From Candidatus Scalindua sp. (GTDB lineage: Bacteria; Planctomycetota; Brocadiia; Brocadiales; Scalinduaceae): 32,000 bases of DNA. A model generated the notes under the pieces. The model did not search any database, had not been told where the DNA came from, and saw only the letters and a list, made by a program, of their open reading frames with translations. Positions 1 through 32,000 of the stretch are shown one piece after another. Where the stretch lies: the NCBI GenBank assembly GCA_031316235.1, contig JALDRA010000001.1, positions 600,001 through 632,000 of the forward strand, given 5' to 3'. Within the stretch, counting starts at the first letter, position 1. Every line of letters begins with the position of its first letter. Both the position numbers and the translations under genes were made by a program.

Positions 1-1403
1 CAGGGAGCGGTATATGCAAAAAACGCATCACCCGCACCTACTGTATCAATTACCTTTGATGAAAATATTGGAGTCCTGTTTGTTTCGCCTTTTCTATTAA
101 TCCCGATTGAACCTCCCTTACCAAGCGTCGCAATAAGGTAATCAGAATTTATGGACTTTGAGATTTTTTTTATGACATCCTTAATATCAGTAAATTTTTC
201 CTGAGCAGCCAACCTGATTTCAAGTTCATCCAGACAGACATAATTTGGATTATGATATTTTGTAATGAGATTGTAACCTACATTAGCCCCATTGGTCTGT
301 GTATTAATACCAAATGTCTTTGAATGCTTTTCAATAATACTGAATATTTTTTCCGTTATAAATCCATGCCCGAAATCTGAAATCAATACTAAATCATAGT
401 TTTCTATTTCAGACTCCAGATATTTAATGATCTCCATCTCAATACGGTTGTTGATGAAAGCATCTTCCAGATAATTGATTTCAAACAGCTTTTGGTTCAG
501 ATAGGAGTGAATATACCTCTTCTTGACAATGGTTGGGCCATCTTCCCTGTAAAAGAACTGAGAACGGACGTTTGGTTTTAAGCTGTTTAATATGAAATCT
601 TCTCTTGTATCTTCCCTGCCCAGCACTGTTACCAGTTGTATCTCTTCACAGAGACCTGCTATATGATTGGCAATTGCAAATACGCCTCCCGCAAAGATCT
701 CATGGGTTAAATATTTATTTACGACAAGATTCGCCTTGGAAGACTTACCCATGGTCGCGACATAATGATATTCATCAATAATACCGTCTCCAAGGAGCAG
801 GATTTTCATCTTTTTCAACTCATCCACTTTCTCCATGATATAATCGAAACTATACTTTTCTGAAAAGTCCTGTAAAAACTTCCTGGTCTCCTCGGGATAC
901 ACATCGAGAAAATTATTGATAATCCGTGAAGAGCTAAAGGATATTCCCCCCGTCTCACAGATCCGGCCTTGTCCAAAATAAAATTTTTTCTCCTTCTCCA
1001 AATTTTTTTCGTAAATTCCGAGATCCTGAGCTCTTCTCTTATGTGACCTCCCCTTTGAAAACACATCGGGTTTTATCCTCTGTATGCATTCAAAAGGTGT
1101 CTCATCGTCAACCAGGCAGGTGAAATCAACCTGCTCGAGAGCAGCAACATTCTCCACTCTATAATTCTCCGGGAATATGGGTCTTCCCGGCCCTTTCCGC
1201 ACATCTTTATCCTTAATTACGGTAACTATCAAAACGTCACCCTCTCTCTTCGACATATTGAGATGTTTGATGATCCCTGGATGGATGAGGTCAAAAACGC
1301 CGTGAGTCTGAACCACAACTTTACCCTGCTGTTTCAGGTTTTCAACCTTCTCAATGAGTTTATCGAACAGTAATATCTTTCTTTCTATTGATCTGTTGGT
1401 CAT
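1..1403 (-). CDS. HldE-like bifunctional protein with reversed domain order: N-terminal cytidylyl/adenylyltransferase-like domain plus C-terminal PfkB-family sugar kinase (3' end lies beyond the window)
   Basis: Not in the ORF track because it runs off the window. Hand translation of the minus strand: ATG at 1403-1401, and I checked every in-frame triplet down to base 1 and found no stop (>=467 codons). N-terminus is MTNRSIERKILLFDKLIEKVENLKQQGKVVVQTHGVFDLIHPGIIKHL (nucleotidyltransferase fold; the HxGH position reads HPGI). Residues at the window edge, SKVIDTVGAGDAFFAYTAP, match the PfkB/ribokinase DTxGAGD signature. Confidence 0.7.
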   Translation of the reverse strand, partial: MTNRSIERKILLFDKLIEKVENLKQQGKVVVQTHGVFDLIHPGIIKHLNMSKREGDVLIVTVIKDKDVRKGPGRPIFPENYRVENVAALEQVDFTCLVDDETPFECIQRIKPDVFSKGRSHKRRAQDLGIYEKNLEKEKKFYFGQGRICETGGISFSSSRIINNFLDVYPEETRKFLQDFSEKYSFDYIMEKVDELKKMKILLLGDGIIDEYHYVATMGKSSKANLVVNKYLTHEIFAGGVFAIANHIAGLCEEIQLVTVLGREDTREDFILNSLKPNVRSQFFYREDGPTIVKKRYIHSYLNQKLFEINYLEDAFINNRIEMEIIKYLESEIENYDLVLISDFGHGFITEKIFSIIEKHSKTFGINTQTNGANVGYNLITKYHNPNYVCLDELEIRLAAQEKFTDIKDVIKKISKSINSDYLIATLGKGGSIGINRKGETNRTPIFSSKVIDTVGAGDAFFAYTAP

Positions 1404-1411
1404 TGGCAAAC

Positions 1412-1888
1412 CTATTTGATAAAATGTTGATTGAGAAGTTTTGTTGATGAAAAAACTATATCCTGGGTAAACTTGATTTCTATTCCTAATTCCCTCGTCA
1501 AGTTGTATTCCTTTTGAATCTTTCCCGTTTTATCCTGCAGATTCTGAAATTCCTGTCCCTTTACATAGATATCCGGGCATAATCGCCTCAGCGTATTTTC
1601 AGCGGTAGGCCATTTATTGACAGCCACGTAATCAACACACTCTAAAGCAGCAATTGAATCTGCCCTCAGCTCCTGGTTAAAGACCGGTCTGTCCGGCCCT
1701 TTGTCAACGTACACATCAGGGGTAACTGTTATTACGAGAACGTCCCCCATCTTTTTAGCCGACTGAAAATGTTTTATGTGTCCAGGATGCATGAGATCAA
1801 AACATCCATGACAGTGAACAATTATCTTTCCTTCATTCTTCAAAGCACGGATTTTTTGTTCTAATTCATCAAATTCAAGAATCTTCAC
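1412..1888 (-). CDS. Free-standing cytidylyltransferase-like protein (RfaE domain II / TagD-like nucleotidyltransferase)
   Basis: 158 aa. Contains HCHGCFDLMHPGHIKHF with an intact HxGH motif. GTG start at 1888 is preceded by gagagagg (SD-like). Clear paralogue of the N-terminal domain of the downstream gene (GDVLVITV/GDVLIVTV, KGPDRPVF/KGPGRPIF). Confidence 0.75.
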   Translation of the reverse strand: MKILEFDELEQKIRALKNEGKIIVHCHGCFDLMHPGHIKHFQSAKKMGDVLVITVTPDVYVDKGPDRPVFNQELRADSIAALECVDYVAVNKWPTAENTLRRLCPDIYVKGQEFQNLQDKTGKIQKEYNLTRELGIEIKFTQDIVFSSTKLLNQHFIK

Positions 1889-1917
1889 TGAAATACCTCT
1901 CTCGCGGGCCAGAATTT

Positions 1918-2886
1918 CTACCGGCGCTCTTCTTCATTTATTGCACTCCAGAGCTCAGGAATTGTCTCAGAGTGTTTCCCCTTAATATAATAACTTATAC
2001 CACCATCAGCGACTGTTCTTACAAGCATGGTTTTCCATGGCCTGAAATAATATGCAGGATTATCTCTTGAAGGCTCTTTATTAAAATCATCCGGCAGATC
2101 CATCAGATCGCATACCAGTGTAGTAAAATGATTAATAACTCTCCCTTCCTTATGCGCAATATTTCTTGCCATACTCAGCGCTTTCAAAAAAACTTCGGGC
2201 GCCATTACTGCACTGCCAAAATTCATCACAACTCCACTTTCAAGATTCTGGACAACCTCTGCGAAAGTTAAAAAATCATTATATGAAGTCGCTCCTGTTA
2301 CAGCACCGTCACAATTTGGATATTCATGAATTATATCATATCCAATGCCGACATGTACAGTAATGGGTATAGATAATCGGTACCCTGCTGCTAACAAACT
2401 GATCTCCTTACAAGGGAAATCCCCCAGAGAAATAGCACGCCCGACAGATTCTCCCATACCAGCACTTTTGTCTTTCCTGTAGGCCTCATTCATAATATCG
2501 TTTAATCTTGCCGTTTCCTGCCACAGACCAAACTGACCATCCTTGATATAGCGGGCTACACTTTCTGTTGTAGCACCGATCAAGGCAAACTCAAAATCAT
2601 GAATAATTCCGGCTCCATTCATAGCTAAACAGGATATATAGCCTCTCTCCATCAAATCGATTATGTACTTCTGTACTCCTGTCCGTATAACATGCCCCCC
2701 GATTAACATAATCGTGGCGTGTGAGTTTTCTTTTGCGCTGCAGATATCCCTGGCAACAGCGTATGTATTTTTGCCAATTGGAGAAGCGGAATGAGTATCT
2801 AACTCTTTGACAATTGAAACGGTCAGATCGTGGTTTCTCTCCGACAAGGGTTTAAGGCAGAGTTTCTTTCGGTCAAATGCTGGCAA
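1918..2886 (-). CDS. Deoxyhypusine-synthase-like (DS family) protein, tentative
   Basis: 322 aa. TIMLIGGHVIRTGVQKYIIDLMERGYISCLAMNGAGIIHDFEFAL aligns by eye with the DHS core ([46 protein letters not shown]). TTG start with no obvious SD. Assignment is from memory of the family only. Confidence 0.4.
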   Translation of the reverse strand: MPAFDRKKLCLKPLSERNHDLTVSIVKELDTHSASPIGKNTYAVARDICSAKENSHATIMLIGGHVIRTGVQKYIIDLMERGYISCLAMNGAGIIHDFEFALIGATTESVARYIKDGQFGLWQETARLNDIMNEAYRKDKSAGMGESVGRAISLGDFPCKEISLLAAGYRLSIPITVHVGIGYDIIHEYPNCDGAVTGATSYNDFLTFAEVVQNLESGVVMNFGSAVMAPEVFLKALSMARNIAHKEGRVINHFTTLVCDLMDLPDDFNKEPSRDNPAYYFRPWKTMLVRTVADGGISYYIKGKHSETIPELWSAINEEERR

Positions 2887-2937
2887 TTGAGTTGATCCAA
2901 AAATAGTATTTTACTGCGGTTCTATAATGTCTTGCAA

Positions 2938-2966
2938 ATAGTATGAAAATATTTTTCTCCTGTCAA
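2938..2966 (-). promoter_or_regulatory. Sigma70-like promoter candidate for the 2886->1 transcription unit
   Basis: The minus strand reads TTGACA (2966-2961), N17, TACTAT (2943-2938), about 50 nt upstream of the TTG start at 2886. Confidence 0.3.
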
Positions 2967-3311
2967 CAACAATATGGTTCTGCTGATTTACTCCGTGCTT
3001 GGAAAAATGTCGATCGAAATAGTTTGGCAATTGAATGTTTAATTTTCTAAATTTTCAGTTGTAACACACACTCAAAGCAACCAAAATAGTTTTTTAAGTA
3101 AGTAAAATAACCTCTTTTGCCAAGAAATAGAGCAGTTCTCATCTCTCTTCGTATTTGCAACCTTAACATAACCGCACTTCTGCTCAACATGCCCAATGTA
3201 TTTTCTGGCATTACAAGCGATAGCGGGAATATTAACTGTACTCTAGCCCTAAACGGGCGAGTTTTTATAAAGCGCTCCTTCTCTATTTGAACAACACTGA
3301 AATCATCTGAT

Positions 3312-4277
3312 TTACAACGCCTCCATTTCAATACCTGCTGGTATTAGTAAAACATCAGAGGGGAGGCTGGAATTATTACCAATCAACTCTTTATTCACAG
3401 AATCATATGCTTTATAAAACTCTGGGACTACTTCTAATATACTGTTTAACCGGTCTCTTTCCCCACCTATTTCTGCATAAATTATTGGTCTGTATTTTGA
3501 CAACGTATGTCGGCTCCCTTTTAATACTTTCGTCTCGTGTCCTTCCACATCAATTTTTATGAGAGAGATAGTATCTTGATTATTATCATCAAGAATTTCA
3601 TCTAATGTTACTACATCCACCATATAGTGAACCCAATCATCTCTACCTGATTTACTAATCATTTCATCTGCAAACTTATCCAGTCTGTTACCTCCGGCAT
3701 TATAGGGATTTTCATATAATGTCATTGTCCCTTTGGTATCTGACAGAGCATAATCATAGACTTGTATGTTATTAATTTTGTTCAATCTAATGTGATTTTT
3801 AAGTGCGTTATTAGATTTTGGTGTTGGCTCAAACGAAATAACGTTATTAAATGTATAGGAACCTAAGAGAGAAAAAAACCCAACATTTGCTCCAATATCT
3901 ACAAATACACTACCCCCTTTTTCAATCAAACGTATAAGATCTTGATTTGGAGGTTCAAAATAATACAAACATTGTGTGTATTCATTAAGGTCTAGATCCA
4001 GAATGAAATTCATTCTTGCTTTATAGGTAACTTTTCGCATTATTTTTTCTTTTGATTTGTTATAGCGAGCTATTACCACGATGGTTTTTTTTATTATAAA
4101 TAAAAATACATTAAGTCGATTTTTAGTTGGATTTACTCTTATATCAATGAATCTCTTCTGAGGTAGGATATGTATTATCCTGTAGAATTGCGGAATTTTT
4201 TCCGCAAGAAATTTTAAAGTATGCTTATATAACATACCGATTCTATTTTTACCCATATTTCCCCAACTTTGATGCAA
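3312..4277 (-). CDS. FkbM-family SAM-dependent methyltransferase
   Basis: VFVDIGANVGFFSLL...FEPTPKS...Y..ALSD..G...L is typical FkbM-domain spacing. The first ~79 codons are unrecognised; an internal ATG at 4040 (MRKVTYKARMNF...) is an alternative start. Confidence 0.65.
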   Translation of the reverse strand: MHQSWGNMGKNRIGMLYKHTLKFLAEKIPQFYRIIHILPQKRFIDIRVNPTKNRLNVFLFIIKKTIVVIARYNKSKEKIMRKVTYKARMNFILDLDLNEYTQCLYYFEPPNQDLIRLIEKGGSVFVDIGANVGFFSLLGSYTFNNVISFEPTPKSNNALKNHIRLNKINNIQVYDYALSDTKGTMTLYENPYNAGGNRLDKFADEMISKSGRDDWVHYMVDVVTLDEILDDNNQDTISLIKIDVEGHETKVLKGSRHTLSKYRPIIYAEIGGERDRLNSILEVVPEFYKAYDSVNKELIGNNSSLPSDVLLIPAGIEMEAL

Positions 4278-4450
4278 CTGCTTCTATGCTTTGACTATAT
4301 CCCTGTCAATAATAACCAATCAGAAATTCTCCCAATATTAGAACGTAACTCTTTTATCTGAACTCCTTGACACTACGCCTACCTATCTTTGTATAATGAT
4401 GAGTATAATTTACTTTTACAACTATTCTCTTCAATGAGTCATTGTAGTAC

Positions 4451-5245
4451 CTACGACTTCGTAACAGCCTTATTACAGACAAATCGAAAAGAAGTGGAAA
4501 GCATATTCAGAAACGGAATGCTGCACAACATACCACTCGCCGGCATTAAGATCCAGGGTATTTTATGATACATATTTATAAAATTTTGAGGAAGTCCTCT
4601 CAAATTAACGGGGAGTATCTCCTCATATGCCCATTCATCAACTCTGAAACCATGCCAGCGTAACATGAAATGTATCTCCTTTGGAGAAAACCGAAGAGGA
4701 TGACTGACAGCGTTTGCAAATCGCAGGTAATTAATTTTCTCAATCCAGGAACCCTTATGGGGAAACCTGAAGATAAAGAGTTTGCCATTAGTACGCAGCA
4801 ACGCTTTCATGCGATCCAGAAATAGTCGAAAGTCTGGCACGTGTTCAAGAACACCGGAAATGCAGATTGCATCAAACTTTTTATCAGACAAGACATGTTT
4901 TTTGTTCTTCAAAATATCGCATTCATAGTACTTTACTTCTCCCTCCTTAACCCTATTATAATACTCTATATAATAGGGGGTACCAGGATATATGTCTGAA
5001 GCAATAACGTCAAAGTCCAAACGCCTCAATAAATACGACATCTGTCCAACGCCACAACCTAAATCAAGCACACAACTCTTTTCTTTAACGGTTTTCTGTA
5101 TGAGAAACGCATCTTTCACAAACCTGGCGGCACCCATGATATTGTCTAGATGTTCAAACTTCTTACCTGTCTCAGATTTATGGCTTTCTGCAATGGCTAT
5201 TAATTCCTGTATGAGATTTTCTTTTTTCGTCTCCATTTTTATCAT
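4451..5245 (-). CDS. Class I SAM-dependent methyltransferase
   Basis: 264 aa. Motif I VLDLGCGVGQMS, followed by DFDVIASDI and FDAICISGVLEHV (motifs II/III). Confidence 0.75.
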   Translation of the reverse strand: MIKMETKKENLIQELIAIAESHKSETGKKFEHLDNIMGAARFVKDAFLIQKTVKEKSCVLDLGCGVGQMSYLLRRLDFDVIASDIYPGTPYYIEYYNRVKEGEVKYYECDILKNKKHVLSDKKFDAICISGVLEHVPDFRLFLDRMKALLRTNGKLFIFRFPHKGSWIEKINYLRFANAVSHPLRFSPKEIHFMLRWHGFRVDEWAYEEILPVNLRGLPQNFINMYHKIPWILMPASGMLCSIPFLNMLSTSFRFVCNKAVTKS

Positions 5246-5326
5246 GCTATGTTAAAGAAATGCCCAGACCTAGAGAGAATTGTAAGGGATTCTTCTCTAT
5301 CTGTTTTGTCAAGTTTTACATCTCCC

Positions 5327-7051
5327 TCAACCCCCATTCAAAGGGATTTCTTGTTCCGATGGGTAAATAAAGTCTTCACCCTTAAGCACACCATCACATA
5401 TTATATCGAGCCCTGAGCTTTTTCCAGGCATTAAATCTTCAAAGTGTTTCACGTTTATCTTGAAGGGAGGCTCGCCGCCAGTCGGTTCGAGGAATTCCAG
5501 GGGAATCATTCTCCGAAAAAAGAAATGATACGCATACTTTTTTGCCCTTGTGACAGTTTCCCCGTCCAATCGAGTCTTCAGCGGCAACCTATCGAGAAAC
5601 CTGAAATACTCTTCAGGAGACGATGCATCAAAGGTCACGCCTTTGTTCCTTATCCATGCCTCGCCCGCCACAATGACGGGAATCCCCATACTTGTCAGTT
5701 CAACTCCCGTCTTGGTACCATAAATTATTACTGCGTTGCACAGGGACATTGCAGAATACGTGCTGATAGAACTCTCCGGTGAAATCACAAAGACATTTTC
5801 AGGCAAGCGAGGAAATACTTTTTTAACTTCGTCAACGACAAGCTGTTTGGATTTCAGTGCACCCCTTATCTCTGCCGGATGAACACGAATCAACAATTGC
5901 AGATCTGAGCGTTTTGAGAAATACTGTATCGTTTGGATTATCCATTCCAGCATGTTTGGAAATGAATTTGCCGGATAGTGTAACTGAGCATCCCACATAA
6001 CATTTGTAAGCATGCCGATGCAGGGTTGAGAAAAGTCAACTCCAACTTCCCGCATGATGGTTTTTTGATCAGTTTCCGCATCTCTATCCTGAAAAGATAT
6101 CCAATCCTGTGTACCATACCAGCGAGTATGCAGATAGTCCATCAAACTCTTTTCAATCTCATTTCCCCAAACAATATTTTCCCACTTATCTGCCGGTTCG
6201 GATATAAAGGTGTGATGATAGGTGTCTTCATGGCTGAAGAGCACTCTCCCCGTTCGGTAAGCAACATTCCAGACGGCGACCCGTACCTTTTCATCTCGGG
6301 CCACTTCTCCGATTAAGCCCTGAGGAACATAGATCCCATGGTGCATAACAACGCAATCAAAACGGATCTTCCTTAATAAATAGCGTATGCAAAAGGCTGC
6401 TGTTAATGAGGCTTTGAAGTACCGCCGCAGTATCTGTTCCGCAAACGGTTCACCGTCTAATTCAGCCCTGGCATAAAACCGCAAAGCACCTGCTAATGCA
6501 TGCTCCCCCACTTTTAAACCGTCAAGCCTATATTCCTCTATTTCAGACAGCGGACAACTTGAAGAGATATCTTCTGCGCTATCTAAATCCTGCTGGGTCA
6601 ACAAATCACTATAACGATGCACCTTGAAACCTAACTTCCGGTACATCTCAAATGCAGGGCGGAAACAGATCCTGCAGAGATCTTTTGAAGGTCCGTCCTT
6701 CGTAAAACGTAAAAGATCAGGATACCAGTCTGAAATACAGAGTTGACACGCACACAGGCAGGAATCACAGAGGAGGAAATGTACATCTCTTCCACGCAAT
6801 GTAAGGGCAACACCCAGCAGACTTTCCAGTTTAGTGACAGAAAGTTCTGCTCCCAGGTTTGTTGCCAGCAATATTTTCTGACCCTGCTGAGACTTTACGA
6901 GAGCAGCATCCCATAACGAGCGCTCTTTTTCCAATACAGCATTCCAGTCTGAATACCCGGTAGTTTTCGTCCGATACCAGCGATAGTAGAACCGAACCTT
7001 CTTAAATATCGGTTTATTTCTTACTAATTCTTTGATAAACGACTTCATCAC
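5327..7051 (-). CDS. Cys-rich GT-B-like protein, possibly Capsule_synth (KpsC/KpsS-like) family; candidate ulosonic-acid transferase
   Basis: 574 aa. N-terminal Cys cluster LLCDSCLCACQLC...CRIC. C-terminal block RVHPAE...IIYGTKTGVELTSMGIPVIVAGEAW resembles the nucleotide-sugar-binding half of GT-B/capsule biosynthesis proteins. Its start overlaps the stop of the NeuA-like gene (gtgATGa at 7051-7045). Confidence 0.35.
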   Translation of the reverse strand: MMKSFIKELVRNKPIFKKVRFYYRWYRTKTTGYSDWNAVLEKERSLWDAALVKSQQGQKILLATNLGAELSVTKLESLLGVALTLRGRDVHFLLCDSCLCACQLCISDWYPDLLRFTKDGPSKDLCRICFRPAFEMYRKLGFKVHRYSDLLTQQDLDSAEDISSSCPLSEIEEYRLDGLKVGEHALAGALRFYARAELDGEPFAEQILRRYFKASLTAAFCIRYLLRKIRFDCVVMHHGIYVPQGLIGEVARDEKVRVAVWNVAYRTGRVLFSHEDTYHHTFISEPADKWENIVWGNEIEKSLMDYLHTRWYGTQDWISFQDRDAETDQKTIMREVGVDFSQPCIGMLTNVMWDAQLHYPANSFPNMLEWIIQTIQYFSKRSDLQLLIRVHPAEIRGALKSKQLVVDEVKKVFPRLPENVFVISPESSISTYSAMSLCNAVIIYGTKTGVELTSMGIPVIVAGEAWIRNKGVTFDASSPEEYFRFLDRLPLKTRLDGETVTRAKKYAYHFFFRRMIPLEFLEPTGGEPPFKINVKHFEDLMPGKSSGLDIICDGVLKGEDFIYPSEQEIPLNGG

Positions 7052-7794
7052 TCTTTCAATACCATCTCTGCAAATTGAAGGTCCAGCGGCGTATTAATAT
7101 CAATGGATTCCCGTTCGTCCATGGGAAAAGGGATGACAATATCACCAATTGGAGTCCCCTTGTTTTTAATAGTAGAAGGTTTCGTAATGTATATACTTGC
7201 ATTTTGAATATATACCCTTGGCAATAAGTGATAAGAACGTGTGTGCATATTACAATCCTCGCTCTTCACAAACGGTTTCAATCGGGAGTTCTCGATCACC
7301 CACATCTTATAGGGGTGTTCGGTGCATAAGGTTATAGATCGGAGTGAATCTGCCTCCGGATATAGTTGTATTTCCTTGACGGCTTTATCAATGGTCTCTG
7401 CCTTGCGAAAAGGAGATGTTGGATACAGCTGGACAATCAGGTCTGGTTCATACCCCTCATATTTCATAAACCATCCCAGTGCATGTTCAAAAAATTCCAT
7501 CTCTGTAGAATCATCCTGTGAAATACTTTCAGGACGGAGAAAGGGAGTCTCTGCACCATACTCTTTTGAAATTCCGGCTACCTGTCTGCTGTCAGTGCTC
7601 ACGACAACCCTGCTTATCAGCTTAGACGCAAGGGCTGCTTCAACTGTATATGCGATCAGGGGTTTCCCCCCCAACAAACAGATATTTTTGTCTTCTACCC
7701 TTTTCGAACCGCCTCTGGCAGGTATGAGCGCTAAAATTTCCAAAAGTTTATCCCCCGCATCTGGTCGAGCCAGAACAAAAAATATGAGATACAA
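7048..7794 (-). CDS. Acylneuraminate cytidylyltransferase family (NeuA/PseF/LegF-like CMP-nonulosonate synthetase)
   Basis: LALIPARGGSKRVEDKNI is the family N-terminal signature. The track start is TTG at 7794. A TTG at 7743 preceded by gggggat would give the usual M-EILALIPARGGSKR N-terminus and is more plausible. Confidence 0.8.
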   Translation of the reverse strand: MYLIFFVLARPDAGDKLLEILALIPARGGSKRVEDKNICLLGGKPLIAYTVEAALASKLISRVVVSTDSRQVAGISKEYGAETPFLRPESISQDDSTEMEFFEHALGWFMKYEGYEPDLIVQLYPTSPFRKAETIDKAVKEIQLYPEADSLRSITLCTEHPYKMWVIENSRLKPFVKSEDCNMHTRSYHLLPRVYIQNASIYITKPSTIKNKGTPIGDIVIPFPMDERESIDINTPLDLQFAEMVLKE

Positions 7795-7803
7795 CCTGCT
7801 TAA

Positions 7804-7927
7804 TGTTTGAACGAAAAGTGCCCAGGTACAAGGCGCGTACTAATTGCGGAACCGGAGCGTACTCAAGTACGTGAGGATCAGGCAATTAGTACAGCAGCAC
7901 AGTAGATGGGTAGTTTTCGTTCAAACA
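7804..7927. repeat. Family B structured repeat, copy 1 (124-bp imperfect long palindrome)
   Basis: tgtttgaacgaaaa (7804-7817) pairs perfectly with ttttcgttcaaaca (7914-7927). Inner arms tactaattgc (7838-7847) and gcaattagta (7882-7891) also pair perfectly. Central hairpin is cgtact-ca-agtacg. A second copy lies at 13803-13926. The element ends 1 nt from the TAG stop (7928-7930) of the upstream minus-strand gene. Confidence 0.85.
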
Positions 7928-8575
7928 CTACTCACATACAAAAACAGAGTGCCGACTGAAGCGCTTCCACACACAGTCGAAATAAAACCCGTGTTTAAAG
8001 ACAATCTTCGGCAGCAGATATGCAGGTCTTGTTACATAATACCCCCCATATACGTTAACGCTCTGGAAACCCGCCCTTTTTATCAACGACACCCACTTCT
8101 TGTTGCTCAGGAACCTCTCATCACCGAAATGTCTTTCCGTGAGTACATTGTGATTATTTGGAACATTGAAGATAACCTTTCTGGATACCTTTTTCTGTTC
8201 AACAAGCCCCCTCACAATGTCCTCATCTGAAAAATGTTCCATTACACCGCTATTACAAACCACATCGAAGTAACGCTCTTCAAAAAGAGATGAAAGTCTG
8301 AAGATGTCACCCTTCATAATATGTAGTTTTAGATTGTCAGCACAGATCCTTTTTTTCGCATAATCGATTATCTCATCTGTCAGATCAAGCGCAGTAACAT
8401 CAAATCCATAATCGGCCAGCAACAGTGAAAGGAGAGCAGTACCACATCCGGCTTCTAACACCCGCCCTTCCTCTGGAACTGTATCGATTATTATCTCAAT
8501 CAGACGTCTGGCGGAGAGACACTGTTTAAAGATGTTTCTATTGCTTTTTTCAAAATAGCTTTTCCAATCGCCCAT
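7928..8575 (-). CDS. Class I SAM-dependent methyltransferase
   Basis: 215 aa. Motif I VLEAGCGTALLSLLLA, followed by FDVTALDL and FDVVCNSGVMEHF. Confidence 0.75.
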   Translation of the reverse strand: MGDWKSYFEKSNRNIFKQCLSARRLIEIIIDTVPEEGRVLEAGCGTALLSLLLADYGFDVTALDLTDEIIDYAKKRICADNLKLHIMKGDIFRLSSLFEERYFDVVCNSGVMEHFSDEDIVRGLVEQKKVSRKVIFNVPNNHNVLTERHFGDERFLSNKKWVSLIKRAGFQSVNVYGGYYVTRPAYLLPKIVFKHGFYFDCVWKRFSRHSVFVCE

Positions 8576-8600
8576 TTCAGGAGAGTCCTCACACCGGTTT

Positions 8601-10022
8601 CTATCGTCTTGAAGTACTACAAAAAAGTTTCCTGCCCAATGATTTACAAAAATCCTTATAATAGGAAAAGTCCGCCTTCACAGGAAGAAACATCTCCCTG
8701 ATCAAACTGTCCGTAAGCCTGGTATATATATATATGATCGTGAATGTAGCCAGCGTATACGCCAGAGTTGATGCTACAGCGGCTCCTTCTATACCGTAAC
8801 GGGGGATCAGGATAATGTCAAGAATCAGCATTGTTACCAATGACACCCCTGATGTCACACTGTATTTTGAAGGATGCCCTTGTGCAATCAATGCGTTCGC
8901 AATAATTTTCCATACCGAAAAAAAGAAAATTCCTGGCAGTAAAATCAGCAAAACGGCAGCGGAAGGCTGGAACGCTTGTCCAAAGGCAGAAGTAATCAGA
9001 ATCTTTCCAAACAGGAAGAGGAGTATGCACACTGCCAAGACGGGTAATACCACAAGCTTGCATACAACTGGCGTAAACTTCCTCGCCTCTTCCATCTCCA
9101 TCTGTGAGACTCTCGGCAGCAGTACACTCCCCACCGACTCAGGAATCTTCCATATTATCTCCGCTACATGCATGGCTACTATGTAGAGCCCTACAGTAGC
9201 AGGATTGAGAAAATAGCTTATCAGCAGGATATCACCCCTGTACGTAATGTCCTTCAGGATATTACCCACATGCGACTTAAGACCAAAACCCAGTAAACCT
9301 CTGATAATTCCCCAGTCAACGGAAATTTCGCTTGTCTCAATCTCCTTTAAGAGAAACCCTGTCCTTACAAAGACAGAAACAAGAAGTGCTGAAATAGTCG
9401 CTATCACAGCCCCGGTTAAGCCGAAATTCTTTACAATCAGTAATGCAACCAGCAGTACCATGTTTATGGCTGATTGAATAACAAAGAGGGCATTCATCAG
9501 GTTGATCCTGTAAAGTCCCTGAATGATACAGATAAAATGGTAGTTAAGCAGGTAAAACGGAGTAATAAAGGAAATAGTCATTAAAAGTCTCAAGCTTATG
9601 GTCTTAAAGAAAGTCCCTTTTAGTACATATACGGTCAGTACGCACACAGCCATAGAACCTATGCTTAAGATGAGCGAGAGAATAAGACAATTTACGACAA
9701 GTCTGGTAGGAGATGTTTTCGATGCATAATAGTTCGCAGCATGCCCGAGACCAAGCCTGCCAAAGGTAGTTGCAAAAAAGGGTATCAAGAGTAATAGCGT
9801 CAACTCTCCTTTTCCTTCCGGACCGAGGCACCTTGCAGTAATTATCGATGACCCCAAAGAGAGGGCAAGAATTGCAAACTGGGATACGGTGGTATTAAAT
9901 GAATAGGTGGCAAATTGCCCCATATGAAATGTTACCTGCTTCCAACTTCCTTTAAAACTATCAGGTGATTGAGCGCCCCTCCCCCATCTACTGCGCTGAT
10001 GGAATAATTCCTCAATCCTCAA
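8601..10022 (-). CDS. Polysaccharide flippase (Wzx / MOP-superfamily polysaccharide biosynthesis protein)
   Basis: 473 aa and highly hydrophobic, with about 12-14 predicted helices. The N-terminal ...ITARCLGPEGKGE... is typical of the family. The track start is TTG at 10022; ATG at 9923 (MGQFATYSF...) is a plausible true start. Confidence 0.65.
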   Translation of the reverse strand: MRIEELFHQRSRWGRGAQSPDSFKGSWKQVTFHMGQFATYSFNTTVSQFAILALSLGSSIITARCLGPEGKGELTLLLLIPFFATTFGRLGLGHAANYYASKTSPTRLVVNCLILSLILSIGSMAVCVLTVYVLKGTFFKTISLRLLMTISFITPFYLLNYHFICIIQGLYRINLMNALFVIQSAINMVLLVALLIVKNFGLTGAVIATISALLVSVFVRTGFLLKEIETSEISVDWGIIRGLLGFGLKSHVGNILKDITYRGDILLISYFLNPATVGLYIVAMHVAEIIWKIPESVGSVLLPRVSQMEMEEARKFTPVVCKLVVLPVLAVCILLFLFGKILITSAFGQAFQPSAAVLLILLPGIFFFSVWKIIANALIAQGHPSKYSVTSGVSLVTMLILDIILIPRYGIEGAAVASTLAYTLATFTIIYIYTRLTDSLIREMFLPVKADFSYYKDFCKSLGRKLFCSTSRR

Positions 10023-10080
10023 ACACCCTGGGGAGTTCCGGTTACGAAATCAGCTCGCCTTGTATCCCGGCAGTTCTGGT

Positions 10081-12024
10081 TCACGCACGGGATTTCTGTT
10101 CAAGCACTATTTGAGCCAGACTCTCCCCATCAATTCCATGGGCCTTGAGCACCTCTTGCGGTGTTCCACATGCAGGATAACCAGTTACCGCAAGTTTTAT
10201 GAATTTCTTGTTTCTCAATATTTCAGACCCTAACATAACATTAACCATCATATCCCCAAAACCACCCGTCGGAGCGTGGTTGTCGAGTGTTATTACCAAC
10301 TCACATTCACCAATGGCGGTTTCAATCCATTGGCTTTTTAATCGGTTAAGCCACGGCATATTGACAACTTTCAGGGATAAATTCTCCTTTTCCAGGATCT
10401 CTGAAGCCGTAAGCGCTTCATTCAGCATAACCGGACCATAGGTAAATAAGACAGCGTCACATCCGGCATTCAATACTGCACCTTCTCCCTGCTTGAGTTT
10501 ATGGCCCTCAGGGAGTGTTATGGTGCGGGGAGATGGAGAGATAATGAGTCGAATCATACAGTTATCCTTTGCCTCGTTAATACACCACGCAAGAATATTC
10601 CTGGTTTCTTCAGCGTTGCACGGTTCAAGAATCACACAGTTAGGAAGCGCCCCGAAGAGAGATATATCACGGAGACTCTGGTGAGACTTTCCAGGACCAG
10701 CGGGAATCAACCCGGAATAGTGGCACACGTAGATGATTTTCGTCTCTTCACTTGCATTGGCATAAATCTGCTCATTGGCCCTTGAAGCAAGGAAGACTCC
10801 AAAAGAGTTCACTACAGGCAAAAAACCCTGAAGAGCAAGCCCACCAGCCATTGAAACCATATCCTGTTCGGCAATTCCATTCTCTACAAAACGTTCCGGA
10901 AACTTATTTTCAAATGGCCGAAGGCCGCAGTCGGCTGAAAGATCAGCATCAAGCACTATGAGATCTTTTCTCTTTTCTCCAAGGGTAACCAGTGCCTCAC
11001 CGTATGCGGTTACCACCTTCTCTGCAGAATCCTTAAGCTTAACCCTCTGCCTTTCTCTGGTCTCCACTTCCTCTAATGCCAGGGAATCAAGCCCGAACCT
11101 CTTTAACTCATCATTCGCCCTGTTCACTAATTCTCTTATACCTGCTTCGTAAGAATCATCATCGGGTGCACCAGAGTGCCATTGGTACAGACCCCCATTA
11201 GCCTTGAGAGACGCTGGTCCTTCCATAAATGACACGCCCTTCCCCTTTACCGTATCGGCTATAAGAACCTTGGGCTTATCCTTAACCTCCCTGAACTTCT
11301 CGAATGCCCGGGAAAGCTTTGTAAAATCGTGTCCATTGCACCGTTCTACATGCCAGCCAAATATCTCGAATTTTCTTTCTAAATCCCTGAGGTCTATGAT
11401 CTCACTTACCGCCTTATCTGTCTGTATCTTATTGAAGTCAACTATCACGTGGAGGTTGTTTATTTTCTGATGAGCGGTAGTCTGAAGAGATTCCCATATC
11501 TGCCCTTCCTGGAGTTCTCCATCGCCCGTCATCACAATTACGCGTCCTTTATTTCCCCTCAGCATCTTGGCCATCCCCATTCCCTTCGCCTTGGAAATCC
11601 CCATACCAAGAGACCCTGAGTTTGCTTCAATACCAGGAATTTTTATATCCGGATGACCATCCAGTCCTCCCAGCCGTCTAAGTTTGAGTAGTTTCTCGTA
11701 ACTGATAATTCCTGCTGAAAAAAGTACTGAATACATTCCGGGACATTCATGACCTTTTGAAGAAAAATAGATATCCCGATCCGGATTATCAATCCCGAGA
11801 TCCAGGGTATTCATTTCATTGAAATAGAGTAATACTACAATATCCAAGGCACTGAAACTTGAACCGAGATGGCCGGAACCCGCTTTTTTTACCGCCGAAA
11901 GGGTGTTCAGTCTACAGAGAGTACCAACAATACGGAGTTTGTCAAATTTTTCAATATCTGCATCTCTGATACGGGTAAATTCGTTATAGGGAACAAATAC
12001 TATCTTTAGCATGATCTCGTTCAC
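10081..12024 (-). CDS. Transketolase-family TPP enzyme (N- and C-terminal halves fused)
   Basis: 647 aa. GSGHLGSSFS and RDIYFSSKGHECPGMY (TPP/PP domain), MTGDGELQEGQIWE (GDG-x-N-type Mg-TPP motif), then Pyr and C-terminal domains. The GTG start forms a GTGA overlap with the ALDH stop (12024-12021). Confidence 0.85.
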   Translation of the reverse strand: MNEIMLKIVFVPYNEFTRIRDADIEKFDKLRIVGTLCRLNTLSAVKKAGSGHLGSSFSALDIVVLLYFNEMNTLDLGIDNPDRDIYFSSKGHECPGMYSVLFSAGIISYEKLLKLRRLGGLDGHPDIKIPGIEANSGSLGMGISKAKGMGMAKMLRGNKGRVIVMTGDGELQEGQIWESLQTTAHQKINNLHVIVDFNKIQTDKAVSEIIDLRDLERKFEIFGWHVERCNGHDFTKLSRAFEKFREVKDKPKVLIADTVKGKGVSFMEGPASLKANGGLYQWHSGAPDDDSYEAGIRELVNRANDELKRFGLDSLALEEVETRERQRVKLKDSAEKVVTAYGEALVTLGEKRKDLIVLDADLSADCGLRPFENKFPERFVENGIAEQDMVSMAGGLALQGFLPVVNSFGVFLASRANEQIYANASEETKIIYVCHYSGLIPAGPGKSHQSLRDISLFGALPNCVILEPCNAEETRNILAWCINEAKDNCMIRLIISPSPRTITLPEGHKLKQGEGAVLNAGCDAVLFTYGPVMLNEALTASEILEKENLSLKVVNMPWLNRLKSQWIETAIGECELVITLDNHAPTGGFGDMMVNVMLGSEILRNKKFIKLAVTGYPACGTPQEVLKAHGIDGESLAQIVLEQKSRA

Positions 12025-13511
12025 TCTTTCTTTTCAAATTGTACGTTCTGGATCTTTGCACTGTAATCGATATACAAAGTCTTCACTTCAGAGAATGCCT
12101 CAATGGCAGCCCAGCCAACCTCTCGATAACCAAGGCCAGAACTTTTGAGGCCACCAAACGGAAGATGAGGTTCCGAGCCGAATGTAGGGGCATTGATGTA
12201 ACATACACCACAAGCCGAATCGTCAAAAAAACGCATAGCTCTGCTGACGTCTCTGGTGAATAGTGAGGACGACAATCCATACGGACAGTCATTAAGACTC
12301 TTGATCGCATCGTCATAGGATTCAGCCTTGAGAACCACAAGCACCGGACCAAATACCTCATCTCTTGCTATCTCCATATCGGTTGTTATGTTTTCCATGA
12401 CTGTCGGTTCAATATAATATCCTTTATCGTATACACCGCCGGTAAGGGGTTTTCCTCCAACCAGTATCCTTGCACCATCACGTACCGCACGATCAATATA
12501 TCCAAGAACCCTTTCCATCTGCTTTCTGCTTATAAGGCCCGTAACCTGAGAGGATTCATCATAACCAGGACCCACCTTCTGGGCTTTTGTAAGGGTAAGG
12601 AGTTTTTCAACAAAGGGATCATACACCTCCTTGTGCACAATCACACGACCTGTTGCGGTACACCTTTGACCGGATATGGAAAAAGCGCCGCAGACAACAC
12701 CGTCCGCTGCCAGATCAAGGTCCGCATCATCCATTACGACGACTCCATTCTTCCCCCCAAGCTCAAGTGAAATCTTCGCAAGCCTTCCCGCACAATTCCT
12801 TCCAATCATCTTTCCTACCTCACTTGAACCGGTAAAGGAGATCATTGACACTTGAGGATGAAGCGTGAGGGCTTCTCCGGCATGCTTTCCACAACCGTGT
12901 ATGAGGTTAAGTACTCCCTTTGGGAGACCTGCCTCATCAAGAACCTTTACAAACTCAACAGCAGTCTCAGGAGTGTTTTCTTCGGATTTCAAGACCACGG
13001 TATTTCCGCAGACCAGCGCCGGGAATGTCTTCCAGCAGGTTATGGCCATGGGAAAGTTCCATGAGGTAATAATCCCCATAACTCCTACAGGATATCTCCT
13101 GGTCATGGCAAAACGGTTCCTTAGCCCTGACGGAGTAGTCCTTCCGTAAAACCTCCTCCCCTCACCTGCAGCAAAAAAGGCCATATCTATTCCCGATTGA
13201 ACATCCCCCATTGCACCGCTTACGGTCTTCCCGTTCTCACGAGAGAGAATTTCTGCAAGCTCTTTTTTTCTTGAAGCCATGAGAGAACCCGCCTTAAAAA
13301 GTATCTCACCTCTCTCTGTCGGCGGAACAGCCTTCCACAGATCCAATGCTTTGTGAGAAACCTTGACGGCACGGTCAACATCTTCTTTACTGGAGAGTGG
13401 ATAAAATCCTATAATCTCTTCCCGGTTTGAAGGATTCATATTCTTGAACGTCTCACCAGATAAGGCATCAACCCATTCACCATTAATAAAATTCTTAAAG
13501 TATTTTGTCAT
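12021..13511 (-). CDS. NAD(P)+-dependent aldehyde dehydrogenase
   Basis: 496 aa. ELGGKN, catalytic-Cys motif FSISGQRCTA, and EEVFGPV-like DEVFGPVL. SD gggag lies 8 nt upstream of the ATG at 13511. Confidence 0.9.
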   Translation of the reverse strand: MTKYFKNFINGEWVDALSGETFKNMNPSNREEIIGFYPLSSKEDVDRAVKVSHKALDLWKAVPPTERGEILFKAGSLMASRKKELAEILSRENGKTVSGAMGDVQSGIDMAFFAAGEGRRFYGRTTPSGLRNRFAMTRRYPVGVMGIITSWNFPMAITCWKTFPALVCGNTVVLKSEENTPETAVEFVKVLDEAGLPKGVLNLIHGCGKHAGEALTLHPQVSMISFTGSSEVGKMIGRNCAGRLAKISLELGGKNGVVVMDDADLDLAADGVVCGAFSISGQRCTATGRVIVHKEVYDPFVEKLLTLTKAQKVGPGYDESSQVTGLISRKQMERVLGYIDRAVRDGARILVGGKPLTGGVYDKGYYIEPTVMENITTDMEIARDEVFGPVLVVLKAESYDDAIKSLNDCPYGLSSSLFTRDVSRAMRFFDDSACGVCYINAPTFGSEPHLPFGGLKSSGLGYREVGWAAIEAFSEVKTLYIDYSAKIQNVQFEKKE

Positions 13512-13533
13512 TATTCAGCTCCCTAAGCTGGCA

Positions 13534-13578
13534 GAGCCAGAACTAAAAAAGGAATACATGTATAACATGTTCTGGCTC
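13534..13578 (-). other. 10-bp perfect inverted repeat enclosing a 10-bp palindrome, in the ALDH leader
   Basis: gagccagaac (13534-13543) and gttctggctc (13569-13578) are perfect complements. The 25-nt loop contains atacatgtat. Lies 23 nt upstream of the ALDH ATG. Confidence 0.5.
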
Positions 13579-13590
13579 GGTCAGGTTGTA

Positions 13591-13698
13591 TACTAAAACC
13601 GATTTAGTTTCCGGTTTTACCGGAAACCAAATCTTGGTGAAGGTATACTCGCTCAATTTTATCTCGGATTTTATCCGAAATCCAGTATGAGATGAGTA
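13591..13698 (+). mobile_element. Family A structured repeat (MITE-like), copy A1, 108 bp
   Basis: tactaaaaccgatttagtttccggttttaccggaaaccaaatcttggtgaaggtatactcgctcaattttatctcggattttatccgaaatccagtatgagatgagta, bracketed by TA (13589-90) and TA (13699-700). Hairpins are gtttccgg-tttta-ccggaaac and tcggat-ttt-atccga. Confidence 0.8.
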
Positions 13699-13802
13699 TA
13701 TAATGAAAACCTGCAGTTTTCAAACTTCCCTTTATTATATAAAAATAACAGCTGTCCATTTTTCTTTACCACACAAAGGTGTGAGAAAACGGCCTGTAAT
13801 AA

Positions 13803-13926
13803 TGTCTGAGCGATAACTACGCAGGTACAAGGCGCGCAAAAATTTTGTAACCGGAACGTACTTGAGTACGTGAGGATTGCGAGATTTTTACCGCAGCGAA
13901 GCAGATGGATAGTTTTCGTTCAAACA
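13803..13926. repeat. Family B structured repeat, copy 2
   Basis: Collinear with 7804-7927. Identical blocks are caggtacaaggcgcg, aaccgga, agtacgtgaggat and agttttcgttcaaaca. The left terminus is decayed (tgtctgagcgataa). Ends 8 nt from the TAG stop (13935-13937) of the SDR gene. Confidence 0.85.
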
Positions 13927-13934
13927 TCAAATTT

Positions 13935-14771
13935 CTACCAGCAACTGTAACCACCATCTATTATTAAATTGGCTCCCGTCATATAGGATGAGGCATCTGA
14001 AGCCAGAAAAAGCACCGCGCCACTGTATTCGCCTTCTCCCGCCATACGCCCGAGCGGTACTTTAGAACAATAGTTCTTCAAAAACGTCTCATCCTGATTA
14101 TTAAAAACCCCTCCCAATGTGAGAGTATTCACCCGGACCCCTGCCCCGGCCCAGTAGGTAGCAAGATACCGTGTAAGATTCAAGACACCTGACTTGGTAA
14201 CTGAGTACGAAACTGGTTTAAAGAAAGGCTCTTCCTTATACTCATATAACCTCTGATCCGGAGAAAGATTACCGTAGATGGAAGAAATATTGATTATACT
14301 GCCCTTACCGCTTCTGGCAATAGCTCCGCCTATCACCTGGCAGGACAAAAACATTCCCGTTAAGTTTACGTCTATTATTGCCTGCCATGACGACTCAGGG
14401 TATGTCTCAAAGGGTCCTGTTTCCTGCTCCGATGCATTTGGAGGAGCATCAACAGCAGCATTATTAACCAAAATAGCAGGAGGACCGAACCGGGATAACA
14501 CTTCTCCCAAACCGTCTTGAAGAGATTTTCTACTGGTTATGTCTGCCTCAACTAATAATAGATTCTCAGAATCAATTTTCCCCAGTTTCGATTTGGGATT
14601 GTCGAGCCTTATATCAAAAGCTGCGACACGTGCATTGGCGGCAAGCAGCGTTTGAACATATTCACCTCCAAGTTGTCCTGCTGCACCAGTCACGACCGCA
14701 ACCCTTCCGGATAAACTGAAAAGTCCTTCGCTCTTGGAAATCAATCCTGATCTATTACGGGTTACCTTCAT
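13935..14771 (-). CDS. Short-chain dehydrogenase/reductase (SDR)
   Basis: 278 aa. VVTGAAGQLGGEY (TGxxxGxG), NNAAV, and the catalytic YSVTK (YxxxK). Confidence 0.85.
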   Translation of the reverse strand: MKVTRNRSGLISKSEGLFSLSGRVAVVTGAAGQLGGEYVQTLLAANARVAAFDIRLDNPKSKLGKIDSENLLLVEADITSRKSLQDGLGEVLSRFGPPAILVNNAAVDAPPNASEQETGPFETYPESSWQAIIDVNLTGMFLSCQVIGGAIARSGKGSIINISSIYGNLSPDQRLYEYKEEPFFKPVSYSVTKSGVLNLTRYLATYWAGAGVRVNTLTLGGVFNNQDETFLKNYCSKVPLGRMAGEGEYSGAVLFLASDASSYMTGANLIIDGGYSCW

Positions 14772-14842
14772 GAATCAAACAAGATTTTCAAATTAGAAAA
14801 AAACGTTCTCTCTGCCTGAAATATATCTTTCTGTGGTTCTCA

Positions 14843-15898
14843 TCACTCCAGGAAATCGAGCGAGATCGGCTCCTCTTCATTTAAATCGACTTTCAGCTTC
14901 CTGCCTATGATTTTATCAGCCAGATATGGTGGAACTCCGTTAGCGGGTGTCTTAAAGATAATATCATTCCGGGTAAGGATAGTACCTGCGGAGAGCGGTT
15001 CAGAAGTGTAGATGCCTTTCCCCATCTTATTTCTTGCCTCTTTTTCAAAGTCATAGACAACACGCTCTTCATCACCAAGAGAGATATCCACACGATTCAA
15101 ATCCCTCACCTGTTTTCGCAACCCTTCCGGCTCCAGGGAGAACTTATGGTCAGTTCCTTTCCATGAACGATTCAACGTGAAATGCTTTTCTACAACCCTG
15201 GCACCAAGCATATAGGCAATTACGGGAGCTAAAATACCATTGTCATGGCTGGAATACCCTATAATGGCATCGGGAAATTCCCTTTTTAATACCTTTACAA
15301 TCCTCAAATTCAAGTTCCGGTATTCAACAGGGTATTCTGCAATGCAATGCAGAATACAGATTTTATCATTATGGGGTCGAATCGTTTCATAGGCTATCCG
15401 TATCTCATCGAATGTCGCAGCTCCGGTTGAAACAAACATTGGTTTTCCTAATGTGGCAACATACTTCAACAGGGGAGTATTGGTTAGATCTCCGGAAGCA
15501 ATCTTATAGCTGGTTATGCCTAATTTCTCAAGGAAGTCAACACTCTTAAAATCAAAGGCTGCAGCCATGAATTCAACTCCATTCTCCTCAGCACAATTCA
15601 TAATTTCAACATACTCGTCCCAACCAAATTCGAGATATTCCCGATGTTCCCCATACGTAGCCCCGTAGCTGTTCTCGTTATCATACGGTTTATTGTAGAA
15701 TTCCTTCGTGTAGAGACTCTTATTATCCCGCTTTTGAAATTTCACAGCATTGACACCGCAATTTGCGGCAACCTTAATCATTTCAAGAGCAGTTTCCAGT
15801 TTGCCTTGATGATTGTGCCCAATCTCGGCGATAATAAAACACGGCCCATTATCAGAAATTACGCTTTTACCAAAATGAACGGTTTTCATAAATAACAT
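14843..15898 (-). CDS. NeuB-family nonulosonic/sialic acid synthase (PEP-condensing) with C-terminal SAF domain
   Basis: 351 aa. CFIIAEIGHNHQGKLETALEMIKVAANCGVNAVKFQKR is the NeuB/PseI/LegI signature. C-terminal ...LSAGTILTRNDIIFKTPANG is SAF-like. Substrate class cannot be told by eye. Confidence 0.85.
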   Translation of the reverse strand: MLFMKTVHFGKSVISDNGPCFIIAEIGHNHQGKLETALEMIKVAANCGVNAVKFQKRDNKSLYTKEFYNKPYDNENSYGATYGEHREYLEFGWDEYVEIMNCAEENGVEFMAAAFDFKSVDFLEKLGITSYKIASGDLTNTPLLKYVATLGKPMFVSTGAATFDEIRIAYETIRPHNDKICILHCIAEYPVEYRNLNLRIVKVLKREFPDAIIGYSSHDNGILAPVIAYMLGARVVEKHFTLNRSWKGTDHKFSLEPEGLRKQVRDLNRVDISLGDEERVVYDFEKEARNKMGKGIYTSEPLSAGTILTRNDIIFKTPANGVPPYLADKIIGRKLKVDLNEEEPISLDFLE

Positions 15899-16249
15899 TC
15901 TCCCCGTGAAAAACCTGCAAGGCTCTTTCTCCGGCGGTTAGGGCTCAGAAAAAATAACGCTGACAGCGTGAGAAAAACTAAAACGTATAATAGCTAAAGA
16001 CAGATCCGTCCCCTTTCAGTTACATACAATCTTCACCATAACATTTATGAGATCAGCAACTTACAGCAATCTGCAAAAAAAAGATACTCCGCCTGAATCA
16101 TTTCTGAATTGATTTCTTTAGAACTCTACCTTAAACCTGATATATATTGCATTGTAAGACTTATTGAGCACAATATATATGATTGTGCAGGAAAAAGTCA
16201 ATAATCATTTTACTATCACCTGATAAGCTTGCTAAAAAACACTTAATTA

Positions 16250-17869
16250 TCAATAAATGACCTTATATAAGAATAAAACACTTTGATTCGAAGTATCGCT
16301 ATCGTGTGCGGTATAGACCAGCTCTGTCTGCCCTTTCATATCAGATTGCTTCAATTCTGCTGCCAGGACTTCCTGCTCTTTCCTCGTCAACACTATGTAA
16401 TCGGCATTTTCTTTTCTCGCCAGAGAAAGTGCAGTGTAAATGTCTGCCATCTGTACCGCTCTCCCTCCGGCATAATAGGCGTTTCTTGCAGATGTGCTAC
16501 AGACTACTGGTACGGCCTTCTCTGAATTTTCTCTTATCCATTTACCAACTTGCAAAATACCTACCTTATCAAACCTCTGGGGTTTCAGTGTCTTTGGCAG
16601 TAAAACCCCCAGGGCAAGAACTACTATAACGAGCAGTACCCTTCTTTCACTTTTCCCCATCCTCTTCAGCAGCCACACACCCAATTTGCCCGTCTGAATC
16701 CTTTCATATAACCATGTACCCACTGCAGTAACTCCTATGCCAACCCAGAAGAGAACGGGGATAATTATAGGCATTACGTGTCTCCTGCTGGGATAGTTGA
16801 CACCTTCACCGGAACATACCGCGTGTGTCAAGTTTAACCTTAATAGAATGAAGAGATAGAACAAAACGATTGACAATACATAGTACCCAAAAAACCCCTT
16901 CTTCCCGATCTTGCACCAACTGGCCATACCGACAAGAAAGAGTGCAAACAAAAATGGATGGAACGTACTGATATATTTTTCCATGGTATATAAAGCACCA
17001 CCAATATAAGCCTTCACACTTGCCCCTTTATCTGACGGTTGGTTAACATGAACTGGCCCGGAATCTGTCTGCGGCCCCCCTGTTTCTTCAGCAGCTCTTT
17101 CGCCATCCTGGCGATCAATCAACTTCTCGATACCCGCTATCTTCGATACACTCTTTTTCTTGGTAAGATGCCAGGAACCTGTTTCACTCTTTATATATAC
17201 CAGATAAGGAATCGAGAACACTGCAAATGAAGCAACAAGAATCAGGATTTCAACCAGTTTCTGTTTCCAGACAACCTTTATCCTGAAGCCCCCCTTGAGA
17301 AGACACCAACCACTCACAATGCACATAATCCCAATCCCTTCCGGTCGGGCAAGATAGGCAAATGCACTGCAGATGCCCGTAAGAGCATACAGCAAAATCC
17401 TCCCATCTTTTATTGCAAAAAAACCGGATCCAAGCGCTGCAAGAAAGAAAAAGAAATAGGTTGACTCAGAGATGATATCAGCTGAAAACCTTACCGCGTA
17501 TGGATGAAAGGCCAGAATAAGGGAAGAAACAAACGATATCTTCTGGTTAAATACACCCCTGCCGATCAGATAAAAGATTAAGACCGTTACTGTACTCAAA
17601 AAAACAGATATGATAGTACCCGAAAGCTCCATGTAAGGAATGATCTTGTACACACCAGCCATCATCATTGAGTACAAGGGGTGATAGTCGTGTCTTAAAC
17701 CGGCTTGAAAATCTCCACGAGCAAAAAAGTGTGCATTCTCGATAAACGCAACACTGTCATTCTGTATTACATAGGTAACAGAGCTCAGATATATTCTCAC
17801 CATCAGAGAACAACACAGGATTATCCAGGCGTATCTATCATGTAAAAATCCAATTTTGTTTTTTTCCAT
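16250..17869 (-). CDS. GT-C fold membrane glycosyltransferase (GT39/GT83, PMT/ArnT-like)
   Basis: 539 aa with about 11 hydrophobic helices. An acidic motif (QNDSVAFIENAHFF) follows helix 1. There is a Pro/Gly/acidic internal loop and a ~110-aa soluble C-terminal domain, the typical PMT_2/ArnT-like architecture. Confidence 0.55.
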   Translation of the reverse strand: MEKNKIGFLHDRYAWIILCCSLMVRIYLSSVTYVIQNDSVAFIENAHFFARGDFQAGLRHDYHPLYSMMMAGVYKIIPYMELSGTIISVFLSTVTVLIFYLIGRGVFNQKISFVSSLILAFHPYAVRFSADIISESTYFFFFLAALGSGFFAIKDGRILLYALTGICSAFAYLARPEGIGIMCIVSGWCLLKGGFRIKVVWKQKLVEILILVASFAVFSIPYLVYIKSETGSWHLTKKKSVSKIAGIEKLIDRQDGERAAEETGGPQTDSGPVHVNQPSDKGASVKAYIGGALYTMEKYISTFHPFLFALFLVGMASWCKIGKKGFFGYYVLSIVLFYLFILLRLNLTHAVCSGEGVNYPSRRHVMPIIIPVLFWVGIGVTAVGTWLYERIQTGKLGVWLLKRMGKSERRVLLVIVVLALGVLLPKTLKPQRFDKVGILQVGKWIRENSEKAVPVVCSTSARNAYYAGGRAVQMADIYTALSLARKENADYIVLTRKEQEVLAAELKQSDMKGQTELVYTAHDSDTSNQSVLFLYKVIY

Positions 17870-18026
17870 TTTTCCCCATTTGTTGATCTGACGAGTGCCA
17901 GATTATATAAAAAGCGGGACAGGTAGAGAAACATTTTCTTCACTTTTATAGTAGAAGCAGTCAAACCAACCCCCATGGTCTACCAGCCACAACGAAGCGT
18001 GAAAGGAATTCTCAGGGCAATAGATA

Positions 18027-18106
18027 TACTAAAACCAAATCCTGGTGAAGGTATACTCGCTCAAATTTATCTCGGATTTTATCCGAAATCCAGTATGAGA
18101 TGAGTA
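18027..18106 (+). mobile_element. Family A structured repeat, copy A2, 80 bp (shortest form)
   Basis: tactaaaaccaaatcctggtgaaggtatactcgctcaaatttatctcggattttatccgaaatccagtatgagatgagta, bracketed by TA (18025-26) and TA (18107-08). Lacks the 28-bp hairpin module present in A1. Confidence 0.8.
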
Positions 18107-18244
18107 TATCACAAGTTATACATTAAATAGCATTTATGGCTGACTTGCATTTCCAATAAGATATTTCATATAAAATATGAGCATAAATGAGCAGATACTG
18201 AACAATTTTTCAGCAATAAATATGGCATCATACAATCTCAACAA

Positions 18245-18274
18245 TTGACAATAACCGTATACTTATGTTATATT
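18245..18274 (+). promoter_or_regulatory. Sigma70-like promoter candidate for the hemerythrin-like gene
   Basis: TTGACA (18245-18250), N18, TATATT (18269-18274). SD aggag at 18337-18341 lies 8 nt before the ATG at 18350. Confidence 0.35.
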
Positions 18275-18349
18275 CAGTTTTATATTTTCCTGTTATAGAT
18301 TTCGCGCCAAGGCTTTGTGAACGGTGAGTAAAACATAGGAGAAAAAAAC

Positions 18350-18751
18350 ATGTCAATACTGATCGAAGAACTGAAGCATGAACACTCAGACATTCTGGCG
18401 ACACTGAACGAAGTAAAAAAGCTGGGTATTCTTTCAAAAGAGGGACAAACCAAACTCCTTGCCGCAAAAGCTGTATTACTCGAACATCTGCAAAATGAAG
18501 ATGACAGGCTGTATCCGATTCTCAAAGCGAATGCAGAACAGAATAAGGCACTTGAAAACACCTTAGACCTTTTCGCCATGGACATGAAGAATGTATCAAA
18601 TATTGTAAAAAAATTCTTCAAAAAATTTTCCATTGGTGTTGTTTACGATGAGATCCAGAAAGATTTTGAATTACTGTTCTCGGCTCTCGTTGAAAGGATA
18701 AAGAACGAAGAAGATCTCCTCTATGATGAACTTGAAAGGCTGCAGCAATAA
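18350..18751 (+). CDS. Hemerythrin-like (HHE cation-binding) domain protein
   Basis: 133 aa and helical. Recurring H/E ligand-type spacing: LKHEHSDIL, LLEHLQNEDDRLYP, RIKNEEDLLY. Good SD. Confidence 0.55.
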   Translation: MSILIEELKHEHSDILATLNEVKKLGILSKEGQTKLLAAKAVLLEHLQNEDDRLYPILKANAEQNKALENTLDLFAMDMKNVSNIVKKFFKKFSIGVVYDEIQKDFELLFSALVERIKNEEDLLYDELERLQQ

Positions 18752-18843
18752 GATAGTAATGGGACCATCCTGCCTATGCAACATCACACAAAACATCGTT
18801 TTGAAATTTTTACGTATTACATGAGCAGCTGTCAAGGGTTGAT

Positions 18844-20193
18844 TTATATATCCAGAATCCTCTTTGCAATCTCAAAATAGATGAAGATGCCGGTTACGTC
18901 AAGGATCGTAGTAATAAGGGGTGCAGAAACCATCGCAGGGTCGATTCTCAAATAACGGAAGATGAGTGGGGCTGTAGCGCCACCTATGTTTCCTACAAGG
19001 ATCACGGCCGCTACCGATATTCCTACCGTAATCCCCAACTTTATGTCTCTGAAAAATACTACGGCAACCATAAATGCCGTTGCTCCCAGGGCAAGACCCA
19101 AAAGAAAGCCGGCACAGGTTTCCCGCCATAGTACCTTCAACCACTGGCTGAGCATTAATTCCCCGGTTGCCATAGCCCGGATCACCAGGGTAGATGATTG
19201 CGAACCAATATTACCTCCCGCATCCGTCAGCATAGGGATAAAATAGGCCAGGGCAATTATGGAGCTGAGTGTCACTGTGTATTTCTGGAGTATCTTTCCA
19301 GAGATAGTAGACGCCAGTATCAAGAAAAACAGCCACACAACTCTTCCGGAAACATGCTTCAAGACCCCTGAACGGAAGTATTTCTCTTCCGGCAACTGCA
19401 TAGCAGCCATTTTATGAAAATCTTCCGTAGCCTCATCCTCAACTATGTCAAGAATATCATCAACCGTAATTATGCCAACCAGACGGTTTTCACTGTCAAC
19501 CACAGGCAAAGAAATGTAATCATATTTTTGAATTACCTTGGCTACCGCTTCCTGATCATCTGTTGTCTTTACCTTATGAACGTTTTCCTGCATTATCTGA
19601 CTTATTTTCTGATCAGGTTTTGCCAGGATAATGTCCCTAAGCGACACCACTCCGCACAGTACTCTTTTTTCATTAATTGCATAGCACGTATAGATGGTCT
19701 CTCTGTCAGGCCCTGTCTCACGTATACGTTCAAGTGCTTCGGAGACGAGCATTTCCGTCTTAAGATCCACATACTCCGTGGTCATTACCTTTCCTGCCGA
19801 TTCCGGTGGGTAATTTAAGAGTACGTTTGCCTCTTCTCTCTCTTCCCGAGGCAATAGTTTAAGGAGCTTGTTTACTACAGATGCCGGCAGTTCGTCCAGG
19901 AGGTGCGTCCTGTCATCGGGACTCATCTCCAGCAGGATCTCTTTTACCTTTTGTTCGGTAAACTGCCTGAGAAGCTCTTCTTCCTCTTCAGGATCGAGAA
20001 GGGAAAAGACTTCGGCAAACTTTTCCTTGTCAAGCATCCGAAATGCAATTGTTCTCTCGGTGGGTTCTAACTCCCTGATTACATCGACAACATCAGCAGG
20101 ATGTAGCCCTCTCAGGATAAGGCGAAGGCCTTTGAGATTCTTCGCATCTATCAGTTCCTTTAATTCAGGTGTAAATATCTTGTACCACTTCAT
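18844..20193 (-). CDS. mgtE: Magnesium transporter MgtE
   Basis: 449 aa. MgtE_N region (LHPADVVDVIRELEP), a tandem CBS pair (VMTTEYVDL..., ...LPVVDSENRLVGIITVDDILDIVEDEATED) and a 5-helix C-terminal MgtE membrane domain (IPMLTDAGGNIGSQSS). Confidence 0.9.
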   Translation of the reverse strand: MKWYKIFTPELKELIDAKNLKGLRLILRGLHPADVVDVIRELEPTERTIAFRMLDKEKFAEVFSLLDPEEEEELLRQFTEQKVKEILLEMSPDDRTHLLDELPASVVNKLLKLLPREEREEANVLLNYPPESAGKVMTTEYVDLKTEMLVSEALERIRETGPDRETIYTCYAINEKRVLCGVVSLRDIILAKPDQKISQIMQENVHKVKTTDDQEAVAKVIQKYDYISLPVVDSENRLVGIITVDDILDIVEDEATEDFHKMAAMQLPEEKYFRSGVLKHVSGRVVWLFFLILASTISGKILQKYTVTLSSIIALAYFIPMLTDAGGNIGSQSSTLVIRAMATGELMLSQWLKVLWRETCAGFLLGLALGATAFMVAVVFFRDIKLGITVGISVAAVILVGNIGGATAPLIFRYLRIDPAMVSAPLITTILDVTGIFIYFEIAKRILDI

Positions 20194-20324
20194 AATGTTT
20201 ATTACTACGTAAAAAAAACCAACTGGTTAAAATTTTGAGCGCTACAAATTATCTGATATCATGAAAAAATCAACAAAGCCGGGATATTTCAATGAGACGG
20301 GGGCAGACCCGAAACAACACCGCA

Positions 20325-21518
20325 TTATCTTGCTAAATTTTTCAAGCTCGAACCGGAGCGGTAAAACGGGTGGTAATGTAAGCCACAGCATCTTGAACAA
20401 ATTGGCAAAGAGTTTTCATTGATAAATTTCCTGAATTTTCTGGATTTACTGTTATTCCAGATTTCCGAGAATCGTTCATTCTTTATATTTCCTAATACAT
20501 AATCAGGGTTGTCATTACAAAAGACCGCATCTCCATTAGGATATATCATGAGGTGTGCCCAGGGGGCAATACAGCGTTTAATCTTTTCCCCTGGTTTGGA
20601 TCCATTATGAAAAATATCATGCTGCGGAGAATAATAGCTTGTAATATCGGAAATTTTTAACGCAGGAAAAAACGCAAGTTTAAATTTGAGCTCCTTTTTA
20701 AGCATGGAAGAAATACTCTGCTGCAACGCGACAGGGTCTATTGAAGTCTCATCCCGCACCCACCCTTTCCATGACGTCGCATCGCACTGAAAGATTTCCT
20801 TCATGGTATTCTCATAATTTATCCCGGTCCTCGTATTATTAAAATAGGGATGTTTGACAAGCAGCATTTCAAAACCCAGTTGTTCCGTAATAACGGGCAT
20901 CTCCTGCAAATGCTGATGTGAAGATTCGTTAATAGTAAATACCTGACATAACAAAGGTTTTTGTTTACCTCTCCTTTTCTTCTCATCAATGATCTTCCGT
21001 ACTCCGGATGCAACCTTCTGAAAACCATCAAGAGTTCCCCTGCTCTTATTATGAATCTCTTCAGGCCCATCGATTGAGATGTACAGGACATCAACTCCAA
21101 GTTCGACTACCTCATCTGCATGATTATCGAGAAACGTCCCGTTTGTAACAATCCAGCATATCAGGTTTTTCTGTTTGATATACCGTATTAATTCCATGAT
21201 GTCCTTATAAAAGAAAGGTTCTCCACCTGTCAGAAAAATGGTTGGGGAAAATTTTGAGACATCATCAATGAAACCTTTCAAGACATCGATGTTCATCGTT
21301 TCTCTCAGAGCGCTGCTATCTTTTTGATAATAGTTTCCGAGCTCTCCCCACTGCCCGCAATTCTTGCACCGGAAATTACACAGATACGTGGGCATCATAT
21401 GTATGAGGTACGGTGAAAAGCTATATCCACTCTTTAAACGACCATCAATCTGAAAAGAGAGTATTCTTGTAACCCACTTTAACATTCTTATATCAGAAAA
21501 TGGGTTTTCCCGCGTCAT
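20325..21518 (-). CDS. Radical SAM protein with partial SPASM/twitch C-terminal domain
   Basis: 397 aa. CNFRCKNC is the CX3CX2C motif, followed by LTGGEPF. C-terminal CIAPW...NGDAVFC (Gx4C) ...LGNI...F.EIWN...LPICSRCC is an auxiliary-cluster region with fewer Cys than a full SPASM domain. Confidence 0.8.
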   Translation of the reverse strand: MTRENPFSDIRMLKWVTRILSFQIDGRLKSGYSFSPYLIHMMPTYLCNFRCKNCGQWGELGNYYQKDSSALRETMNIDVLKGFIDDVSKFSPTIFLTGGEPFFYKDIMELIRYIKQKNLICWIVTNGTFLDNHADEVVELGVDVLYISIDGPEEIHNKSRGTLDGFQKVASGVRKIIDEKKRRGKQKPLLCQVFTINESSHQHLQEMPVITEQLGFEMLLVKHPYFNNTRTGINYENTMKEIFQCDATSWKGWVRDETSIDPVALQQSISSMLKKELKFKLAFFPALKISDITSYYSPQHDIFHNGSKPGEKIKRCIAPWAHLMIYPNGDAVFCNDNPDYVLGNIKNERFSEIWNNSKSRKFRKFINENSLPICSRCCGLHYHPFYRSGSSLKNLAR

Positions 21519-21550
21519 CTTTATTATGTTTTTAAGGGTATCAATCGTCT

Positions 21551-22756
21551 TTATTCTTTCGTTCTTTCTACACCCAGAAACTCTGCCATCCTTAAAAATG
21601 TCCTGCCAAGCATTGAGCGTTTCATCACTATCGCCTTATAATTACAGACCTCATCGCAGCAAAAACAACCAATACACGCATCTTCATCCACTATCACCTT
21701 GCCATTCGGAGCTGACATTGCTTTTGCGGGACAATTTCTTATGCATTCATAACATCTCGTACAGTTTGGCTCATAAATGGTAGATATGGAGCTGCAGCTA
21801 TTGTCAAACATCTTTGCAAGAAGGAAATTGGGGATATATTTGGACGCAAAATCCTGAGCAGAGCTTGAAGGTTTCTTAAAATCTGGAACTGAAACCGCAG
21901 CTATTTTTTCTCCCACCACGTTAATGTTGTTCAAATCTGCAGTACCCAGTCCTCTTTCATAAGCATATTTAATTATGGGGACCGTCATTGGATTAAAACC
22001 TATTATCGAACTGGCAACAGCATCGAGAGCAACACAATCATAACTTGCAATGATTACACCCACCTTCCGGGGTTCTCCCGCATTCGGGCCGTTTCCTTCC
22101 ATCCCAATTATTCCATCCATTACGGTAATATGCGGTTGGACCATCTCAAAGACATCAACCAGAGCCTTTGCCATTAATTTGGCTTTTGGAGCAAGCAGAT
22201 GTACATTTTTTTTCCCATTTGCAGGAATTGCTCCAAACATATTCTTTATGGCACCTGTATACCTCGTTAAACCATGAGTCTTTAATTTGGGAACAGAGAC
22301 AATAACATCGACAGTTTTCACAGTCTTTGCGATCTTAAAGGATTTTACAATTGCGCTTTTCTCATTGATAATGTCTAAGGTCTCATCCTTATCAAAATTT
22401 ACTATTTTGGCACCAGTCTCTTCTGATATCTTATCTATCTGAGTCACCCTGAAGGCCTGATACGTAGAACCGGTTCTCAGACTTCCACAAGAATCGCCAA
22501 TATAAACCTCACAGCCATAATCTTTCTGAAAAATATCAACGAGTGCCCTGATGACTGAAGGATGCGTGTTAACAGCTCTTTCAGGTCCCAATGCCGCAGA
22601 AAGGAGATTTACCTTCAACAAGACCTTCATACCAGGTTTTACAAGAGTCTCCACATTGCCGAGTAGATCGAGACATCTTTTTGCAGCTATACCGACCTCT
22701 GCAAGGTCATACTCCTCACAGCGTGAAATTGAAACAGTTGACATATTATCACCCAC
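21551..22756 (-). CDS. DUF362 domain protein with C-terminal 2x[4Fe-4S] ferredoxin-type domain
   Basis: 401 aa. The N-terminal ~300 aa resemble DUF362 (VLLKVNL..., HP.V..A, VSVPKLKTHGLTRYTGAIKNMFG). C-terminal CTRCYECIRNCP...CIGCFCCDEVC gives two CxxCxxCxxxC(P) motifs. The GTG start at 22756 lies 10 nt after aggagg; an alternative ATG is at 22744. Confidence 0.75.
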   Translation of the reverse strand: MGDNMSTVSISRCEEYDLAEVGIAAKRCLDLLGNVETLVKPGMKVLLKVNLLSAALGPERAVNTHPSVIRALVDIFQKDYGCEVYIGDSCGSLRTGSTYQAFRVTQIDKISEETGAKIVNFDKDETLDIINEKSAIVKSFKIAKTVKTVDVIVSVPKLKTHGLTRYTGAIKNMFGAIPANGKKNVHLLAPKAKLMAKALVDVFEMVQPHITVMDGIIGMEGNGPNAGEPRKVGVIIASYDCVALDAVASSIIGFNPMTVPIIKYAYERGLGTADLNNINVVGEKIAAVSVPDFKKPSSSAQDFASKYIPNFLLAKMFDNSCSSISTIYEPNCTRCYECIRNCPAKAMSAPNGKVIVDEDACIGCFCCDEVCNYKAIVMKRSMLGRTFLRMAEFLGVERTKE

Positions 22757-22784
22757 TGAGTCTGTGCCTCCTGCACAGCTCTTT

Positions 22785-22821
22785 AAAATAGCAGCGACAA
22801 CACACTTGTTGCTGCTATTTT
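22785..22821 (-). terminator. Intrinsic-terminator-like hairpin between the B12-rSAM and DUF362 genes
   Basis: aaaatagcagcgacaa (22785-22800), loop cacac, ttgttgctgctatttt (22806-22821): 16-nt arms with one non-Watson-Crick position. On the minus strand this is an A-tract, a GC-containing stem, then TTTT. Confidence 0.4.
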
Positions 22822-22906
22822 GAATATGTGCTTCAGCACAAAAAAATGTACCCCATTGATTTATTTACATTTGCAAACGGAAAGTCTATACAATAAAATA
22901 ATCGTA

Positions 22907-24370
22907 TTAGAAAAATTTATTCATCTCTTCCGCCCTGTTCATATCTTCTCTGTATAGTTCTCTCTGTGTTAACTTTTTCTGAAAGATACAATTTTTAAGT
23001 TTTCTGTAAGGCCTCATACAATAGGTTCTAAAGTAGTATGCGGCAGGATAATTCTTGATAAATGCCCTGGTGGTACATATATAATCAGCATATTTTTTAT
23101 TATATTTCCACCTGAGGAACTGCAACTCATCGGGAGTCAGATAGTTTGTCTTAATATTTGCCCAAAAACAGTTATACCTGCTGTAATCATATTTATTGGT
23201 TACGAGTCCTTTTTCAATCATCTCTTCCCGTAATGGCGTCTTGGGATAAGGCGTCAGTATTTGATCTGCAAAAAAATCGATATCTAATCCTACAAAGAAC
23301 TCGTAGTTCTCGGCAATATTCTCTTCCTTATCGTTTGGATGTCCTATGATCATGCCACCGACAATCATTATTCCCTGATCGTGTAATCTGTTGACGGCAA
23401 TCTTTGTCTTTTCAATAATGTTCCCCTTTTGCAGGTTCTTCAAATTTTCCTTTGAAACGTTTTCAATACCAAGAAAGACTATCCTGAATCCGGCCCTTGC
23501 CATCTTTTCTGCCAGCGTTTCTGAAGAAGCTATACCTGCACTGCTCGCCTGGATGATATACCGTATGTCGTTGTGGCCGGAAGCAACAATGGCATCACAG
23601 ATATCTTCAAATCTTTTTACATTAAGAGAAAAATTATCGTCTGCGATGATGATAAAGTTCGCACCGTATTTTTTAGCATCACCAATATCTTTCATAACCC
23701 TGTCAATACTATATTCCCGAAAACTTTTGCCATACATTTTGTCTATACTGCAGAAGTTGCATGGCATGGTACACCCCCGGGATGTCTCTACGATATCTAA
23801 CGTAAAACCATAGTATCGATAACCTTTATAGACTCTCTTAGCCCTTGCCGGCAATTTAATATCATCTAAATTCTCAAGTGGCCTGGGGCTATTATGAACA
23901 AATTTTCCATTTATTTTATAAGAAATACCTGAAACACCCCTTATATCACGTTTTTGTTCATGCGCCTCCAGAAGCTCGCTGAAGCTCAGGTCCCCTTCAC
24001 CCCTTACAAGGAAGTCAAATTGTTCAGCACAATCACTACCAGCAATTTCGTCATACATTAACGTTGCATGATAACCCCCCAGCGCAGTCTTTATCTCTCT
24101 GTTTTCATCCTTTATGATCTGCGCAATTTTCCGGGACGTTTCAAATTGGAAGCTCATTGCACTAAGACCAACGACTGACGGTGTATATTTTCGTAAGAGT
24201 TCCAAGACACTCTGCTCAATTTTATGTCTTCTCAATACCAGGTCTGCGACAAAAACGTTATGGTTTTTGATGTTGCCGGCAATTGATGATATGGCAAGAT
24301 TTGGAGATTTCCACCTCTTTCCATTGAAGTGAGGAGCGGTATCTGGCATGGATAAAAGAAGAACATTCAC
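22907..24370 (-). CDS. B12-binding-domain radical SAM protein (class B)
   Basis: 487 aa. N-terminal MNVLLLSMPD...VGLSAMS (cobalamin-binding Rossmann-like domain), then ETSRGCTMPCNFCS (CX3CX2C). The GTG start forms a GTGA overlap with the nitroreductase stop (24370-24367). Confidence 0.85.
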   Translation of the reverse strand: MNVLLLSMPDTAPHFNGKRWKSPNLAISSIAGNIKNHNVFVADLVLRRHKIEQSVLELLRKYTPSVVGLSAMSFQFETSRKIAQIIKDENREIKTALGGYHATLMYDEIAGSDCAEQFDFLVRGEGDLSFSELLEAHEQKRDIRGVSGISYKINGKFVHNSPRPLENLDDIKLPARAKRVYKGYRYYGFTLDIVETSRGCTMPCNFCSIDKMYGKSFREYSIDRVMKDIGDAKKYGANFIIIADDNFSLNVKRFEDICDAIVASGHNDIRYIIQASSAGIASSETLAEKMARAGFRIVFLGIENVSKENLKNLQKGNIIEKTKIAVNRLHDQGIMIVGGMIIGHPNDKEENIAENYEFFVGLDIDFFADQILTPYPKTPLREEMIEKGLVTNKYDYSRYNCFWANIKTNYLTPDELQFLRWKYNKKYADYICTTRAFIKNYPAAYYFRTYCMRPYRKLKNCIFQKKLTQRELYREDMNRAEEMNKFF

Positions 24371-24873
24371 TTAATTTCCCTAACCATTCCAGCTAATGGT
24401 TTTCTATACGTTGGTTCCGGAATGTTCACCGGATAACCCAAAGGCGTTAAGATTAAGGGTTCAACGTTATCAGGGAGTTCGAGAACTTCTTTTACAACCT
24501 TTGATTTAAAAGCTGCTATCCAGCACGTGCCAAGCCCCTCGTTAAATGCTGCAAGAATTAAATGATCCATTGCTATCGCAACATCAACATCAACATATGG
24601 TTTACCATCCCCCCTTTTCCAGGCTTCATCAGGCATCGCACATGCACATATTATAATGGGAGCAGTATAAAACCATTTCTGTGAATATGCGTCCTTTAAT
24701 CTCCGTTTTGTCTCATCTTCCTTTACTACAACAAAAGATACAGGCTGCCTGTTTGCAGCTGATGGTGAAAGTATTGCAGCATTCAGTATCCGATTCAGTT
24801 TGTCTTCTTCGATCAGATCCGGTTTATACGATCTTATACTCCTTCTCTTTCGAATAACATCATAAAATTCCAC
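24367..24873 (-). CDS. Nitroreductase-family flavoprotein (small, ~168 aa)
   Basis: MEFYDVIRKRRSIRSYK...ILNAAILSPSAANRQP is the nitroreductase-family N-terminal signature. The GTG start is preceded by ggaggggga. Confidence 0.8.
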   Translation of the reverse strand: MEFYDVIRKRRSIRSYKPDLIEEDKLNRILNAAILSPSAANRQPVSFVVVKEDETKRRLKDAYSQKWFYTAPIIICACAMPDEAWKRGDGKPYVDVDVAIAMDHLILAAFNEGLGTCWIAAFKSKVVKEVLELPDNVEPLILTPLGYPVNIPEPTYRKPLAGMVREIK

Positions 24874-25155
24874 CTGGTCCCCCTCCCCGACATACTTCTT
24901 AGAAAATTTACGTTACACTGTACTCAAACTTGTTTTTTGTACAAAATCTGCTGTGCTGAACGGACGTTTATCGCAAACCATTAAAAAAGCAGCCGTGCAT
25001 TCTTTAGGTTTACACCACACATTTTTCTCAAGAGATATACTACCGTTTCCATGAAAAACCATTCTGTCTCAACAACAGCAGGTTTTTTCACCTAAATACC
25101 CGAAGGATATGACCGTAGGATAAAGAAGTTTTGATTTTAACAGATCTTAATTTCT

Positions 25156-25184
25156 TTGACAAGAAAATTGTGTGTTGATAAAAT
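25156..25184 (+). promoter_or_regulatory. Sigma70-like promoter candidate for the ispH-fusion operon
   Basis: TTGACA (25156-25161), N17, TAAAAT (25179-25184), about 65 nt upstream of the ATG at 25249. Confidence 0.4.
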
Positions 25185-25248
25185 TACTCGGAATATATAA
25201 TATTAATGCGTTTTAAATCATGGATCAGGAATTAAGATTGGGGAAATT

Positions 25249-26994
25249 ATGAGCGTTATCGTAGCAAAAACAGCTGGCTTCTGTATGGGTGTACGAAAAG
25301 CACTGGATAAGGTTCTGGACGCCTCTGATAAAAAGAAAAATGATGGTGGAACTGTTTTTACGGAGGGGCCACTCATACACAACCCTCAGGTACTTGAGAT
25401 GCTGGAAAACAAAGGAATAAAGACCCTGAAAGGAGAAACTGATCTTTCTAAAAGCACCGTAGTCATAAGGGCACATGGAATAACACCTCAGAAGAGACAG
25501 GAATTAGCACAATCAGGTGCGAACATCTGTGATGCTACATGTCCCAGAGTCATGCGGGTACAAACAATTATCAGGTTGCATGCAAAGGACGGTTATTCCA
25601 CCATTATCGTTGGAGATGAGGGACATGCCGAAGTAGTGGGGTTGCTTGGATATGCAAATGGGAATGGATATGTAATCTCCTCGGCTGAAGAAGTCGCAGG
25701 TTTACCCGATATGGAAAAAGTCTGCATCGTAGCCCAGACAACACAAGACATGCAAACCTATGCATCAACTGTAGCAAGGCTGAAAGGAAGATATAAGAAT
25801 CACAAAGTATTTGAAACAATCTGCAGTTCAACATCAAAAAGGCAAGAAGAGATAATTACGCTGAGCAATTCCGTTGATGCCATGATTGTTGTAGGGGGTC
25901 GGGGAAGTGCCAACACAAACCGGTTGGTACAGATATCTGCGAAAGAAGGAACTCCCACTTTCTTGATTGAAACGGAACAAGAGCTTGATAGAGACAAACT
26001 TTCAGAGTATGATGTGATTGGTGTGACTGCAGGAGCTTCAACACCTAACTGGTTGATACAGCAGGTGGTAGAAAAAATTCAAACATCCCAGGCCGAAAAG
26101 ACCGGTACCATACGCAAACTTACGCAAAAAGCAGGGACAATCTTCATTGGAAGTTTCATGTATCTCGGCCTGGGCGCTGCAAGTCTCAGTTATACCGGAT
26201 CTGTTCTTCTCGGTATCAATTCTAAATTTAGTTTTTGTACCATTGCAAGCCTGTTCCTCTTTTCCATGTATGTTCTCAACCATTTTGCATACAAAGAGGC
26301 TGTAGCATTAAACGTACCCTCTCGATCAAAATTATATAACCGGTATCAAATCCTTTTCGTGGTTCTCGGTGTTATGGCTGCACTTATCTCTTTTGTATTG
26401 GGATTCATGCTGAGTATTCAGGTATTTTTCTGTGTTTTTTTTGCAGCCTTATTTGGAATAGCTTACAAGATATCAGTAATTCCGAAGAATTTTCCTAAAA
26501 TTGTCAGGTATCGCAGCCTGGAACAGATCCCGGGTTCCAAAGAGATATTTATCAGCATGGCCTGGGCAGTGAGTACCGGATTGATCCCATTTTTAGGCTC
26601 ACCTGTCAGCTATTCCCCAGCCCTTCCAGTTGTATTAGTTTTTGCGTTTAGTATAGCCTTCATACGGACAACACTTCTTGGTGTAGAAGATGTGCAGGGT
26701 GACAAGATTGTCGGAAAGGAAACAATACCCATCGCAATGGGAAAAAAAAGTACCAAGCAACTCTTGATAGCAATTTCGATAGTGCTGGCAATACTCTTGA
26801 TAGTAAGCCCGATTATTGGTTTATCTTCGACACTTTCATTTTATCTTCTCCCCTGTGTTCTATACGCCTGTGGATATCTATACCTCTATCACAAACGCCT
26901 CATACCAAGTGGATTAGCCTGTGAGTTTATTACCGATTTCAACTTCATCCTGGCAGGAATAATGGTTGTAATATGGCGCTTGTGTGAATTATAA
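25249..26994 (+). CDS. ispH: Fusion protein: IspH/LytB (HMBPP reductase) domain plus C-terminal UbiA-superfamily 9-helix membrane domain
   Basis: Residues 1-~285 carry all three IspH cluster cysteines in context (TAGFCMGVRKA, CDATCPRV, ETICSSTSKRQ) plus HAEV, VVGGRGSANTNRL and GVTAGASTP. Residues ~300-581 are hydrophobic, with a UbiA second motif LLGVEDVQGDKIVGKETIPIAMG. The first motif position reads LNHFAYKEAVALNVPSR (no Asp). Confidence 0.8.
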   Translation: MSVIVAKTAGFCMGVRKALDKVLDASDKKKNDGGTVFTEGPLIHNPQVLEMLENKGIKTLKGETDLSKSTVVIRAHGITPQKRQELAQSGANICDATCPRVMRVQTIIRLHAKDGYSTIIVGDEGHAEVVGLLGYANGNGYVISSAEEVAGLPDMEKVCIVAQTTQDMQTYASTVARLKGRYKNHKVFETICSSTSKRQEEIITLSNSVDAMIVVGGRGSANTNRLVQISAKEGTPTFLIETEQELDRDKLSEYDVIGVTAGASTPNWLIQQVVEKIQTSQAEKTGTIRKLTQKAGTIFIGSFMYLGLGAASLSYTGSVLLGINSKFSFCTIASLFLFSMYVLNHFAYKEAVALNVPSRSKLYNRYQILFVVLGVMAALISFVLGFMLSIQVFFCVFFAALFGIAYKISVIPKNFPKIVRYRSLEQIPGSKEIFISMAWAVSTGLIPFLGSPVSYSPALPVVLVFAFSIAFIRTTLLGVEDVQGDKIVGKETIPIAMGKKSTKQLLIAISIVLAILLIVSPIIGLSSTLSFYLLPCVLYACGYLYLYHKRLIPSGLACEFITDFNFILAGIMVVIWRLCEL

Positions 26995-27026
26995 AGTACT
27001 CTTAAACGAAAAACTGAGACAATAAA

Positions 27027-27716
27027 ATGAAACATAAAAATATACTTACCGAAAGCAACTTTAAAAGAAATATCAGGAGACGGCTGATTGCCGGCCTTCT
27101 CGTCATCCTTCCAATATATGTCACTTTTTTTGTCATTAAATTTTTGCTGGGATTAATAGGAGGAATCCTCTCACCTTTAGTTCGGAAGGTGTTCCTGGTT
27201 TTTGGTTTTGCTTTGCGAAATAGCTCAGCCGATGAATTTGTTGTCACATCAGTTGCATTTGTACTTGTCTTTGTATTGATCTATTTTATTGGTGTCTTTG
27301 CAACCAATTTCTTTGGCAAGCTTCTAATAGGATATTTTGAAATGCTATTGGACAATATGCCTATTATTAAAAACATCTATAAATCCTGCAAGCAGATGAT
27401 TGGTCTTATCGGCCTGCCAAGCAGAAAGGCTTTTAAACGTGTAGTGATTGTTGATTACCCCCGTGTGGGAATGAAGGTTGTTGCATTTGTCACAGGCAGT
27501 TTGAAAAACAATGAAGGAACAGAACTTACCAGCATCTTCATCCCCACGACACCAAACCCTACATCAGGGTTTCTCATATATCTGCAGGAAGAGGAGATCG
27601 TAGAAACAAATATGACAATTGAGGAGGGTATGAAATTGATTGTCTCGGGTGGAATACTTGTCCCTGATGAGATCGAATTCCATACCAAACAAACTGAGGG
27701 CAAGGCAGATGCATAA
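27027..27716 (+). CDS. DUF502 family membrane protein
   Basis: 229 aa. Two N-terminal helices, then ...VVIVDYPRVGMKVVAFVTG... and IFIPTTPNPTSGFLIYL, the DUF502 hallmark PTTPNPTSG. Starts 33 nt after the ispH-fusion stop. Confidence 0.7.
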   Translation: MKHKNILTESNFKRNIRRRLIAGLLVILPIYVTFFVIKFLLGLIGGILSPLVRKVFLVFGFALRNSSADEFVVTSVAFVLVFVLIYFIGVFATNFFGKLLIGYFEMLLDNMPIIKNIYKSCKQMIGLIGLPSRKAFKRVVIVDYPRVGMKVVAFVTGSLKNNEGTELTSIFIPTTPNPTSGFLIYLQEEEIVETNMTIEEGMKLIVSGGILVPDEIEFHTKQTEGKADA

Positions 27717-27880
27717 AACCACCAACCGGTTTTACGGAAAAGATAGAGAGCGGCCTGATAAAAATGCTGATAGTTGGTCTTGGCAGAAATTAAGAAAGGT
27801 ATCCCCGGACAAAAAACGCCGAGGACTTTACTCGCTCAAATTTATCTCGGTTTTATCCGAAATCCAGTATGAGATGAGTA
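27711..27880 (+). mobile_element. Family A structured repeat, copy A3 (about 170 bp, expanded; left end approximate)
   Basis: The right two-thirds are unambiguous: gaaaggtatccccggacaaaaaacgccgaggactttactcgctcaaatttatctcggttttatccgaaatccagtatgagatgagta, followed by TA (27881-82). The left end is degenerate (gcataaaaccaccaaccggttttacgg) and overlaps the DUF502 stop codon (27714-27716). Confidence 0.65.
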
Positions 27881-28015
27881 TAAATTGTATTACGGCTCTT
27901 CGTCCCGGGGGTGCAAAGATCCCAATGACATTTGATTGTGATAAAGATGCTATCGACGCAGAAATCTTCACCTGTGGGGTCGATGACATAAAAAACCAAA
28001 ATTGTCTGGGTAAAG

Positions 28016-28042
28016 AATAGCCTTGACCTTGAAAGGGCTATT
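28016..28042. terminator. Weak hairpin between convergent genes (possible bidirectional terminator)
   Basis: aatagcctt-gaccttga-agggctatt (7 Watson-Crick pairs plus t.g and t-a), followed by gtttct. Lies between the DUF502 gene (+) and the metallophosphoesterase gene (-). Confidence 0.25.
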
Positions 28043-28146
28043 GTTTCTGAGGACTGTCTGGATGAGATAAAAGAGCTTGACAGCATGGACCAGACATCAC
28101 CTGTAAAAGAACTACTCTTTGATTCAGGGAGCACTTACAAACACTG

Positions 28147-28950
28147 TCACATTCCGACCTTGATCCTCTGAGCCAGAAATAGTGGTAAACCTGCTTTCTT
28201 TATCTTTTCCATTGTTTTCTCATAATCATATTCCAGCCGGACTATCTCAACGCCCCAATCAACGTCATCAAATACAGCAAACGAGAGTAGATGCAAACCA
28301 TCACGAGGTTGTCCGACACTTCCTACGTTAACGATAGTCTTCCCATCTCTCGACATGTCCGCACCTCTCTTTCTCCGGTTAAGTGCATAATCTGCATAAA
28401 CTCCCGGGATATGCGAATGGCCAACAAAACAGAGTGAATGTTCCATTGTTCTCATACTTAAGAACGCGTCTCTCTTATCAGCAATATACTTCCATTCCAT
28501 GGGATTGTCCGGTGACGCATGCACATACAGAACACTCCCTTCATCTAACTGATAGCAAAATTCCTTTATGGAATCTTTTGATACATCATCTAATACCTCT
28601 CTGGTCCACGCAATTGCATCAAGTGCATATTGATTAATCTGGCAATCGAGGTCCATACTCAACATAGCATAATCATGATTTCCCAGGCATATCTTGTCTG
28701 TTCGTGAACGAACCATCTCAAGGCACTCAACCGGATTCGGACCATACCCTACAATATCACCAAGGCATACAATTTCCTTGTCTCCTGCAGACGTATCGAT
28801 ATATTCCCATACCTTTTGCAGGGCCTCCATGTTGCCATGAATGTCAGAGATTATGATTTTCTTCATTACCATTCTTTCAGTTAAAAAATGAGGACTGATC
28901 TTTCCCAATCCTGGAATGTATAAGGAATCCGCAAAGAAATCAATAACCAT
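28147..28950 (-). CDS. Metallophosphoesterase (YfcE/MJ0936-like calcineurin-fold phosphoesterase)
   Basis: IIISDIHGN, CLGDIVGYGP, LGNHD and FVGHSH are the metallophosphoesterase motifs I-IV. The true start is probably ATG at 28872 or 28866 (MVMKKIIISDIHGN) rather than 28950. Confidence 0.8.
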   Translation of the reverse strand: MVIDFFADSLYIPGLGKISPHFLTERMVMKKIIISDIHGNMEALQKVWEYIDTSAGDKEIVCLGDIVGYGPNPVECLEMVRSRTDKICLGNHDYAMLSMDLDCQINQYALDAIAWTREVLDDVSKDSIKEFCYQLDEGSVLYVHASPDNPMEWKYIADKRDAFLSMRTMEHSLCFVGHSHIPGVYADYALNRRKRGADMSRDGKTIVNVGSVGQPRDGLHLLSFAVFDDVDWGVEIVRLEYDYEKTMEKIKKAGLPLFLAQRIKVGM

Positions 28951-29175
28951 TTTTTCTTTTCTTTTTTTTAAAAGTCAACAGTTCAATTGTCAGGCCGCTC
29001 CTCCATTGCATTTATATGGATTGCTCACCCTCCGTGTAGTGACAAAGGAGTTATACGAATATTAATCGATTTAACTTCGTGAAGAGTAAAGTCAAAACAT
29101 ATAACTCCGATAATAAAGGGTAATATTGAGAATAGTTGTCTCAAAATGGACAATCATTATACACGGCCGATACCA

Positions 29176-29420
29176 TACTAAAACCGATTTGGTTTTAGAT
29201 TTTTCTAACAACCAAAACCTGATAGTAGTTTACTCGCTTTGTTTATACTCATCTTACAATGGTTTTCGGATAAAATCCGAGATAAAATTGAGCGAGTAAA
29301 GTCCTCGGCGTTTTTTATCCGGGGATACCTTCACCAAGATTTGATTTCCGGTAAAACCGAAAAACAGATCGGTTTTAGTATATTCTCGGATTGTATCCGA
29401 AAACCATTATGAGATGAGAG
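29176..29420 (+). mobile_element. Family A repeat, degenerate + copy (A4 host), split into 29176-29243 and 29383-29420 by an inserted copy
   Basis: The left part, tactaaaaccgatttggttttagatttttctaacaaccaaaacctgatagtagtttactcgctttgtt, and the right part, ttctcggattgtatccgaaaaccattatgagatgagag, together align end to end with the family consensus. Confidence 0.7.
29246..29380 (-). mobile_element. Family A repeat, full-length 135-bp copy (A4 insert) in reverse orientation inside the host copy
   Basis: The reverse complement reads tactaaaaccgatctgtttttcggttttaccggaaatcaaatcttggtgaaggtatccccggataaaaaacgccgaggactttactcgctcaattttatctcggattttatccgaaaaccattgtaagatgagta. Bracketed by TA (29244-45) and TA (29381-82). 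Confidence 0.8.
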
Positions 29421-29494
29421 CACCTGAATTCTTGGAAGCACTTGAAAAATAATTTCAGGGATTAACAAACATTGTATTTAACTATCAAAAATTC

Positions 29495-31615
29495 TTGATA
29501 AAAATGGAAAAGGTGGAATGTAAATTAATTGACAGAAATTCTGTGTCCGGTCAGCTGGAGCGGGTATTTCGGCCTATTGAAGGCGAAATTGCCATACGCA
29601 GCCAAGACAGGGTACAGGTGATTTCCTTCGATCAAATTTCCTGCGTTTTGTTTACCAAAACATCAAATCAACAGAATAATTTTCACGTGCGCGGCATAAA
29701 ACCAGAAGAGATTACAACAAGGTCCGGTGAAGTTTATCGGGTACGGGTAGTACAGCAGGACATTATGGAAGATCTTCATCAAGGTTTTTACGGTATACCG
29801 ACCAACCAGGAAAATGGACCAAGCTACATTTTTTTTCTTAAAACTGGTATTATGCACCGAGGCAGGGAGCGCCTTGACAAGAACCAGATGTACACAACTA
29901 AGGAGAATGGTCAAAACACCTCAGGAGAGTATCAGCAACAGAAAATCGGAGAAATTTTGACTGATTACAATCTCGCCACCAAGAAGCAAATTGATGCAGC
30001 ACTCAAAGCACAACGTCTTGGTTCAAACAAGTACCTGGGAGAGATCCTCATTGCAAATAAAATTATCACGGAAAAAGAGCTCTTAATGGCATTGGCATTT
30101 AAATTCCAATTACGCTCTGTGGATCTTCGTGACATATCTCCTAATCTGGAAACACTTGATTTAGTACCGTATGAAACGGCAAGAAAGTTCCATATCTTTC
30201 CATTTGCATCTGATACAAAAAAAATTACTATTGCAACCTCTCAGCCTACTGACATTAATGTCATAGACACCTTGCGTTTCAGTACCAACCGATGGGTGGA
30301 AATGGTGTTAGCAACACATAAACAGATAGAAACACATATAATTAAATATTATGAAGATGAGTCAGAAAAAAACGAAATAAATATAGACGAAGTGATATCT
30401 GGCATAGAGCTGGAAGAACAAGCCCAAGAGATAACAATAAAAGACGAAGCGGAAGCTGCACCAGTCATACGCTTGGCAAACAAGATACTTCTCAATGCTC
30501 TCAAGGAGGGCGCGAGTGACATCCATATGTTACCGCAAGAAAAAGGATTGAAGGTTTCATATCGAGTGAATGGCCTGCTTCAAGAATACCTTAAGTTGGA
30601 CAAACGTATCAGCAAGAGTTTGGTTGCGAGGTTTAAAATTGTTGCTCTCATGGATATCACAGAACGCCGCCTGCCGCAAGATGGCCGTTTTAAAATCGTT
30701 TTGAACAACCGCCCTGTAGAATTCCGCGTTTCCTGCATGCCAGGTCAATATGGAGAAAACCTCGTATTGCGTATTTTAAATAGAAGTAATCATACTACCG
30801 GGTTAAATCAATTGGGACTGGATAGCAAGGATGTAGAAACAATACGTCATATAGCCCGCAGTACCCATGGCATGATGCTTGTCACCGGGCCAACCGGTAG
30901 CGGCAAATCATCAACTCTGGCCGCCGTATTGCAGGATCTGGTCGATGAACCCAAACACATGTTATCATTGGAAGACCCTATTGAGATTGAAGTCCCGGGA
31001 ATTAATCAAATACAAATTCACGAAAAAATAGGTTTCACTTTTGCAACAGCCCTTCGCAATGTTCTACGACACGACCCTGATATTATTATGGTTGGAGAAA
31101 TACGTGATCCAGAAACTGCCAGGATATCTGTCCAAGCAGCGCTGACCGGTCATGTACTCATTTCAACCCTTCATACAAATAGTGCTGCCGCGGCATTTTC
31201 CCGTTTGTCAGACATGGGTGTGGAACCGTACCTGGTATCGGCAACTGTTAAAGGTATCATGGCCCAGCAACTGTTACCTCGGCTATGTGCAGAGTGCAGA
31301 TTAACCAAAAAACCTGATGAAAAGATACTGGCATTCATTGCCAAACATGGGATCAATACCAAAAATCTGATCGATCATGCTTCCAGAGGCTGTGATCATT
31401 GTCGTGATTCCGGTATATCAGGCAGGATATTGGTGTATGAATTTTTAGCGGTGAATCATGAATTACAGGCCATGGTATCAAAAGAGGCCACATTAGATGC
31501 GATACATGCAACCGCTTGTAAACTGGGCATGCGCACTATTGTGCAGATGGCAGTAGATGCTTCTCAGAAGGGACTTGTTTCACTCAACCGTATATTGCCT
31601 CTGTTCATCGAGTAG
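29495..31615 (+). CDS. GspE/PilB-family secretion or type IV pilus assembly ATPase with ~150-aa unrecognised N-terminal extension
   Basis: 706 aa. Tandem T2SSE_N/MshEN-like helices (KIGEILTDYNLATKKQIDAALKAQ; YLGEILIANKIITEKELLMALAFKF). Walker A GPTGSGKSST, Walker B DPDIIMVGEIRD, His box GHVLISTLHTN. Tetracysteine CAEC...CDHC. TTG start in the track; ATG (MEKVECK) is 3 codons later. Confidence 0.85.
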   Translation: MIKMEKVECKLIDRNSVSGQLERVFRPIEGEIAIRSQDRVQVISFDQISCVLFTKTSNQQNNFHVRGIKPEEITTRSGEVYRVRVVQQDIMEDLHQGFYGIPTNQENGPSYIFFLKTGIMHRGRERLDKNQMYTTKENGQNTSGEYQQQKIGEILTDYNLATKKQIDAALKAQRLGSNKYLGEILIANKIITEKELLMALAFKFQLRSVDLRDISPNLETLDLVPYETARKFHIFPFASDTKKITIATSQPTDINVIDTLRFSTNRWVEMVLATHKQIETHIIKYYEDESEKNEINIDEVISGIELEEQAQEITIKDEAEAAPVIRLANKILLNALKEGASDIHMLPQEKGLKVSYRVNGLLQEYLKLDKRISKSLVARFKIVALMDITERRLPQDGRFKIVLNNRPVEFRVSCMPGQYGENLVLRILNRSNHTTGLNQLGLDSKDVETIRHIARSTHGMMLVTGPTGSGKSSTLAAVLQDLVDEPKHMLSLEDPIEIEVPGINQIQIHEKIGFTFATALRNVLRHDPDIIMVGEIRDPETARISVQAALTGHVLISTLHTNSAAAAFSRLSDMGVEPYLVSATVKGIMAQQLLPRLCAECRLTKKPDEKILAFIAKHGINTKNLIDHASRGCDHCRDSGISGRILVYEFLAVNHELQAMVSKEATLDAIHATACKLGMRTIVQMAVDASQKGLVSLNRILPLFIE

Positions 31616-31706
31616 ATGATTTTGCAATTCATCCTTATCTAAACATTTTGATCTCACTGCGATCAAAGAAAAGAAATTTCAAAACAAGTGGGATAAGTAT
31701 CTTATC

Positions 31707-32000
31707 ATGAGAAGGTCAATTTCATATCAATATAACAAGCAGAAACCAAAACGTTCTCCGCAAACCAATTCTCAAGCATTAAATTCGAAAGGGTTTGATG
31801 GGTATTTCAGGGTTTCCTTTAGAATTATACCGCTGATAGCTTTGAAGTCAATGCACCCTGACTGGGTAACGGTTCAAGGAAACGGTTTGGATACCGAGGG
31901 TTTGGTTTTTCATTATAAGAATACTATCGCCTCCGGAACTCTCTTAGAGTTAAAAATCATGCATCCAAAAATCACATCAACCGTGAACTGTATTGGAAAG
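31707..32000 (+). CDS. Partial ORF, PilZ-like domain (tentative; continues beyond the window)
   Basis: Hand translation from ATG 31707 is open to the window end (98 codons): MRRSISYQYNKQKPKRSPQ...GYFRVSFRIIP...VTVQGNGLDTEGLVFHYKNTIASGTLLELKIMHP. RVSFR fits RxxxR. The D/NxSxxG position is degenerate (LDTEGL). Confidence 0.35.
   Translation, partial: MRRSISYQYNKQKPKRSPQTNSQALNSKGFDGYFRVSFRIIPLIALKSMHPDWVTVQGNGLDTEGLVFHYKNTIASGTLLELKIMHPKITSTVNCIGK

Follow-up and report, generated by a model that had tools for sequence, protein, structure and literature searches.

A probable radical SAM and redox gene operon of Scalinduaceae built on a core locus of anammox bacteria

The anaerobic Mg-protoporphyrin IX monomethyl ester cyclase BchE (TIGR02026) is a class B radical SAM (rSAM) enzyme whose CxxxCxxC core follows an N-terminal B12-binding domain, and a small ferredoxin sustained its activity better than chemical reductants did (PMC13598231). 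Another B12-dependent rSAM, the Kuste2803-type protein (TIGR04072, 'lipid biosynthesis B12-binding/radical SAM protein'), belongs to the ladderane cluster of anammox genomes, and a lipid role has been proposed for it without proof (PMC2649909, PMC10139942). Pfam clan CL0471 groups DUF362 with LarA (lactate racemase)/DUF2088 (PMC11770544), a superfamily of nickel-pincer nucleotide enzymes; no characterised DUF362 protein was found in the literature searched.

The window analysed here, a 32,000-nucleotide stretch of a Candidatus Scalindua genome, carries four minus-strand genes of the same direction, coding for a nitroreductase (24367-24873, 168 aa), a B12-rSAM that we call paralogue A (22907-24370, 487 aa), a DUF362 protein with a 2x[4Fe-4S] ferredoxin domain (DUF362-Fd; 21551-22756, a 401-aa ORF) and an rSAM with a truncated SPASM/twitch region (20325-21518, a 397-aa ORF). 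The ORFs were found where a sequence-only reading had placed them, and Pfam matches agree with the domain identities it gave to the four genes and to a divergent IspH-prenyltransferase-like fusion. The junctions it described are also present. The nitroreductase stop and the B12-rSAM start share 4 nt (GTGA, 24370-24367, read in the sequence), 32 nt separate the DUF362 and SPASM genes, and a 375-bp divergent region (24874-25248) lies between the nitroreductase and IspH fusion genes. The SPASM gene is adjoined by a minus-strand gene (18844-20193) for the Mg2+ transporter MgtE (TIGR00400, 478 bits, cutoff 233). No terminator-like site was seen between the two on the minus strand, and mgtE is probably the operon's last gene. 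Seven species-level Scalinduaceae genomes have the four genes in this same order, with protein identities of 71–93%, and therefore the four-gene arrangement is not due to chance. The nitroreductase/B12-rSAM overlap is kept in all seven genome loci, the B12-rSAM match starting where the nitroreductase match ends, and the DUF362-SPASM gap is ~5 nt in two of them (L006 and L007). The combination had not been recognised as a described pathway, and no published description of the locus was found in the literature searched.

The first rSAM contains B12-binding (PF02310, 60.0 bits) and Radical_SAM (PF04055, 70.3 bits) domains and a CTMPCNFC cluster motif at residue 200, features of a predicted cobalamin-dependent (class B) enzyme. 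The BchE HMM covers its residues 23–439, near full length, and gives the best score of any characterised NCBIfam family, 178.6 bits, which is nevertheless far from the equivalog cutoff of 481; the window has no bacteriochlorophyll genes, and about 60 uncharacterised clusters outside the anammox clade, at 40–46% identity, are much nearer relatives than BchE. The Kuste2803-type protein, while also an anammox B12-rSAM, belongs to another family (73.5 bits against TIGR04072, cutoff 360) and another locus; FAS, ACP and phytoene-dehydrogenase neighbours are absent from all loci examined. Orthologues are 59–90% identical among Brocadiales genome loci, and every named one at ≥53% identity comes from Brocadiales. 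Tandem paralogues, A and B, both keep CxxxCxxC and have 117 invariant columns. The A+B clade was monophyletic in 185 of 200 bootstraps, and the duplication is confined to anammox bacteria.

The DUF362 domain (PF04015, 197.8 bits) belongs to a protein whose start, judged by orthologues, is probably 5 codons further in (396 aa). Two CxxCxxCxxxC motifs (C331/334/337/341 and C360/363/366/370) are invariant in 43 homologues. The protein had been put forward as a plausible electron-transfer partner, which is probably not the whole of its role. When an AF2 model (pLDDT 85.3) was compared with known structures by Foldseek, the top 18 matches (E=4e-7 to 5e-5) were nickel-pincer enzymes, either LarA itself or LarA-like. 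The fold is common to LarA and the DUF362 domain (E=4e-7, probability 1.0, ~250–290 aligned columns), although identity is just 10–16% and the sequences are not alignable. The DUF362 domain has invariant His/Lys-rich motifs, and the fused ferredoxin domain is missing from LarA. Because the predicted fold is LarA-like, DUF362-Fd is probably an enzyme and not a mere electron carrier.

The second rSAM matched Radical_SAM (PF04055, 62.7 bits) and SPASM (PF13186, 54.6 bits). Its auxiliary region is reduced, as had been proposed: five conserved cysteines (C315-x12-G-x4-C333 ... C373-x2-C376-C377) are followed by the C-terminus, and the CX2CX5CX3C...C part of the SPASM domain is absent. By this pattern, the protein would have the capacity for a single auxiliary cluster, like twitch enzymes. 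Orthologues are 406 aa long; the window copy is annotated as 386 aa by NCBI. The family is small (70 matches) with a C-terminal CSRCCGL motif peculiar to it, and every named member at ≥66% identity comes from Scalindua. The AF2 model (pLDDT 83.6) matched the fold of BlsE best (E=1e-13, TM 0.61/0.73), followed by SkfB, DesII and SuiB; BlsE and DesII are sugar/nucleoside enzymes, and a further rSAM, BtrN, aligns by sequence to the auxiliary domain. Identity to BlsE, DesII and BtrN is, however, 12–19%, and peptide enzymes (anSME and the RiPP maturases SkfB and SuiB) score almost equally.

The nitroreductase, the first gene product of the operon in the window, belongs to the small FMN nitroreductase family (PF00881, 104.4 bits). 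It scored 71.3 bits against BluB (NCBIfam cutoff 150), and the best matches among solved structures, for example 3g14 (E=9e-34), are nitroreductases that are themselves uncharacterised. None of the four cassette proteins reaches the NCBIfam cutoff of a characterised family; for the two rSAMs this accords with their earlier placement outside characterised subfamilies. In the divergent region, sigma70-like promoter matches with scores of 11/12 and 10/12 lie back to back, at 25162-25134 on the minus strand and 25156-25184 on the plus strand; the minus-strand match predicts a leader of ~260 nt ahead of the nitroreductase gene. The region has no match in Rfam even at E≤1. Two minus-strand leader ORFs, 24913-25062 (49 aa) and 24981-25091 (36 aa), are the sole precursor-peptide candidates; neither has a counterpart at any sister locus, which upholds the earlier view that no precursor is encoded. 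Where the window has the divergent region, sister lineages have a gene for a HAD-IB hydrolase (123.9 bits, cutoff 98.3), of which no remnant is detectable in the window. This gene is part of a wider Scalinduaceae version of the locus, upstream in some lineages and lost in the window genome.

Synteny was counted over 64 genome loci, with denominators, depending on the gene, of 6–7 for Scalinduaceae and 27–33 for other Brocadiales. The full four-gene layout is confined to Scalinduaceae (6/6 to 7/7). In other Brocadiales the order is B12-rSAM, DUF362-Fd, MgtE, often with the tandem B12-rSAM paralogue. The B12-rSAM and DUF362-Fd genes are adjacent at all six Scalinduaceae loci and at 29 of 33 others, and the adjacency persists over an order-level clade at only 58–66% identity. 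The mgtE gene lies 3′ of DUF362 at 27 of 31 non-Scalindua loci, with a gap of ~3–7 nt in eight. The nitroreductase gene is Scalinduaceae-specific at this locus (7/7 loci, against 0/29 in other Brocadiales), and the SPASM gene lies between DUF362 and mgtE in Scalinduaceae only, with 0/31 at the locus in other anammox families. The four genes had been proposed as a self-contained module. They are neither a conserved unit nor self-contained: their synteny is limited to Scalinduaceae, MgtE is the partner found most constantly beside DUF362 and SPASM, the wider version of the locus includes HAD-IB, and the ancestral block includes the paralogous B12-rSAM. Two radical catalysts plus redox partners remains a fair description.

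We favour, with a probability of about 40%, a mosaic operon for radical and redox tailoring whose substrate is not a peptide and is probably a cell-envelope lipid or sugar. The ancestral core of BchE-like A (usually with its sister B), DUF362-Fd and MgtE is present in nearly all Brocadiales; Scalinduaceae have gained the FMN nitroreductase ahead of A and translationally coupled to it, and the twitch rSAM gene, inserted between DUF362-Fd and mgtE. The B12-rSAM may carry out radical C-H functionalisation, by methylation or BchE-type C-C/ring-forming oxidation, most plausibly on a lipid or glycolipid of the cell envelope or on a sugar-linked precursor. Through its ferredoxin domain, DUF362-Fd would deliver low-potential electrons to an rSAM cluster or to cobalamin, a role that may parallel the ferredoxin support of BchE, and the LarA-like domain may catalyse redox chemistry or epimerisation at a carbon that bears a hydroxyl. 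The twitch rSAM of Scalinduaceae would contribute another radical reaction, of the BlsE/DesII/BtrN type, to this molecule or a related one; the nitroreductase would pass on NAD(P)H-derived electrons via FMN, the HAD enzyme would take phosphate off an intermediate, and co-expressed MgtE would supply metal. A peptide substrate is argued against, because no conserved small ORF was detected in or near the cluster across the seven Scalinduaceae loci.

More distant relatives occur in varied surroundings. B12-rSAM relatives (42–48% identity) adjoin LpxB with a 4-nt overlap (L051), a MurJ-like flippase (L053), or a type III PKS and a second B12-rSAM (L062), or lie in a cluster with FabA, ammonia-lyase, LpxL-like acyltransferase, GT2 and MMPL genes (L078). 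DUF362-Fd relatives (43–48%) neighbour a sugar epimerase and GT2 (L075), ketosynthases (L077), or, in an EPS cluster, a B12-rSAM, a UDP-glycosyltransferase, an acetyltransferase and Bac_transf (L076). A SPASM relative at 34% identity lies within a Wzz/Wzy/flippase/glycosyltransferase cluster, beside B12-rSAMs. Such uncharacterised metagenomic polysaccharide and lipid clusters (EPS in L076, aryl-polyene-like in L078) contain the same protein types at just 24–48% identity to those of the cassette (24% for the L076 B12-rSAM), and, unlike them, the anammox core locus has no glycosyltransferase or FAS gene. The hints, from relatives at just 34–48% identity, are mixed, pointing to lipid in the case of the B12-rSAM and to glycan in that of DUF362-Fd and SPASM; the twitch enzyme's fold ranking, led by BlsE with DesII third, is a further hint. 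Four other loci of relatives were uninformative on substrate. A glycan cluster beyond mgtE is adjacent in the window and L006 only.

A less probable but serious alternative is that nitroreductase plus B12-rSAM, DUF362-Fd, and SPASM plus MgtE are independent modules of separate pathways with no common substrate, made neighbours by rearrangement in some Scalinduaceae. The cassette genes do differ in phyletic history. Deletion of the B12-rSAM gene at its locus is seen in 14 Scalinduaceae-like metagenome contigs, where a short N-terminal scar remains and nitroreductase and DUF362-Fd are intact; in Scalinduaceae-like lineages without the B12-rSAM, SPASM and MgtE form a separate pair elsewhere (L140/L141, mgtE starting 19 nt after SPASM in L140); SPASM stands alone at L070/L072, and DUF362-Fd is missing beside A at three loci. 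The genes can thus function apart, and therefore one substrate for all four is not established. Opposed to independence are the operon-like spacing, the order kept in seven genomes, the order-wide B12-rSAM/DUF362-Fd adjacency, and the insertion of SPASM exactly within an otherwise tight DUF362-mgtE junction.

It is unlikely that the rSAMs tailor, by methylation, cyclisation or epimerisation, a hopanoid or another prenyl lipid that the IspH-prenyltransferase-like protein helps to make, or, as a variant, that the Scalinduaceae-restricted twitch rSAM makes a Scalindua-specific bacteriohopanetetrol (BHT) stereoisomer. A BHT stereoisomer is already known from anammox bacteria (Rush et al. 2014, as cited in PMC11104535), and the SPASM family is essentially Scalinduaceae-restricted, surviving in lineages without the B12-rSAM. 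Similarity to hopanoid enzymes is partial, with scores far under cutoff (HpnJ 119 bits, cutoff 577; HpnR 106 bits, cutoff 650; HpnH 60 bits, cutoff 225), and shc and hpn genes are absent from the window. The fusion gene (LYTB 304.7 bits, UbiA 38.3 bits), from which an isoprenoid or lipid substrate had been suggested, is divergent from the cassette at 7/7 Scalinduaceae genome loci but at 0/27 non-Scalindua loci. Together with DUF502 it was found on anammox-like metagenome contigs of either identity tier; outside Scalinduaceae it is not linked to the cassette, and about 29 lower-tier contigs have no cassette gene adjoining it. Its UbiA-like half is probably no canonical prenyltransferase, since all three aspartates of the first Asp-rich motif (D68/D71/D75) are missing. 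IspH is a housekeeping enzyme of the MEP pathway, so its adjacency carries little information. The suggestion is thereby weakened.

Still more doubtful is the formation of rings or C-C bonds in ladderanes or other anammox fatty-acid-derived lipids by A and B. Their anammox-specific duplication, the Brocadiales-only named orthologues and the closeness to ring-forming BchE are consistent with it. Among B12-rSAMs, those that do not methylate invariably form or rearrange rings (PMC13598231), the route to ladderanes has yet to be solved (PMC13459092, PMC10139942), and FabA, ketosynthase or PKS genes lie beside some homologues. However, A or B is linked to FAS, amxACP or PDH genes in 0 of about 45 anammox loci, the protein falls outside TIGR04072, A is deleted in the 14 contigs, and the clusters beyond the anammox clade indicate that the B12-rSAM family is no anammox invention. 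Modification of a ribosomal peptide or a protein whose gene lies elsewhere is very improbable: the twitch fold resembles SkfB, SuiB, CteB and anSME and the B12-rSAM has HMM similarity to ApyD, RiPP C-methyltransferases and the MCR glutamine methyltransferase MgmA/9CCB, but these similarities reflect the generic rSAM core, far under family cutoffs, there is no conserved small ORF, Pfam matches include no RRE-type recognition domain, and the operon has no peptidase or exporter gene.

The mosaic operon is uncharacterised, yet the kind of system it represents is ordinary. The core of the locus throughout anammox bacteria is the B12-rSAM, the predicted class B catalyst at its centre, with DUF362-Fd and MgtE; the nitroreductase and the SPASM protein are family-specific additions of Scalinduaceae.

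The four minus-strand genes of the cassette were located exactly where the sequence-only reading had placed them, and each of its domain assignments was confirmed by Pfam. They code for a 168-aa nitroreductase (24367–24873), a 487-aa protein with B12-binding and Radical_SAM domains (22907–24370, hereafter B12-rSAM), a 401-aa DUF362 protein with a C-terminal ferredoxin region (21551–22756, DUF362-Fd) and a 397-aa protein with Radical_SAM and SPASM domains (20325–21518). The GTGA overlap of the nitroreductase stop and the B12-rSAM start was seen directly in the sequence. No terminator-like site was found between genes of the minus strand, where mgtE (18844–20193) is probably the last gene of the operon. 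The 375-bp region that separates the cassette from its divergent neighbor, a 581-aa LYTB(IspH)-UbiA fusion (25249–26994, plus strand), contains back-to-back sigma70-like matches with scores of 11/12 and 10/12. Rfam revealed no family in the whole window at gathering thresholds and none at E ≤ 1 between 20150 and 25300, where the leader and intergenic regions lie; a riboswitch or other RNA in these regions was therefore rejected. A gene for a 133-aa hemerythrin-domain protein (18350–18751, plus strand) lies opposite, between mgtE and a glycan cluster, and hemerythrin genes also occur near the homologous loci of Brocadia (L002), L006 and L140. A T2SS/T4P-type ATPase with an N-terminal MshEN (c-di-GMP-binding) domain (29495–31615, plus strand) is unrelated to the cassette.

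None of the cassette proteins reaches a curated equivalog cutoff. Profile searches placed both rSAM proteins far below the cutoff of every characterized family, and TIGR04072, BchE, the Hpn models, PhpK, MoaA, AhbC/D, NirJ, the tungsten-cofactor maturase and BluB were all rejected on their scores. Sequence searches against solved structures returned distant relatives only; one of them, 9CCB, is MgmA and gives no information on substrate. Matches to the anti-phage defence families pVip and PDC-M51A involve the generic rSAM core only, and this function was likewise rejected. Nothing bearing on the locus was found in the literature on DUF362 function, Scalindua rSAM genes or BHT-x biosynthesis.

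The conservation of the gene order was assessed in one genome per species, which gave 64 loci that were mapped by tblastn with all proteins of the window. Among Scalinduaceae loci, DUF362, MgtE and SPASM genes were each present in 6/6, and the nitroreductase and the divergent IspH-UbiA gene with its DUF502 companion (27027–27716, plus strand, in the window) in 7/7. In assessable loci of other Brocadiales (Brocadia, Kuenenia, Loosdrechtia and basal groundwater and sediment families), B12-rSAM is followed by DUF362 in 29 of 33 and then by MgtE in 27 of 31; the SPASM gene (0/31), the nitroreductase (0/29) and the IspH-UbiA gene (0/27) are absent. Annotated Brocadia and Kuenenia contigs present the same picture. 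The four genes that the sequence-only reading had taken as a self-contained module are thus syntenic within Scalinduaceae only. The gap between DUF362 and mgtE is about 3–7 nt in eight loci. Five unannotated genes that follow mgtE in Brocadia and Kuenenia were rejected as operon members, being confined to Brocadiaceae. Their block was seen in L001, L003 and about 20 other loci of Brocadia, Kuenenia and Loosdrechtia and is missing from Scalinduaceae and basal Brocadiales loci; the products, for which no Pfam match was recorded, have about 82 aa, 266 aa (TPR-like by eye), about 101 aa, about 200 aa and 275 aa (coiled-coil-looking).

The B12-rSAM matches PF02310 with 60.0 bits (cutoff 32.1) and PF04055 with 70.3 bits (cutoff 29.5), as is characteristic of class B radical SAM enzymes. 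A protein of identical sequence (100%) occurs in a Candidatus Scalindua sp. MAG (locus accessions MDR4503649–53, with generic database names), and the best 120 matches of the B12-rSAM belong to Brocadiales wherever they are named. The score against BchE (TIGR02026) is 178.6 bits with an equivalog cutoff of 481, and bch genes are absent from the window and from the approximately 45 anammox loci inspected. When 1.84 billion representative proteins were searched exhaustively, about 60 full-length clusters at 40–46% identity were found; the enzyme is a member of this wider uncharacterized family, which is far closer to it than BchE. Anammox genomes also contain a paralogue, here B, which is 52–58% identical to the window-type protein, A. 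The B gene lies directly in front of A, as a tandem pair, in basal lineages (eight loci), a few kb upstream in Brocadiaceae (four loci) and elsewhere in the genome in Scalinduaceae (seven loci, with L041 among them). The CxxxCxxC motif (CTMPCNFC at residue 200 of the window protein) is kept in every A and B copy, and 117 invariant columns are common to both. In a neighbor-joining tree with non-syntenic Planctomycetota homologues as an outgroup, anammox A and B form one clade (185/200 bootstraps), within which A (193/200) and B (197/200) are sister groups. A third copy in the Scalinduaceae MAG Maj_2_bin.64 (L041) groups with A. In Scalindua, the neighbors of B are a GlpX-like/TPR fusion, an HtrA protease, a cysteine desulfurase and a prismane-family protein. 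From the synteny counts, the paralogue tree and the tight spacing we conclude that [B]-A-DUF362Fd-MgtE is the unit that has been stable in evolution. Two genes were added in Scalinduaceae, those of the nitroreductase and of the SPASM-type rSAM, the latter inserted precisely at the DUF362-mgtE junction.

Metagenomes were scanned with the UbiA-like domain of the divergent fusion as seed, which yielded 59 further loci. In 14 Scalinduaceae-like contigs among them, the nitroreductase is followed 180–688 nt on by DUF362-Fd, both with intact reading frames, and the intervening DNA is a remnant that starts exactly at the nitroreductase stop and aligns to B12-rSAM residues 1 to 17–46 (for example, 'VNALPFSTTGTVPHISGKRWKSPGVSISSIARDSKNQNI*' versus 'MNVLLLSMPDTAPHFNGKRWKSPNLAISSIAGNIKNHNV'). 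Enolase and DivIC genes come next in these contigs, and SPASM and MgtE genes are missing there. A SPASM orthologue, 68% identical, was found at a separate locus, 19 nt upstream of mgtE; a 440-aa gene that precedes it in L140 codes for an unrelated TPR protein. The deletion of B12-rSAM and the presence of SPASM-mgtE at another locus therefore demonstrate that the four genes are separable and that one of them can be lost. Such behavior would be natural if the genes were independent modules, an explanation that we regard as possible and as the strongest competitor of the one preferred below; set against it are the operon-like spacing and the recurrence of the core order across Brocadiales. Genome comparisons have revealed that Scalindua of oxygen-deficient zones lost another cobamide-dependent enzyme, methylmalonyl-CoA mutase (PMC11104535). 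Tentatively, this loss would fit an explanation of the B12-rSAM deletion by economy of B12. In these uncultured Scalinduaceae-like lineages the deletion scars amount to natural knock-outs of the core catalyst, to which lipid or glycan phenotypes could be related.

DUF362-Fd scores 197.8 bits against DUF362 (PF04015; gathering cutoff 24), and its matches down to 57% identity all come from Brocadiales wherever named. Its AlphaFold model (pLDDT 85.3, pTM 0.82) was used in a Foldseek search, in which the top 18 PDB matches were to the lactate racemase LarA, to malate racemase and to nickel-pincer enzymes of the LarA-like type, with E values between 4e-7 and 5e-5 and a probability of 1.0; the C-terminus matched 2x[4Fe-4S] modules. 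The LarA-like fold agrees with the placement of DUF362 and DUF2088/LarA in a common Pfam clan, CL0471 (PMC11770544); no alignment of DUF362 with LarA was obtained at the sequence level. Invariant motifs N-T-H-P, G-D-S, P-K-x-K-T-H and K-K-x-x-H suggest an active site, and DUF362-Fd is therefore probably more than a mere ferredoxin, namely an enzyme connected to Fe-S clusters. This is the first structural hint for a DUF362 domain fused to ferredoxin, a pairing that recurs beside B12-rSAMs in other bacteria.

The nitroreductase has BluB as its best family match (71.3 bits in two fragments, cutoff 150) and is a generic small nitroreductase resembling uncharacterized small FMN nitroreductases. In more divergent Scalinduaceae a fifth gene, located 37 nt upstream of the nitroreductase gene, codes for a HAD-IB hydrolase (TIGR01490, 123.9 bits, cutoff 98.3). 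It is intact in nine loci (for example, L008, 6176–6850), frameshifted in S. rubra (L010) and reduced to a 45-aa remnant in L030; no trace of it was detected in the intergenic region of the window.

The SPASM-type protein matches the Pfam SPASM domain with 54.6 bits. Instead of the seven-Cys motif with two auxiliary clusters (CX9-15GX4C ... CX2CX5CX3C ... C), it has five conserved auxiliary cysteines, C315-x12-G-x4-C333 and C373-x2-C376-C377, and ends about 20 residues further on. The auxiliary domain is thus a truncated, twitch-like version of SPASM, and its earlier description as reduced was accurate. The best family-model match is the tungsten-cofactor maturase (116 bits, cutoff 380). The closest fold to the model of the protein (pLDDT 83.6) is that of BlsE (E = 1e-13, TM 0.61/0.73), followed by SkfB, DesII, SuiB, MoaA, CteB, anSME and viperins, a mixture of sugar- or nucleoside-modifying and peptide-modifying enzymes.

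The divergent neighbor had been taken to point to an isoprenoid substrate. Its IspH half (residues 3–279) scores 280.0 bits against TIGR00216 (cutoff 187.85) and is a bona fide IspH. The UbiA half is very divergent (38.3 bits, Pfam cutoff 34.2) and has no match among solved UbiA structures by sequence or profile. Its D-V-Q-G-D residues, invariant in fusion orthologues, align to E. coli UbiA D191-x-x-x-D195, the second Asp-rich motif (hhalign E = 0.037). All three aspartates of the first motif, N-D-x-x-D-x-x-x-D, are replaced: V-L-N344-H-F-A-Y-K-E-A-V corresponds to V-V-N67-D68-Y-A-D71-R-K-F-D75 of E. coli UbiA in a weak pairwise alignment, the homology itself resting on the Pfam score. The N-H-F..K-E residues are invariant in seven fusion orthologues and served as the search pattern that recovered the 59 metagenome loci (L081–L139). 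In anammox-like metagenome contigs, IspH, the UbiA-like domain and DUF502 are kept as a unit in two tiers of 66–77% and 55–66% identity, and no cassette gene lies beside the unit in the lower tier (about 29 loci). The fusion is thus the IspH of anammox bacteria in general, joined to a non-canonical membrane domain, and such a membrane-anchored IspH does not seem to have been described. That it adjoins the cassette in a single family tells us little about the cassette substrate. The hopanoid models HpnJ and HpnR match the B12-rSAM with 119.3 (cutoff 577.6) and 106.5 bits (650), respectively, and the score against HpnH is 60.0 bits (225). With the fusion unlinked to the cassette outside Scalinduaceae and the first UbiA motif lost, tailoring of isoprenoids or hopanoids is unlikely, even though an IspH gene is the invariable neighbor within that family. 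It is a separate speculation that the twitch rSAM, which is restricted to Scalinduaceae, produces the Scalindua-specific stereoisomer by epimerising bacteriohopanetetrol.

A pathway to an anammox-specific fatty-acid-derived lipid such as a ladderane is still less probable. To our knowledge, the FAS clusters have been the sole ladderane candidates since 2009. The B12-rSAM scores only 73.5 bits (cutoff 360) against TIGR04072, the family of the B12-rSAM in a putative ladderane FAS cluster (PMC2649909, PMC10139942), and FAS genes (amxACP/FabZ/FabF/PDH) flank neither A nor B in any locus inspected. The A and B pair with the LarA-fold ferredoxin protein might conceivably form a lipid pathway, so far undescribed and confined to anammox membranes, in which rings or C-C bonds are made. 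We give this pathway equally little weight; it could be an alternative or additional route to ladderane or another anammox-specific lipid, outside the FAS clusters. The loss of A in some Scalinduaceae-like lineages is compatible with such a pathway because B may substitute. Maturation of a RiPP or protein, which the peptide-modifying enzymes among the twitch rSAM fold matches might recall, is the least probable of all: no counterpart of the two leader ORFs (49 and 36 aa) occurs in any sister genome, and small flanking ORFs are not conserved in seven sister loci (tblastn E > 0.1), so that the precursor expected of a RiPP maturase is absent, as noted from the sequence.

Hints on the substrate were obtained from gene contexts of relatives. 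The nearest B12-rSAM homologue outside the syntenic anammox clade (48% identity; L051, Planctomycetota MAG, 8670–11530) overlaps the stop of lpxB, the lipid A disaccharide synthase gene, by 4 nt, which suggests that the family is linked to lipid A in some planctomycetes. Other B12-rSAM relatives at 40–48% are found beside a MurJ-like flippase (L053), with a type III PKS and another B12-rSAM (L062), and with FabA/ApeI-like, ammonia-lyase, AMP-ligase, LpxL-like acyltransferase, GT2, MMPL and three further rSAM genes (L078); four contexts were uninformative. DUF362-Fd relatives at 43–48% accompany a sugar epimerase and GT2 (L075), an EPS cluster with a B12-rSAM (L076), rejected as an orthologue at 24% identity, and DUF2079 with two ketosynthases (L077). 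Relatives of the twitch rSAM at 53–55% adjoin glycosyltransferases and giant CarboxypepD_reg surface proteins, and one at 34% lies within a Wzz/Wzy/flippase/GT/PMT_2 cluster flanked by B12-rSAMs. In the window, a nonulosonic-acid/polysaccharide cluster lies beyond mgtE (1412–17869, minus strand), an adjacency common only to L006; it includes NeuB (nonulosonic acid synthase), SDR, aldehyde dehydrogenase, transketolase-like protein, Wzx-type flippase, FkbM and other methyltransferases, two cytidylyltransferases and a PMT_2 glycosyltransferase. A 574-aa ORF of this cluster (5327–7051) has no Pfam match. The S-layer O-glycan of Kuenenia is unusually methylated and holds an unidentified 174-Da sugar, the methyls being read as O-methyl (PMC5088730). 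Each hint is weak; combined, they suggest that the chemistry concerns a lipid, glycolipid or glycan of the cell envelope.

The best-supported description of the locus is a mosaic operon, in which an anammox-wide core of B12-rSAM, LarA-like ferredoxin protein and MgtE, with a clade-specific paralogue, is extended in Scalinduaceae by the nitroreductase, the twitch rSAM and sometimes the HAD hydrolase, and has decayed again in some lineages. The observation made from the sequence is thus borne out, the cassette being real and devoid of a RiPP precursor; its interpretation holds in part, the four genes being no conserved unit beyond Scalinduaceae and the isoprenoid link being weak. By family resemblance and distant contexts, the operon may act on a non-peptide precursor of the cell envelope, first by radical methylation or by formation of a ring or C-C bond and then by redox or epimerisation steps, a tentative reading that we put at about 40%.

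The locus is an uncharacterized variant of a familiar type of system, the rSAM tailoring operons. Anammox bacteria are responsible for a large share of marine nitrogen loss and make ladderanes, a diagnostic hopanoid stereoisomer and an unusually methylated S-layer glycan, for which we know of no established biosynthetic enzymes. The locus is moderately interesting mainly because it is clade-defining in a group whose signature lipids and glycans are still without known enzymes. A compact, conserved and previously unexamined set, comprising two B12-rSAM paralogues, a LarA-like Fe-S protein and MgtE, is now defined and set apart from the Scalinduaceae-specific additions. Should its substrate prove to be a lipid or glycan of the envelope, the locus would mark differences in lifestyle between anammox lineages; otherwise it is one more uncharacterized rSAM operon.

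Follow-up and report, generated by a model that had tools for sequence, protein, structure and literature searches.

An IspH–UbiA-like fusion protein of Candidatus Scalindua with a degenerate first Asp-rich motif

IspH, UbiA enzymes and their fusions

IspH catalyses the final step of isoprenoid synthesis by the MEP pathway and is both an essential enzyme and a drug target. Besides standalone IspH/LytB proteins, such as those of A. aeolicus (3dnf) and E. coli (3ke8), there are larger proteins in which IspH is the N-terminal part. For instance, in the IspH-RPS1 fusions of Clostridia and Fusobacteria (NF000907) the partner consists of four to six soluble S1 RNA-binding repeats. The active site of UbiA enzymes is formed by the cap loops HL2-3, HL4-5 and HL6-7, and the Asp residues of their first Asp-rich motif (motif 1) bind the Mg2+-diphosphate of the prenyl donor.

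The motif-1 carboxylates are indispensable for Mg2+-dependent prenyl diphosphate binding in AfUbiA and EcMenA (PMC4106721). The AfUbiA substitutions N68A and D72A abolish GPP binding and the equivalent EcMenA mutants lose function, while mutations in motif 2 of AfUbiA have only a mild effect on GPP binding, indicating that the two motifs contribute unequally (PMC4106721). The importance of the motif-1 asparagine and of a tyrosine in TM4 has also been documented (PMC4106721).

Fusions of IspH to a UbiA-like domain were reported by Rao et al. (2015, Chem Sci 6:6813; PMC4746011), who described 47 sequences from sulfate reducers, such as Desulfobacula toluolica, Desulfobacterium autotrophicum and Desulfobacca acetoxidans. 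These proteins (CDD group PT_UbiA_5) have about 580 aa, with IspH at the N-terminus followed by a UbiA-like domain of nine helices, and 'two DXXXD repeats' were ascribed to them. Expression of the full-length fusion failed, and membrane localisation was weighed as its role (PMC4746011). Ever since that 2015 report, the fusion has counted as an unexplained 'Rosetta stone'. An earlier note on the DNA studied here, made from the sequence alone, did not recognise the IspH-UbiA fusion as described; the fusion family was already known, and the gene presented below is in itself an ordinary ortholog.

The Scalindua gene and its IspH domain

The window analysed is a stretch of 32,000 nt from Candidatus Scalindua sp. 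(GCA_031316235.1, contig JALDRA010000001.1, positions 600,001 to 632,000, forward strand). The fusion gene occupies positions 25249-26994 of this window, on the + strand like every other feature given below, as a single ORF (ORF list, Pfam and NCBIfam matches) that starts with ATG and encodes 581 aa plus the stop codon. Both the enzyme and the membrane halves are on a single polypeptide, and within the IspH-UbiA-like fusion family already described, this gene represents the ortholog from Scalindua, an anammox bacterium. A scan of the window found no second ispH and no canonical UbiA within these 32,000 nt. If the fused gene were the sole ispH of the anammox genomes, all isoprenoid synthesis of their hosts (hopanoids, quinones, carrier lipids) would go through a membrane-tethered enzyme.

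The IspH (HMBPP reductase) domain comprises aa 1-285 (25249-26103; PF02401 E 6.8e-91). The LYTB profile PF02401 scores 304.7 bits (cut-off 24.5) over aa 3-278, covering profile positions 1-267 of 267, and TIGR00216 scores 280 bits (cut-off 187.85). The alignment of the domain with A. aeolicus IspH 3dnf (E 2e-63) extends over its full length, and every cluster ligand and catalytic residue is shared with the standalone enzymes. The [4Fe-4S] cysteines C12, C98 and C192 pair with C12, C96 and C197 of E. coli IspH, and H44, H76, H126, E128, T164/T165, S220, N222 and S264 correspond to E. coli H41, H74, H124, E126, T167, S225, N227 and S269. All twelve catalytic/ligand positions are identical in 76/76 fused homologs. 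The N-terminal half is therefore predicted to be a catalytically complete [4Fe-4S] HMBPP reductase, as had been proposed in the earlier note.

The Scalindua protein differs from standalone IspH/LytB in having about 296 additional C-terminal residues, which constitute the membrane domain. This partner also distinguishes it from the IspH-RPS1 fusions, which likewise carry an N-terminal IspH in anaerobes. Its IspH part matches positions 1-282 of NF000907, but the whole-protein score against this model is 308, well under the cut-off of 624.

Fold and topology of the membrane domain

The IspH domain is followed by a linker with a short pre-membrane helix (26104-26154, about aa 286-302). In the full-length AlphaFold2 model this helix spans residues 287-301, and the pLDDT falls to 74 at aa 281-290. 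The linker has a majority frequency of 0.36 in the family alignment, only the periplasmic loop HL5-6 (0.30) being less conserved.

The membrane domain (26155-26991, about aa 303-581) matches UbiA PF01040 with 38.3 bits over aa 335-551 (profile positions 31-232 of 250), a small margin over the gathering score of 34.2. Nine long helices are seen when aa 290-581 are modelled by AlphaFold2 (pLDDT 83, pTM 0.83). Foldseek retrieves UbiA-family structures with TM-scores of 0.55-0.75, and all the top matches belong to this family; the best ones, reaching 0.71-0.75, are AfUbiA (4tq3), ApUbiA (4od4) and DGGGP synthase (7bpu and 6m31). From this model and these matches, the C-terminal half adopts the nine-helix UbiA fold, and the UbiA-type membrane half claimed from the sequence can be retained. 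As to a possible origin of the domain, NCBIfam and Foldseek matches give a loose hint of archaeal-type UbiA and of DGGGP synthase. A family profile built from 19 sequences gave no match against PDB sequences, even at E<=10, so the motifs were placed by fold comparison and hhalign.

Lys and Arg cluster in the loops HL2-3, HL4-5, HL6-7 and HL8-9. According to the positive-inside rule, this distribution places the N-terminus in the cytoplasm; IspH and the cap loops HL2-3, HL4-5 and HL6-7 would hence share one side of the membrane. The full-length model has a pLDDT of 90.8 and a pTM of 0.86; this pTM by itself suggests that the two domains are packed in a fixed manner.

The nine-helix fold and the cytoplasmic position of the active-site loops are shared with canonical UbiA proteins (E. 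coli UbiA, MenA and CyoE; AfUbiA, ApUbiA, DGGGP synthase), as are the motif-1 Asn, the TM4 Tyr and a motif-2 DxxxD followed by G-x-x-[ST]. Unlike these proteins, the Scalindua domain is fused to IspH, is devoid of the first Asp-rich motif, has a loop HL2-3 about five residues shorter than that of E. coli UbiA, and contains in HL4-5 an insertion bearing an invariant IPGSK sequence.

Distribution of the fusion family

Of 80 loci taken from independent assemblies, 76 have IspH and a UbiA-like domain in one ORF; they belong to Brocadiia (Scalindua, Brocadia, Kuenenia and Jettenia), Nitrospirota, Thermodesulfobacteriota and Deferribacteres. All four anammox genera sampled carry the fusion. Among representative proteins, the best 150 matches all belong to the fusion family, with no standalone canonical UbiA among them; nearly all have about 575-590 aa and carry the domain at about 290-577. 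At least 365 clusters (50% identity) match at E<=1e-30, almost all with the length of the fusion, and relatives are encoded by no fewer than 504 species of the genome collection. The family is thus far wider than the sulfate reducers, which is a new observation. Three proteins that seemed to consist of the C-terminal domain only (P0008, P0011 and P0026) were rejected as such and taken as gene fragments, because their contigs are of about 2-3 kb and P0008 and P0011 have no start methionine.

These data bear on whether two neighbouring genes have been joined artificially by a frameshift or an assembly error. Nothing was found in favour of an artefactual join, although frameshifted or split versions do exist at a few related loci (L030 and L078). 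The single ORF in 76 of the 80 independent loci, and in most of the best 150 representatives, contradicts such a join. This explanation is very improbable, and the same holds for the idea that a canonical first motif lies elsewhere in the domain and has been misaligned, which is considered below. The fusion is real, as proposed in the earlier note, and it is also old.

With respect to the sulfate-reducer proteins, the C-terminal domain is 31-36% identical to those of Desulfobacteraceae/Deltaproteobacteria fusions (E 1e-34 to 1e-46; the alignments cover 88-98% of it). Loci of Desulfobacca acetoxidans (L072), Desulfonema and Desulfobacterales are among the matches recovered. The IPGSK, F-x-R and GD-x-x-x-G-x-ET invariants are shared by both groups, and their hosts are strict anaerobes. 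However, the published description is limited to sulfate reducers, whereas the fusion described here belongs to an anammox planctomycete, and the two groups also differ in their surroundings, as a DUF502 gene regularly follows the anammox copies.

In the window, this DUF502 membrane-protein gene (27027-27716; PF04367 E 6.6e-30) starts 32 nt downstream of the fusion gene. No terminator-like site was found between the two genes, which are probably co-transcribed. Wherever the contig of an anammox-type locus (Scalindua, Brocadia, Kuenenia and Jettenia) continues beyond the fusion gene, DUF502 follows directly; among the loci of other phyla, no DUF502 neighbour was observed. The pairing of both genes in anammox genomes had not been part of the previous picture of the family.

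The first Asp-rich motif

The loop that corresponds to motif 1 is the cytoplasmic loop HL2-3 (26278-26325), which reads N344-H-F-A-Y348-K-E-A-V352-A-L-N-V356-P-S-R359. Its register was established by hhalign comparison of a 76-sequence family profile with E. coli UbiA, MenA and CyoE (probability 94.5%, E 7.5e-8, 211 columns). An alignment of 19 sequences had covered only the motif-2 half (75.6%); the 76-locus profile reached motif 1. E. coli UbiA reads NDYADRKFD, and N344 pairs with EcN67, H345 with D68, Y348 with D71, and V352 with D75. The Mg2+/diphosphate motif NDxxDxxxD is therefore absent from HL2-3, and the replacement of its three Asp residues by H, Y and V, read previously from the sequence in this same register, is confirmed. 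As to a misplaced alignment, the pairing of N-H-F-A-Y-K with N-D-Y-A-D-R is unambiguous. The membrane domain contains only about ten acidic residues, and a search throughout it for an alternative DxxxD, such as an intact NDxxDxxxD at another place, found only the motif-2 sequence D481-D485.

The earlier note considered motif 1 to be specifically ablated in this protein. The three Asp residues are indeed gone, but the loss is not specific: the canonical NDxxDxxxD is present in 0/76 full-length members of the family, so motif 1 is degenerate wherever the same fusion was examined. Position 2 of the motif is Asp in 0/76 members; E. coli CyoE likewise has Asn there. A [DE]xxx[DE] pair at positions 5 and 9 is kept in 12/76 members, an E-x-x-x-D being found among Nitrospirota or Deferribacteres orthologs, and position 5 is Asn in most anammox orthologs, which typically have Glu at position 13. 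These results correct the published description, since the 'two DXXXD repeats' are true only of Desulfobacterales-type members, in which the first repeat is a shifted D9-x-x-x-D13. The Scalindua protein, in contrast, has no DxxxD in HL2-3 and only D481-x-x-x-D485.

Only the window protein and its closest relative, locus L001 (2/76), have no acid at positions 5, 9 and 13. In comparison with other anammox copies, their lineage has also lost E356, E364 and D478, and retains one acidic residue in HL2-3 against an anammox mean of 3.0. The loop acid counts of anammox proteins (3.0) and of the others (3.4) are similar, yet the acids are at shifted positions. Motif-1 acids were lost stepwise across the family, with the window protein at the end of the series. 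This natural series, from [DE]xxx[DE] to none, can be used for testing prenyl diphosphate binding and transfer. Asn at position 5 of most anammox orthologs could act as a Mg2+ ligand, and E350 and the anammox-specific E432 might serve as substitute carboxylates.

The absence of every scored motif-1 carboxylate and the additional acid losses in this lineage would fit a domain that is only an anchor, namely a dead, ligand-free UbiA fold that keeps the oxygen-sensitive IspH at the membrane, for instance near its electron donor or downstream enzymes, and whose conserved cytoplasmic residues form a docking surface for IspH. The high pTM of the full-length model, suggestive of a rigid docking of IspH on the cap side, would also agree with it, and membrane localisation was considered by Rao et al. 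as well (PMC4746011).

The second motif, other invariant residues and selection

The second motif is in the cytoplasmic loop HL6-7 (26680-26724), which reads G478-V-E-D481-V-Q-G-D485-K-I-V-G489-K-E491-T492. D481 and D485 pair with EcD191 and EcD195 in the hhalign comparison and are followed by G-K-E-T; the second UbiA motif noticed before is thus present. D485 and T492 are found in 76/76 members, G489 and E491 in 75/76, and D481 in 56/76. The change at the otherwise invariant glycine, G489R, is that of L001. Within the membrane domain, conservation is highest in HL6-7 (majority frequency 0.80).

The I-P-G-S-K sequence (26527-26541, aa 427-431) is a family-specific motif located at the end of the cytoplasmic loop HL4-5, within the inserted segment that E. 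coli UbiA lacks; S430 never varies in the family and K431 hardly does. Y406, in TM4, pairs with EcY132. The family-specific residues P357, S430, K431, W439, R473, D485, G489, E491, T492 and E559 are all present in the window protein. The invariant polar residues and the peak of conservation are on the cytoplasmic face of the membrane domain; in the periplasmic loops HL1-2 and HL5-6, zero columns are conserved at >=90%.

The dN/dS value of the membrane domain is 0.099, and that of the IspH domain is 0.087. The motif-1 loop has a value of 0.022 against L001. The membrane domain is under purifying selection and is not decaying, and from its sequence it appears to be functional in some sense still. 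A mere anchor would need neither nine helices nor the retention, in phyla whose copies are about 30% identical, of an invariant GD...G-x-ET, S-K, R and the TM4 Tyr, and it would hardly be constrained like the enzyme domain. Such a role is regarded as unlikely.

Possible function of the UbiA-like domain

The reading that we prefer, with a probability of about one half, is that an active IspH is held at the membrane by a non-canonical UbiA-like module for ligand binding and docking. Since the motif-1 carboxylates are missing, a prenyl donor is most likely not ionised in this lineage by the standard mechanism with two motifs and Mg2+. The diphosphate-binding apparatus would be partly kept in the form of N344, Y406, K431, R473, D481/D485 and E491/T492, and the module is probably ligand-binding. 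The membrane domain would be a conserved module that binds a ligand and docks IspH, fixing it at the membrane surface, where IPP and DMAPP would be made. The products would then be handed to membrane-bound isoprenoid enzymes, possibly with the help of the adjacent DUF502 protein.

The strong conservation of the active-site-equivalent loops agrees equally well with a real enzyme of altered metal ligation, and the two options raised in the earlier note, a tether or pseudo-enzyme and a UbiA-fold enzyme with altered chemistry, are both live. The domain would in the latter case be an active prenyltransferase, or a related diphosphate-utilising enzyme, that holds the diphosphate through one motif-2 metal together with the conserved basic residues K349, K431 and R473, or through the relocated E350 and E432. 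Its substrate would be the DMAPP or IPP of the fused IspH, or a downstream prenyl diphosphate, and its acceptor a membrane compound. Several observations are in line with this. Invariant residues (N344, Y406, S430-K431, R473, D485, E491, T492 and E559) are at UbiA active-site positions, conservation peaks in HL6-7, and the altered HL2-3 loop, besides its low dN/dS, is near-identical among Brocadia, Kuenenia and Jettenia. The 12/76 members with [DE]xxx[DE] make it plausible that the family was ancestrally catalytic, the number of loop acids in anammox proteins is close to that of the other members in spite of their shifted positions, and the mild effect of motif-2 mutations in AfUbiA shows that the two motifs do not weigh the same (PMC4106721).

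However, in both systems tested, donor binding or activity is lost once the position-5 Asp is changed (PMC4106721). The window lineage has a single HL2-3 acid and has lost D478, and L001 additionally carries G489R, a pattern that looks like relaxed catalytic positions. The first Asp of motif 2 is dispensable in 20/76 members. Moreover, no acceptor-pathway genes are conserved nearby across phyla. Altered chemistry is possible but somewhat unlikely. A rather improbable idea is that, in anammox bacteria, the UbiA-fold domain has become a non-canonical catalyst or receptor that either dispenses with the motif-1 metal site or works with a single metal, and that, together with the DUF502 protein always encoded beside it, commits DMAPP/IPP (or HMBPP) taken directly from the fused IspH to a membrane lipid. 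If this were true, the stepwise loss of motif-1 carboxylates would represent a change of mechanism and not a loss of function.

The value of the locus lies in making an open question testable, rather than in revealing a new kind of system.

Other features of the neighbourhood

Operon partners conserved across phyla were not found; the neighbours other than DUF502 are housekeeping or lineage-specific genes. A link to ladderane or ether-lipid synthesis was contemplated from one of them and rejected, its support being limited to proximity in Scalindua loci. The gene concerned encodes a B12-radical SAM protein that neighbours the fusion in those loci. Upstream of the fusion gene, about 65 nt before the start codon, there is a promoter-like site (25156-25184), a pattern match only, composed of TTGACA, a 17 nt spacer and TAAAAT, with TG before the -10 and 11/12 matches to the consensus.

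The IspH-UbiA fusion and its family

The gene at 25249-26994 (+) is a single frame of 581 aa in the ORF list, with a purine-rich GGGGAAA immediately 5' of its ATG and a putative sigma-70-like promoter, a good pattern match only, about 65 nt upstream on the same strand. An earlier note had read this ORF as an N-terminal IspH followed by a UbiA-type C-terminal domain, and domain models confirm this reading. Pfam places LYTB/IspH (PF02401) at aa 3-278 (E 6.8e-91) and UbiA (PF01040) at aa 335-551, the latter with 38.3 bits, narrowly over the gathering score of 34.2. In NCBIfam, the IspH equivalog TIGR00216 is matched at 280 bits (cut-off 187.85), and archaeal-type UbiA and DGGGP-synthase models match weakly. 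The IspH half is complete, as had been proposed: its alignments with A. aeolicus IspH 3dnf (E 2e-63) and E. coli IspH run over the whole length. The twelve positions that ligate the cluster or take part in catalysis are all invariant in the aligned fused proteins (76/76), consistent with a functional enzyme that is probably a housekeeping one. Neither the window nor the stretch within 6 kb of the fusion in any related locus (best 80) contains a second ispH or UbiA gene.

Relatives of the fusion occur in at least 504 species in a scan of one genome per species. Both domains lie within one ORF in 76 of the 80 best loci, the exceptions being contig edges or local frameshifts, so that an artefact joining two genes is excluded in practice. 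A protein search with the C-terminal 300 aa retrieved 47 proteins, most of them with PF02401 and PF01040 together. A search of 1.84 billion representative proteins found 365 matching clusters at E<=1e-30; the best 150 are almost all of 575-590 aa, with the UbiA-like domain at about 290-577. Among the best 80 loci, the closest (L001, from the Candidatus Scalindua sp. RBC_AMX3 MAG) shares about 85% identity in both domains, which assigns the window to a Scalindua-type anammox bacterium. Orthologs from Brocadia, Kuenenia, Jettenia and other Brocadiia show 56-71% identity in the C-domain, and more distant members (31-40%) are found in Nitrospirota, Thermodesulfobacteriota (Desulfobacterales, Desulfobaccales, Syntrophaceae) and Deferribacteres. 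Two MAGs, one of Planctomycetota (VGXV01; L011 and L026) and one of Thermodesulfobacteriota (DASPRR01; L049 and L074), each carry two different fusion copies in different gene contexts, which are either real paralogs or mixed bins.

The earlier note was right about a UbiA-fold domain without a canonical motif 1 but wrong in considering the fusion undescribed, since Rao et al. had described IspH-UbiA proteins in sulfate reducers in 2015 (PMC4746011). These authors assigned the domain to a class of unknown function, PT_UbiA_5, said to contain two DXXXD repeats, and proposed that it localises IspH at the membrane and that a UbiA-like prenyltransferase is fed by IspH; their attempt to express a full-length fusion protein failed (PMC4746011). 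No later paper on the fusion was found, and none on the anammox copies. The window protein is thus a new (anammox) member of a known family.

Fold and topology of the membrane domain

The AlphaFold2 model of aa 290-581, built on a 19-sequence alignment, contains nine long helices (pLDDT 83, pTM 0.83), as expected from the initial reading. Its top Foldseek matches in the PDB are all UbiA-family structures: AfUbiA (4tq3/4tq4), ApUbiA (4od4/4od5), DGGGP synthase (7bpu/6m31) and a membrane PRTase (8j8k), with TM-scores up to 0.75 (4od4/4od5). The family sequence profile matched none of the PDB chains searched, so the family is highly divergent.

Lys and Arg residues cluster in the interhelical loops HL2-3 (4), HL4-5 (6), HL6-7 with the start of TM7 (5) and HL8-9 (2), against 1, 0 and 0 in the loops of the other face. 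This charge distribution predicts a cytoplasmic N-terminus, which places IspH on the face where the UbiA active-site loops lie. The full-length model (53 sequences) reached pLDDT 90.8 and pTM 0.86, which suggests that IspH may pack in a defined way on the membrane domain.

Motif 1 and motif 2

A profile of 76 family sequences aligned by hhalign with E. coli UbiA/MenA/CyoE (probability 94.5%, E 7.5e-8, 211 columns) sets LNHFAYKEAV opposite VNDYADRKFD. Thus N344 corresponds to N67, and H345, Y348 and V352 to D68, D71 and D75, the register originally proposed for motif 1. Y406 faces the invariant Tyr of TM4. Motif 2 is present as well, with D481/D485 opposite D191/D195, followed by G-K-E-T versus G-I-K-S-T. 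No further DxxxD exists in the membrane domain, and a mis-alignment with an intact NDxxDxxxD elsewhere is excluded in practice.

H, Y and V do stand at the Asp positions, as claimed, but this is not a specific ablation in one protein: canonical N-D-x-x-D-x-x-x-D is absent from all 76 full-length members examined. Counting from N344 as position 1, position 2 (D68) is acidic in none of them, E. coli CyoE likewise having Asn. Position 5 (D71) is Asp/Glu in 40, Asn in 27 (the anammox clade), Gly in 7 and Tyr in 2 (the window and L001). Position 9 (D75) is acidic in 19/76 and position 13, the acid of N-x-P, in 65/76, Val occurring there only in the window and L001. At positions 5 and 9, 12 members retain [DE]xxx[DE]. 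Positions 5, 9 and 13 are all without an acid in the window and L001 only; E364 and D478, present in other anammox copies, are also lost from the window lineage. Motif-1 loss forms a gradient across the family, with this protein at its far end, and the comparative series is of somewhat more value than this gene alone.

Desulfobacterales-type members (L051, L055, L057, L069 and others) carry a shifted D9-x-x-x-D13 in HL2-3, for instance S-D-Q-Y-N-D-P. This probably explains the 2015 statement of two DXXXD repeats (PMC4746011), which is true of Desulfobacterales-type members only. In motif 2, the second Asp is invariant (76/76) and the first is substituted in 20/76. L001 (6001-6867) has G489R, the sole exception among the 76 to the Gly of G-D-x-x-x-G-K-E-T, and Leu in place of Gln483; these changes may reflect relaxed motif-2 constraint in the Scalindua sublineage or a MAG sequencing error.

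Possible function of the membrane domain

The two UbiA motifs bind Mg2+ and prenyl diphosphate (PMC7839719). In AfUbiA, N68A and D72A (positions 1 and 5) abolish Mg2+-dependent GPP binding and motif-2 mutations have mild effects; in EcMenA, function is lost with the counterpart of each of the four (PMC4106721). Given this precedent, canonical binding of a prenyl donor would not be expected of the window protein, in which position 5 is Tyr and neither position 9 nor position 13 offers a substitute nearby. The two options of the earlier note, a membrane-tethering pseudo-prenyltransferase or a UbiA-fold enzyme with altered chemistry, are partly supported; a true enzyme whose metal ligation is altered is possible but less probable than the reading favoured below.

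The membrane domain is not decaying. Between the window and L001 (dS about 0.9-1.0), dN/dS is 0.087 in IspH and 0.099 in the membrane domain, and falls to 0.022 in the altered HL2-3 loop. Across phyla, conservation peaks in the cytoplasmic HL6-7 (0.80), whereas the periplasmic HL1-2 and HL5-6 have no column conserved at >=90%, HL5-6 being the least conserved segment overall. The conserved polar set (N344, P357, Y406, S430, K431, W439, R473, D485, G489, E491, T492, E559) lies entirely at or near the cytoplasmic face, as do the residues fixed in the anammox clade (E350, E356, R407, K413, Q426, E432). A pure anchor, for which membrane attachment would be the whole function, seems unlikely beside this selection on pocket-side residues. 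Canonical binding being improbable, yet these residues being conserved, the reading favoured here, with a probability of roughly 0.5, is that a UbiA-fold module would hold a catalytically active IspH at the membrane; this module would retain some kind of binding, or serve to dock IspH, without acting as a standard prenyltransferase.

Gene neighbourhood

The gene that follows the fusion, 32 nt past its stop codon, encodes a DUF502 (PF04367) membrane protein (27027-27716, +), and the window has no terminator-like site between the two genes. DUF502 is directly downstream, on the same strand, in every anammox-type locus reaching that far (L001-L035; Scalindua, Brocadia, Kuenenia, Jettenia), and was not seen beside the fusion in Nitrospirota, Thermodesulfobacteriota or Deferribacteres loci. 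The remaining neighbours are housekeeping or lineage-specific.

Upstream and divergent, a cluster at 20325-24873 (-) encodes a radical SAM/SPASM protein (20325-21518), a DUF362 protein with a 4Fe-4S ferredoxin domain (21551-22756), a B12-binding radical SAM protein (22907-24370) and a nitroreductase (24367-24873). Most Scalindua-type loci have the nitroreductase and radical SAM/SPASM genes upstream of the fusion, and two have the B12-binding radical SAM gene; none of these genes was seen at this position in Brocadia or Kuenenia loci. A role in ladderane synthesis has been proposed for B12-radical SAM enzymes; no link between that pathway and the fusion locus was found.

In Brocadia and Jettenia-type loci (L009, L013, L014, L016 and others), a conserved opposite-strand block upstream of the fusion comprises FolD, a GT2 glycosyltransferase, a HemN-like radical SAM protein, EF-P and a polyprenyl synthetase (PF00348), the only isoprenoid gene observed near the fusion. 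In Desulfobaccales-type loci (L040, L044, L050, L058, L061, L072, L075 and others), the fusion adjoins a divergent upstream gene for a PF04240 'carotenoid biosynthesis protein' family membrane protein in 9 loci and a PNP_UDP_1 phosphorylase-superfamily gene in 10. In haloarchaea, PF04240 proteins accompany a UbiA-type lycopene elongase, and this neighbour might point to the acceptor pathway of the Desulfobaccales-type clade.

Elsewhere in the window, a long same-strand cluster (1918-15898, -) belongs to a nonulosonic-acid or polysaccharide pathway. It encodes NeuB (14843-15898), an SDR (13935-14771), an aldehyde dehydrogenase (12021-13511), a transketolase/DXS-like protein (10081-12024), a polysaccharide flippase (8601-10022), a CMP-sugar cytidylyltransferase (7048-7794), two methyltransferases and a 574-aa ORF with zero Pfam matches (5327-7051). 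Other genes encode a PMT_2-type glycosyltransferase (16250-17869), a hemerythrin (18350-18751), an MgtE Mg2+ transporter (18844-20193), a metallophosphoesterase (28147-28950) and a T2SS/T4P-type ATPase with an MshEN domain (29495-31615).
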